64,000 bases of DNA from Picochlorum sp. SENEW3 (Eukaryota), in contig CP120464.1 in NCBI GenBank assembly GCA_034226945.1, positions 248,001-312,000 of the forward strand, read 5' to 3'. Numbering within the stretch: position 1 is the first letter of the stretch; each line of letters opens with the position of its first letter. The notes beneath the pieces were generated by a model, which made no database searches, had not been told where the DNA came from, and was given only the letters and a program-made list of their open reading frames with translations. This document shows, piece after piece, positions 1 to 64,000 of the stretch. The position numbers and the translations under genes were made by a program.

Positions 1-508
1 GTCTCTTCGGAATCATGTGTTTCACTCAATGAAGGAAGCGTCACATGTGCGAATGGGTTCAGCGTCGAGGATTATGAACATGTCTCATGCTGCTCAGGAT
101 GCCCTATGGCATGCTATTCGGCAGGGGTCCTACGACGAATATGCCAAGGTATATGGTACTTTGGGATTCGAGTCACACGACGGGATTCTGGCTGCTGTAG
201 AAAGAGTTCCAGTCCGTATCATTGTATGTCGCGGGGCTGCTCTGACGATGAATTCAAGTTACGAGGACGTGTACATCTCGTCGAGATCCATGAATGATGG
301 TAGTGTAAAGGATTGTGTGTATGATATAGCAAGAGCATGGATGATGATGAAGAAGAATAAGACCATTGCTGAGAAGAATGAGGAGAGTGGCATGACAGGT
401 GTACAAATACAAGTTGGTGGGATTGGCATGCATGGGACAGAGCCCTTGTCCTACCTATGGCGAACCATGCACGCGCCAGACGGGTTTCTGTATATTTATG
501 TACATTGA
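1..508 (+). CDS. ATG5: Autophagy protein 5, C-terminal part (5'-truncated by window)
   Basis: Frame open from the window edge. The helix-rich 'SMKEASHVRMGSASRIMNMSHAAQDALWHAI', 'RVPVRI' and terminal 'PLSYLWRTMHAPDGFLYIYV' match ATG5. Confidence 0.8.
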   Translation, partial: SLRNHVFHSMKEASHVRMGSASRIMNMSHAAQDALWHAIRQGSYDEYAKVYGTLGFESHDGILAAVERVPVRIIVCRGAALTMNSSYEDVYISSRSMNDGSVKDCVYDIARAWMMMKKNKTIAEKNEESGMTGVQIQVGGIGMHGTEPLSYLWRTMHAPDGFLYIYVH

Positions 509-603
509 TTGTATTTAAAAAGTAGATCTTGTTTCTAATAATACATGTAACAATACGCTATGCTCGACACGGTATAGATATATCAATGTTGTGAATGAAT
601 GAA

Positions 604-2415
604 TCAGTCTTCCCTCTCGTTCATGTGTTCATACTCTGGGCCATCTCTCTGCGTTGCCACCTGCGGCGCACCATCTTTGGATGATGCTCCTGTCGACAAA
701 GCAGTAGAAGAAGAAGAAGATGGTGTGCTAGTATAACACACTGGACCTGCTCTCATTGGCGACGTTTCTGGCTTGTTTGGAACATAGTCTGGCTGCTTCT
801 GAAACGCCAATGATACCATGGCATTTGTATCATTATCTTTCCGGAGATGCTCCGGCACAAACGTCTTTCCAATAATCATATTCTGCTCATTCTGACTCGA
901 TGTATGCGAGCCATGATTGAGACTAACGTCTCGAATATTCTCCTTGTTAAAGGTGATTCTAAACGAGTGAACATCTTCAGACTCTGTTTGAATGGCACCC
1001 GTCTTCATATCAACCCTCCGAGGGACCAAGCGTTCCTCTACAAAATGTGCTACATTGAATCCACGGTCGGTCAAAATATCAATCAGCATGTCGACAGCCA
1101 AGTGAGACGACAAAAGAAGAGGATGGCGTGATCTGTATTCTGCATGCCCAGCCATACTGCATTGTTTCAAAACGGGCATGATTTCCATATCAATAAGACT
1201 GATAATGTCTGTGAACATCTTATAATGCTTTTTGCAGTACAAGTCTAGTCGGAAGACGAGTCTCTGTCGAGCCACGCGCACCAAGTCTCTGGCCAATGGC
1301 AAATGGCGGATGGCTGCATAGGTCTTTTCATCCAAATCCAAGCTCGACTGGTATCTCAGTTCCCTCACAATCTGGGATCGACAGTCTTGTAATGATCCCA
1401 TGGCATCAATCAAAGAAAACGGAAAGTATGATTTCAGTCTCAAAATGGTATTGTAATGTGCCTTGAAGACTTGGTATCGCCTCCTACACAATGCCTCATT
1501 CACATCAGTAGCCCTCACATTCCATACATCCCCTGTCCCGGCATCTCGCACACGTTCATTGTGTAAAGATGTAAGTTCTGCTCTCTTCATCTGTCTTTTC
1601 ACGCTTTCCTTCTCATCCACATACAATATGACAACCTTGAAGGATGGCCTTGGTGACCTCCACTCATCTGCAGAGTCTGCATTCCGAGCATGCCGATCCA
1701 TCAATTTATCATACAGTAACTTGACAAAGTCTACCTGTGTCGCTGTACGGGGAAATCCATCAATCACCAGACCGGCACCATCATTCACCTCTGGATTCAA
1801 AATAGCATCCAACAATGCATCCAGCACCATGGCATCAGGCACCAGCTCCCCCCTATCAACATATGACTTGATTTCCGGAGAATCAAGTAACTGCGACATA
1901 CCAACACTCCTCGAAAGACCCCTCGACTTCATGATAAACGGCACATTCGTCCCCTTTCCAGACCCTGGCGCCCCATTCAACCACACAATTTCCCTCGGAC
2001 ACACATATCTCTCGCCCAACCGCTGCTCCATAGACTTCCAACATGCATCGAAAATCAATTGCGCCTTTAACCGTGTCTGCTCTCTCGCAGACAGAGTAGG
2101 CCCGGCCTGAGCAGCATCCTGAATATCCCTGGCATTGCCAGCTTGCTCGGACAAGGAAGCACCCTGGTCCATGTTCACCTGTTCTTGCTGCATGCACCCC
2201 ATCGTCCGCCCTATAAACCTACGACTATCTACTATAAATTCATTGCTACGACGAAGAACCCCATCAGCCTCTGCCCCAACACCGCCCCCTAGGCTCCCAA
2301 CCACCTGCCCTAGAGCGTTGCCAGTAATAACCGACGCTGGCGTCCCAGCCCTACTGACCCCTCCAGCCACACTCCAACCGCGTCGCGTTGCACGTAAAAT
2401 GAAATTTATACGCAT
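604..2415 (-). CDS. Adenylate/nucleoside-monophosphate kinase with long C-terminal extension, probable organellar presequence
   Basis: P-loop LNGAPGSGKGT, GELVPD and VIDGFPRT motifs. First ATG at 2415, followed by an Arg-rich N-terminus. Confidence 0.85.
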   Translation of the reverse strand: MRINFILRATRRGWSVAGGVSRAGTPASVITGNALGQVVGSLGGGVGAEADGVLRRSNEFIVDSRRFIGRTMGCMQQEQVNMDQGASLSEQAGNARDIQDAAQAGPTLSAREQTRLKAQLIFDACWKSMEQRLGERYVCPREIVWLNGAPGSGKGTNVPFIMKSRGLSRSVGMSQLLDSPEIKSYVDRGELVPDAMVLDALLDAILNPEVNDGAGLVIDGFPRTATQVDFVKLLYDKLMDRHARNADSADEWRSPRPSFKVVILYVDEKESVKRQMKRAELTSLHNERVRDAGTGDVWNVRATDVNEALCRRRYQVFKAHYNTILRLKSYFPFSLIDAMGSLQDCRSQIVRELRYQSSLDLDEKTYAAIRHLPLARDLVRVARQRLVFRLDLYCKKHYKMFTDIISLIDMEIMPVLKQCSMAGHAEYRSRHPLLLSSHLAVDMLIDILTDRGFNVAHFVEERLVPRRVDMKTGAIQTESEDVHSFRITFNKENIRDVSLNHGSHTSSQNEQNMIIGKTFVPEHLRKDNDTNAMVSLAFQKQPDYVPNKPETSPMRAGPVCYTSTPSSSSSTALSTGASSKDGAPQVATQRDGPEYEHMNERED

Positions 2416-2786
2416 GTTATATTCAATATTATCCTCAAACCCCAAGGGTATAGCTCATTTCATGTTCCTAGCGTTAGTCGCTGATCACACGCTTGCGCAT
2501 TCGTGGTCAAACAACGCTTTTTGCTTCTTTGCCCACAGACACACGAGTCCGCGTTCGGAGTCGAAAATATACAGATTTATACATTATAAATTGCCATGTG
2601 TTGCTCAATACATGAGTATTCACTGTCCCAAGAATACCTGTCCAGTTCCGTAAAAGGGTATATAAAATGCAGCCCGGAACGAGCTTACCCACGATGCAAA
2701 TCCAAGACACGAGGTGCTATTCTAGCTTATATCGATTTCTGACATTATAGATTATGAGTAGATAGTCCTGGTATACTGGTGTGGTG

Positions 2787-5700
2787 ATGATGGTGTCAAA
2801 GGTAGAGAGTGCTGGGAACAGTGGAGTTGGTGGTGGTGTCAGGAAGGCTGCTGCTGTTATTGATGTCAGTGCTGGGTTGCTGGAAAAAGTTCGAGTGGCA
2901 TGCTGCTGGGATGCAAGGGTGGCTGGTATTGATGAGATTGGTTCTGGGGTGTCGACAAAGAGAGAAGGTGGACGGATGGGGAAGCAGTTTGATAAGATGG
3001 AACAGGCATTGCTGATGTGTATAGAGGAGGTCCAGGGGCAAGGATTTGGTTGGGAGGATGTAAAGGAGTCTGTGGGTTCTGTGCTGCGTGAGTATTTGTT
3101 TGGTGATGTGGTGGATCCAAAGAGGAAGGAATATTTGTTGTATGAAGTGCATGGGACACAGAGGAGTGCGTCGAGTTTGGCAGGAGTGCTGTCCATGTTG
3201 GTGATGAACGAGTTGTTGTGCAAGCTTTCGCGGGAAGAGTTGCCATCGTATTACGCAGATTTAGCAAAAACTTTGGATCAAGCCCGGGTGAAACAGGTGT
3301 ACAAGGCTCCGAAGAGAGCAGTTGCTGCTGCTCCTGCTGCTCCAGAGAGCAAGGATGTGGTGGACGAGGAGATGGAACGACACAGAGAAGAATTGGAACG
3401 GGAAAAAGAAGCTAAAATTAAAGTGGAGAAGGAGAAGGAATGGAATGAGAGCAAGGCGTGGATATTGCAGCAGGCATACGATGACGATGACTCCAGCATG
3501 GATGAGGAGGAATCTTCTTCTGATGGTGGCAGTGTCGAAGATTGGGAAATTTGGGGTGATCCAGAGGAAATTGAACGTAAGAGAGCCGAGAGATCTCGGG
3601 AAAAACTATCGCGGGAGGACAAAATTGCCATCATTGCCCATGATATGTTTCATGCAAAACAGCATGCTGCCAAGGCCAAGGCCAATGGGGACAAAGCTGG
3701 ACAGAAGGAAGCAGGTGCCATCATAGGGAAGTTACGGAGGGAAATGAAAGAATTGGAGATCGGTGATGGGGATTTGGAGCTGCTCTATCCTTCTGAGGGC
3801 GCTGCTGTCAATGACCAACAGGCTCCTTTGCAGACTGAGCCACAGGCATCAGAGGAGGAAGAAGAGGAATTTCAGATTGATATGTTTGACCCTAATATGG
3901 ATGAACCGGATCAACCGACAAAGAAAAGGCTGAATACTGCCTATTTGTCAATTATATCGAATCAAAAATTGCGTGATTCAATCAGGAGTAAAAAGGAGAA
4001 GAGCAACAAGAAGAAGAATACTCAGCAGAAAGAAATTGTAAAGAAGCATCCTAAAGCAGTGTTACAACAGGCCATGCAGAAGGAAGGATGGAGTGCTCCA
4101 AGATTCGAAAAGCTACCCAATGGAGGGGAGAGAAATGCCCAAGGACCACAGTATCGTTTTCAAATATTTATTGATGTCAGACAGTCAAAGCATAGAAGGC
4201 ACAGCATGAGGATTGGAACTCACAAATTTTCCTTGGAGCCACAGTTGGATGGTTGGGACACCATACAGATGGCACAGGATGCGTGTGCAACCAAGGCGTT
4301 GATGGATCTCTATGGGAATTCAACAGAAATAGAATGGGAGCTGCTGAAGGAGCCCTTTGATGAGTTGCTTTTGGAGATTGCAGAGTTCCAGGATGTGGCA
4401 CCTGCATACGCCGAGGATGGACAGAAGAGGGAAGAATTTGTCTCTACTCTTATGAAATCGTTTTCCGGAGCTTTGAGTACATTAGATGAAGATGATGACG
4501 ATGATACAAGCCATTTGAGGAAGACTGCCTTGCTCGATCAGACCATTGCTTCAAGCATTGAAAGAAAGAAGTTCCAATTGAAAGGGTCCAAACAATTGAG
4601 TGAAAGAATGCTGGGCCAATTTCAGGAATGGATTCGGTCAGAGACTGGTTCATACTGGATGGAGAAAAGAAATTCCCTGCCAGTGTTGCAAATACATGAC
4701 GACCTTCTCAAATCTTTGGACACACGTGATGTCGTTCTTGTGAGTGGTGAAACTGGAAGTGGAAAGACTACCCAAGTACCTCAGATGGTTCTGGATGGCT
4801 GTATTCAATCACTTTCAGGGGCTGAATGTAACATTGTGTGCACCCAGCCTCGTAGAATTGCTGCAATAAGTGTTGCAGAAAGGGTTTCAGAGGAGAGAGG
4901 AGAGGCAGGTCCTGGGACAAGGGGTTCTGTTGTTGGATATTCCGTCAGGTTTGACTCGAAAAATACTGCTGAAACTCGGCTGGAATTCTGTACCACAGGA
5001 ATTCTGCTTCGGAGGCTGTCATCTGATCCAGCACTGGTGAAGTTTTCCCATGTAATCGTAGATGAAGTTCATGAGCGATCAGTGCAAAGTGACTTTTTGA
5101 TAGCCATGCTTCGAGATCTAGTTCAAAAAGAAGGAGCTTTAGGGATGCCTTTGAAAGTCATTCTGATGTCTGCCACAATGAACACAGAGATGGTTGCTGA
5201 TTATTTTTCAGGTTGTCCTATTCTCAGTGCCTCCGGTAGAACATTCCCGGTGAAACATTTATTTTTGGAGGATATCTATGAGATGACGAATTATGTATTG
5301 GATTCAGACTCGCCCGCAAGTCTGCGAGAGGGGCAGATGTCAAGAGTTCAGCAAAAGAAGTTGGAAAACTCTGCTGGGTCTAAGAATAAGGCCTTGATCA
5401 AAGGAAATTGGGGTGATCAGAATGATGATATTATTCTCAATCCACATTTCAACCATGAATTATATGATGAATATAGGTATGTCGACAGAGCATTGTGACA
5501 AATGCTTTTTGTGTGTGACTCTGATATCATGCATTCTTACAGTGTCTCAACATTACGGAACCTGGCCAAGGTGAATGAGGAAAGGATTGATATGGACTTA
5601 TTGGAACATGTTGTGCTATATATCCACGAGACCCAGGATCCAGGTGCTATATTGGTTTTCGTTCCTGGAATGGCTGAAATTGACAATCTGAGCAGGAGGC

Positions 5701-7351
5701 TTTCATCGCAGAGAATGCTGCAGAGCCATGTCATTGTACCCCTGCACAGCTCAATTTCGCCCAAAGATCAGAAACGAGCCTTCAAAGTCCATCCTCCAGG
5801 CATTCGAAAAATTGTAATATCGACGAATATTGCGGAAACGTCTGTTACTATTGAGGATATTGTGTATGTCGTAGACACAGGGAAACTGAAAGAGCGACGA
5901 TATGATGCATCCAGGTCCATGTCCATGCTCATCGAAGACAGTGTCTCTGTTGCAAATGCAAACCAAAGGAAAGGAAGAGCAGGGAGAGTCAGAGAAGGGA
6001 CCTGCTATTCCCTCTACACTAGAGCGTGTTTCGAAGGAAGAATGAAGAAATACCAGGTATGGCCATCATTTTCGTATTCTGCCATTACAACATCATTATT
6101 ACTCTGGTCTGACTTAACATTGCCATCATGCAGACTCCTGAGATCATGCGAGTGCCTTTGGAAGAAATGATACTACAAATTCATAATCTCAAATTGAGCG
6201 ATACAGCTGATCAATTTTTGTCAAGAGTATTACAGCCACCACTGAAAAAGGCTGTGCAAGGGGCAATCCATGCACTAGTGCAGGCAGGAGCTTTGACCAA
6301 ACAAGAAGATTTAACGCCATTAGGTACGATTTTTATCAATGTGGTCCAAACTTCGAGTGATATCAATATTTCTGATCATCGTTTTTTCCTTACAGGGAGC
6401 CATCTTGCTCAGTTGCCAGTGGACATCAATATTGGCAAAATTTTAATCATGGGCTCTTTACTGCACTGCCTATCACCGGTGTTGAGCATTGCCGCGTGCC
6501 TATCCCATAAATCACCCTTTATATCCATTCAAGACAGAGATGAGATGAAAGCTGTTGCCTCGCCATTCTTATCCAAAGAGAGAAAGTGCATTGCATCTGA
6601 GCAGCAATCAGATCACCTGGTGCTGGCAGCAGCACTGCAAGGCTGGATTGATGCAAACGCCTATAGCGGGAAATCGTCGGCGATAAAGTATGCCGGCAAG
6701 TTCAAAATGAGTGTACAAAATATTAACATAATCATGGAAATGAGGGAGCAGTTTGCAACAATGTTGGAAGACATTGGGCTGGCACAAAGGCCTGGCCCTG
6801 GGCAAGACTCTTCTGGCTTTCGGTGGTATGATTCGGACAAATGCCCACAGAATCTTCATAAATCATCTCCTTCTATTCTGAGATCTGTTTTGGTAGCTTC
6901 GCTTTATCCCAGAGTTGGTTTGATGGACCAAGTGATTCCTGGAAGCTCCCCGACATGGCATGATGGAAATGGTCCAGTTGCCATCCACCCATCATCGATT
7001 TTGTCATCTCTCTCAGCAGGATCTTTTCAGCAACCCTTTTTGGTGTATAGTGAGAAAATGAAGACATCCAAAGTCTTCCTCAGAGATTGTTCCGTGGCCT
7101 CCCCATTGTCCATATTGTTGTTTGGGAGGCATGTCCATATCGATCACAAGAGCAGTCAGGTACTTGTCGATGGTTGGATTCGGATCAAAGTTGCAGGACG
7201 TTGTGCAGCAATACTCTTTAAGATTCGGGAACGGTTAGATTCGGTCTTACAAGCTCGGGTCAAAGAGAACCAAAACATGACCAAAGGTGAAACACAACTC
7301 GTCATGGAACTTGTAGCCAACCTTTTGGAGCAAGAGCAACTAACTGGTTGA
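2787..7351 (+). CDS. DExH-box RNA helicase (DHX29/DHX57/plant DExH7-like), 4 exons
   Basis: GETGSGKT, TQPRRIAA, DEVHER, MSAT, STNIAETSVT and QRKGRAGR, plus HA2/OB-fold region and a dsRBD-like segment. GT-AG introns 5477-5542, 6057-6133 and 6324-6395 join the three ORFs. Confidence 0.93.
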
Positions 7352-7447
7352 CTGTTGATTCTAAATATGACGATTATAATTGCAAAAGACAGAAATACCT
7401 CATCAAATGACAGTTCGCATATACAGAGTGGGATTCATTCATTTCTT

Positions 7448-8466
7448 CTATAGTGAATGCTCATTATCATGTCCCATGGCCAGGCCAGCTCTGTTGATGA
7501 TATCTCTTACAGTGTCGGCGAGATTGCCATCATGCCGACTAACCGCATTCTCTTCATTCAATGGCACATCCATGAGACTGTCCAGGATGGTGACAGACAC
7601 GAATCCCTGGCTGAGAGCATGATGATCAGTCCCTGGAGTACTATCCTGAATATGCCTAAAGTTCACATGCTTGAATGCGCGAATAGTAACGCGACCCATA
7701 TGTATCTCTGAATCTTTATGAGAATTTTGCTCTGCAAAATCAGGTTCGGACTCGGCCTCGATGAGATCACTTGTGCTACAATGTCTACCCTGACGACACA
7801 ACCGAAAGCCCTGGATGACAGTGCCATCATCCACTCCTGGAATATTCACATTCAGTACAATCCTATGGAGCTCTTTAGGAACGCGCGAGTTGACCCCTTC
7901 GTGAATATGTAATACTTCTTTGGTCAAAGCAACGGCATACTCTGCTGCAACCTTGTACTGTTCTACTGAGCGAGCAGCATAGTTGTCAATGGAAAAGGCA
8001 AGCGCAGGATACCCATGGTGAGCTGCTTCTCTCGCAGCTCCAACCGTCCCTGAATACACTACATGAACCCCCGCATTATCTCCCCTATTGATCCCACTAA
8101 TCACCAGATCAAAGTCTTTTGTGGACAGCAGCTGTGACCGCAGGGCCACAATAATACTATCAGCTGGAGTTCCGTCAACAGCAAATGCCTCCTCTGCCCC
8201 ATTAACTTGGATTTCAAAAGCATGAACATGCTTTGTCACTGTATCAATACGCAAAGGATTCATCAGAACGTGAGAAATATGTGCTTGGCACAGTGGCAGG
8301 AAAAGCACCCACCTGATATCGCATTCGATTGTGCACTTCGCTCACCGAATGGACCACAAACGAACACTTTACAGAACGATTGATCTATAAATTCCTTTAC
8401 AAGCGCCTGTAATCCAGGTGCAGAAACACCATCGTCATTACTGATTAGAATTTTTGGAACGCGCAT
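7448..8466 (-). CDS. surE: SurE-family 5'/3'-nucleotidase, 2 exons
   Basis: ILISNDDG, GTPADS, SGINRGDN, YSGTVGAARE and LNVNIP motifs. Intron 8239-8312 restores the frame. Confidence 0.92.
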
Positions 8467-8510
8467 TGTCCTTTCAAACTCAATAATTTTACAATATACG
8501 AGACGATATA

Positions 8511-10058
8511 CTATGCATCTTCTTCAGAATTATGTTTCCTATTCATTTGTTGCTGCTGGGAGAACAGGGATAACTTTCCATCCACCTGCTGGGCATCATC
8601 TGCAGCAGAATAACGTAATGAACCTCGGGCTGTCTCGTACACTTTCAACCCTGGCATGGGAGGAGGGCCAGGATTCGATTTCAGAGCCTTGAGCAAGTAT
8701 GGAGGGAGTGACCTGGACAAGGTAGTCTTGTTGACCCGGGTTCTGCATAGATTGTCAACATATTCATCAGTCTCATCAACAATCTCATCTCCCAAGAGTT
8801 CTTCCAAGACATCTTCTATTGTAATAATTCCGATCGCGACGACATCTTCTCCTTTAAAATCGATGGCGTACAATTCTTCCATTTCACTCATGATACTTCT
8901 GACACTACTGGAGGAGGTGGAGGAGGTGCTGCTTGGTTGGGTGCTTGCTCGAAATCTCTTGAAGGACCTTGCTGAAAGCCCTCTGTTCATGGCATCATCT
9001 TCGTCCGATGAATCAAACAACGAGTCATCATCATCACTACCGTATTCTCTTTGAAGAACGTCAAACATGTCAATCGCAATATCTGGAGGTATGTACTCTT
9101 GCTTTGCTGTAATAGCGTCAAGAGTGGGCTGTGTCAACACAGCCATATGTGTTCTCCCAGTTTTAAAGAGCCGCAGCATATCATACATTGGAGTTTCCGC
9201 CAACAAATGAGGAATATGCCTGATTTTTAGCGATGATATTTCCTGGTTTGCGTTTGGATCGACAAGGATGAGTTCTTTGACCAACACAATACCAATAATC
9301 CTTGTCCTGTCCCCCTTGGCATGCACTAAAATCCTACTGTGACCAGACTTTAAAATAGACTCTAACACCTCACTATTTAGCACTGTATCAATTGATACCA
9401 TGAATACCATATCGAGCGGTGTCATGGCTGCTCGTGCACGCTTGTGTGTCAAATCCAATGCGCCCTTGATAATAGTCACCTCTTCAGTTGACAAATTACC
9501 TCCATAATTTTTGTTTGCATCATGCAAATCCACGAAAGTCTTCAATTGAGTTCTTCTAAATAAAGCAGAATTTCTCGGTCCTAACAGAATGTCTAGTATT
9601 GCGGCTATGGGCGTGGAGAGTGGTGTTGTTATCACCAGCAATACCCTCACCAGTGGTGAGAAGAAGGCTCCAATCGTCAGCCCATGATTCGTACACAAAG
9701 CTTGCGGGATGATTTCACCAAACATGAGAACTACTGTCACAGATAATATGACTGCTGTAATAGGATCTGTGATCCGATCCAAAACTAAAGGCAAAGCCTC
9801 TGCAGCAATGGCATTCCACACAACCAACGTCACAAGCAGCTTGTGAGGCTTTGCGATCAAGGGCTTGATCTTTTCTGCAGATTTTTTCTCGCTCGTTTTG
9901 CCACTTGTCACCAAAATTTCCATCTCCACATCATCCAAGGACATGAGTCCCAGGGTGAGCCCAGACATGATGCCTGCCATGAGCACGAGTCCCATGGCAG
10001 AAAGCAAAAAGACAAGATATTGTGCATCTGTCAAATCCTCAACATCTTTTCGCTTCAT
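8511..10058 (-). CDS. CNNM/DUF21 + CBS-pair metal (Mg2+) transporter-like protein
   Basis: AGIMSGLTLGLMSLD, FGEIIPQA, GHSRI and GIITIEDVLEELLGDEIVDETD, with hydrophobic N-terminal helices. Confidence 0.92.
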   Translation of the reverse strand: MKRKDVEDLTDAQYLVFLLSAMGLVLMAGIMSGLTLGLMSLDDVEMEILVTSGKTSEKKSAEKIKPLIAKPHKLLVTLVVWNAIAAEALPLVLDRITDPITAVILSVTVVLMFGEIIPQALCTNHGLTIGAFFSPLVRVLLVITTPLSTPIAAILDILLGPRNSALFRRTQLKTFVDLHDANKNYGGNLSTEEVTIIKGALDLTHKRARAAMTPLDMVFMVSIDTVLNSEVLESILKSGHSRILVHAKGDRTRIIGIVLVKELILVDPNANQEISSLKIRHIPHLLAETPMYDMLRLFKTGRTHMAVLTQPTLDAITAKQEYIPPDIAIDMFDVLQREYGSDDDDSLFDSSDEDDAMNRGLSARSFKRFRASTQPSSTSSTSSSSVRSIMSEMEELYAIDFKGEDVVAIGIITIEDVLEELLGDEIVDETDEYVDNLCRTRVNKTTLSRSLPPYLLKALKSNPGPPPMPGLKVYETARGSLRYSAADDAQQVDGKLSLFSQQQQMNRKHNSEEDA

Positions 10059-10844
10059 CCTACAGTATGTTTATATAATTATAAAATCAGTGGATCCATC
10101 GCGGATGAGCAAAGCAGTCTACGATACGTACAATGCGTGGTAACTCCCAAGGGCCAGCCCCACAGCACTTGGAACCATGGACACCATGAGAGTCTCTCTC
10201 GTCAAGCACTGTGACTATTCTTCTCACTGATAAATTCGTATAGCACTCGGTGGATATTCAAAAGACGTGTCGTGCCTGAAATCCGACAAAGAACAGCCGT
10301 TTCTTTTGTATCACACAAACAACTCCCCAAGAAGAAGAAATTTGTGCATGCGACAACCAACGCGTGTTGATTCGCCTTACTTCACCGATCACGATGGTTC
10401 TTGTTTAAATTGGTTTCTGTAAAAGGTATTTCTCCGATTGGATACTGAATCAATCGTAAGACGTACACAGTAGTCGCGTTGAATTTTGAACGACTCAGAT
10501 ACCTCCACTGAGAGACTGTACCTCTCGCATCCCCCGCACAGGGCCATTAAATTGCATTCTTGTCATTATTTTTCCAGTCAGTCCGTAACAATGCCGACAT
10601 CAGGTAAGATTCCAAGAAGATTCCATTCTCGGAGGGAATTTGGGCGCCTCTTCCGTATAAAGTAGATTAAAAAAGTCTGTCGACTGTCGACTGTGGGCAG
10701 TCGAACCCCAACGGAAGACCGAACTCGACAGGAGTGGTTCATGGCAGTTATTCGATCGATATCGACTCTCAGAAGACATTCTGTTATATTCAGAATATTG
10801 TGGAATATTGAGTAGTGTAGTTGTTGCTAAAAAGACGAAGAGGG

Positions 10845-12187
10845 ATGATTTCATCATCGAGTGGTCAGTCCACGCCCATCCTGGCTGGGAGTCCCCAGAA
10901 GCAGCAGCAACGTCCATCTTTTTTCTCTAGTCCCCAAAAGTCAGTGATGCAGAGTCCTACTCGTGGCATGCTGATGGGGGATATTGAACATCGTAAAGGT
11001 GAGGATCGTGTCTGTATGAGGGTGATGTGCCCACCAGCGCGCATCTGTGTGCTCATCTACTATGTTAATAATATGCAAGTGCAGGAAGCCAGAGATGGTC
11101 CGTGGCAGACAGGGTGATTTCGTTGGGACAGTTGGTATCTGGAGTGTTCATGATTTTGCTTTCGATGAGATATGCGTACAGATTCACGGAGATGACTGGG
11201 ATATTCCTGGGTGGTTTGATCACAGCATCTGGATTTGTGGGGTATCTTGGAGGAATGAAGAGAAACTCCAACCTTGTCAATGCGCAGCTCGTGGCATCTA
11301 TTGTTGGTATTCTGCTGGCATTCCAGTTCATGAGTGAAGTCTCTAGGGATGCTCAGGTGGATTGTGCTCTGGCAGAATTGTACCATAAGGGAAAGAAGAC
11401 AGAGGCTGCACTGAGGGATACCCAGGGGCTGGAGACCATGCAGGCAGTTTTCAACACGCTTGCAGAGATGCAGGACTCTATCGCCATGGTCAAGGAAGAT
11501 GCGGTTAATATGATAGAGCTTCGTAAAGAGCAGAATAATTTGAAGTTTACTGATTTGAACTACATTCGTGCCAAGGTGAGCATGGTGAAGAAGCATGCAG
11601 AGGAGGTGTTGGGCAGCGTCCTGAATAATGATGAGGTTAGTCCTGACGCGATCGCCAAAATGCCAGAAAGTGAAAAGGCATCTTTGAGAAAAAAGTTGGA
11701 TATGGCTGACAAGGTGTTGGAGAAGATTACCAAGGCTCATGAGGAGGGAACTCAGGATATGAGTATTGAGGAATACAGGGAGATTTTGCTCGCACTCACA
11801 GATGCTTCTGTGGTGCCTGAGAAGGCTCAAAATCCAGAACTGAGACAAGCAATGGCTGAACTTCCAAATATGGAGGCTGCTTTGGATAGAAAGAAGAATA
11901 ATGCATATGGTGCATTGATGGTTGGCAATGCAGGTCAGCAAGTGAAACGGGCAGAGATGAAACAGATGGAGCGCAGTAAAAGATTCGAAAACCAGTTTTC
12001 AAAATATCTGCAGAAATCTGCATCACGAGGATTGGATTTTGTTGCGGACTTACCGGAGCATTGCGTGCGTGAGACCGCTGGAGAAGAATTGATCATGCTT
12101 TCAGGATTTGCCATGATGCTGCTGCAGTTTGCTGCAGTATACGTCAGTTTATCATTTACTGTTCGTTTGCCAACAAAAGCTGATTAA
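10845..12187 (+). CDS. Hypothetical membrane protein (3 N-terminal TM + long coiled-coil loop + C-terminal TM), 2 exons
   Basis: Exon 10845-10998 splices (gtgagg...tgcag, 10999-11084) in frame into ORF 11102-12187. Topology from the hydropathy pattern; family not recognised. Confidence 0.65.
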
Positions 12188-12288
12188 TGCGCAAGCTTTT
12201 GTTCGATAATGTATATGTAATGATTTCGTTATTCAATTATTCGTATAATAGATTAGTCGTACAAGTCATTCCTTCTTTCATGATTCCA

Positions 12289-14166
12289 TCACTCTTCAGA
12301 GTCCTCCCAGTGAATTGAATCTGTGCTCTGGTTTGCTTGCAATCTTAAATCCTCATCCTTCTTGATGGCAGCACCCAAGCATCGGACAGCATATATCCAT
12401 GTCCCTATGACACCCGTGAATGCAGTGGCAATCAAGGGGAGTGATGCTGACAGGGATCCAGTGAGCAACAACAGCACCTGGGTCATCCATGCGCCACCGC
12501 TCTTCCCGATCTGACTCCCAATGAGGTCAACGGCAGCCTTACCTTTACTCTTCTCTTCTTTGGACATTTCAATATACACCATTTCTTTTGCCGGATCAAA
12601 TAATGAAAATTTAGACGATCTTGCAAAGACCTGTGTGACAGCCCCAGCTGCCACCCCAACATACGCCAAGGTCAGCGCATCTAGACCAAAGAGCTGAACT
12701 CCCGCTCCTGATGCGAGCAGTAAGAAGAAAAAGACTCCTCCGCTCGCCAACATGGCAACTGGCGTGGCAGAAGCTGCAGCAACCCATCCCAAATACTGGA
12801 ACACAAACTTTCCCAGGATCATAAACGTGATGGTAGCCCATCCCGTCGCAATAGCAACATCAGCTAAAACAGTTTGATATGCTTGTGCGGTAGGATATAA
12901 TGCGCGCAATGATGCCTTCCACGAAAATTCAAACAGCCTATGACTGATACCATAAGACATGACAAGAACTGCTAGATTGGATATCTTTGGTGACTGGCGA
13001 ATAATGCTAAAACTTTCTGCCAGGCTACCTTTCTTCTTTTGACGCGGCTTTGATGCTGTTGCTGGATCCAAGCTGCAGTACGGACCAATCACAAATTTAT
13101 CCAATACAGCCTTTGCCAGTGCCATGAATGATGTCATACTCACTATTCCTCCAACAAGCCAGCACAAAGACACATATGTGCTTCCCGCAGCAATCTGTGT
13201 ATTAACAAGTTTGACGAAATTCCCAGACAAGACGAGAGCGACATTTGCTGCGATCCCCATCAATGGATACACAGACTTTGCTTCACTTACTGTACACACC
13301 TCATTGGCCAGGGACCAGAACAGGACACTGATCACAACAGATCCCCACAATTCTGCTGCGCAATAAAATAGTGAAAATGTCCAATACTGACCAACCTTGA
13401 CAAGCCCCATGAGCCCCTGAGGAATATATGCTGAGGCAGCATCCACCAACCACATGGGATGCAATGCCATATGGTTAGGATACAGCACCGTGGTAAAAAA
13501 GATATAAAATACAATCAAGGGCAATATTGCGACATAGAAAATCATTCTTGAGGGAAGCCGCTCGATCATTTTGCCATACATGACAAAAAAGCCCAGGGAA
13601 ATTGGCAGCACAACAAAACTCGCCAAGAATGGCAATGTCTCAGCACCTGCCGTTGTCACCATGATACTGTCCTTCAAACTCTGCAAGATTGCTAGATTAA
13701 ACGACGCCCCGAAGAAAATGGCGCCCAACGGGATCACTTTCATCCACACAGACAGTGGAGGTGCTGTGGCATGGGCCTCATCCAGTGTGTCTGTAGGAAC
13801 CTTTGGAAACGACATCCTCTTCCACCATCGCTTCCGACCCCTCTTCTCAAGATAATGTGCATCTTCCTTGCTCAGAGTTGACGCAATCTCCAGCGGAAGT
13901 TGAAAAATCTTTGACACAAAGGACGTCTTCTGCTTGTCCTCTCGTGCCTCACTCCCCACTGTCTGATGATCATCATCATTATTCTTCACATGGGCATGAA
14001 AACTCCTTTTTCGACATTTATGCAGTATTATTGAATCATTCCAATACAAAGAAGAACCCCGATGGCGAAAACAGGACGTATCACGGACAACAACGAGACC
14101 TCCCTTTCTCGTGGCCCCACCACCTCTTGCAGTGGATAAAACCCCACCGCTGCCGCAATATCGCAT
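12289..14166 (-). CDS. NTT: Plastidic ATP/ADP transporter (NTT/TLC family)
   Basis: AELWGSVVISVLFWSLANE, KFSLFDPAKEMVYI and KGKAAVDLIGSQIGKSGG; ~12 TM segments; transit-peptide-like N-terminus. Confidence 0.93.
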   Translation of the reverse strand: MRYCGSGGVLSTARGGGATRKGGLVVVRDTSCFRHRGSSLYWNDSIILHKCRKRSFHAHVKNNDDDHQTVGSEAREDKQKTSFVSKIFQLPLEIASTLSKEDAHYLEKRGRKRWWKRMSFPKVPTDTLDEAHATAPPLSVWMKVIPLGAIFFGASFNLAILQSLKDSIMVTTAGAETLPFLASFVVLPISLGFFVMYGKMIERLPSRMIFYVAILPLIVFYIFFTTVLYPNHMALHPMWLVDAASAYIPQGLMGLVKVGQYWTFSLFYCAAELWGSVVISVLFWSLANEVCTVSEAKSVYPLMGIAANVALVLSGNFVKLVNTQIAAGSTYVSLCWLVGGIVSMTSFMALAKAVLDKFVIGPYCSLDPATASKPRQKKKGSLAESFSIIRQSPKISNLAVLVMSYGISHRLFEFSWKASLRALYPTAQAYQTVLADVAIATGWATITFMILGKFVFQYLGWVAAASATPVAMLASGGVFFFLLLASGAGVQLFGLDALTLAYVGVAAGAVTQVFARSSKFSLFDPAKEMVYIEMSKEEKSKGKAAVDLIGSQIGKSGGAWMTQVLLLLTGSLSASLPLIATAFTGVIGTWIYAVRCLGAAIKKDEDLRLQANQSTDSIHWEDSEE

Positions 14167-14396
14167 CACAGATGTACTATAATTAATTTCTGGCAATCAG
14201 TTGGCAGATTGCGATGGCATTATGATACCGTATCGGGTAAGATTTCGATCCGTCCTTTCGATAGTCTGTATTTAAAACATTAGATAGGCAATTTAATCCA
14301 TCGGCCATAGAGGCATGCGCCCGGTACAAAGCCCATTTTCAAACACGTTTGAATACATCAAGTAAGCGAGAGCGCAGAGGGACACGGTGCTGGAGA

Positions 14397-15380
14397 ATGC
14401 TTCTACAGCAGCGTCATTCTGGGGGAATGTGTGGTAGCAGAACGTCTTTCTCAGGCCATGTGAACCATGGTGGCCACATTCGCTCCAATAAACATTCTAG
14501 TGCTATTTTAGTTAGAAATAAAACCATCTTGGGAGCGACAGGCCTTGTCCATGGCTCCAAGAAGTACATTGTTGGTGTACAGGGCACGAGTTCTTCGAGA
14601 GGGCAACGTTCAGTTTGGAGAATATCCGCCCAGAATCCTGAGGATGGCGATCCATCTTCATCCTCCAAGGGTGCTCAAGAGAATCTTCCAATATTTCCTC
14701 TTGGAATAGTAGCTCTGCCCGCATCTCAATGCCCTCTTCATATCTTTGAAGCTCGGTACAGGGTGCTCTTCTCAACACTGTTGGATGGAGATGAGGGTGT
14801 GGATGCAGGGTTGGTATCACCGGATAAACCATGGAGGGGAACAAGGAGATTTGGTATGGCATACTACGATCAACAGGCGGGTGGTTTGGCCTCCATTGGT
14901 ACGGTGTTGGAGATTGAGGCTCACAGCACAATGGAGGATGGAAGAATGCTGATTGAGAATGTTGGAAAGCAGCGATTCAAGATTGTAGATGTGGTGGAAG
15001 AAAAGCCTGTTCTCGTGTGCCGAGTAGAGTATTTGGATGACGAGGAAGATATCGGGGAGGATGTGACTGCATTGGGGAGAGAAGTTGCCGATTTGTTCAA
15101 AGATGTTGTGAAATTGAGCACCAAAATCAAAGATGCTGATGTAGATGAGGATGTTTTAGAACCTAAAGAGTTACAGACGCTGGGACCAAAGGATTTGTCC
15201 TTCTGGGTGGCGTCGTTGTTCGCCGGGAGCCCGTATAATCAACAAGCATTGTTGGAGGAAAATTCAACACAAAAGCGCTTGGAGATTGAAAAAGAGCTGC
15301 TTGAGAATACGTTAAAGTATCTGTCTGCGCAGTCGGCATTACAGTCAGCATTCACTGACACGAATGAATCTGATTCATAA
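14397..15380 (+). CDS. LON substrate-binding (LON N-terminal) domain protein, probably plastid-targeted
   Basis: LPIFPL...PLHIFEARYRVLF, DGRMLI..G.QRFKI and LSFWVAS...QQALLE; Ser/Arg-rich presequence. Confidence 0.88.
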   Translation: MLLQQRHSGGMCGSRTSFSGHVNHGGHIRSNKHSSAILVRNKTILGATGLVHGSKKYIVGVQGTSSSRGQRSVWRISAQNPEDGDPSSSSKGAQENLPIFPLGIVALPASQCPLHIFEARYRVLFSTLLDGDEGVDAGLVSPDKPWRGTRRFGMAYYDQQAGGLASIGTVLEIEAHSTMEDGRMLIENVGKQRFKIVDVVEEKPVLVCRVEYLDDEEDIGEDVTALGREVADLFKDVVKLSTKIKDADVDEDVLEPKELQTLGPKDLSFWVASLFAGSPYNQQALLEENSTQKRLEIEKELLENTLKYLSAQSALQSAFTDTNESDS

Positions 15381-15410
15381 CAACAACAATAATAATACAA
15401 TGTAATAAGA

Positions 15411-16366
15411 TTATCCTTCCATGGAGTGGTCACCAACCTGGTCCACCTCCTGTTGCTCTGCCACTGAGGCAGGCTTAATTCGAGACAATGGACCTTCCCT
15501 CTTCGCTCTATACAACACTGTCGTGATATATTTTGATTTATATCTATGAGTCATTCCAACTACGATTGCCGACTTTGTCTGATTCACTCGCTGCAAATAC
15601 ATGTGATTGAGAACAACATGCTGAGGCCGAGGAAGACTGGTAGTCCCATCTGTCGATGGAGGAACATTCAACAAGGATAACTGCAGCTGAGGAGGAATCA
15701 CCGGAGGCTCCTTCATAAAATCTTCCGAGCTGGGGACAGGATTCGAGTAACTAGAAACTGGAGAAGGAGGAGGCTCAAAATTTGCCAAACCATCCAAATT
15801 CTCTGCCACATATTCTTGTACTTCCAACACATTATTAATATTACCTTGATCATCATACATGCACGTCGAATTTGGATCATGCCTCCATTGTCCATCTACA
15901 ATAAATTTATATTGATACACTCCTGGAGGAAGCAATTTTACTAGACTAAAATCACGACCAGACTTTTGCATCACATGGCGCATGGTCCAATTGTCAAAAG
16001 ACCCCTCCAACTCGACATGATTGCCCCCATGAGACCATACAAAAACAGTAGGTACTGTCTTTAATTCTGAGTCCCAACCCAGATACTCTGATCCATAATT
16101 AAACGCAGAATCATGCATGGGTTCCATGGGCAACTGGGGGCTGTACATGATGGGTGAACCAGGCACATTTGGAGACCCCGAAGCACTGTACCCTCCAGAC
16201 GAAGGACCCCTCGCAGCATCATCCGCAGATCCATCTGCTGGTTTACCGTGCGCTTGACCCTGTAGAGGCAGTCGCGGGATTGAGAATGTAAACAAAAAAA
16301 AACAAGAAAAAAACAGTGTCGGTAGTCCACGCCACCGAGGAGAATTCTGGAGAGCCAACATACCAT
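15411..16366 (-). CDS. SnRK1/AMPK beta subunit, 2 coding exons (first is ATG only)
   Basis: CBM48 (VFVWSHGG..VELEGSFDNW, YQYKFIVDGQW) and ASC domain (LPRPQHVVLNH, THRYKSKYITTVLY). ATG|gtatgt intron 16260-16363 gives an MGQAHGK N-terminus. Confidence 0.93.
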
Positions 16367-16707
16367 CGCTACAATCCTATATCCATACTTCCATAGGAAA
16401 TTCAGAATAATAATTGAGTGAAAACCTGATGGGAGTGTGAACGACGTGGGTATTTTCTAAATGTTCTAATCTGGGTAGTCCATCAATGTCGTAACACTCG
16501 CATCCGGTCGGATGGATGCGTTAATGGGTCCCTCTACACATAGCACCAAACCTCTCATTGGAGATCCATTATACCCGGCGTCCGGCCCGTGAACCACTCG
16601 TAATACATAATATAATCCTTCGGTGTTGTCGTAGTGGTCAATAGCCGCACAGTAGCCCATCAAAGTGCGAGTAGAGGCTCTTGGTTGGTCCATCACGCGA
16701 AAACATC

Positions 16708-17568
16708 ATGTCTGCGCAACAAGAGGCAGCGAAAGCGGTGGCGAAACTGCTCAATAATGTGGCAAAATATTCTGTAGTTTTGGGTATTGGAGGATCTGTG
16801 CTTCAGAGCTCTTTATATACTGTGGATGGTGGAGAGCGTGCCATCATGTATGATAGAATTCAGGGAGTTTTGGAGAAACCCGTCGGAGAGGGGACTCATT
16901 TCCGTGTTCCATGGTTCCAGACACCAAATATTATGGATATTCGCATGAGACCACGAACAATTAGCTCTGTGACTGGAACAAAGGATTTGCAAATGGTGAA
17001 TATTTCCCTCAGGGTTCTGTCCAAGCCTGATACAAGTTGCTTGGCGAGAATTTACAGGAATTTGGGGACTGATTTTGATGAGCGTGTTCTTCCTTCTATT
17101 GGAAATGAAGTGTTGAAGGCTGTTGTGGCTCAATATCAGGCCGAGCAGTTGTTGACACAGAGAGCACAGGTGTCTGCAGCTGTGAGGAGCGAGTTGACAA
17201 AGAGGGCTGCCGAGTTCAACATTTTGATTGATGATGTTGCTATCACGCATCTTTCTTTTGGTACTGAATTTACAAAGGCTGTAGAGGCAAAGCAGGTTGC
17301 GCAGCAGGAGGCGGAGAGGATGAGATTTGTGGTGATGAAGAGTGATCAGGAACGAAAGGCTGCAGTTGTGAGAGCAGAGGGTGAATCTGAGGCAGCAAAG
17401 TTGATTTCTGAGGCAACAAAGACTGCTGGATCGGGCCTGATTGAGCTGAGACGAATCGAGGCTGCCAAGGACATTGCATCCCAAATGTCAAAGTCCAGAA
17501 ATATTGTCTACTTGCCAGGTGGAAGTAGCGGTTCAAACATGCTTTTGGGTATCAACACGAACAATTAA
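16708..17568 (+). CDS. PHB: Prohibitin
   Basis: [36 protein letters not shown] and [10 protein letters not shown]. Confidence 0.96.
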
Positions 17569-17573
17569 TTATA

Positions 17574-19147
17574 TTAACACGTTCCAAAGTATCGATCTCC
17601 GAATTCTCCCACGCCAGGGGAGACCCTAAAGTCCACATCAATACACTCGTCAATTTCCGAGGTGATCACCTTGAGCGATGGGAATTCTTTGCACACCGTG
17701 TGGATACCTTCTGGGGCAGCAATGAGGGTCAAAAACAGTATCTTAGATTCCGCTACCCCTTTATCAAGAAGTACTTGAATTGCCCTGGATGCACTACCCC
17801 CAGTCCCCAGGATTGGATCCATCAACAGAACATACCGCTCTGCTATATCATCAGGCAGCCGTTCATACACAATCACCTTTTCTTTGTCCACCAGACGATC
17901 TCCAGCGCGATGAACAAGAATCTTTCCAAGCTTGATTCCTTTACAGCATGCTCGTAAAGCATTTTCCATACTCTCTCCGCTACGTATCACACTCACCCCA
18001 CATAACCTCTTTGCAAAATCAACGCCGACATACTCATTATCAGTTGGTGTGATGACACTCTTTTCTGTGAATGGAAGATGACCGAGTCCATGCTCTACAA
18101 CGAGACGCAACAGCCGGTCAGCATAAAACACGAAATCCTCTGTTCGAGTTGTTCTATCACGAATAATAGTATGCATGCCTCGAATCTGAAAATTTGAAGG
18201 TATCACCTCCAGGTTTGGATAAATTCGAAGCAAATCTGGCTGCTGCAACTTACTACGAATATGCTGTGTGATCAAATCAATCGCAACCACATTATCTCCT
18301 CGCTGCCAAGGAATAATAATGTCGGCATGCCTCCTAGATGGCGCCACAAACATGTCAAATGCTGGCTTGACAAACTTTGTATACTGATCAATCACCCCGG
18401 CAACATCCCTTCCCCTCACAGCAACATCCCTCTGTATTCTTCGCGCAAGCCTCACATCATCATCTGTATCTACAAATATCTTCATATTGCACTCTTGCCG
18501 CACATCCTCCATATGCAGCACAAGGATGCCTTCAATGATGACCACATCAGCTGGCATGACATGCTGCGTCTTTTCACTCCTTGCATGGGTTTTAAAATCA
18601 TATACAGGAACATCCACCGCTTTTCTTGCCTTGAGCGTCTGAATACATGCCATGAGTGCTTCGTGGTCAAATGCATCCGGATGATCAAAATTGTAATCTG
18701 CAGGCATCCAGAGAAAGACGCATGGATCGCGATTCAACATGTATATAGCACCCAAATGGATATATGAGGCGCACCTGACACGTTGTCCTTCTCCTCCTGA
18801 GTCAAACCTCTATAAAAAGAGTCTTGTGACAGCATCACAACACATTGATCTGCAAATGCAAATACATACACATTCATCGATGGATGAAATCCTAGATCGC
18901 CATCCAAACAAACACAAATGCACATACCATGCAATCGCTGCATTATATAATCACACACAGTCGTCTTCCCAGAAGCTGTTCCCCCAGCTACCCCAATGAC
19001 AAACACTGACTTTCTGTGTGCCGATTGAGACCGACGAAATGACGGTGAGGTTCCATTGGATGCATTCATTGTATTATTTAAACTCAGTGATCTCTCCATT
19101 TTAAGTTGTTGGAGTGACGTTGTCACTGACTCTGACACATCCTCCAT
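17574..19147 (-). CDS. Uridine kinase / uracil phosphoribosyltransferase fusion (UKL), multi-exon
   Basis: [27 protein letters not shown] and IEGIL; UPRT part [29 protein letters not shown]. Two short introns lie between 18700 and 18930. Confidence 0.93.
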
Positions 19148-19434
19148 TCTTCTGTGGATAAAAGTACTCTGCTCTGCTTCTCCGTACCTATCTATGGTGG
19201 TAGTACACTGTTCATTTAATGTTTATATTAATAAAGTATACATGGTGACGGAGTGGTCAAGCACAGAGTGTCAGATTGAAATCTAGCATACTTTTTAAGG
19301 AATTTGCTATCTGCTGGCTGCATGGCCTTGTCTATAGACAGGTCTGTACAAGCTTGTTACAGTGTTGTTGTCCAATATGCATAAAATCGCTACAGAATAC
19401 ATGGCGCTACAAAATTTGAAAAAAATACTTCACG

Positions 19435-20629
19435 CTACTCTGGGAAAAAAATTCTCTAGGACAAGACAACGCTCGTGTCATGAGGGAAAAAAAGGCTCTA
19501 CTGGTGGTGATATATATATAATATCTAGAGGAAGAATACCTCCCTCGAAAACAGGCACAAATATGATGTAGCATAAAATCTGTTGCACTGCAAGCTGTAT
19601 CATCTGCGCATGAGTATAAAGATGTATGGCTCAACATACTTCTGCATCTCTCAAAAGCAGTGTGGCCAGACTCGGATCTCTGTCAAATTCCTTCTCCTCT
19701 CTCTCACGCCTGCGTTCTGGTAACTCATTCACTAACAATTCAGGTATCTCATCGAGACTCTGTGTGGAATTATCCCAATCTTTCAGGCTACGGACACCCA
19801 TTGCTTGAAGACGTGCCTTCCTCCGTTCTGCTTTCCATCTCTTGACAAATGTCGAATTCCAGGCAGCGTCGTCACCAGGTTGCATATCAACGCCGTCCTT
19901 TCCTATGGCAGGCTCATCATCATCATCTTCCTCCTCACTCAATGGATTACTCTCATCCTTGTATAAATAATCTGTCGCGACGCTCGCATCAAACACGAGT
20001 TTCCCATCCGCATGGCTCCCATGGCTCTTCCTCTGCACCACATCTTCGGCACTATCAACAACATGCTGAAACGATTCTTCCGTCGGCGTCTGCATTTTAT
20101 TCTCCACTGAAGAATCGTCTTTATAATGAGAAGAAGAATTCTTCCTACACACAAGACCATCCCCATCGACAATATACTCCCGGCTCCCCCCAAGAGGCCC
20201 CTGGGTGGAACATGTCCCATTCACACCATTTTGACTCGATAACGACTCATTCCCTTCCCCAATCCTCACAGGGCGAGAAGATCTATTCCAATCTTTATCA
20301 AAAGAGGATGCAGAGTCCCTCTTTGAAGGATACCTATCTAGAGCAACAGACGAAGAATTTGTCCCACGAATTTGAGCAACACTCCCCTCTGCTCCCTCCA
20401 CTGTATACGAGTACGGCACCCCAGAGTAATCCACGATTCGACCACGATCATCATCCTCATCGTCCTCTCCATCCTTATCAATAGGACCTGTATAATGCAG
20501 AGGCCCCGAACGTGCCCGACCAGACCATGACCTATCGAAATTGTCAATCAGCTCCTCAGACGTGTGCGTCGTCTTTCCGAAGATCTGATCGAATTTCTTC
20601 CCAATAGACTTGAAAAAACTCGGCGCCAT
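19435..20629 (-). CDS. Hypothetical protein, largely low-complexity; probable extra short 3' exons
   Basis: Long ORF 19631-20629 ends on a gtatgt donor. Splicing can add CNRFYATSYLCLFSRE and RIFFPE* (stop ~19435). Family not recognised and the 3' structure is tentative. Confidence 0.55.
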
Positions 20630-21132
20630 GCCTACCAATGGATCAATGAATCAAACATGCAAAGCCGCAGGGTCCGTGAACGACTACTACCAATGAATGC
20701 TCCTTTTTCTCGGGTTTCTTCGCCACCAATTTTTTATAGGTATAAATAATGAAATTCTGTGTCAACCGGAACCAATGCAATCCAATGTATCAGAGAATAC
20801 GTTCGGTGCCGACTCCGTGCACGTATCGTTCCGTCGACAACAAGAGACGAGGATTATAACCTGATATTATCAAATTCTAATCAGAATATCAATTAAAGAT
20901 ATTGTAACTGTACGGCATGCGAAGAATGTCGCTGCTTTTGGCATGCATCTAACGCATGGACATGCGCTTGCGCTGCGCATGCAGTCGGCCGAAAGATTCC
21001 CTTCTTTTCCCAAGGAGTCTCAGGATCCCAGGCTGGATGGGAAGTACTTCTTCTTACAGACAGATAGGACATTGAAACATCAAAATGCAAACACAACCTT
21101 CCAAGGAGGGCCAACGTCTGTCTACCCTTGCC

Positions 21133-21586
21133 TTATGGAATATGTCTTTCATTTGGTCTAGATGAATCAAGCAATTCTCTTTCCTCATTTTCTGCCTCTA
21201 TTTGCTTCAATGTATCCTGCATGTAGAATGCGAATGGTGTCTGTTTGTCTTGCATATCCTTGGGGAGTGCAGAATGCTTGACTGAGAGATCCATGGCTCT
21301 CTTCAGTCGCTGGTTGCGTGCATCAACAACATCCTGTGGAAGGCGATCGAGAGCCTCTTCGACATCCAAATCATTCTCTGGATCATACAAGTCTTCAAGG
21401 CGTAACCCATACTTTTTGAGCTCTTTACCAACGGCAGCCTGGTATGCTGGGGCAAACCGAGCAATGAGTGGGTCAAACAATTTACCCAGGCTCTGCGCAA
21501 TAACGTGGTAGCACATGTAAGATGCATCTCCATCTACAAAGATATACTATGTATATATATATGATACGTACTGTTTTCGTTGCCAT
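21133..21586 (-). CDS. QCR7: Cytochrome b-c1 complex subunit 7, 2 exons
   Basis: LKKYGLRLEDL, EALDRLP...ARNQRLKRAMDLS.KH; first exon MATKT followed by a gtacgt intron. Confidence 0.92.
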
Positions 21587-22115
21587 GGTGCCTCTGCTAC
21601 AATCACCTGCTGCTCGTCTTTCAACACAGAGCAAGAAGAGACGACAAAATCTGGTTTCACAAGTCTCTGCATCCACACAATACTCGGGTCAGCCATCCAT
21701 CATTGAAATCATGATATTTATGGAACAATCAGGGTCGTGTGTCGGAGAACTTTGAAGACTGTAATAAAGAGCTGCATCATTCTGTTCTGTACAAGAACAG
21801 GTATGAGGGCCTTGCCCCCAGTCAGCCAATTCAGCGTATCGTCATGCACTAATGATGCAGCGAATTCATTCACTGCGCAGATTGTCTGAGGGAGGCGCAC
21901 GAACATCAACCATCGACAGACGGATGGGGTTCTTGTTCTGACTCGATAGGATAGGGTGCACCGCGTACCTTGACTATTTTTTTTTATAAATCGTAAGTGC
22001 ACGTGTATGTTGTGCGATAGATAAAATCTTGTGATTGGTGGGAGGAGTAGCGGCAACGAGGATGATCCGGGTTTCCTTATTTACGATTAAAGCAAAAAAA
22101 ATATGAATACTGCTG

Positions 22116-23333
22116 TCAATCACTTAATGATGAAATGCGTTTGAATATGAGGGAGAAATCACATGTGCGATCCACCCACACGGTTGGAGCATTATCAACG
22201 TCGCCCCATGGCCGAATGGTGATGAATTCTGGAGCATGGTCTGCAAGGCTCTGTACACAATGGGCAATATCATCTAATGCTGTGAGCTCTGCTCCTCCAC
22301 TTCTAATTCTGCGGCAAATGTCATCCAACTTTATTGCTTTTGGTCCTCGACGGCCAAAGATTGATCGTATTCTGTGAAACATGTCTGGGAGTGATTTGAG
22401 GGCAGCCTTTTCCGAGCGAGTTGCTCGTGCCTCTGACCCACTGAGTCGGCGATGTTCACGCTCGTTCTCGTCCAACTTTTTCAACGATGCCATCGAAATT
22501 ATACCATCTAATGATCGCCGACGGAGTTCGTGTGGCATATCGTCGAGCACCGTGTCTATACCAGAAGATGACACTGGTTGACTTGCATCCAGCCTCTGCT
22601 GCTGTTGAGAGACTGCAGACTGTGAGAAGGACAGTCGCCGAGCACGACGCACCCGCATGGTTGTTTTTCTTGGTGATTGTAATATCGATGCAGCAGGTAT
22701 ATTCGTGGTTTTATCAGATCCGGTGGATCCAGGGGACGATATCCACTGAATGGCATCTTCTATTGGCTCTGGACTGGGAACAAGATGCGTCTTCTCCACG
22801 CAGCTTGGATTCCACTCTGGAACATCCTTGGCCATATGCCCCGTCCCGGTACCCTGAGATGACGATGCATACTCGTGTAACGCAGAATCCAAAAGTCGCT
22901 TTGCCTCAACCATCGACACATGCCCCAGCTTGACAACAGTGGTTCTCTCATTGCGTGTCTTGCCCGTCAAGAGGGGAACTGTCTCCAATTCAATCAACTC
23001 TGGCACAAGATTCTTCAACTGATACAACATCTTTTCATCAAAGCGCCTCTTACTCGCATTTTCTACACCCTCCTTCATAGCAACATATGTTGTCTGCTTG
23101 TTCCGCTTCTTCATCATACCATACACTGCCAAAATACCTGTAAAAATATCCTTGAGAACGACAAGAGAATCAGGGAGCGCAATCTTCGGCTCTGTTTGCT
23201 CATCTTTCCCATACACGCGGGCCGCCCTCTTCTTCTTCTTCTTTGCCCCCTCTGTCACACCAGACGCAGACACAGAAGGAGCCTTCTTCCTCACCCCCAC
23301 AGCCTGAACCAAAGCCTTCCCCCTCGTCCTCAT
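22116..23333 (-). CDS. CDT1: DNA replication licensing factor CDT1-like
   Basis: N-terminal winged-helix pattern (IFTGILAV...VENASKRRFDEKMLYQLKNLVPE) and C-terminal one (LPDMFHRIRSIF...LADHAPEFIT). Confidence 0.78.
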   Translation of the reverse strand: MRTRGKALVQAVGVRKKAPSVSASGVTEGAKKKKKRAARVYGKDEQTEPKIALPDSLVVLKDIFTGILAVYGMMKKRNKQTTYVAMKEGVENASKRRFDEKMLYQLKNLVPELIELETVPLLTGKTRNERTTVVKLGHVSMVEAKRLLDSALHEYASSSQGTGTGHMAKDVPEWNPSCVEKTHLVPSPEPIEDAIQWISSPGSTGSDKTTNIPAASILQSPRKTTMRVRRARRLSFSQSAVSQQQQRLDASQPVSSSGIDTVLDDMPHELRRRSLDGIISMASLKKLDENEREHRRLSGSEARATRSEKAALKSLPDMFHRIRSIFGRRGPKAIKLDDICRRIRSGGAELTALDDIAHCVQSLADHAPEFITIRPWGDVDNAPTVWVDRTCDFSLIFKRISSLSD

Positions 23334-24005
23334 CCCTCACCTCGATCTATTTGCTTCCTTCGATTCTAGGCTGAATACGCCAAAAGTACAATCTGCACAT
23401 CATAGTATCCAACACCATATAGTCTCACACTGTCGATTTTGAATTCGATCCCGACGAGCGTTCAACCCAATCGCCATTCATTTTCATACATATTATACAC
23501 AAATAAAGCCCATAGACACCACAGATATCACGTACATGACAATCAGCCACAGCACAGAATTTGAAATTTGAAATGCCACCCGTTGCTTTTAGGCACACTT
23601 TTCTGAGCGGCAACTCCCTTTACTAGGTATGATACTATAGTAATTGCATAAAAATACTACCGGGGGAGCAGGTTGTGTACAAGATCTTGGTCATCCAGGG
23701 ATTGTCCTCAGGGTCTCCAATCCACCGGGGTCAGCCCTCGATTCGATACGTCTTTAAAGGCTTAATTACAGAGTACTCGTGTCGGCGACTGTTCTCTCTC
23801 TCTCAATAGATCTTCTACATCTATCAGAGTATGTGAATCTGAAATTTCATAGTTTAATAATATTCAATTTGGGTCATGTGGTTATATACAGTGGACAAAG
23901 ACTGCATTCGTTACTTTGCCAATGATGATACATTGACCGGCATTGTTGTATTTTAAACGATACGCGTACATAGATTACGTATTCGGATTTCATATTTCAA
24001 TATCC

Positions 24006-26105
24006 ATGGGTTTACCTACGGTTTGGGTGCCTGGAGGCTGTGGGCCGAGAATTAGTGCTGGAAATCCCCGACACCTGGCTCGGAAACTGGGTCTGAGTAG
24101 GGTGCGGCGGCATTCATCTGCAACGACTGGACAACAATACGCAGTGAAAACTGAGGAAAAGGAAGAGGAGGAGGAGTATGATTTCTTTGGGAAGCGGATG
24201 CTGTGTGAGAGACGACGACAGTCGAGTAGGCAACCTGTCGTGTTGGATCATGGTGACATGGAGTCTGGTTTGGAAGATCAAGACAAGGGCGGGCAGTTTG
24301 TTTTGCGGTCTAAAGAAGAGAGATTTGGTGCTTGGAGGGGCGGTGGCCAGTATAGGGTAGAAAATGCAGTGTATAGAATTGTCCCTGAATATGAGCAGTG
24401 TTCCATGAGACAAAAGGCATCAGAGAGAAAGAATACTCTCTCCATACTTGTCATGGATGAAGGGGGAGAGATACGGGCGAGATTGGCTGGAGCCATGTTG
24501 GTGTATATGTTTCGGAATTTGCGGAGGGATGTGAGAGTGCATGTGGAGGTTGTGTCCTTGGGACCACCGACACATGATGTGGCGAGCATTGCCATGCTCG
24601 AGAGGATGGTTCGTATGTGGATGAAGAACGATGAGGAGGCATTAGATATTGCTCGACGATTTCCTCGGCAGTTTCGAGAGGTTCAGGATCCTGTGGAGTC
24701 GGATATGATCTTGGTGATGGATCGCTATGATTTGCAAGAGACAATGCGGGAGGTGTCTGTGTTGGATGCTGTCAGTCCTGGTAATTTTTACTCCAGTAGG
24801 GTGAAAATGATTGCTCCATTTGCGGCGCATATATCAAGACGTGATATTCCTGTTGATATTCCTGATCCGCTGTATCAGGAAGAGTCGAGAGAGTTGCTTG
24901 GATTGTCCAAGGATCTTGCCTTCTGTTGCAAAGGGGTTGTAGACATGGTGTATGGTATTCATGAATATGTGATTAAAGATAAAGCGTATTTGAAAGCTCG
25001 TGATGCGTTGCAACAGATTTTGCGGTGCCCTGGGCTGTGGATGGAGCTTCCCTATGCTCGAAGCAGGAGGCCAGATGCATCAGCATATATGGTATCACAA
25101 TACAGTGCCCGTAAGGTGAATGGGAGACGTATCATAGCGAAACGAATCAATAAAGAAAGAGGATATTGGAAGGATATTGAGAATGTAGCGAATGAATTGC
25201 GTGCATGGATGCAAGAGAATAGTGTCACAATGCTGCCGACTCAGGCCATGCTGCGTCAAGCTGGAGCCTGTTCGTTGGCATCATCCATCGATTATCATGG
25301 AGGTATTCACTTTTTCGCATCAAAACTTGGTTTAAAGGCGTATAAAAGGCGTCCGAACGGGTTCTGGTCGAACATTGAATCAGTGCGAGGTGAAATTCAG
25401 GAATATGTGACCACCCAGGTTGGTGATGACGGGGTGGAGCAACTCATCATGCCAACAGCACAAGATCTGTTGGAGGCTGGGCGCAGTGATCTAGTAAGAG
25501 CGGTTCGATTACATGGTGGTTTCCATAAAGTAGCATTATCGATTGGCGCCGTATCGCATAGAAGCAGGCAGTGGGAAGAAGCTGAGATCCTAAAAATGTT
25601 GTCAAACCTCAACGAGAGGGGACACGAGGTCTGTAGGAAAACGGTGCGAGAGATGAATATGGATGGATTGGAATCAGCAATCGATCGGCTAGGTGGCTTT
25701 CCATACTTTATCCAGCTATTGGATGAGGAACATGAAATGTGTGTGGTGCATTTATCGTCTTCTGATGCCTGGAGCAGCAGCAGCTCTGAGGAGCCTGTAT
25801 GTGATCAGCTCCAATGCCCCGTTCCATACATTCAAAAAGTAGCGACCAAAGTACGGGTATGGATGGCTTCAAAAGGGCTGTCTAGAAGACTTCCAACACG
25901 AAAGGAATTAGAAAATGCTAACAGAGTGGATATTTGGAGGGGTATCCAGAGGGCTGGAGGATTGCAAAAGTTGTCAGAGTACATGCATGTAGAATTTGTT
26001 GAAACTCGAGGAAGGAAAAAGACGAAGAAGAAGAAAGTGATAGAGAGTACTCAAGTACTCTTGGATTCATGGAATGCATACGAGGATTTTGTTCTCATAG
26101 ATTGA
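24006..26105 (+). CDS. Degenerate LMW-PTP-like domain fused to ~4 helical repeats; probably plastid-targeted
   Basis: ILVMDEGGEIRARLA, DMILVMDRYD and DIPDPLY align with the LMW-PTP fold. Repeats follow the pattern 'GyW..ie.V..e....mPT...L..aGR.DL..ai..hGG...a..lG'. Confidence 0.75.
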   Translation: MGLPTVWVPGGCGPRISAGNPRHLARKLGLSRVRRHSSATTGQQYAVKTEEKEEEEEYDFFGKRMLCERRRQSSRQPVVLDHGDMESGLEDQDKGGQFVLRSKEERFGAWRGGGQYRVENAVYRIVPEYEQCSMRQKASERKNTLSILVMDEGGEIRARLAGAMLVYMFRNLRRDVRVHVEVVSLGPPTHDVASIAMLERMVRMWMKNDEEALDIARRFPRQFREVQDPVESDMILVMDRYDLQETMREVSVLDAVSPGNFYSSRVKMIAPFAAHISRRDIPVDIPDPLYQEESRELLGLSKDLAFCCKGVVDMVYGIHEYVIKDKAYLKARDALQQILRCPGLWMELPYARSRRPDASAYMVSQYSARKVNGRRIIAKRINKERGYWKDIENVANELRAWMQENSVTMLPTQAMLRQAGACSLASSIDYHGGIHFFASKLGLKAYKRRPNGFWSNIESVRGEIQEYVTTQVGDDGVEQLIMPTAQDLLEAGRSDLVRAVRLHGGFHKVALSIGAVSHRSRQWEEAEILKMLSNLNERGHEVCRKTVREMNMDGLESAIDRLGGFPYFIQLLDEEHEMCVVHLSSSDAWSSSSSEEPVCDQLQCPVPYIQKVATKVRVWMASKGLSRRLPTRKELENANRVDIWRGIQRAGGLQKLSEYMHVEFVETRGRKKTKKKKVIESTQVLLDSWNAYEDFVLID

Positions 26106-26108
26106 TGA

Positions 26109-27407
26109 TTACATGTATTGTTGCTGTTGTTGGACCTCTCGCTCAATATCCAAAGAGATTTCCAAATACTCTGCCCTGTCTATATATGGATATTCGGACA
26201 GCCAAAGCCCACTATCAGGTAAATATACATCTTTTATTGCTTTAATTTCGTCAAATGACGTGGTGTTAGATAATACAAGAACCTCTGCTGGTTGTCCTGG
26301 CTGCAGCACCTCAAACCGCGCATCATACGGCAGTACAAGTTCTGTCTGTGCTCCAAGTTCTTCTCCTATAACAATCCTTGACGTTTTCATCGACATAAAA
26401 CGAGGTACATCCTCCATATCACCAAACTTTGGACGAGGTCTTGATCCATTTTCCACCTCCAACAACTGTGTCCTCCACACACCACCATACTCCATTTTGC
26501 TCCTGATTCCAATATTCTTATTGGCAGCTCTCGCCCATGGCCACCATAATGGCCATGTCAGACTCGTCGCAGCAAGCAGAGCTGCTTTGCTAAATAAAAT
26601 AGTGAGAGCCAAACTTGCTCCCCATCGCTGTAACGCCTGTGCTGCTCCTCCTGTAAAATACTCTGCTTGTGCTGCAAAGGGTAACACTGGCAGCACTCTA
26701 TCTAATTCATCTGGACTAAGAATAACAATATCTGGAGGTTCCTCATACCCCCTTGTATCCTGAGAATCGTCACTGACGACATCATCAGCATCTAGATCAT
26801 CATCCAAAGGAATGCTTTCATCATCAGCATCCCACCAGGACCCATAGTCTCCTTCCTCAGCATCTGCTCCTCGTCTTTCATAGACTCCTGTCGATGCCTC
26901 ATCACCCCACCCATAAAAGGAAGACGATACACCCTCTTTTGAAGAAGAAACGTCACGACGAGAACGTTCCTTCCCCTCCCCACGTGTCCTTGCAGCCCTC
27001 CTCGCCGCTGCCTTGTCAACAACCACAGAGTCATCACGAGATGATACTGACTTTTTCCCACCACCTAGAGCCCTTCTCTTCTCTAAACGCCTCTTTCGCA
27101 ACCTCTCTGCCATTTCACGACGGTCAACATCTGATACTTCAACATTATCAAACAGCGCATCCTCCCTCTCCCCACTCGTACCACCCCACCTGGCACCAGT
27201 ATTACTCTGACACACTGTCCTTCTCCCAACCCGTGTGCCACGCCCACTATACATCTCTAAATTTTTTTTATTCCCAAAGATATGATCTATCGCCCGTCTC
27301 GGAGCGCAGGCTGTAGGCACATGCGAAGAACAAGAGGGGTGGTCATGCATCCCCACAACACTCGCATGCCTACTCCCTCTCCATCCTGCTACTATTTTCA
27401 ATGACAT
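26109..27407 (-). CDS. Conserved plastid protein of cyanobacterial type, function unknown
   Basis: LSPDELDRVLP...Q..YF, PLWWPWARA..N and D.YLP...LWLSEYPYIDR resemble a cyanobacterial hypothetical membrane family (from memory); long transit-like N-terminus. Confidence 0.7.
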   Translation of the reverse strand: MSLKIVAGWRGSRHASVVGMHDHPSCSSHVPTACAPRRAIDHIFGNKKNLEMYSGRGTRVGRRTVCQSNTGARWGGTSGEREDALFDNVEVSDVDRREMAERLRKRRLEKRRALGGGKKSVSSRDDSVVVDKAAARRAARTRGEGKERSRRDVSSSKEGVSSSFYGWGDEASTGVYERRGADAEEGDYGSWWDADDESIPLDDDLDADDVVSDDSQDTRGYEEPPDIVILSPDELDRVLPVLPFAAQAEYFTGGAAQALQRWGASLALTILFSKAALLAATSLTWPLWWPWARAANKNIGIRSKMEYGGVWRTQLLEVENGSRPRPKFGDMEDVPRFMSMKTSRIVIGEELGAQTELVLPYDARFEVLQPGQPAEVLVLSNTTSFDEIKAIKDVYLPDSGLWLSEYPYIDRAEYLEISLDIEREVQQQQQYM

Positions 27408-27599
27408 TTTTGAATAAAAGTACTATGCCATCCTCGGCATTAATTGTGTGTATCTTGGCCAATCAACCATGTTATTATTATATTCTAATGTAGGAATTTT
27501 CTTAAAAGAACACTTTAATGTGCATTCTCTCGACACAATTTGGCCAGTTTAATGAAAAATTTGGATCTATACTTCGTATAGATAGATAGTAGTGGAGTA

Positions 27600-28588
27600 A
27601 TGGAGGACACTACTGACGTCAGCAGCAGTGAAAATAGCCCTGGGAAAGGTTTCGAGGCCAATGATGGCAAAAATAAACCCGAGTGGAAAATACGTTTACA
27701 TGTCGACTCACGAATAGTGGAGTTTCGTGAAAATAGTATAGATATACTTGTCGACGTCATGTCCACCTGGATGCGCAAGCAAGCATCTGGTAACCCAAAC
27801 AATGTTTCAATTAAAATGAAAATCTGCTTTACCCAGGATATTCCTATTGACTATTCTGAGGCTCAACTACAGACACTAATTAATGCACAACTACGTGACT
27901 TCCCGACCAAGTATTCCAGTTGCGAAAAGAGCATGGACATTTACATGACATCCAACAAGCCTGGAGAACATAATGCTACTAATAATAGACCTGGATGTGA
28001 TGAGCAGCACAACAAACGCACGGCGGAGGACTTTGTGCGTGAGTTCAGCAACAGGATGTACCAGTTGTGGCTGTCAGCTGACAATATAGACGTGTATGCT
28101 GTTCATATGCTGCAATACCATCTCTCAACCATGTTACCAGAGTACACAGATATTATTGAAAGGTACGTCAAGGCTTGCATGTATAGATAGATGGATATAC
28201 TTTTGCTATTGTATATGTATATTTATGCAAGCAGGATTATGAATACGAAGCGAAACACGCAATACGCAACTAGTAACAGAGCTAAAAAAAGGATGAAAAT
28301 CTCAGGCAGTACTACACCACCATCCAGGTAAATCTCTCTCTCTCTCTCTCTCTCGCATGTATATTAAATCTTACCAAGTATATATACATTAAATGTAGTG
28401 ACATATATTCAGCACATTCAATTGAGAGTACTGCGAATATACTACATACAATGATTAGTCAATTCGAACTTTGGTGCCAGAAAAACAAGAACAATACATA
28501 CACAAAGACTGCACACAACATTCTTCGCAGTCATCAGTTCAAACACTTGTACAATGAGTTCAAAACTATATTCTTGCTAGATATGTAA
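27600..28588 (+). CDS. Orphan hypothetical protein, 3 exons (~281 aa)
   Basis: Exons 27600-28162, 28235-28327 and 28399-28588 are joined by phase-consistent GT-AG introns and stay open to TAA 28586-28588; contains a KKRMK NLS-like motif. Confidence 0.6.
28333..28354. repeat. (TC)n microsatellite in intron 2 of the orphan gene
   Basis: Run of about 11 TC units directly visible. Confidence 0.9.
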
Positions 28589-28812
28589 CACAAATACTTT
28601 GCACGGCAACGAGTAATACTACTGGTGGTACATTGTGCTGTAACCCGATGATGATGGCACTCGGTGTACTGTGTCCTGCTGCAGGGAAGCGGGAATCGCG
28701 TTTCTGGTTACAGCTCTAGAGAAAAGCTTTTCGCCCCTATAGATATCTGTACATACATGGCTGCTCGATTCTTTATAAACCTGTAATTGCGTTTAGAACA
28801 GTGGCGTATACC

Positions 28813-29403
28813 ATGAATGCATCGCAGATCTCTTTCGCAGGGACCAAGAAAGTGCCCTCTTTTTCTCTTGCTTCAGCAGAGAAGAAGAAGAAGCCACCAA
28901 TGCAGCATTCGCTCCACACATGCATTATATCGTCACCTTGTTCTCAATGTCAGCCGATGATGGGTCGATGCCATGCCACAGAGGACCTGCAATCAGAGAG
29001 AGTAGGTGTCACACACTTGGACCTGGTCCCAGGCACCAGATATGCACAGAAATGCATTGGGGTATCTCTAGCGCTTCTTTTGGGTGGAGTATGTATCCCA
29101 GAGTATGCTGTTGCTGGGACAGATGCTGCTGCGACGTTTGAAAACACATGTGCTGGATGCCATGCTGGAGGTGGCAATATAGTCAAAAGGGATGCCACAT
29201 TGTCATTGTCTGATCTTCAAAAGTACGGCTTGGATGGCCCAGATGCCTTGTATTCAATCATCTACAATGGTAATGGATCAATGCCTGGGTATGGTGCTGA
29301 GTGTGCTCCAAAGGGCAAGTGCACATTTGGCAAGAGGCTGTCTGATTCTGAAATTTCAGAATTAGCCACGTATGTCTTGGATAAAGCCAAATCTGGTTGG
29401 TAA
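28813..29403 (+). CDS. Cytochrome c6A (thylakoid lumen)
   Basis: CAGCH haem motif, GSMPGYG axial Met, and the two-Cys loop insertion ECAPKGKCTFG diagnostic of c6A; bipartite presequence ending AVA. Confidence 0.92.
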   Translation: MNASQISFAGTKKVPSFSLASAEKKKKPPMQHSLHTCIISSPCSQCQPMMGRCHATEDLQSERVGVTHLDLVPGTRYAQKCIGVSLALLLGGVCIPEYAVAGTDAAATFENTCAGCHAGGGNIVKRDATLSLSDLQKYGLDGPDALYSIIYNGNGSMPGYGAECAPKGKCTFGKRLSDSEISELATYVLDKAKSGW

Positions 29404-29449
29404 TAAATGCTTTAATTGATATGTAATTAGTATTATAGCCATCGTGAGG

Positions 29450-30947
29450 ATGTATAGATCAAAAAAGGTGCGTGCATGGCAATCGTGTCTTCTTGGCAAC
29501 AGCATGCACGGTGTTGCTCTCGTCAATGAAAATGGATAATTGATGCGGTTTTGTGTAGTATTCGTATTTTGCTGGGAAGACGGCAAAGTTGAGCGATGAT
29601 CCTATTCTGTATGAGCGATATGTAGCTCCTTCCTCAGTGGGCAGTGCTCCCAAGGAAGACACGCCTCAAGTGGCCCAAGATTCTGAGAAGAAGGTGAGGA
29701 CGAAAAAGAGGGATCCTCCTTCTGAGGAAGGGGATGCAGTGGTAAAGAAGGTGAGGAAGAAGGAGAGATGGTCTGAGGAGAAGAAGGCTGCTGTGAGAGC
29801 TGAGAAGGAAGCGGCAAAGAAGGATGCTCCAGAGGGGCATGAGGACGCAAAGAGCAAGAAGAAGAAAAAGAAGAAGAAGAAGGATAAAGAGGATGAAGAG
29901 TCTGATAGAGAAGAGGAGGTGCCGTTGAGAAAGTTGACAGCTGAGGAGCGTGTGTCTGGTCCAAGCAATGCTGCAGAGGCTCAGGCGTTGAGAGGTGCAT
30001 TAGGTTTTGTCGATACTGCGGCTACTGACGAGGGGAAGAATGCGGCATCTTTTCAGTTTGGATTTGGATCACAGATAGAGGTTGAACCTGTCAAAGAGGA
30101 GGAGGAGGAGGCACAATCAGAAGAGGATGCGTCTTCATCAGACACATCCAGTAGCAGCAGTAGCTCTGATGACTCGGATCAAGATGAAGAGGACCAAGAG
30201 CATGTTACTAGTGGTGGTGTGAGCGATAAACAAGCTAATGATACTACCAATAGTAATAAATATGTTGCACCTGTTCAGCAGCAGCAGCAGCAGGAGGAAG
30301 AAGAAGTTGATGCTGATGGCTTTATTCCTTGCCGCATTTTTGTCGGAGGCATGCCTTTTGGATACACAGAAGACATGGTCAGAGAGTACTGGGAGTACTG
30401 TGGTCCCATAGAAACGTTGGATGTGATGGTCTTTCCAGACACGGGGAGATTCAAAGGCATTGCGTTCATCACATTTGCTACACAAGAGGCATATCAGTCT
30501 GCCCTGAGTTTTGATGGAACAGACTGCGATGGGCAAATTCTCAAAGTCCAGAAATGCAAGGCAGACGCGAAGAAAAGGTATAAAAAGCATCCAAGTAGTG
30601 TAGATGGCAGGAACGAAGCGAAAGACAATAATAATCATGCAGAAGCACCAGCGTTAGGAACACAGCATCGACCTCCAGCACAAAAGGTGCAAGGGTACAA
30701 CGTAGCATACGTTGGTAATATCGCCTTTGAAGCATCCCCAGAGGATATCAAAACTCTTTTTGAGCCATATGGTGTGACTATAGTCCGATTGCACACGGAC
30801 AAAGACACGGGGAAACCAAAAGGATATGCCCATGTGCATTTCAAGGATGAAGAATCCCTTGACAAGGCCATGGCACTGAACGGAACACCAATCTTGGGTC
30901 GCAAAATTAGGGTCGGATATGCTCAATTAAAAAAGAATGCATCATGA
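29450..30947 (+). CDS. Two-RRM nucleolin/PHIP1-like RNA-binding protein, 2 exons
   Basis: RNP2/RNP1 pairs IFVGGM/FKGIAFITF and AYVGNI/PKGYAHVHF; Lys- and acid-rich N-terminus. Exon MYRSKK (29450-29467) plus intron 29468-29558 supplies the otherwise missing ATG in frame. Confidence 0.88.
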
Positions 30948-30991
30948 GGTGAATATGTGTATATGTATTAATACATGTAGCTGAACACCCT

Positions 30992-31749
30992 TTAATCATC
31001 CTCGCTCTCCCCAGCAATAACTGGGTGAAGGTTCCATGTCCCAATGTCGCCATCATAATAAAATCCATTGCACTGAGGATTCATGGCCACCAACGTTCCC
31101 TGGGTTCCTAAATCAACTGTAAGGCAGTCGATGCTATCTTCATCATCCCCAAATGCATTTAAACTCCATTTCCACTTTTCAGACTTTGAAAGAGTGATGG
31201 GCACTGGCTCATATGGCTCTTCGTAATCATCCACATCCGCTGGACTCACGGGAGCAGTGAGATATTTTGCTCCACAATCTCTGTCAGCAACAATCGTAAC
31301 TGAACGTGATGAATCCGATTTGATGTAAAAGTGAGATCGATTTGGTTGATGGTGGATATTGGCTGCTGTTCTCAACCATACTTTGTCATTCCTGCATTTT
31401 GTCCTCACGAATGTCATATATTCCCTCGTTTGGTTGTAACAGGTATACCAGTCACAAGAAATTTCGGGGGATAGGCGAAACATTCCATCATAAGTACAAT
31501 ACAATACCCTTTGCTTTGGTGTCCCTTTGGACCAGTAATAGTCCACCTTCCAACCCGGCCCCGAGTCACCAAGTTTGGCGGCACCTGCGATACACATATT
31601 TTGGGTGTCGATATAATGTAATCATCAAGAAAATATTGTGAAAGAAATCTTCTTTCGACACGCTGATAACCCTAAAAAGAGAGACTACCTACCTGACAAA
31701 CGAAGAAGCACACAAGAGTGACAAGGGTGGTCACCACAGCACGCAGCAT
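30992..31749 (-). CDS. Secreted Cys/Trp-rich hypothetical protein, 2 exons
   Basis: First exon MLRAVVTTLVTLVCFFVCQV is signal-peptide-like and splices in phase 1 into ORF 30992-31597. Confidence 0.6.
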
Positions 31750-31849
31750 TATGAGTATGATATATTTGTGACATACAGATAGAGTATATGAATTCAAGTG
31801 GTCAAGTCGCATTCACAACGATAACGTGACAGATATCGACAGAAGATCT

Positions 31850-31953
31850 GACTCCGGAGTCCGGACTCCGGATCCGGGCCAATCAATATTGATATTGATC
31901 AGTCACCGGTATACCGGTACGTACCGGTGACTTGACATGGTACCATGCATGGT
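31850..31953. repeat. Cluster of nested/overlapping perfect palindromes
   Basis: tccggagtccggactccgga, atcaatattgat, accggtataccggt, accggtacgtaccggt, catggtaccatg and accatgcatggt occur in succession. Confidence 0.9.
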
Positions 31954-32268
31954 GGCAACTAGGATCAATAAACAGCCACACTGCCCGGGACAGGCTTGAT
32001 CAATCATACGCGAAAGATGAAGAATCTATCAGGATGCAGTTCCTCAGAGGAGAAGTCCTCCAGTGACAATATTCTAACAGATCATCAATCTCTCCAGAGA
32101 GCTCTCTGCTCGAGCCTAGGGAGGCGCCATGGACTTATTTTGGATCTAGAAACACTGTGGAATGCTGCTCAAAAAACGTTATTGCAGTCTCCATCTGTAC
32201 ATATGTAATTTTAAAATGCTTGTATCCTTTCACGAGAGCCTTTCTTTGACATTCTATTCTCAGGTGGG

Positions 32269-34029
32269 ATGACGGGAGAGCTCAATCCGACGTTCTTCCG
32301 TGGATATCAGCGAGGGATATTCGAGAAATACAGCCTAGGGAAAGTTATAGGTAAAGGAGGATGGGGTGTTGTCCGCAAAGGAAGAAGAAAAAGCGACGGT
32401 TTGATGTTCGCCATCAAAGTTCTCCCCAAGGTGGTTCACTGTGGTGAGAGTCAGTCTGTTAGAGGGAAGCAGACACATTATATGCAGAGTATCAAGACTG
32501 AAATAGACATCATGTTGACTCTTCGAGGATCTCTAGGTGTGGTGTACTTGTATGAAGTGTATCAGGATGACGATAACATCTATTTGGTGATGGAAATGTG
32601 TTCTGGTGGGCACTTGGTAAAGTGGGAAGGAATGGGTAAAGGAAAATTGAACGAACGTTTGGTTTCTAGATACATCAAAGAGATTCTTCAGATCATAGTA
32701 GTATGTCATGCTCGAAATATAATGCATCGCGATATTAAGCCAGCAAATTTTTTGCTGCTGAACACCAGTGCTTCAAGTCCAGTGAAAGTGATAGATTTTG
32801 GGCTATCAAAATACTACACGACAAAAGATTTACCGCTCACCGCATCCACTGCTGAAGGTACTCCATGGTATCTGGCACCAGAAGCTTGCCGAGGGAAGTG
32901 GTTTCCAAAGACTGATGTTTGGGCGTGCTGTATCATGGCATTTTACATGCTCACAGGAACATATCCATTCATTGACAGGACGAATACATTGATGCCAGAT
33001 TTGGCGAAAACGCTGAAAGCCATATGTTTCCAGGATTTGGATTTGACAAGAAAGGAATGTCAAGTTTTGAGTCCGTTGGCAATAGATTTCCTCAAGTTTA
33101 GTCTGCTGGAAAAAGATGTGGAAAAAAGGCCATCAGCGGCAGATTGCTTGTCTCATCCCTGGATCCAGCAGGTCGAGGCTTTGGATCCATCTCCCCTTGA
33201 TCCAACTGTGTTGCAGCGGCTTCAGAAATTTTCGCAAAACGGAACCTTCAAGTGCACGGTGCTCGAACATATTGCCCGAGAGATTGTTTCAATGCACTTT
33301 GCTCCAGATGGAAAGAGGAGTGAACATGCGAGTCGGGTATTTAGAGAAAGATCAGTGAGATCAGGCCGAGCATTCTATGAGCAAACCGGAAAAATGCAAG
33401 GCTCGACGCAAACATTGTCTTTGCCACAAGCCACACTATATTCCAGAAATTTGGCAGAGCTGCTGGATAGAATCCAGGCTGATAAGAGCGGTTGTATCAA
33501 CAAACTCTCGCTATACTCTCTTCTTGTGGAGCTAGGCCACAATATTGATGAGCAAGAAGCAGATGAAATTTTCAATGCGCTTGATATTAGTAAAAAGGGA
33601 TATGTGAAGCAAGAAGACATTGCAGCTAGCCTAATTGACTGGCAAGATTTTCAAGACTCGTTTAAAGATAGATGGATAGATATGGTAAGAAGAGTGTTTG
33701 AAGAGCTTGACGGGGACCATGACGGCTTTCTTACTGTTCAAGAAATATCTGCGGCTTTTGAGGGAGGACTTTCGGTTCCAGAGGTTGATGCAGCTGTACA
33801 TGATGTTCTTGTGGAGGTGGCTGCACGGCAACAGCAAGCCCTGCCAGATTTACCTGAAACAGAGTCCCATCAGTATGGCTCAATCACATTTGACGAGTTT
33901 ATGGATTTTATGAGCTCGGAAAATGGTTTGAGGTCCTCTCTGTTTCCTGATAGGATGCGTGTCGTCGAAGATGATCAGCCAGGTGAGCAAACATGCTCAT
34001 GTTGTCCCTTCTTTTTCAAAAACCTGTGA
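32269..34029 (+). CDS. Calcium-dependent protein kinase (CDPK)-like; 5' exon possible but unresolved
   Basis: GKGGWGVV, AIK, HRDIKPANF, DFG and APE motifs; junction VLQRLQKFS; EF-hands such as DGDHDGFLTVQE. Confidence 0.9.
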   Translation: MTGELNPTFFRGYQRGIFEKYSLGKVIGKGGWGVVRKGRRKSDGLMFAIKVLPKVVHCGESQSVRGKQTHYMQSIKTEIDIMLTLRGSLGVVYLYEVYQDDDNIYLVMEMCSGGHLVKWEGMGKGKLNERLVSRYIKEILQIIVVCHARNIMHRDIKPANFLLLNTSASSPVKVIDFGLSKYYTTKDLPLTASTAEGTPWYLAPEACRGKWFPKTDVWACCIMAFYMLTGTYPFIDRTNTLMPDLAKTLKAICFQDLDLTRKECQVLSPLAIDFLKFSLLEKDVEKRPSAADCLSHPWIQQVEALDPSPLDPTVLQRLQKFSQNGTFKCTVLEHIAREIVSMHFAPDGKRSEHASRVFRERSVRSGRAFYEQTGKMQGSTQTLSLPQATLYSRNLAELLDRIQADKSGCINKLSLYSLLVELGHNIDEQEADEIFNALDISKKGYVKQEDIAASLIDWQDFQDSFKDRWIDMVRRVFEELDGDHDGFLTVQEISAAFEGGLSVPEVDAAVHDVLVEVAARQQQALPDLPETESHQYGSITFDEFMDFMSSENGLRSSLFPDRMRVVEDDQPGEQTCSCCPFFFKNL

Positions 34030-35485
34030 ATTTCGTAGCAATATCTCCCACAAAGTCATCCTCCCATGGCTTTCCCAACAAAGTAATTCCAAAAGGTATT
34101 GTGGCATCTGACCCGTCCCCATCTTCAGTTCGAATTCGATCATTCAGGTTGCACTTGAACCTTCCACTGGGCACGGATATGCCACACATCCCAAGGAAAT
34201 TGACGAAATTCGTGAAGCGACCCAAGTTTGCATTCAGAGACCCAATTCCTTGCTCTTCTTGCCCTAGTATTTCTTTAATTGTATAGTGATATGCAGCAGT
34301 TGGCACCAGCAAAACATCAATCCTATCCAATTCTTTCCTGGCGAGGGCCTTGATTCTATCCAACTGCTCCATTGATCCAAACACATCTGCAGAGCTATAT
34401 TGCCGTGTATTATCAATGATCTTTCGCGTGATCAAAAGCATTCGATTGTCTCCAGATACATCTTTAACAGAGCCTTTTGGTTGCTCCTCTTTCTCCAAAA
34501 ATGCCCTGATACCTTGATACCTCTCTGCCACAAAAGCACCTTCATAGAGTAGAGAGGCAATCTTCTCAAACGGCGAAAAATCAATGTCCACCCTTCTTCC
34601 TCCAATCTTCTCGAGCTTTTTTGATGCGTCCTCATAACAAGACATCATACATTGTTTGACATGGTCACCCCCAGGCCCATCGAAGCGCAAGAACCTAGTC
34701 TCTAGCACAGCAAATGTAAACCCGCCATCTCCTAGCATCTTCTCCTTGGATTCTTTGATCCTAGGCCTCCAGGACGAATCGTAAGGATCGTTGTTCTCAA
34801 TCAATTTTAAAACTTTTCTTCCGTCTTGTACATTCAGTGCAAAGACTGATGGACAGTCGAGAGATCTGCAAGCAGGGACCACACCCATGGTAGAACACAA
34901 CCCAACTGTAGGTTTCATTCCCACAATGCCATTCAAACCTGCAGGAACTCTTCCAGACCCTGCCGTGTCAGTTCCAAAAGCAAAGCTGCATAATCCTGCC
35001 GCCACTGCAACAGCAGATCCAGAAGATGAACCACCCGGAACCAGTCCTCTGTGATATTTATTTGGTGGGATTCCATAGGGTGACCGTGTTCCAACCAAAC
35101 CACACGCAAATTGGTCCAAGTTCACCTTTCCCATGTACACTGCCCCTTCCCTCAACACAGCCTCAACAACTTTAGCTCCTCTAGAGGATTGATACGAAAA
35201 GGAAGGACATGCTGCTGTCGTGGGATATCCAGCAACATCAATGTTATCCTTCACAGCAAAAGGGACACCATAGAGCACCCCACGCTGCTCCTGTGAAAAG
35301 CTTTCAATCTCCTCGCAGCGCCGGACGACAGATTCGACAGAGGGTATATCTATGAAAATGTTTTCAGATTCGCATATTTTCTTGTGCAGATCGAGGCAAA
35401 TCTGGGTCGGCGTGGTCGTTCCAGTTGAGTAGGCCTGCTGCAGGCCGTCGACTGTCAAGTCACGCAAGGCATTCTCGCCAGCCAT
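34016..35485 (-). CDS. DUR2: Allophanate hydrolase, amidase (N) domain only
   Basis: GVPFAVKDNID, GLVGTRSPYG, GGSSSGS, GTDTAGSGRVPA and N.NLGRFTNFVN; the ORF stops right after PFGITLLG, with no C domain. Confidence 0.92.
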   Translation of the reverse strand: MAGENALRDLTVDGLQQAYSTGTTTPTQICLDLHKKICESENIFIDIPSVESVVRRCEEIESFSQEQRGVLYGVPFAVKDNIDVAGYPTTAACPSFSYQSSRGAKVVEAVLREGAVYMGKVNLDQFACGLVGTRSPYGIPPNKYHRGLVPGGSSSGSAVAVAAGLCSFAFGTDTAGSGRVPAGLNGIVGMKPTVGLCSTMGVVPACRSLDCPSVFALNVQDGRKVLKLIENNDPYDSSWRPRIKESKEKMLGDGGFTFAVLETRFLRFDGPGGDHVKQCMMSCYEDASKKLEKIGGRRVDIDFSPFEKIASLLYEGAFVAERYQGIRAFLEKEEQPKGSVKDVSGDNRMLLITRKIIDNTRQYSSADVFGSMEQLDRIKALARKELDRIDVLLVPTAAYHYTIKEILGQEEQGIGSLNANLGRFTNFVNFLGMCGISVPSGRFKCNLNDRIRTEDGDGSDATIPFGITLLGKPWEDDFVGDIATKFTGF

Positions 35486-35590
35486 TCCTCCAAAAGACTG
35501 TCTCAAGGAAATTTTATACTTGTACCCAAGTATCAGTGGGAAATGATCGCCATCAACGGTGCTTGTAGCCAAAGTTCGCATGCAGCAAAC

Positions 35591-35615
35591 CTAGGGTTTA
35601 TTTGAAACCCTAGCC
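35591..35615. promoter_or_regulatory. Inverted telo-box-like pair in the AH-N/AH-C bidirectional promoter
   Basis: ctagggttt-atttg-aaaccctag is a perfect 9-bp inverted repeat containing AAACCCTA. Confidence 0.55.
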
Positions 35616-35773
35616 AGGGCCAGGCGGCGCCTTTCTTCTCTTGCTAGGTCTGGAATTTTCCAAGGCCTTCAGTGGTAAGACTCCTATTCGTTGAAGCGAA
35701 AGGATTGATGATACATTACTGTGTGTATGGGTTATAATCTGTCACGCATGTCCACCAATAATTGATTTGATCG

Positions 35774-36190
35774 ATGAAGTTGGCAGTGTGCGGTCTTCAC
35801 TTGCGTGGGCAGGTGCTCAACTCACAACTCACGGACCTGGGAGCCACTTTTATCCGTGAATGCCAGAGTTCAGCGGCGTACAGGCTTTTCGCATTCACTG
35901 ACTCTTCTGGTAAAACCAAGCCAGGCATGGTGAGGCCTTTCGACAACAAAGGCTGCGCCTCAATTGCAATGGAATTGTGGGATTTGCCAACTGAGAACTT
36001 TGGGTCGTTTGTGTCACTGATTCCAGCCCCTTTGGGTATCGGTAGTGTGGAATTACATGATGGAACATATGTGCATGGATTTATTTGTGAAGCCTGGGTT
36101 ATGGAGGCAGCTGAGCGAGGTAACTCTCGCTGCAAAGAGATCACCCAGTACGGAGGTTGGCTGCAATTTATGCAAGATCGAGGCAAGTGA
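35774..36190 (+). CDS. Allophanate hydrolase C-terminal domain as a stand-alone gene
   Basis: LAVCGLHLRGQVLNSQL, YRLFA, KPGMVR, ELWDLP...FGSFV..IPAPLGIGSVEL.DG..V.GFICE and ITQYGGW cover the full AH C-domain motif series. Confidence 0.9.
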   Translation: MKLAVCGLHLRGQVLNSQLTDLGATFIRECQSSAAYRLFAFTDSSGKTKPGMVRPFDNKGCASIAMELWDLPTENFGSFVSLIPAPLGIGSVELHDGTYVHGFICEAWVMEAAERGNSRCKEITQYGGWLQFMQDRGK

Positions 36191-36253
36191 TGCTCTATTT
36201 CGTTACAGATACGTACAAAAAATTTAATTTAAAAATAAAAAGATTGTCTGCAA

Positions 36254-39200
36254 TCATTCTACGAGGCAAAGGGGTGCTCCTTGCTGTACCATGTCTCCAA
36301 CAGTAACACCAACATGGGTGACGATGCCATCCCTCAGGGCACTCACTGCATACTCCATTTTCATCGCTTCAAGAACCATGATTGTCTCTCCCTTGGATAC
36401 TTGATCACCACTGTTCCTTTTCAGCTCCCACACTGTCCCTGTCACCTGAGATCTCACCGTGGCGCCTTCTTTTCCTCTGAATGCTGCCCCGTTGTCATCA
36501 TCAGCACAGTCCTGGATCTCATTCTGAACAAACATCAACTGTTCTGCATCAATCGCCATCTGCTCCTTCATAGCTACCTGCTGTCTTGCTTTTAATGCTG
36601 CGGTTTCAGTTGAAACGTCTTTCACGAGTTTGTTGTATTCCTCCATGGAAAACATGCCTTGGTCAATCTTGATGGAAAGTTGCCCATTTTTAAAGTCCTT
36701 TCTGAGGCTATCCAGCTCTTGTTCACTGACTTCGTAGTATTGAATTCTGTCAAAATTTCTCAAAAGCCAGGGCTTTTCTGGTTCAAATGGACCAGCTCTT
36801 GGGAACATGTTCCAAATTGGAAGGGTTCTACCAATCAGCTGATATCCTCCAGGTGAGTTCATTGGGTAGATGCACATCTGCAATGCATACGGTGCGTGAT
36901 GAGAAAGATAAAGGTATAATATTTGTAATCAAGATAATGGACGTACATAGCTGCCTCCAATGCCAACAGCGCCCTCTGGTGTGAACGTCCTGGCAGGATT
37001 GTATTTGGGAACGACCAATCTGTGCCTAGGGTCCACTGGTACTGCACAGGGAGCTCCGAGATAGACATCTCCTAAGCCAAGAACCATATATGAAGCTTCC
37101 AGCACTGTTTTCTTGACAAAAGACTTCTCATCCTGATAGATCCCATTGTTTTTGGCGACGAAATCAATATTGGATGGGAGGTACGGTGCCTTGGATCGGA
37201 TGGACTTGGTGTACTTTTGGATCGCATCGTTGATTGAAGAATCATCAAATGCAATTGGCAGATGAAGTACTCTGCTCTGAAGTTCAGTTGTTTGCGCCAT
37301 AGATTGCAACTCTTGCTCAGCATGCGCAACTGATGTCAAAAGATCTTTGAGATGAAGCAAATCAGGGTTATACTCAATCATCAAAGACCTCACTCCAGGA
37401 CTGGCTTCCACAAATCCGTCAATAGGGTTCCTATCAAACCATTCCTCCAGCAACTTTACACGAACCCGCAAATTCAGGTCCAACTCCATTGGGCCATACT
37501 CGACAAAAATGTACCTGTCTCCAGCAAGTCTCACAATGACCTTTGGGGATTTTGAAGTGGCCGGGATTTCAAGCAAAATAGCTTCAGTGGGAGGATATGC
37601 CACCTTTGCCAAATCTTCATTCATAGATGGACATTCGATTTCCAAAGCAGAGCTGGTGAGGGAGCTGATCATTTGTTCTCTGGTTGCTCGGCCTATTGCT
37701 GCCTCTTCCAAGGATAACTTTTTGAAACGAATTGTGTCACCTGGACGAACTTGGCCCATTTTCCACATCTCAGATGAAACAACTGTAACTGGACAGACAA
37801 ATCCACCCAAAGAAGGCCCATCTACGGTCAAAACAACTGGCATGTCTCCTGTGTAATTGATGGCACCAATAGCATAGACATGGTCATGCACATTAGAGGG
37901 GTGTGATCCCCCATCACCGCCATCTTTCCTAGCAAATCTTGGTTTGGGTCCTTGTAATCGAATTCCAAGTCTATTGCTATTGTGATGAACTGTGAAATCT
38001 GTGGCAAAGAATTCATCCACGTCCTCCTGTGTGAAGTAATCTGGAGCTGACTGCGGACCTGGCAACACGCCAATTTCCCATGTGTCCCCATTTTCGGAGG
38101 GGAAATTTGGTTGCAATGGTGTAGGAACTTCTTGTAAGTTTTTGAGGAGATTGGAAGGAGTAAGTGGGATGATATCACCGGCTCGCAAGGCTCTTCCTTG
38201 GTGTCCACCAAAGCAGCCACCTGGGAATGTTGACCTGCTCCCCAAATATTTGGGGACGTCAACTCCTCCCCTGAAAGCAATATACGCCCTTGAACCCTTA
38301 TTTATGGCTCCAATACTCACAACAGATCCAGCTGAAAGGTCGATAGCTTTCCAGCAGGGCAAATCCACGGCACCGTTAGCTGTTGCCTCAACACCCATTC
38401 CACATATTGCTATCTGGGTCTCTTGGCTGACTTTGAATGTTGGACCAGTGAGAGTCACCTCTAAAGTTGCCGCTTCAGTTGTGTTTCCAACCAATGCATT
38501 TGCAATTCTGTGAGAAAGATCATCCATAGGCCCACTCGGTGGTACACCAACAGACCACATTCTCTTCCTTCCTGGGTAATCTTGCACCGATGTCATCAAC
38601 CCACCATCCAAGATCTCAATGAAAGCATTGGCAACCAAAGGGAAGCTTTGCAGGAATTTAGTTGTTGTCTTTCCCTCGATGAAAGCATCTGAGGTCACAA
38701 TGTTTCTTGCAAGATCTAGATTTGTGATCACACCCTTAATTGCTGTCCTCTCCAAAGCCATTTGCACCTTCTTGATGGCATCGGATCGATCAACAGCAGA
38801 ATACACCATTAATTTGGCAAGCAAAGAATCATAGTACGCTGATACTTCAACGCCAGCAGCAATGTACGTGTCAACACGAGCATCTGTTGGCCAGTGGACT
38901 TCTCCAATAATCCCTGTGCAAGGCCTGTAATCATGTGCTGGGTCTTCGGCGCAAATTCTACATTCGATTGCATGACCCACGGGATTAATAGGAGCGCTTG
39001 AGTCGAAATTTGGAAGGCGCTTCCTCTGGTCCTGACCAGAGTATGTGGCCCCTTGGAGCTGTAATTGCCATGCAACCAAATCAACACCAGAGACCATTTC
39101 TGTGATGCCATGCTCAACCTGCAGTCTGCAATTCACTTCGAGAAAATAGAAGCGACCAGAATCTTCATCCAGTATATATTCGACAGTTCCCGCTGATCGA

Positions 39201-40149
39201 TATTTGATTGCAGAACCAAGTGCTCTTGCAGCCTCTTGCAGCTCTCTCCGCAGTTCTGGTCTGGAATGCACAAATGGCGACGGAGTTTCTTCAATGACCT
39301 TCTGGTGCCTCCTCTGCATTTTACCCGTTTGTATTGAGCACAAATTTGTATCAAACGAAGGAGTAGAATATTCGTGCAGCATAGAGACATACCTGGATGG
39401 AGCATTCTCTTTCAGGGAAAGTGATGATGTTGCCTTGACCATCACCAAATATCTGAATTTCAATGTGGCGAGCGTTTTGAACGTACTTCTCCACAAAGAC
39501 ACCACTATCACCAAAAGCAGCCTCTCCTTGACGAACAGCTGACTTAAACTTCTCTGTGACATCATCTTCCGTCCAGCAAATGTGGATCCCAATGCCCCCT
39601 CCTCCTCCAGTCGCTTTCAACAGTACTGGGAGACCAATCTCTTTGGAGGCTTCCAGTGCTTCCTCAGCACACGTCAAAAGTGAAGTCCCAGGAAGGATAG
39701 GAACTCCTGCATTTTCTGCAATGGCTCGTGCAGTATGTTTCTGGCTGAAAGATTCCATGATGTCAGCACTGGGTCCAACAAACACAATCCCAGCATCAGC
39801 ACACTTCCCAGCAAACTCCGTGTTTTCCGACAGGAAACCATACCCAGGATGTACAGCATCCGCTCCTGCATGTAAGAATGTGATGATCACTAGACGATCG
39901 ATTGCTGATAAAATGTGGCACAATTACAAGACGCTTACCTGTTTCCTGGCACACTTGAATCAGTTTATCACCATTCAGGTATTCCTTTGGGTTGCTCCCC
40001 AAACAGTACGATTCTCTTGCCCCAAGAACATGACCACTCATAACATCTTGATCTGTGTAAATGACCACGTATGGTAGACCGATTTCTTCACATGCGCGAG
40101 AGGCTCTCACAGCAATTTCGCCACGGTTGGCGACCAAGACTTTTTTCAT
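36254..40149 (-). CDS. DUR1: Urea carboxylase, 4 exons
   Basis: Biotin carboxylase (VLVANRGEIA, HPGYGFLSEN, CSIQRRHQK), carboxyltransferase (GVPPSGPMD, GGSHPSNVHD, KYNPARTFTPEG) and biotinyl EAMKM. Introns 39866-39938, 39314-39392 and 36878-36946. Confidence 0.96.
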
Positions 40150-40434
40150 CCGATCGATTTCGATGCCTCACAGAAACTTTAAAAAAAAGTTCAAAAGATA
40201 CAATATGACGTCAAATGCTGCAGCTGTGGCAGATCTACTGCAATAGAAGGCGTTGGCAAAGCGTACGACAAGAAAAGTTTTGCTTCCTGATTTGCTGCTT
40301 CCTTTATGGTGCGGGCAGATGCAAATACTTTCAGAATACTCCTAGAAAAGAGATCCGATATCACAAAAGTTTATTTCATGATTGTCCGCCACTATTGCCC
40401 TCATAGTGGATGACTTGTCAATTTCTTTCTCTGG

Positions 40435-40465
40435 CCCTAGGGTTAGGGCAAACTAAACCCTAGCC
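40435..40465. promoter_or_regulatory. Inverted telo-box-like pair in the DUR1/DUR3 bidirectional promoter
   Basis: ccctagggttagggcaaactaaaccctagcc; shares ctagggtt and aaaccctagcc with 35591-35615. Confidence 0.55.
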
Positions 40466-40754
40466 TACTACCGAGACTTTTGGAACCATCTCCCATCAGA
40501 CGAGGCCTTTGTAGGGTGGGCAATTTGCCCTACCCCGTACGCGTGCATGACGGCGGTTTGACCTCGCAGGTTGCCCAGATCTAGGGCTGCGTTGAGGAAG
40601 AAAACGATAAACGAAAAATAAGTATTTCGTGGTCAAAATTATCATAAATATTCCACAGATTTTATTTACTCTGTGGCTACCGCTCTCATATATTGTCGTT
40701 GCTTGCACGTGTCATAGACGCTGAGAAACTTGAAAGCCCGTTCCTATTTTTATC

Positions 40755-43122
40755 ATGGCGGAGACACAGTGCCCTAGTGGAGAGGTATGCCTTTGTCAGT
40801 GCATCATTATTCGTTTAGTGAATGTTTTTGACTGCTTCTACCGATAAACTTCCATGGTATCCGGATGGTAATGGCGCCGGCGGCAGTCTACATGCCCTTA
40901 GGGCATGCAGGAGCTCGCTTACAAGGAATTACATAGGCTTCCGGAAGCATCCACTGACTGTTTCCCCTCTCCAAACATGCAGGGACCAGCCAATTTGTTT
41001 GGCCTGTCACAGTTTGATTTCTGTACATCATTTTTTGGAGGACAAGCACCATTGTCACAAGGTACGTGGCCGATACATCATCAGGAGTTGAGTTCATTTT
41101 GTGTTTTGATGGCGCTTCTCTATGCATGCAGCCGCTGGATATTCCATGGTGGTCTTGTTCGGTGTGATCTTCTCGATCATTACATCTGGCTTGATCTGGC
41201 TGGAGTGGAAATTCGTGGGAGCTAGTACTTCATCGGAACAATTCAATACCGCTGGGAGAACTGTGAAGACTGGATTGATTGCCAATGTCATTGTCTCGCA
41301 GTGGACATGGGCTGCCACATTGCTCCAAAGTTCCAACGTTGCTTGGCAATATGGAATATCTGGACCTTTCTGGTACGCTGCTGGAGCTACTGTTCAAATT
41401 ATTCTCTTTGGTATCCTTGCTGTTGAAATCAAGAGAAAAGCACCAAATGCTCACACCATGTTGGAAATTGTGAGAGCTCGCTGGGGTAACACAGCTCACA
41501 AGGTCTTCTTTGTCTTTGGACTCGTCACTAACATCATTGTGACGTCTATGCTTTTGCTTGGAGGCGCATCCGTCATGAATGCATTGACTGGAATGGATCT
41601 TTATGCAGCATGCATGCTGATTCCTATTGGAGTGGTTCTGTACACTGCTATCGGAGGACTCAAGGCCACATTCATGGCCTCCTGCATCAACTCCTGGTAT
41701 GTTCTAGTGATGCTGTGCCTCTTCTCTCTATGCGTCTACGCAGGCAACTATTATCCTCTTGGATCTCCATCCAATGTGTACAATGATCTGCAAACCTTCA
41801 CTTCCACGCCAGCTCCTGCAAACGCAACAGAGTATCCTGCCGTGGCAGATCTCAAGCTTGGGCCAGTCCAAGACAACAAAGGTGGATCCTTTGTTACCAT
41901 GTACTCTCAGGGAGGCTTGATCTTTGGAATTATCAATATTATTGGAAACTTTGGAACTGTTTTCGTGGATCAGTCCTACTACATGGGAGCCATTGCATCC
42001 AAGCCATCTGCTTCTTGGAAAGGGTATCTTTTGGGTGGTCTCATGTGGTTCTCTATTCCATTCACTTTGGCCACTTCTCTTGGATTGGCTTCTAGAGCTG
42101 CTGGTCTTCCACTCTCTGCCACTGAAGCTGGTAATGGTCTTGTTCCTCCAGCCACAGCCACATTCTTGCTTGGAAATGCTGGATCTTGGTTGATTGCCAT
42201 CATGCTCTTGATGGCTGTTACATCCACAGCCAACTCGGAATTGATTGCTGTCTCCGCTTTGTTTTCATATGACATTTATCGTACCTATATCAACCCAAAA
42301 GCTACTGGAGATCAGATCAAGAAAGTATCTAGGTTGGGTATCATTGGTTTTGGTCTTTTCATGGGAGTGCTTGCCATTGTTCTCTTTGAAATTGGATTGA
42401 GTCTAGGATGGGTATACCTTTTCATGGGAATTGCAATTGGAGGAGCAGTTGCACCAATTTACTTCTGTCTCACTTGGTCAAAGGCTTCCGCCACTGGCGC
42501 TATTGTGGGAGCCATTTCCGGATTGATCTCTGGGCTCGTGTGCTGGCTTGTCATTGCCCAGGCACACTTTGGGGAAATCACAGTTGACACGCTGGGTGAG
42601 AACTACTCAATGCTTGGTGGAAATTTGTGTGCGATATTTGTCTCAGCCATTGTCTGCGCCGTGATTTCATTTATCAGGCCCCAGGAATACGACTGGCAGA
42701 CAACGAGAGAAATTGCCCTTGTTGAGGAAGATGGACTGGAGAAGGAGGTGGAAGCCCCAGAGGATTCCAGCCAAGCCATGGATAGGGCCGCCAAAATTAT
42801 GAAATACGCGGGATGGGGATTCACTGCAGTCCTTATCATCATTTGGCCAGTCCTTACGTTGCCTGCTGGTGTGTTCTCTGTCGGATATTTCACCTTTTGG
42901 GTCATCCTGTCTTTGATTTGGGGACTTGCTGCTACCATTGCTGGGTTCTCTGTACCTCTCTGGGAGTCAAGAGACACTCTCTGGAGCATCCTCAAGGGCT
43001 TGGCCACATTCTCTCCAAACGATGACCCAACTAATTTCGACAAGGATATCCTCGCCCAGCAAGCTTTCCCAACAAAGTCTTTTGGAAGGATGGACCCACC
43101 AACAGACGACTCTGATAAGTAG
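40755..43122 (+). CDS. DUR3: High-affinity urea active transporter (SSS family), 3 exons
   Basis: SEQFNTAGR, VSQWTWAATLLQSS, YGISGPFWYAAGAT and GNFGTVFVDQSY; many TM helices. Introns start at 40785 and span 41063-41131. Confidence 0.95.
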
Positions 43123-43367
43123 AACGCCAACACTAGTGCCATTAATACGCATATAGCACTCTTTTCCCTCATAACGTTCCAGAAATCACTTCAGCATATT
43201 GTAAATACATCCATAAGAGTTCAAGGATGGATCCTCAACGAAACCAATAAAGAAAACTCTTCATCATGAAGAATTTTCAATGGGAAACCATGATCATCTC
43301 ATGAGAGAGAGGCACCAATTGCTATAATTCGAAATTATAATACACCTGTGAAACAATAAATAAAATA

Positions 43368-43650
43368 CAGGCAAATTATTTTTTTTCGCGAGATGTCGTT
43401 TTCGCGAGCTGGTTGAGAAGAAATTTTCAATGAGAACTGACATGTATTGTTCGCGAGGCTCGTCTCAAAGTGGTAACTTTGCTTGTACCCTCGGTCAAAA
43501 TGAGCCTTCGATGGGAATATTATGTGAAGCACTCAGTGAAAAAGGGGACTACTTTCAGCTATTCTTCGCGATTGGTCTCTCAGAAGGGGTGATAGGTAGC
43601 GTTTACTTCGCGAAGAACTCAGATATATCGCGAAAAAAATAATTTGCCTG
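43368..43650. mobile_element. MITE (non-autonomous DNA transposon, Tc1/mariner-type ends), 283 bp
   Basis: TIR CAGGCAAATTATTTTTTTTCGCGA / TCGCGAAAAAAATAATTTGCCTG (one T indel), TA on both flanks (43366-67, 43651-52), no coding capacity. Confidence 0.8.
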
Positions 43651-43725
43651 TATCGTTGGATGAAATGAGGTTGTAAAAATGGATGAATGCTTGAAATAGA
43701 AGCCTGACGAATTGTGAAATTCAAA

Positions 43726-46700
43726 ATGGACACTCCCAGTCCCGATGAAATCTTCTCACGATACCGTTGCCAAAATCTGAATGGAATTGATGTGGAGAAA
43801 TTAGATCATCCTGGGGATGTTGTGGAGTCGGCTTCTTTAGCGGCTGTTGACTTGCCCAAAACAGGGTATCAGTTGGCGTTGCCTGATGCCGTGATCAGGC
43901 AGTCTCTGAGCTCATTGCAGGTTGAAGGGGTCATCTATGCATGTTCCAAGCATCAGGAAATTCTACCATCGGGGGAGCGTGCAGGGTTTTGCATAGGAGA
44001 TGGTGCAGGCATAGGCAAGGGTCGTCAGATTTCGGCTGTTTTCTTGGAAAATTTCCTCAGGGGAAGATCCAAGCATTTGTGGATATCGACGTCCAATGAT
44101 TTATACTTTGATGCATGCCGCGATATGAAGGATCTTGGAGCCCACATTCCTGTGATCAAGAGTCTGCAGGATTTGGAGCAAAGGCTGAACAAGCCCAGCC
44201 AGGGAATTTTGTTTACGACATATGCAACTCTGGCAAGTAGGAACAACAATTCTTTGCGTATGAGGCAGATTATTGAATGGCTAGGAGGAGATTCTTGGGA
44301 TGGAGTATTGGTGTTCGATGAAGCACACAAGGCAAAGCATGGATCTACAAAGGATGGTCAGGGCACGTTTGTGGCAAGCTCTGTTTTGTCTCTTCAAAAG
44401 TCTCTACCAAAGGCCAGGGTCTTGTACTGCTCTGCGACAGGGATTAGTGATATCCGTAATATGGCATATTTGTCTCGTATACAACTGTATGGTCCTGGAA
44501 CTCCATTTGCGACGTTTGATGATTTGGTGGCAAAGTTGGCCAATAAGGACATGAGCCTCTTGGAGATGTTGGCACAAGAATTGAAGCTGAATGGCTTTTA
44601 TGTGGCTCGGAACTTTTCATATGCAGGGGCTGAGTTTGAAGATATGCAAGTAAATCTCTCTGAGAGCCAAGTGGCAATGTATGATGGTGCTGTGGCTCTT
44701 TTGAGTGACATCAAAGATGGTATGGAGGAGGCAGCAGCTCTCACAGGATCTGATAACGCCTGGAATAGAGCATTTTGGGGAAGCGTACAGCGATTTTTTA
44801 AAATTTTGTGTGTATCTATGAAGGTGGACCCTGTTATACAGGAAGCAAAACAATCTTTAGAACAAGGATACGCTATAGTCATTGGATTACAAAGCACTGG
44901 AGAGGCTGCTGTTGAGAGCCTGGATTTAAGACCAGGGAGATCATACAACTTGGTGTCAGTGACACGGGAAATTTTACTCAATTTAGTAAGGAATCACTTT
45001 CCTCTGGGGAAGGACAAGAATCTGTCGGTTGCTGCTGCTGACATGGTTAGAGAGAAGCGCGATGCCTTGGTAGAGAGCATTTTGTCAGCAAATCTGCCTG
45101 GGAACTTTCTAGATGAATTAATAGATGGGCTTGGGGGGCCTGACCATGTTGCAGAATTGACGGGTCGGCGCGGTCGATTGGTGAAAGAATCAAAAAATTC
45201 TTGGAAAAATGAGCTGAGAGCTTCAGATTCCGAAATTGACTCCATCAATGTTCGGGAGAATCAGTTGTTCAATGATGGGAAAAAATTGGTTGCCATAGTT
45301 TCTGATGCGGCATCCACAGGAATTTCTCTCCATGCATCACGCAAGGTCAGTAATCAAAGGAGAAGAATCCATTATACGATTGAACTTCCCTGGAGTGCTG
45401 ACAAAGCCATCCAGCAGATGGGTCGATCTCATAGATCCAACCAAGCGTCTGCTCCAGTGTATAGACTCGTATTTACAAACGTTGGAGGAGAGAAACGGTT
45501 TGCTGCAGCTGTAGCGAAACGATTGCAATCTCTAGGTGCCCTGACTCGTGGAGATAGGAGAGCTTCAGGGTTCAACATGCAGTCGTTTCATTATGATTCT
45601 CCTGCTGGGAAAAGAGCTTTGAGAATCATGTTTGATCATATTTTAGCACAGGCACCAGTTCTCCCTCCAGGAATCTCGGCAAGTATATTTGATTTACTGC
45701 AAGGTAGTAAACAGAGCAATATAGCAAGCGTACATGCTGATATGAAGAAACTGATTGATGATATGGGATTGGAAGTGCCACGGACATCAAGAAAGTCTGG
45801 AGAGAGCGATGTCATCAAAAAGTTCCTAAATCGACTCTTAGCTATCCCACTCCGGGATCAGCAGATGTTATTTTCGTATTTCGAAGCAATATTAAATGAA
45901 GAGATGAGACGGGAAATGTATGCGGAAGGACAGATATCCTTTTCAAAAGTGTCTAGAGAAAGGGATCCAATTGCATTGTGGCAGGATGGCACCTCTAGAC
46001 TAGAGACGATTCGCCATGACCTTCTAATAGATCGAGGGACATCTTGGGACGAAGCTTTATCTTTACTGGGGTCTCAATCAACTGAGATTGAAAGAAATGG
46101 CTTTTACCAGTCCAAGAGACCTTTGCGTGGAAGCTCTATTCATCCAGTCTGTTTGATTATTCTGAATGAGACTACGAAGAAATTCGGCATCATTCGTCCA
46201 GCAACAGGGAAGTCAACATCAGAATTATTTGAGCATGAAATTAAATCGAAATACGTGAGCATCTCTCCAGATTCTGCAAAAGAAAGATGGGAAAGTTCAT
46301 ATGAGACCTCACAAGCAACATGCATCCACGGAGGTGGTTGCCAATTGGGATCCAAATGCACTGTTGGCCGCCGTCTACTTCCCACTACATTGCTTTCTGG
46401 CTCAGTCGTAAGAATATGGGATATCCTTGAAGCTGTCTTGCACAGGCATGAAAGAACACTGACCCGTATTGAGAGAAGCATGCGAGTGTTGCGAATAGAC
46501 TCTTTGGATGACAGTGGGCAGAGCGTTGTCGGTCTGAGATATCCTAGACGTATTCTACCAGAGGTTATAGAAATTCTCGAGTCCAAGCAGACATCAGGGG
46601 CGAGTCAAAGCCAGAGGTCATCAATGATAGAAGCTGTTACCCCAATCAATCCAGGATACATGAAAAGAGCTTTTGTGGAGCCTCAGAGATCGATCAAGAG

Positions 46701-46896
46701 TTTCTTTGGAAAATTGAACTCGAATGGATCACTTTCAAAAAAGGCTCGCGCAGAAATATCCCCATCCACCATTGGAAAGATCCAAGAGATGGGATTTTCA
46801 GAAACTCAGGCAAAGAGAGCTCTTGCCAGATCAAACAACTCTCTTAACCAAGCGATTGAGTATCTCATCGAAAATGAATTTGTCGATTTGTCTTAG
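43726..46896 (+). CDS. Strawberry notch / FORGETTER1-like helicase-fold protein with C-terminal UBA
   Basis: [61 protein letters not shown] and [11 protein letters not shown]; tail [25 protein letters not shown] is UBA-like. Confidence 0.92.
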   Translation: [1056 protein letters not shown]

Positions 46897-46938
46897 ATGC
46901 TTCCTTTTCAAGTCAGATATATATCTATGGACCAGGCC

Positions 46939-47421
46939 TCAAAATTTAGATGGATCATATCGTGGTGGCTCTCTACCAAAGTATTGCCTGCGCAACAAAT
47001 TTTGATGTCTCTCCTGTGCCTCTGACATGCTCATTTTCCCATCCGCCACCCTACACATGGCCAAATCTCGTTCACCATATTGTCATAAACCCACAAGAGC
47101 GCTACCAATCACGCACCTGCTCGCCCGTGCTGCAGTTCCCTCAACAACCTTGCCGTCTCGAACAACAAATACCGTAGATTCCTCTATATTATCCGCATCA
47201 CCTGGCTGTTTAGGTGTCACTATTCTTAGATATCTAATTTTATCATCCAGTTTTTCCCTCAGCCTGTCTGCTTCGCCTTCAGGAGCTGTTTTATGTTTCT
47301 GGAACTCGGTTCGAGCTTCCTGCACTGCTTGCAGCCGCGCTTCCTCTTTCGGCAGACGTTTTATCAGTCGCAAAAGCTTTCTGTATTTATTCAGAGTTGC
47401 CAGAGCAATTTCATGTGTCAT
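46939..47421 (-). CDS. LYR-motif (LYRM) protein, 2 exons
   Basis: L..YRKLLRLIKRLP...ARTEF; intron 47051-47116 adds ...RHQNLLRRQYFG...PSKF*. Confidence 0.75.
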
Positions 47422-47550
47422 ACTGTCCTATTTTCAATGCATTTTTTAAATGTGTTTGCTACCAATGCTCAGATAAAAGAATCGTATCAAATCAAATCAA
47501 ATTCGAAGATCAAATCAGAGGATGCATTACGAACTGCGGCAAGTCGAGCG

Positions 47551-49416
47551 TCATTTGATGAGTGATAAAACCCTTTCGACATCTTGCACTTTAAAAGGCT
47601 TGCTGACGAAGCCTTTCATGCCCAAGGCAATGCACTGGTCTGGGAGCGCCTGAAGAGTATCAGCTGAAAGGGCGACAATGGCAGGGTGCTCTGAGGCCTT
47701 TTTTCTATTCATCAGGCGCTTTGTTGCCTCTAGTCCATCCATTTCAGGCATGTGAATGTCCATTAAGATCAAATCATATTTGATCCTCTCCGTCACTTGC
47801 AACACTTCGGTACCCGAGGAGACAACATCAATCAAAACATCAGGACGAACATGCTGAATGATCTTCGTCACTACCTTGATATTAATTTCATTATCTTCCG
47901 CAACAAGGATGCGAGGGCAGTCAGTTTTCATCGCTTCGGGGGGACTTATGTCTGTCAACTTGTTTGATGATGGCGGTGTGGACATCAAATTCATGAGACT
48001 TTGAGACTTTCGAGCAGATAACTCGCTATTGTCTACACTCCGACGATGATACCAGAACTGGTTCTCAGATGATTCGTTGCTTGAGGATGAGCCACTTCCT
48101 CCCCAATGTCCATGCAACTGCATTGCATCCCGATACAAAGGAATCCTTGTGGGATCAACAAATCTTCCGCTGATGGCACTGCGTATTGCCAGCAGCATCT
48201 TTTGATATTTTAATGGTATACTAACCACATGAACCATTGGCAATACTCCCAAAGGTATATCAGACTTTTCTCCTAGGACAATCAGAGGTTTTTGGCGCCA
48301 CCCTCCAGCGACCACAGTGCCTGCTTGGTCTGATGTTGTAATCCAAACATCTACAGCACGAGATCCAATCGCCTCCTTGTCTACCACAGCTGCTCCATGA
48401 ACAAGTAATAATTCTGTCACTTGATCACGTAAACCCTCATGCTGAACATCCACAAAGAATGACACATTCTCCAATTCTTGTTTTTCTTGCTCCATATCTC
48501 CAGTCCATTCAACAAAATGCCTTGAGTGGGCTATATCGTTTTCTGCATACGTTTCGCAGCTTGAAGAATCTCGGGCGCTCTCAGTTTCCATAGCGTCAGA
48601 TGGATACACATTGGATGCACCTTCCAGGCTTGCAAACATGGGCAAGGTCACTGTGAATGTTGACCCAATGCTTACTTCAGTATCAACTGACATATTTCCT
48701 CCCATCGCGTGAACAATCTTTGATGCTATTGCCAACCCAAGCCCAGAGCCTCCATATTTTCTCGTTCTTGAGCTTTCACCTTGCACAAACTCCTTGAACA
48801 ATCTATTGCAGACATCATCTGTCATCCCAACACCAGTATCTTTCACGACAAGTTGCAGGTACTCCTTCCCGTCTTGCGTTATAAGGTCTGAATATACAGT
48901 TATATCACCCCCAGATTTGTTAAACTTGACGCTGTTACTCAACAAGGCACATAAAACTTGGCGCAGGCGAGCAGGATCGACGTAGATCCTCCTGTATTCT
49001 GCATTACTTCCAACTCGATATGTCACCCGAATGCCGTTATTATTCGCCTCTGTCACTATGCTATCAATACTCTGTTCAACTATATCGCGGATGAGAACAC
49101 GCTTGTTATCGAGTGCCACGTGCCTGAGGTTGACACAGCTAAAGTCAAGAATGTCAGCCAAGACTGACAACAAGGTCAAACCTGATTCCTCAACCATGCC
49201 GAGAAGATCATACTGCTCAGGTGTCAGTTTTGTCTGCCTCAACAATTGTGTTGCACCAATAATGCCATTCAGAGGGGTCCGAATTTCGTGGCTTGTGTTT
49301 GAGAGGAAAATGCGCTTCGCTTCTTCAGCACAGTCCCTCTCCAACACTGCCGCTTCTAACTCTTTCTTTAATGCCTCATTTTCCCTCTCCAGGCTATAAT
49401 ACTTTTCATAACTCAT
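47551..49416 (-). CDS. Hybrid histidine kinase (HisKA + HATPase + degenerate REC + REC)
   Basis: H-box SHEIRTPLNGI, N-box LLSNSVKF, DTGVGM and GGSGLGLAI; receiver ILVAEDN, LMDIHMPEMDG and SKPF. Confidence 0.92.
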   Translation of the reverse strand: MSYEKYYSLERENEALKKELEAAVLERDCAEEAKRIFLSNTSHEIRTPLNGIIGATQLLRQTKLTPEQYDLLGMVEESGLTLLSVLADILDFSCVNLRHVALDNKRVLIRDIVEQSIDSIVTEANNNGIRVTYRVGSNAEYRRIYVDPARLRQVLCALLSNSVKFNKSGGDITVYSDLITQDGKEYLQLVVKDTGVGMTDDVCNRLFKEFVQGESSRTRKYGGSGLGLAIASKIVHAMGGNMSVDTEVSIGSTFTVTLPMFASLEGASNVYPSDAMETESARDSSSCETYAENDIAHSRHFVEWTGDMEQEKQELENVSFFVDVQHEGLRDQVTELLLVHGAAVVDKEAIGSRAVDVWITTSDQAGTVVAGGWRQKPLIVLGEKSDIPLGVLPMVHVVSIPLKYQKMLLAIRSAISGRFVDPTRIPLYRDAMQLHGHWGGSGSSSSNESSENQFWYHRRSVDNSELSARKSQSLMNLMSTPPSSNKLTDISPPEAMKTDCPRILVAEDNEINIKVVTKIIQHVRPDVLIDVVSSGTEVLQVTERIKYDLILMDIHMPEMDGLEATKRLMNRKKASEHPAIVALSADTLQALPDQCIALGMKGFVSKPFKVQDVERVLSLIK

Positions 49417-49818
49417 ATTTAAAGTAATATGGGATAGTTGCAGCGTGATCGTGCACGTAAGTCGGTAAAATGTTGGCGTGCACGTTGCACTTGAGGCCAC
49501 GTAGTTATCTGATTATGTCTGTGTTTCTATACAAATTCGCACATTTTTATCTCATAAAAATATCAATATATGTCTCTGCTGGGATGAGTCGTGCCCTATT
49601 ATGCGCACATGCCAGTGATAGCAGAATCCTGGTGAGCGGTAGAATCGCATCAGAGATTTTGTGAGGACTCATCCTGGCCCCTCGTTTGGGCGCGATTTCT
49701 CTGTGCGGTTTGCTGACACATGCTCTCCCTTTGCCACGAGTGGAGAAGATACATTACAGTTGAATTAAATACGATGCAAACTAATGGAGGAGGTCTCCTA
49801 CACCTTTGACACAAAGAA

Positions 49819-51939
49819 TCAAATGTATCCCATGGCCTTTTTATACCCCAGCTCTTCCTTCCATGTGACCCTATCCTCTATCCAGTTACCACTGCTGTTT
49901 CGTTTATTGAAATCTCGTCTGCCATTTTTTCTACTATTTGCAAACACTTGATCTAGAGAGCATGTTTTCGCATGCTGTTGGAACACTTCATCTGGGTCGA
50001 CGTACATTTGAGCAACCAACTGTGCCATAAGAGTCTTTCCTCTTGCCCACTCAGGCACTGGCTTTTTGGGGACATCATCATCTGATGCGTGATCACTTCT
50101 GTATGGAGATATCTCGTATGATCTATAATGAGACTCTATATTGTCTCCTGCTCTGCTCGGAGATGCTGCTTGTGTATTCTTTGGTGTGGTGGTGGGATGC
50201 TCTCCCATTGATTTCTGAGCCTTGACCACCCTTTGGGGTGTTCCAGAGAATGTGCTTCTGTTCTGTGTGGACATGTTCGGATAATCATTCGGGGTTTTTG
50301 ATGAATTATTCTTGAGCATTGCAGCTTGCTGTTGAATCTTTGCAAGTCTTTCTTTAGCAGCAGCCAGCGAACCACCAGAGGTCGCTGCTGCTCCCTGCAG
50401 CCCAGCCACACCACTGCCACTACGAGCAGCTGCTTCCGCTTCCAATTTCCTTCGTCTCTTGTGCTCTTCTAACCGTTTTGCTTTTTCTTCTCGCTTTCTA
50501 CGCTCTTCCTCCTGCCGCGCTCGTCTTTTTGCAGCAATCTCTTCCTCCTTCTGCCGTCTCAATTGCTCTTGCTCTCTAGCTTTCTCAGCTTGAATGCGCT
50601 CTAATCTTGCTTTCTCTTCAAGTTCAGCTTGTTTTTCCGCCTCCTCTTTCTCTAATCGTTCCTTCTCCTTTCGCTCCTCGCGTAAGATGGCCTCCTTGTC
50701 TACATATTCAGACTTTTCAGCCTCCTGTGAAGAGGTATGCTCACTTGATGGCAAGAGAGTTTTCACGCTTGAAATCAAATTTGCTGCAAATCCAGTTTTC
50801 GAATCATTTGAATGGCTCTTCTTTCCCGGCGATGTCTTTGGCGGCATTTCATTCACCACCTCCTCCTCCAAATGGTTCAAGGATGGAGATGCTTCCTGGG
50901 TTTGATACTCGCGTTTGTTCATTGGCCTCTCGCTGTTTTGAACATCTCCATCACTTTTATCCTCTTGATGTTTATCAAAACCTGAAACTGGATCACTTTT
51001 GTGGGATATGGGAGATTGCTCCATGTCATGAACTGGCCCATTGTCAAATCCTTGTGCAGTCTCTACAATGCCTTGGTCGCTGCCATGATCCTTGCGCTCC
51101 CCTTTCTTTACTTCTACTGATGGCACCTCGCCGTATGGATCGACTGTGCCAGGGGATTGGCCCTTGTCCTGTACATCATGACCAACCATGTCATGCCTGG
51201 CCTCTTCATCATAATTGGCATTTTCAACCGGCGCAGTGGATACGATATGGATTGTTCCTTCATCCATTGGCTCAGCTTCATCAGGACGGTCATTCGCCTG
51301 TACTTTTGCACCTTTACCCTCAGAATGCGATGTTTCCTTGCTAGGATCCTCTTTGGGCTCTGCATTGATGGCCACACCTGCTTCATCAACCCCCGTCTCA
51401 TTCTGATCCTCTTCCGCTATATTTTCAATATTAGAGAATGATTGCTTCAACTCAGCAGCCTGCTTCATCTGATTCTTCCGGGACCTGGTGCTCCTTCCAG
51501 TTTCTTTGCAAGCAGCCCCCTCACTCTCAGTGACACGCTCCTCATTCTTCCTTCTTCGCCCTCCTCTGCGAGGCTTTGAAGCCTCTATAGTCTCCTCTTT
51601 CTCGAATATCTCGTCTACCTTGGAGTCATCTTCCTGCGTATTCCCTCCCTTCTTCTGCCTCTTTCCCTGCAACAAAGACTTTGCACATGTACTCTACCTG
51701 GCGCGACAACCACACATATTGAATGAATACTATAAACATACCTCTAGGGGAGGCTCGTGCTTCGAGCGACCCTTTCGCTTCTCCGGTGCCCTCGTAGATG
51801 CGCCAAGGTGCTGTTCAGCTTCCGCTATGACCCCGCGTAACCATTCATGATGACCATCCGTTATCTTTTCTAGAGTATTTATCTTATTTGATGCAAATTC
51901 TTGAAGCCCAAGGAGGACTTTCTCAAACGCTTTGCTCAT
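49819..51939 (-). CDS. INCENP: Inner centromere protein-like, at least 2 exons
   Basis: E/R/K single-alpha-helix region, then IN-box SYEISPY...KKPVPEWA...DPDEVF...CSLDQVF...RNSSGNW; intron 51667-51741. Confidence 0.82.
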
Positions 51940-52338
51940 TTCTGCTCCCACGTCGGTAATACACCCAGCCGTTGGTTCTTATCCAGATTCAGCAGAGCAT
52001 CCCTTTAACACTGATGATTTGTACCAATGTATTTTTTATTAATCAATATGTATCCTCACCTGATGAAATCGGTCGAAATAGTCATTGTGTGAGTCTATGG
52101 AAAGGCCACTCCGTTGGCCCAACTGTCACTCAAAGGTGGCGCCCAAATTGATCGCCATAGGTAGCGCGCTTTGATCTCGTCCGTTCGAAGGTGGCGCCTG
52201 AAGGGAGCAACCTTTCCTTTAGAGTCGATGGTGACGTCTATTCAGCAGTTTGCCGACTATTGCAGTGCACTCGCGGGATTCCTTTGTAGACCGTCTTTTC
52301 TTGTCGCGGAAGTGTGAGAGAGAACCATTCAGCGGATG

Positions 52339-52346
52339 GAATATTC
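52339..52346. promoter_or_regulatory. P1BS-like (GNATATNC) site upstream of PhoX
   Basis: GAATATTC ~255 nt upstream of the PhoX ATG; a short motif that could occur by chance. Confidence 0.4.
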
Positions 52347-52598
52347 TCGTGAGGGGAGCCTTTTGATTCCACATGAGCATGGAATCTTACCGACTGATTC
52401 CCCCGGGGATCATCCCCTTTCCAGTAACTCGCTCCATCGAAGATGAATCGCTGCCTCGCTGTTTTGCATGAGATTGCTGTACAGAATCTTTTCACAGCGA
52501 GAGCATCCGGGATCCTTTGCGAAATATGGCCATATCTGGCGGCTGAGGCATCCAGAGAGACAGAATAAATTCCATTACGCAGAATAAAACCGGCAACC

Positions 52599-54581
52599 AT
52601 GTTCTCCAAATCGCTCGTGCTCACCCTTCTCGGGTTTGCCACCGCAAAGGCTGCGGAGTTCCCTTACACCACTCTTATCCGTTCTGGACAGCCGGCAGAC
52701 GCCGAGTATCCCTTTGGAACAGGAGTGACTGCAAAGATGGACAAGGTGCTTACAAACGTTTTGAGTGGAGAGGACTACGGCACCTGGGACCCGATGTTTC
52801 CAGACAATAAGACGACTGTTGAGGTGTCCAATAACCCAGACTTCTTCTCCATCCTTGATGCCCCAGATGGAGGTGTTATCGGCTTTGTGCATTTCGAGTC
52901 CCCAAACCCTTCTCAGATTTATGCTTTGGGACTCGACCAGGCTGATGATGGATCATTGAAGGTGACTTCTACCGAACCAGTTGACTTCAGTGAGTATGGA
53001 GGTGCATGGGTGCTCTGTGCTGGAAGCGTGACTCCATGGGGAGTTCATCTTGGAGGAGAGGAATACGAGCCAAACGCAGCAGCTTTCGAAAAGTCCTCCT
53101 GCTTGTTCGATTCCCAGTGCGAGGATAGTCTTCAAACTTTGGATCCTTACTCTTTCGGGAAAACAATTGAAATGCTCAGATACTTTGATGTGTATGCTGA
53201 GGATGGCGTCACCACTCTTGATGACGTGAAACAGGTTTATGATCCTTACAACTACGGATGGGGAGTCGAGGTGCAACCAGTGTCTGGATCCTCTGGAAAG
53301 GGAAGTAAATGGTACACAACAGGCAGGTTGTCTCAGGAGCTTGTGTATGTCATGCCAAACAACAAGACTGTCTACATCACTGATGATGGTACCAATGTTG
53401 GATTCTTCAGAGTTGAGCTTGATACCCCAGCAGACATGTCTTCTGGAACAATGTACGCCGCCAAGTTGGAGCAAAAGTCTGCAGAGAATGGTGGAGATTT
53501 TGGTCTGTCTTGGGTGGAGCTCGGATCTTCCACCCAGGCGGAGCTCAAGGCAACCCTTGATGCTGGTTTAAAGTTCTCTGACATCTTTGATTCCGTTGAC
53601 CCAGTTAATGGAACTTGCGCAGACGGATATACTTCCATCAACCAAGGTGGAAGAGGTATTGAGTGCATCAAGCTTGTAGAGGGACAGGAGAACACTGCTG
53701 CCTTCTTCGAGCCAAGAAGATATGGAGCCTACCTTGGAGCCACAACTGAAGCAAGCAAATGGGAAGGATTCGTCTATGACCCATACACCAACAAGGCATA
53801 CACCTCCATTTCTGATGTCAGATATGGAATGGAGGATAACATGAAGAAAGGTGAGTCAGATGATACGTATGACATTGGAGGACCAAACGCAATCAAGCTT
53901 CCATACAACCCATGTGGATGTGTCTATGCGCTAGACATGGATGACAATTATGTTGCCACCTCTTTCACTGCTGCCCTCTGCGGAAAGCCAATGGAAGAGG
54001 ATGAGGATGGAAATTCCTGCGCATTTGACGGTATTTCTAACCCCGATAACGTTGCCCGCATTGGAAAGATCATCCTAATTGGAGAGGATACCTCGGCTCA
54101 TCAGAATGACATGGTGTGGGCATGGGAACCAGAGACAGGAAAGTTAACCAGGGTTGCTACCACTCCTTATGGATCTGAATCAACAGGAATTAATTTGTAT
54201 GAGGGAAAGAATGGGTACAGCTACCTCACCCACGTCACACAGCACCCATATGGAGAGACTGACACGGACTTGGTTGGAAAGGATGTCAATCCATCGTCCG
54301 AGGGACCAGAAGGCTATGTTGGATACTGGGCCATTCCTTCCTCTGAGGATCTGGAGAAGGTCCTTTTCCAGGAAGTACCTGTCCCAAAAACCCAGGAAGA
54401 AAAGTCAAAGTTGAACGTTGCCCCAATCGTCAACGAGATCAAGTCAACCTCCTCTCCATCTTCCTCATCAACAACAGATTCCTCTACACCATCTCCAATG
54501 CCTGAACCAACACCATCCTCTTCTGCCATGACCTTATCTACCATGGGATTGGTTGCTGCTGGACTTTTGACTTTAGCTTAG
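52599..54581 (+). CDS. phoX: PhoX-family (DUF839) alkaline phosphatase, secreted, probably GPI-anchored
   Basis: Signal peptide; CAGSVTPWG..L.GEEY, GRLSQE, YITDDG, WEG, NPDN, IGED, ESTG and QHP; Ser/Thr/Pro stalk plus terminal hydrophobic tail. Confidence 0.88.
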   Translation: MFSKSLVLTLLGFATAKAAEFPYTTLIRSGQPADAEYPFGTGVTAKMDKVLTNVLSGEDYGTWDPMFPDNKTTVEVSNNPDFFSILDAPDGGVIGFVHFESPNPSQIYALGLDQADDGSLKVTSTEPVDFSEYGGAWVLCAGSVTPWGVHLGGEEYEPNAAAFEKSSCLFDSQCEDSLQTLDPYSFGKTIEMLRYFDVYAEDGVTTLDDVKQVYDPYNYGWGVEVQPVSGSSGKGSKWYTTGRLSQELVYVMPNNKTVYITDDGTNVGFFRVELDTPADMSSGTMYAAKLEQKSAENGGDFGLSWVELGSSTQAELKATLDAGLKFSDIFDSVDPVNGTCADGYTSINQGGRGIECIKLVEGQENTAAFFEPRRYGAYLGATTEASKWEGFVYDPYTNKAYTSISDVRYGMEDNMKKGESDDTYDIGGPNAIKLPYNPCGCVYALDMDDNYVATSFTAALCGKPMEEDEDGNSCAFDGISNPDNVARIGKIILIGEDTSAHQNDMVWAWEPETGKLTRVATTPYGSESTGINLYEGKNGYSYLTHVTQHPYGETDTDLVGKDVNPSSEGPEGYVGYWAIPSSEDLEKVLFQEVPVPKTQEEKSKLNVAPIVNEIKSTSSPSSSSTTDSSTPSPMPEPTPSSSAMTLSTMGLVAAGLLTLA

Positions 54582-54972
54582 ATCTAGAGAACGCGGGATG
54601 AAGCATGTCAGGGAGACTCTTTTGACACAGACAGCATTGATTGATAGACACTCGGGAGAGATAAAGAAAAAGAGAGAGAGAACTAAATACCGATAGAGAG
54701 CGATGCAATACTCTATCATACTCTGATTTGGAGAGTCTTTTTTGCTTGATGAATGGTCTTTTTTGTATACGGTCTCAAGCCACGTACAACTGTAACCATT
54801 TTTGCTGATTGAACCCACCAGACCCATGGCCATCAGTCACTGCACTGGCATGTCCCCCACATGCGACATTCCCATTCATGTGCGTCTCAGTATAGCCATT
54901 AATGCTCACAAATATTCAATTATATCTCTTAACAGAGACAATATTCAGCCAAAGAGGTAGAAAGAAAGCGCC

Positions 54973-57900
54973 ATGACCAATTCGACTGCGGCTGCAGAGG
55001 TGCGTTTTCACAGGACTCTTCTTATCGAGTCATTATGTGCATTTGATTAAATTATATGAGACAATGTATCAATTTCGCAATGTGATCACCGGTCTATTGC
55101 CCTGAGAAAGAGGATTGGGTGCTCGGAAGAGTTGACTCCTGAAATTCCTTTCAACTCCCCTTCTCTTGTCGGATGCGCATCTATTTCCATGTCTCTGGTG
55201 TGACATTGAACAAATACTTATATATATATTTCGCCATACAGAGTGGTTCTGGTGGAAGTTTCGCGAAAAGAGATCTTCTGTTAGAGTTGCAAGAAGAATC
55301 ACAGAGGACTTGGTCTGAGAATAATGTCTTCGAGTGCGATGCACCCATGGAAGGGATGGGGACGGCTGATGAGAAGTTCTTTGGAAACTTTCCATATCCG
55401 TACATGAATGGGCTTTTGCACTTGGGGCATGCCTTTTCTCTTTCAAAATTGGAATTTGCAGCTGCATATCACAGGCTGTGTGGGAAAAATGTATTGTTTC
55501 CTCAAGGATTCCACTGCACTGGTATGCCAATCAAGGCTTGTGCTGATAAACTCGCGCGAGAGATTAAGACATATGGCTGCCCTCCTGTCTTTCCTGAGGA
55601 GGATGCTGAGATGTCCGAGGCTGAGGCTGACACAGCAAAGGTGGATCCAACAAAGTTTGTTGCCAAGAAGAGTAAGGCTTTGGCAAAGAAAGGAAAAGGA
55701 GCTAGTCAGTGGGAGATCCTAAAAATGAGTGGTATACCTGAGGACGAGATCCCAAAGTTTGCCGATCCCCTATACTGGCTTGAATTCTTCCCACCTTTGG
55801 CAATGAGAGATATCAAAGCAATGGGCTGTGGAGTGGATTGGAGGAGAAGGTATGCGTATGATTGTTCCATGTATATTGTATGATATTCAGTCGTGACTTT
55901 TATTCATCATATTCTGATGCAGTTTTATCACAACTGATATGAATCCATTTTATGATTCGTTTGTCAAATGGCAATTCCATACACTTCTCAAGGCAGGAAA
56001 AGTTGTCAAGGACAAGAGATATGCAGTCTTCTCTCCTATAGATGGACAGCCTTGTGCAGATCACGATCGTGCAACTGGAGAAGGCGTTGGTCCTCAAGAG
56101 TATACTTTGATTAAGATGAAAGTTTTGGAGTTCAATGAGGCTCTCTCAAAGTTGGATGGTTCTGACACCTATCTCCTTGCTGCCACCTTGCGTCCAGAGA
56201 CCATGTGCGGTCAAACAAATTGCTGGGCTCTTCCGGATGGAGACTATGGTGTGTATAAAGGATTGAATAACGAGTACTATGTCATGTCAGAGCGCTCTGC
56301 ATTGAACTTGTCATACCAAGACAGGATGCCCGAGACTGGCAAACCAGAACTGGTCCTCTCGATCAAAGGATCTGATCTGTTTGGCTTACCACTCTCAAGT
56401 CCAAGCTGCTTCTATGAAAAAATATATGTTCTTCCTTTGATGACAATTTTGACGAACAAAGGAACGGGCATTGTGACATCAGTTCCCTCTGATGCTCCTG
56501 ATGATTTTGCAGCTTTGGAAGACCTGAAGAATAAACCAAAGCTTCGGGAAAAGTTTGGTATTAAAGATGAGTGGGTGCTTCCATATGACGTGGTGGAGAT
56601 TATTGATATCCCAGAGCTAGGAACTGCTGCAGCTGCAAAAGTTTGTAAGGATATGAAGATTCAGAGTCAAAATGATACAAAAAAGTTGGCTGAAGCAAAG
56701 CAATTGGTGTATTTGAAAGGTTTCACGGACGGAATTATGAATGTGGGCCCATACAAGGGTAGAAAGGTGAGCGAGGTGAAGCCAATTATTAAGGAGGAGA
56801 TGATCCAGGCCAATCAGGCCATCTTATACAATGAGCCAGAGAGGCAAGTCATGTCCAGATCCGGAGGAGAATGTGTTGTCGCCTTGACTGATCAATGGTA
56901 CCTCACGTATGGAGAGCAAGAATGGAAAGAGGCCACACAGAGATGTCTGGCAAATATGGAGACATTTGATTTAGCCGCACGTCATCAATTTGAGCACACT
57001 CTTGACTGGTTGAATCAATGGGCTTGTTCGAGATCATTTGGATTGGGAACTAGATTGCCTTGGGACCCCGAATTCTTGATTGAGTCTTTGTCTGATTCGA
57101 CGATTTACATGGCATACTATACTGTGGCCCACATCCTCCAAGCAGGGGATATGTACTGCAAAAAGGAAGGTGCAGCTCCAGGAGGCATCAAAGCAGAAGA
57201 TATGACTCCAGAAGTTTGGGATGCAATCTTCCTGGGCGCGGATATCCCGGATTCTACACCTGTACCCAAAGAGCTGATTCAGAAGATGATGAGAGAATTC
57301 AACTACTGGTATCCATTTGACCTGAGAGTGTCCGGTAAGGATTTAATCCAAAACCATCTTACCTTCTGCTTGTATACACATACAAGTATTTGGTCAGAAA
57401 GAGAAGACTTGTGGCCTCAAGGAATGAGGACAAATGGACACTTGCTGCTGAATGCCGAAAAGATGTCCAAGTCGACTGGAAATTTCAAAACACTTGGACA
57501 AGCCATCAGAGAGTATTCTGCAGATGCAATGAGAATAGCTCTTGCTGATGCTGGAGATACCATGGACGACGCAAATTTCGAGCATCAGACGGCAAATGGT
57601 GCAATCCTTCGACTGACAAAAGAATTGACTTGGATTGAAGAGGTATTGAATTCTGTCGATGCCATGAGGAATGAGCAGCCAACGTCATTCCTCGATCGAG
57701 TTTTTGACAATGAGATGAACATTTGTCTTCAGAAGACGAAAGAATCCTATGACCACTATCTCTTTAGAGAGGCATTGAAGTTTGGAATGTACGACTTACA
57801 GATTGCCCGTGACACGTACAGATTTGCTTGTGGTCCAGAGGGCATGAACCGTAGACTCATCCTCAAGTATATTGATTTATTCGCACGCGGAATGACACCT

Positions 57901-58575
57901 ATTGTCCCTCATACTGCGGAACATATTTGGCGTAATCTATTGAAGAAGGATGGATTTATCATCAAGGCAGGGTGGCCAAAGCAAGAACCAATCGACCTGA
58001 TATTGCAGTCAATGGCAACATACATTGAGTCAACGATTGCACATCTGAGGAAATCGATCATAAGAGCAGAACAGCCTCCAAAGGCTAGAAAAGGTGAACC
58101 TGCTGCTCCACCTCCAAGTCCTGTGTGTGCACTAGAGCTGGTGGTACCTTCAGAGTATGGTGGTTGGCAAGCAAAAGCTCTTGACATCTTAAAAGGCATC
58201 TTCGAAGAGCACACGGCTGCTGGGTCGCCAAATGGTAAAAAATTCCCGGACGGTTTGATGGGCTTGATCATGAGCAAAGTCCGCCAGGACAAGGAATTCC
58301 TTGACATGGGCCAAAAGGCAATCAAGGCAACCATCATGCCCTTCTTCAAGACCAAGGCAGACAATGCTGAGATCACTGGAATCCAAAGCCTTGACATTAA
58401 GCTGCCTTTCGATGAATTTGCTATTCTCACAGAGAATGCTAAATATCTTGAGAGATCTCTCAAGCTGGATTCCATCAGTGTGCGCAGCATCACATATGAG
58501 CAGCAACAGCATGAGAATGATCTAATTAAATCTGCTGCACCGGGATCCCCAGCAGCTTTATTCACCCATTCTTGA
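54973..58575 (+). CDS. LARS1: Cytosolic leucyl-tRNA synthetase, 3 exons
   Basis: FPYPYMNGLLHLGH (HIGH), ATLRPETM, GTGIVTSVPSDAPDD and KMSKS; introns 55000-55241 and 55850-55922. Confidence 0.96.
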
Positions 58576-58639
58576 AAACCATCTTTATTTCCTTTACATC
58601 TAACGTAAAACAACAAACAATTAGAATTTATAAATGCAC

Positions 58640-59185
58640 TCATGTGCCCCATGGAAACTGATCTGCTGGATCACTATCAGGGTCCTGAGGATCCCACTGT
58701 GAATTGCTTGTCCCCTGCGATGCCATTTCCCCTCTCCTAAACGTCGGCCTGACGCGTTTGATAGGTACAGCAACAGAGTATATTGTTCCAACCTCGGGAT
58801 CCATGGACATGTTGACTTCAACAGCCTCCTCAGCTTCAATCTCCACATAATCCGTCATTGCCTTGACAATACTCTCTCTCATCCCAACCAGAGAATCAGA
58901 GCTCATACCACAACGATCAGCGACTAGAATCATTCTTAATCTATTCTTCCCCTCTTCCTTGGGGGAAAGACTCTTCTTCTCTGGGAAAAAAATCCTCCAA
59001 GCAGCCTTCAACTTTGTCATGAAATCTGCATCCTCTGAAATCCCAGCCAAGTTCTTCTCCATTGTCATTGCAGATCCCTCACTTCTTCTATACGATGAAA
59101 CTGGACTCACCCTGGGGCGCTGAATCTGAGGTCGCGTAGACCTACCAGCCCAAGTACTATTGCCCAGACTCCCAGACGCTCTCAT
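58640..59185 (-). CDS. MINE1: Chloroplast division topological specificity factor MinE
   Basis: AWRIFFP, KNRLRMILVADRC and GTIYSVAVPIKRV; transit peptide. Confidence 0.9.
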   Translation of the reverse strand: MRASGSLGNSTWAGRSTRPQIQRPRVSPVSSYRRSEGSAMTMEKNLAGISEDADFMTKLKAAWRIFFPEKKSLSPKEEGKNRLRMILVADRCGMSSDSLVGMRESIVKAMTDYVEIEAEEAVEVNMSMDPEVGTIYSVAVPIKRVRPTFRRGEMASQGTSNSQWDPQDPDSDPADQFPWGT

Positions 59186-59805
59186 CTTTGCATCAACCAC
59201 CCGATATACGAAACTGAATTTTCAAATGAAAGGTGAAACTGTACACGGCGCACTCTCCAAGAAACACCCTCAACTGTTAGACCAACAACGCCTTTCCAAA
59301 ATATCCAGACCCTATCCTACACAAGAGCACGCATCCATCCTGTCACTATCTCCTCATGTATTATTTTTGTTATTTACAAGTGTTGACACCGTGGTATCAT
59401 CTTCACAACGCCAAGAGAAACGATACCAACGACGAAGACATTGTAACCGCCATTATGGAATAATATTCCGTCACTCTGCCAAGTCTTTCTCAGTATGCAT
59501 CCATCTTATATCGTACCTGTCCAGATATCCAAATTATTATTACGGAATAATTCTATGGAATGTTACTGATTGGAGAGTGCTCGCACTACCTGCGTACTGT
59601 GGTACGCATGACATTTTTAAATGCCGACTCACGGAATTGAAGATGAAAATCTCTGCAGTTTTGTCCATGGAATGTTCTCAGCCAACATGACTGCAACACC
59701 AGTAGCAAGATTGCATGGTCCTTCATAGGTGGCACAACGACGCATGGTTGAAATATATTCATTTATATGAAAACTATTGTGTGATTAGGAGTTTATACAT
59801 TGAAC

Positions 59806-61366
<1,561 letters not shown>

Positions 61367-61568
61367 GCACATACATCATCGTATATCGCACCATGTTGGG
61401 CCATATCCAACAACTGCAGTTCCAACTGCATGCATGCATGGTTATAAATTAGATCTTTTAAAAAATGTGTGTACAGTAGCGTTGTAATCCATCCTTGTTC
61501 TACTACTGCAATGCATGTAGATGCCCATGTCATTTGACTTTTATTTTGAATTACACGCATACATCGTC

Positions 61569-62184
61569 ATGGTGCGTTGGTATTGATACTCGATTTCCTA
61601 AAAATAGAAGAATCCAGCCTGATTTTGCAATTTATATTCAATCATTCTACCTAATTAATTCGTGTGGGTTATAACCTATGCAGGTATTCATAGTACTATA
61701 TATCAAGGCAGATCTCGAAGAGATCGAAAGGCTTCGATTGGCACCCGGCTGTAGCTTTGAACTCGACCTCCAAGAAAGCAGTGGACACGAAGTCAGGCAG
61801 GGCGTCCATATTGATGACTCTGAGGAGCACGACCTACCTGGATCTCGTGGAACAGCTCACTTTGCTATGAAATGGGCCAAGGATAGCAAGCACATGGCCA
61901 CTATCAGCATTGAAAGGTCGCTCAAGGGGGTCTTTGGCCCAGAGAGTGGTCTTTCGAAAGATGACCATGGCACATTTGTGCCAGTCGTTGGATTCGAATG
62001 CCGTGGAGTTGAACCAATAGCGTGGTACCCCAGAGATGAGTTTGTTGCAGAAGGAGAATCTGGGCATGTATGGAAGGAAGGGGTGGATTTGTCAGAGAAG
62101 GAATGGTTCGAGTATGATGACAGCTCTGGCAATTCTGTAAGCATTGAGAATTTGGAGTATGAATTCCGCTCCTATAAAAAGTAG
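61569..62184 (+). CDS. DUF866/UPF0587 (CZIB-like) protein, ATG-only first coding exon
   Basis: L.IKADLE.I, EEHDLPGSRGTAHF, FECRGVEP and DLSEKEWFEYDD..G.SVSI; ATG|gtgcgt intron 61572-61683. Confidence 0.82.
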
Positions 62185-62378
62185 TTCTGTTTTTTCACTT
62201 TTGGATATCGATATACATTACTATTGATAACAGATAGATTGATAGATACTGGTGTCCACATTTCCTCTCGTTTTCCATGGTCTTCAATTTCATACGCTGG
62301 TGCTTCAAAAGAGGCATATATACTCAATTATGATTACCATTGATGCATAGATAATGGTTTACTCGTGATTGTGGCAGG

Positions 62379-63599
62379 ATGGAAGACATTGTGAAGGATT
62401 CGTTGGTTCGGATGGGATACGATCGAGAGGCGAATGATGTGGTTCAAGTATTGTTGAGAGAGCATCGAAAGTCATTTACTCGGTGTCATGTGGAGCCATA
62501 CACGTTTGAGAATGGAGAGGAGGAGCGCTTGGTGAAGTTGTTGGGTGGCGTGTCTATAGAGTACAAGGGGGAGGGGTACAGACTGCCTGCTGTCGTATTT
62601 TTGCCAAAGGATTTTCCAATCATGGCGCCGATTGTGTATATGAATCCGAATGAAAGCATGGTCAGGAATCCAAAATGTCCCTATGTGGATGCGAATTTCA
62701 GAGTGAAGACAGAGTATTTGGATGCATGGAATTATCCATTTGTGAGCCTCTCGGATATGTATGAGGATTTGAAGCAGCGTTTTTCGCAGGCACCTCCCCT
62801 GAGGAATAATAGTAGTGTGAGAAAAGAGAGACATTATCGTGATAGTGGGAGGGTGCGACAGGAGGATGGGAGCTCTCAGCATGCAGCATATCATCATCCT
62901 GATGTGGTGGCAGCAGAGGAGGCTATGAGGAAGTCTCTCGCGATACAGTTTCATCATGCGCTGCAAGATATTTTGATTGTAGATTATAGGCATGAGGAAG
63001 AGGTAGGAAGAGATGTGTTGGAGAAGAATAGGGCTCTGCAGAGTACGATGAAGACATTGCATGAGGAGCAGAGAGCATTGGATGATTGTATTTCTGAGTT
63101 GTCATCAACAATACGGAAGCTCGATGTGTGGTTAGAACGTGAGGAGCATAAATCACGAGATGTGAAACGAGTGTCGCGAGGAAAAGTGGATGCGTATAGT
63201 GCCATTGTTCCAGTTGATGATTGCTTGCAGGATGTGCTCGAGTCTGAGGCATGCATGAAGGCTGTGAATGATGCTGTAGTGCTGCTCGATAATGCGCTGA
63301 GTGAGTCTAGAATATCGTGGAAAGAATACAAGAGGATGATCAGTCAGCTTGCGAATTACAAGTTCCAGGCAAAGGTGTTGAATTTGAAGGCATATGAAGG
63401 TCGTTTTGCAAGTACTGTTGGGCAGCCATCGAGTTCGCGTCCCAACGATTTGGATATTCCTGATTTATGTATACCATCATATCCAAGAATTGAAGGTGCA
63501 GAGAGCTTGGGGGCACCCTCTCCCCCCACATCTGATCAGGTTGATGAGGAAAATCCCTTGTTGGAAGCTGCTGCACGACTTGTGAGAGAGGGATGCTAG
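62379..63599 (+). CDS. VPS23: ESCRT-I subunit Vps23/TSG101/ELC-like; 5' exon(s) possible
   Basis: UEV domain (YKGEGYRLP...LPKDFP..APIVY, YLDAW), coiled coil and steadiness-box-like C-terminal region. Confidence 0.82.
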   Translation: MEDIVKDSLVRMGYDREANDVVQVLLREHRKSFTRCHVEPYTFENGEEERLVKLLGGVSIEYKGEGYRLPAVVFLPKDFPIMAPIVYMNPNESMVRNPKCPYVDANFRVKTEYLDAWNYPFVSLSDMYEDLKQRFSQAPPLRNNSSVRKERHYRDSGRVRQEDGSSQHAAYHHPDVVAAEEAMRKSLAIQFHHALQDILIVDYRHEEEVGRDVLEKNRALQSTMKTLHEEQRALDDCISELSSTIRKLDVWLEREEHKSRDVKRVSRGKVDAYSAIVPVDDCLQDVLESEACMKAVNDAVVLLDNALSESRISWKEYKRMISQLANYKFQAKVLNLKAYEGRFASTVGQPSSSRPNDLDIPDLCIPSYPRIEGAESLGAPSPPTSDQVDEENPLLEAAARLVREGC

Positions 63600-63658
63600 A
63601 TATACCAGTATTGCATACAACAAAGACATATTCAATTGATTGATATAATGCAATTGTA

Positions 63659-64000
63659 TTACTTGTCAGAATCATCTGCTTTGCGCTTTTTCACGTCTTT
63701 ATCGATGCTCTGTTTTGCCTTTTTCAACTCGTGGCGTTCTCTCCTCCGTTTTGCACTTTGTTTCGCTGTCACTTGTCTATGACAAGCGCTACACAGTGTC
63801 CGAAGATTCCTTTCACTACATTGGCCCCCACCCTCGAACACTGGGCGGATATGATCAACTTGCCATGCCTGACCACCGAGGGCCTTTTTAGCAAGGTTTG
63901 CCTGCATTGTTCCTGTGAGTCCAGACATGAAGGTTTTGTACTCGCGATCTAGAAACTTTTTACGCCGATCTAACCAGTTATTACTACCTTTTTCAATGGA
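63659..64000 (-). CDS. C-terminal HNH endonuclease domain, ZRANB3-like (5'-truncated by window)
   Basis: WQVDHIRPVFEGGGQC...NLRTLC..CH..VT; frame open to the window edge. Confidence 0.8.
   Translation of the reverse strand, partial: SIEKGSNNWLDRRKKFLDREYKTFMSGLTGTMQANLAKKALGGQAWQVDHIRPVFEGGGQCSERNLRTLCSACHRQVTAKQSAKRRRERHELKKAKQSIDKDVKKRKADDSDK

Follow-up and report, generated by a model that had tools for sequence, protein, structure and literature searches.

The two domains that single-chain allophanate hydrolases carry on one polypeptide are encoded in Picochlorum sp. SENEW3 by two separate head-to-head genes, one for the amidase domain and one for a complete C-terminal domain (AH_C), and we consider it very likely that an amidase gene plus a separate AH_C gene is the normal green-algal form of the enzyme. 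The pair was described in an earlier note made from the letters of the 64,000-nucleotide stretch analysed here (the window), and its coordinates, strands and domain content hold in the ORF and Pfam analyses, as does the spacing of 288 nt between the start codons at 35485 and 35774 (Table 1). The pair does not represent a novel type of system: bacteria commonly have AH_C as a stand-alone protein, and among chlorophytes the split is both old and general.

Two complementary genes in a urea cluster

Each half is present once in the window. In its longest form the amidase ORF spans 34016 to 35581 on the minus strand (521 aa), matches PF01425 (Amidase) with an E-value of 1.7e-73 over profile positions 33-442 of 445, and reads IPFGITLLGKPWEDDFVGDIATKFTGF up to the stop codon, with DIATKFTGF as last residues and no AH_C in the chain. 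This C-terminus falls at the inter-domain linker: most algal amidases keep terminal residues that can be aligned with the bacterial linker, a remnant lost in the window's lineage, and the Chlorella, Micractinium and Nannochloris proteins have longer C-terminal tails than the window's. K79 (in FAVKDNI), S153 and S154 (in GGSSSGS) and S177 (in TAGSGRV) show no variation across 25 aligned sequences; the K79/S153/S177 motifs are what we take to be the Lys/cis-Ser/Ser triad of the family. The start at 35485 is better supported by sequence comparison than that at 35581, because contigs from three other studies (X5, X9 and X13, the last only guessed to be RNA) have a one-base deletion at 35525 that puts the upstream extension out of frame, because the ortholog on a related metagenome contig (L001) is a 489-aa ORF from the equivalent ATG, and because the N-terminus of the 489-aa form lines up with those of algal and bacterial homologs. 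Against this stands a 93% identical homolog (P0001) called as 521 aa and covering 100% of the long ORF; the extension is nonetheless probably 5' untranslated rather than coding.

The 138-aa ORF on the opposite strand matches PF21986 (AH_C) with an E-value of 7.8e-42 over profile positions 1-122 of 123 and aligns to residues 484-610 of the Kluyveromyces lactis urea amidolyase structure 5i8i and 497-619 of the Granulibacter enzyme 4gyr. Its AlphaFold model (pLDDT 82) superimposes on 4iss and 5i8i with TM scores of 0.84-0.86, and its fold is gamma-glutamyl-cyclotransferase-like, with 1v30 and 3jub among the structural matches. H9, G77 and G90, aligned to K. lactis residues 492, 559 and 572, are unchanged in 18 sequences, 14 algal AH_C proteins agree with one another in 44 alignment columns, and the algal sequences have the motif LAVCGLHL in common.

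Together the two genes cover TIGR02713, the NCBIfam model of the full-length single-chain family, the amidase aligning to positions 2-410 (435 bits) and AH_C to 440-562 (145 bits) of 563, so that neither half reaches the cut-off of 511 bits and the sum passes it. The same holds for NF006043 (cut-off 487), where the amidase scores 470.5 bits over model positions 5-445 of 600 and AH_C scores 141.

Table 1. Features of the locus, in window coordinates
Feature	Coordinates	Strand	Description or basis
Calcium-dependent protein kinase gene, flanking, outside urea system	32269..34029	plus	Pkinase + EF-hand domains
Amidase-domain gene, allophanate hydrolase (DUR2-type)	34016..35485	minus	489 aa, intron-free
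Upstream in-frame extension of amidase ORF	35486..35581	minus	1-nt deletion in relatives; L001 start
Divergent intergenic region, candidate bidirectional promoter	35486..35773	.	288 bp between start codons
Palindrome TAGGGTTT-ATTTG-AAACCCTA, telo-box-like pair	35592..35612	.	pattern search
Stand-alone AH_C (allophanate hydrolase C-terminal domain) gene	35774..36190	plus	138 aa, ATG start, intron-free
Urea carboxylase (DUR1-type) gene	36254..40149	minus	Pfam domains on successive ORFs
Second palindromic AACCCTA pair	40438..40462	.	divergent region between urea carboxylase and DUR3-like transporter
Sodium:solute symporter family ORF, candidate DUR3-type urea transporter	41122..43122	plus	666 aa; PF00474 E 2.5e-19

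The pair belongs to a urea cluster of ~9 kb comprising a DUR3-like transporter (plus), urea carboxylase (minus), AH_C (plus) and the amidase (minus), whose ORF end overlaps by 14 nt with that of the tail-to-tail kinase gene. Urea carboxylase, 64 bp from the AH_C stop, carries the Biotin_carb_N, CPSase_L_D2, Biotin_carb_C, CT_A_B, CT_C_D and Biotin_lipoyl domains in Pfam searches and appears to be interrupted by three short GT-AG introns (~39938-39866, 39392-39314 and 36946-36878); its proximity supports a predicted role of the pair in allophanate hydrolysis. Divergent from it lies the symporter ORF, which scores 192 bits against TIGR00813 (cut-off 184) and, from its family and position, would be DUR3. 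A comparable cluster is described in a preprint on Picochlorum celeri, which places 'two allophanate hydrolases', quantified in the proteome, within <9 kb together with DUR3 and urea carboxylase as 'divergently transcribed gene pairs' and reports that the cluster's proteins drop together under low CO2, with 2.5- and 1.9-fold decreases, a hint of co-regulation (bioRxiv 10.64898/2026.09.27.753040). In our own reading, the 'two allophanate hydrolases' would be the two domains of one enzyme, and the residue named there as 'allophanate hydrolase K332' agrees with lysine 332 of the 489-aa form.

The start codons of the AH_C/amidase pair are separated by 288 bp in the window and by 249 bp on L001, within the spacing that defines bidirectional-promoter pairs (divergent genes < 1 kb apart). 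Outside the surroundings of the palindrome these two regions show no alignment. The palindromic pair pattern occurs at only two sites in the 64 kb, against 0.00 expected, and the two lie in the two divergent intergenic regions of the urea cluster, each of which bears a palindromic AACCCTAG pair. On L001, the counterpart of the first palindrome is AACCCTAGTGTTAGGGTT at 4866-4883, and two AACCCTAG copies are found at 9437-9454, upstream of the urea carboxylase start.

Layout and distribution of the split

The head-to-head layout is real and is conserved in a relative. A misassembled inversion, which the earlier note had named as a finding that would undo its reading, is excluded by contigs from other studies that bridge both junctions: X9, ~98% identical, holds 33700-36500 within one contig, the X13 contigs span 33700-35341 and 35330-36374, and those of X5 tile both junctions. 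L001, a metagenome contig of 59.5 kb and 45% GC, has the gene order of the window, with the amidase on the minus strand (3282-4751), AH_C on the plus strand (5001-5414) and then urea carboxylase on the minus strand, at 66-76% protein identity overall (tblastn identities of 67%, 70% and 76%, respectively). A plus-strand ORF upstream of the amidase takes the place of the kinase gene, as a match of position and orientation only. Adjacency is not universal, since in the high-GC algal lineage represented by L002-L006 no amidase is found within 5 kb on either side of AH_C.

From its named homologs, 45% GC and compactness, the genome is probably that of a Picochlorum-type trebouxiophyte. The novelty implied by the earlier note, which by the note's own terms would be lost if related algae commonly had the split, does not survive comparison with those algae, in which it is the norm. 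AH_C, scored by stored Pfam annotation and by an HMM built from our own alignment, is absent from all 58 of the best amidase homologs and present in 35 of the next 62. These 58 include proteins from Chlorella, Micractinium, Volvox, Scenedesmus and Bryopsis, 18 of them bear a chlorophyte name or genome code, and one MMETSP transcript ORF among them, flagged as complete, stops within the linker. Nannochloris desiccata, Chlorella ohadii (COHA_007346) and Micractinium (ABPG77_002623) have annotated stand-alone AH_C genes, in the latter two with locus tags next to those of the amidases (COHA_007345 and ABPG77_002624). These three algae share the split, and both their halves fall into the same clades as the window's, at 46-63% identity.

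In trees of 52 and 55 rows, the 23 sampled algal amidases group in a single clade (SH-aLRT 100) with the window sequence inside it; correspondingly, 16 algal AH_C proteins, the window's among them, form one clade (99/95) recovered in 100% of 200 bootstrap trees of 60 rows. Identity is 53-97% for algal stand-alone forms and <=53% for the nearest fused ones. Because each half makes up a single algal clade, and these clades take in three classes of green algae, the sequence phylogenies show that the split dates back at least to the common ancestor of the sampled Trebouxiophyceae, Chlorophyceae and Ulvophyceae.

Origin of the split

The origin of the split may lie before the algae. We give an appreciable minority chance to the reading that it was inherited from an already-split prokaryotic donor, so that no fused algal gene ever existed and the genes came to lie head-to-head by a rearrangement after the fission, which it did not cause. 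The algal AH_C clade sits within a 21-row superclade (99/96) together with a bacterial lineage whose split genes are co-directional, in which AH_C directly follows the amidase gene, with a spacer of 196 nt in L007 and with ORFs overlapping in different frames in L008; the Picochlorum pair, in contrast, is divergent. When more representatives are added, a clade with SH-aLRT 89 comprises 30 rows, in which 8 non-algal stand-alone forms and 2 additional short ones stand against 4 that are fused, and these forms have in common a GLH motif (GLHL or GLHM) that is missing in 149 of 160 loci. Furthermore, stand-alone AH_C clusters in a protein atlas (351, 76, 83 and 66 members) come for the most part from bacteria, among which Cyanobacteriota and Nitrospirota are the most frequent phyla, and the amidase data do not reject a tree that groups the algae with this same set of bacteria (AU p 0.52). 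On the other hand, support for the group directly sister to the algal clade is weak (91/71), and a fused member of that sister group (P0293) branches outside L007 and L008, which favours independent fissions. The forks of the larger 30-row clade, based on 138 columns, are drawn open, some of the short forms may be fragments or eukaryotic, and the bacterial stand-alone forms are dispersed over the tree (8 changes), a pattern pointing to frequent, convergent fission.

An inversion, as the earlier note had envisaged, may have caused the fission. The age of the split and the co-directional arrangement in the related bacterial lineage (L007 and L008) nevertheless mean that fission may precede any inversion. 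A recent genome- or genus-specific inversion, or an assembly error, that cut a fused gene is almost certainly not the explanation: with 34016-35581 flipped, the amidase would come to lie on the plus strand, ~190 nt upstream of AH_C, and the kinase and amidase ORFs share 14 nt at the distal junction, but independent assemblies bridge both junctions, L001, where synonymous sites are saturated, has the same layout, and the algal clade, which spans the three classes, contains no fused homolog among those examined. A search for inverted repeats at both junctions found none. The recent inversion was accordingly rejected as a candidate.

A putative two-subunit enzyme

Both halves keep their key residues and evolve under constraint, and for AH_C the comparison of the window with L001 gives pN 0.188, pS 0.715 and a dN/dS of ~0.09, in keeping with the earlier note's suggestion that both are under selection; for the amidase pN is 0.223 and pS, at 0.775, is saturated. 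Single-chain allophanate hydrolases and urea amidolyases (K. lactis 4iss and 5i8i, Granulibacter 4gyr, AtzF) carry these two domains in the order that the family model gives, and the amidase triad motifs, the C-domain His and Gly residues and the association with urea carboxylase are all retained here. What differs is that the linker is cut, so that each domain is a polypeptide of its own, encoded by separate genes on opposite strands.

It is reasonable to read these data as pointing to a two-subunit enzyme expressed from the shared divergent region. In such a model, the amidase would hydrolyse the allophanate supplied by urea carboxylase via its Lys79/cis-Ser153/Ser177 triad, and the 138-aa AH_C protein would associate with it non-covalently, a heteromer suggested by the single-chain structures and the conserved interface glycines. 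AH_C could provide the dimer interface, where the residues corresponding to K. lactis G559 and G572 do not vary, as well as a proposed second catalytic step, for which the equivalent of His492 is likewise invariant, and co-expression from the shared divergent region would keep both subunits in step. For the K. lactis enzyme, one study describes the G559E/G572E mutant as monomeric and severely impaired and ascribes sequential reactions to the N and C domains (PMC5770610).

It is quite unlikely that AH_C is instead a leftover without a urea role, or serves another partner, with the amidase alone as the functional allophanate hydrolase. For AtzF, residues 1-467, the amidase domain without the C domain, are reported to have biuret activity equal to that of the full-length protein (PMC3944691); AH_C stands apart from any amidase in L002-L006, and the stand-alone homolog c4763 of uropathogenic Escherichia coli has a solved structure (5c5z). 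Yet AH_C is strongly conserved over deep algal divergence, including at residues important in the K. lactis enzyme, and its low dN/dS, its place in a urea cluster kept in two species, the neighbouring amidase/AH_C locus tags in two further genera and the sequential reactions noted above all argue against dispensability. Further-reaching, and improbable when taken in its entirety, is the idea that all core green algae use an obligate heteromer of amidase and 15-kDa AH_C derived from a single ancient fission, that the Picochlorum layout is an inversion fossil, and that the palindromic AACCCTAG in both divergent promoters co-ordinates the four urea genes. If true, it would add an overlooked third enzyme gene to the algal urea amidolyase pathway, and studies of an 'amidase'-only DUR2 would miss a required component.

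Bacterial stand-alone AH_C proteins (c4763, 5c5z) are of similar design to the algal one, with ~125-150 aa, the same fold (TM 0.79 and 0.85) and 34-53% identity. Small accessory proteins also accompany amidase-signature catalytic subunits in GatA-GatC and AtzE-AtzG. The algal pair would work alike, but the AH_C fold is not GatC-like and does not belong to that family.

A full-text search, covering papers outside subscription, found no description of the split. Algal urea work takes DUR2 as a single amidase-domain protein, as in a 2024 Chlamydomonas preprint that gives DUR2's domain as an amidase, and a second, separately encoded conserved part exists, clustered with the other urea genes, whose small gene is called in few genomes only. 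This bears on annotation and on work that uses knock-outs and expression to study how production strains such as Picochlorum assimilate urea, and the natural separation of the domains offers enzymology a system in which to ask what the C domain does. Given the activity of the AtzF amidase domain without its C domain, the algal amidase may not need AH_C for hydrolysis. As to nomenclature, 'Allophanate hydrolase subunit 1/2' are old names of PF02682 and PF02626, carboxyltransferase subdomains that lie here inside urea carboxylase and are unrelated to the amidase/AH_C split.

Two genes covering one allophanate hydrolase model

Domain searches place the two parts of an allophanate hydrolase in separate, intronless and divergently oriented genes (Table), a DUR2-type N-terminal amidase and the C-terminal domain (AH_C), so that the split at the domain boundary read in the earlier note proved correct. 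On TIGR02713, the NCBIfam model of the full-length enzyme (563 positions), the amidase product covers positions 2-410 with 435 bits and the AH_C product positions 440-562 with 145 bits; each singly misses the 511-bit cut-off, which their sum passes, and NF006043 gives the same picture. On this coverage we take each gene to be one half of a single family model, with the cut falling in the linker. No second, fused copy of the enzyme was found within the 64-kb window.

Translation of the amidase most likely begins, as the earlier note also had it, at the ATG at 35485, which would yield a protein of 489 residues. Three of the Logan contig sets aligned to the window (X5, X9 and X13) lack one base, at 35525, of the in-frame extension that precedes this ATG, which argues that the extension is non-coding; furthermore, the ortholog on L001, a metagenome contig (45% GC) from a more distant relative, is a 489-aa ORF, and the N-terminus of the shorter form aligns with those of other homologs. 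The counter-case is the related protein P0001, which has been called with the long form.

Table. Features of the gene pair and its surroundings (window positions)
Feature	Position	Strand	Remarks
Amidase ORF	35581-34016	minus	521 aa; Pfam Amidase PF01425, E 1.7e-73; C-terminus ...IPFGITLLGKPWEDDFVGDIATKFTGF
AH_C ORF	35774-36190	plus	138 aa, ATG start; PF21986 positions 1-122/123, E 7.8e-42
Kinase/amidase ORF overlap	34016-34029	plus/minus	tail-to-tail, 14 nt; 2-nt gap in L001
Urea carboxylase gene	36254-40149	minus	3' end 64 bp downstream of AH_C
Sodium:solute symporter ORF	41122-43122	plus	divergent from urea carboxylase; family is that of DUR3
AACCCTAG palindrome 1	35592-35612		between amidase and AH_C; telo-box-like AACCCTA(G) pair
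AACCCTAG palindrome 2	40438-40462		between urea carboxylase and transporter; telo-box-like AACCCTA(G) pair
Third, wider palindrome	60017-60051		upstream of GAPDH-like ORF

The split layout in independent assemblies and across green algae

To assess the layout, Logan contigs from four sequencing runs were compared over 33700-36500, and no joints or loose ends were found at the proposed breakpoints. X1 is identical to the window and may be its source; X9, from another study, carries the whole interval on a single contig of 5.5 kb that differs at 49 letters and has 14 gap letters; for X13, from a third study, the contigs run across 33700-35341 and 35330-36374; and the metagenome X5 tiles both junctions in two variants. 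Gene order and orientation are also the same in L001, where a plus-strand ORF in the kinase's position is followed by amidase (minus), AH_C (plus) and urea carboxylase (minus), with tblastn identities to the window of 67%, 70% and 76% for the three enzyme genes. A misassembled inversion, the artefact against which the earlier note had cautioned, is therefore ruled out by the contigs of other studies over both junctions together with the order in L001. We set aside the X13 contigs as RNA evidence, since the RNA label is a guess and transcripts are not visible in contigs. The divergent amidase and AH_C starts lie 249 bp apart in L001, and alignment of this intergenic region with that of the window reveals no general conservation; a promoter and terminator scan of the window's region returned no promoter-like sites, but used bacterial models, which do not apply to a eukaryote. 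At the other end of the amidase, the tail-to-tail overlap with the kinase ORF means that the 3' untranslated regions of the two must overlap.

The same division extends well beyond this lineage. In the best 120 amidase homologs listed, AH_C is present in none of the first 58, as indicated in agreement by stored Pfam annotation and by our own HMM built from alignment A1, and in 35 of the 62 ranked 59-120. Eighteen of the 58 carry a chlorophyte name or genome code (Parachlorella, Nannochloris, two Micractinium, three Chlorella, Myrmecia, Bryopsis, two Apatococcus, Symbiochloris, Raphidocelis, Volvox, Edaphochlamys, Scenedesmus, Botryococcus and Asterochloris). Most of these chlorophyte-type amidases end inside the residues aligned to the bacterial inter-domain linker, where one of the 58, an MMETSP transcript ORF marked complete, also stops (...GLGCGPDGHLRV); the amidase of the window lineage ends about 20-30 residues earlier in the alignment than most algal relatives. 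Stand-alone AH_C genes are annotated in Nannochloris desiccata (149 aa), Chlorella ohadii (COHA_007346) and Micractinium (ABPG77_002623), in the latter two with the amidase on an adjacent locus tag. Identity to the window AH_C is 53-97% for algal stand-alone forms and at most 53% for fused proteins, of which all named ones among the closest are bacterial. The two-gene allophanate hydrolase of the window is thus real, conserved, ordinary for green algae and paralleled in bacteria, and the novelty that the earlier note had implied for it does not hold. A full-text search, with subscription papers outside its reach, found no description of this split in print; a 2024 Chlamydomonas preprint handles DUR2 as an amidase-domain protein, and a Picochlorum tauri paper lists only DUR1, DUR2 and DUR3.

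Origin of the fission

Script-based classification of 160 loci fetched around AH_C relatives yields 138 fused, 11 contig-edge, 6 AH_C-alone and 5 other cases. Two further loci outside the 138, L045 and L096, are probably fused too, since their frames stay open upstream for 310 and 421 codons, respectively; in L030, a contig of 1 kb, the amidase is frame-shifted. The only algal loci from the metagenome scan are L001-L006, and in L002-L006, one algal lineage with contigs of about 70% GC and up to 97.5 kb, the AH_C gene, a member of the algal clade, is solitary, with neither amidase nor urea carboxylase in the 5 kb to either side; seven flanking ORFs gave no Pfam match, as would fit a high-GC eukaryote rich in introns. 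Separately, P0184, a gene call of 181 aa, combines AH_C (PF21986) with a biotinyl domain (PF00364); it may be a miscall or a fragment of a fusion between urea carboxylase and AH_C.

The 23 sampled algal amidases form one clade of broadly taxonomic internal order (SH-aLRT 100 in both trees, of 52 and 55 rows), and so do the 16 algal AH_C proteins in a 60-row tree from a careful search (support 99/95; 100% of 200 bootstrap trees). Bacterial stand-alone AH_C forms are scattered over the AH_C tree (8 changes) and bacterial amidase-only forms require 5 changes on the amidase tree, and fission has therefore happened repeatedly. The algal fission may have taken place in an algal ancestor. That the alga instead inherited an already split pair appears to us the less likely alternative. 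The algal AH_C clade sits inside a larger superclade (99/96) that includes co-directional split loci. One further group of this superclade comprises fused proteins (L081, a Nitrospirota MAG, and P0059), and the other the fused P0293 and two bacterial-looking contigs, L007 (6-1988) and L008 (2813-6121), each with an amidase gene followed by a separate AH_C gene on the same strand. Superclade members share a GLHL motif lacking from 149 of the 160 fetched loci, and while the amidase tree does not group the algae with the GLHL set, an AU test does not reject the grouping (p 0.52). An exhaustive AH_C search returned 1579 representatives at E<=1e-3, the best 150 of which include 22 of at most 170 aa whose match starts in the first 20 residues, all but one of these beginning with M. 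When short GLH-type representatives were added to the tree, a 30-row clade (SH-aLRT 89) mixed the 16 algal proteins with 10 other short forms and four fused forms, and the tree leaves its internal branching order unsettled. Ahead of the pair in L008 lies an ORF resembling one that precedes the fused gene of L081, and a further ORF follows the pair.

As regards mechanism, the coordinates bear out the earlier proposal that flipping the amidase segment would restore a colinear gene, and a breakpoint at the tight tail-to-tail contact of kinase and amidase would fit the 14-nt ORF overlap there, against a 2-nt gap in L001. A repeat search over 33000-37000 retrieved nothing beyond scattered short repeats (12-23 nt), with no inverted repeats at the junctions and none pairing the two, and hence no inversion footprint. 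Any inversion event is ancient at best, and inversion as the cause of the fission is neither supported nor refuted; AH_C lacks a nearby amidase in L002-L006, and the bacterial split relatives are co-directional. A recent inversion is rejected, given the same split across green algae and the same layout in L001.

Constraint, function and the urea cluster

Sequence comparison indicates clear constraint on both genes, in agreement with the earlier observation that both halves keep conserved motifs and its suggestion that both are under selection. The amidase retains the family motifs, with K79 in FAVKDNI, S153/S154 in GGSSSGS and S177 in TAGSGRV; none of these four residues varies among 25 aligned sequences. 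The AH_C protein aligns to residues 484-610 of K. lactis urea amidolyase, with His9 at the position of His492, for which a 2013 K. lactis study reportedly suggested a catalytic role in the second step, and with G77 and G90 at those of G559 and G572; His9, G77 and G90 are the same in all of 18 stand-alone AH_C sequences. According to PMC5770610, a G559 and G572 double mutant of the K. lactis enzyme is monomeric and severely impaired. Between window and L001, AH_C shows a pN of 0.188 and a pS of 0.715 (dN/dS about 0.09), and the amidase a pN of 0.223 and a saturated pS of 0.775. Among the differences listed, X9 has at least 9 synonymous and 5 non-synonymous changes in the amidase and at least 1 non-synonymous change in AH_C, and X5 at least 13, 5 and 1, respectively; these counts cover the 40 differences listed, with 46 more beyond them, and were therefore given no weight.

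An AlphaFold model of AH_C (pLDDT 82, 14-sequence alignment) matches the K. lactis C domain with TM 0.84-0.86 and the stand-alone E. coli c4763 (5c5z) with TM 0.79, gamma-glutamyl cyclotransferase-like folds ranking lower. A complex prediction for the two proteins, made without controls and without the alignments prepared here, scored 0.00, which carries no weight for or against binding. Compared with bacterial homologs, both proteins lack an N-terminal extension, which is compatible with both products residing in the same compartment. In PMC3944691, AtzF truncated to its amidase domain equals the full-length enzyme in activity on biuret, with an altered oligomeric state, an activity that argues against a strict need for AH_C.

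The pair belongs to a urea cluster of about 9.1 kb, in which the urea carboxylase gene has three short GT-AG introns (69-79 nt) deduced from the sequence. A 2026 Picochlorum celeri preprint (bioRxiv 10.64898/2026.09.27.753040) describes a urea gene cluster of <9 kb with divergently transcribed pairs and reports that in the proteome in air DUR3 is down 4.9-fold, urea carboxylase by a factor of 8.6 and the pair of 'allophanate hydrolases' by factors of 2.5 and 1.9. The preprint's 'allophanate hydrolase K332' corresponds to K332 of the window's 489-aa amidase, and we infer that the pair of 'hydrolases' consists of the products of the amidase and AH_C genes, in which case both are made as proteins. 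The cluster is flanked by a hybrid histidine kinase/response regulator ORF and a Strawberry-notch-type helicase ORF (47551-49500 and 43714-46896).

Finally, the palindrome TAGGGTTT-N-ACCCTA, searched as TAGGGTTTN{3,14}ACCCTA, occurs at only two places in the window (0.00 expected), and both corresponding intergenic regions of L001 carry AACCCTA pairs (4866-4883 and 9437-9454; 4 matches versus 0.74 expected). We regard the paired AACCCTA as a candidate promoter element; given the third palindrome, upstream of the GAPDH-like ORF, it may be a general promoter motif rather than a urea-specific one.
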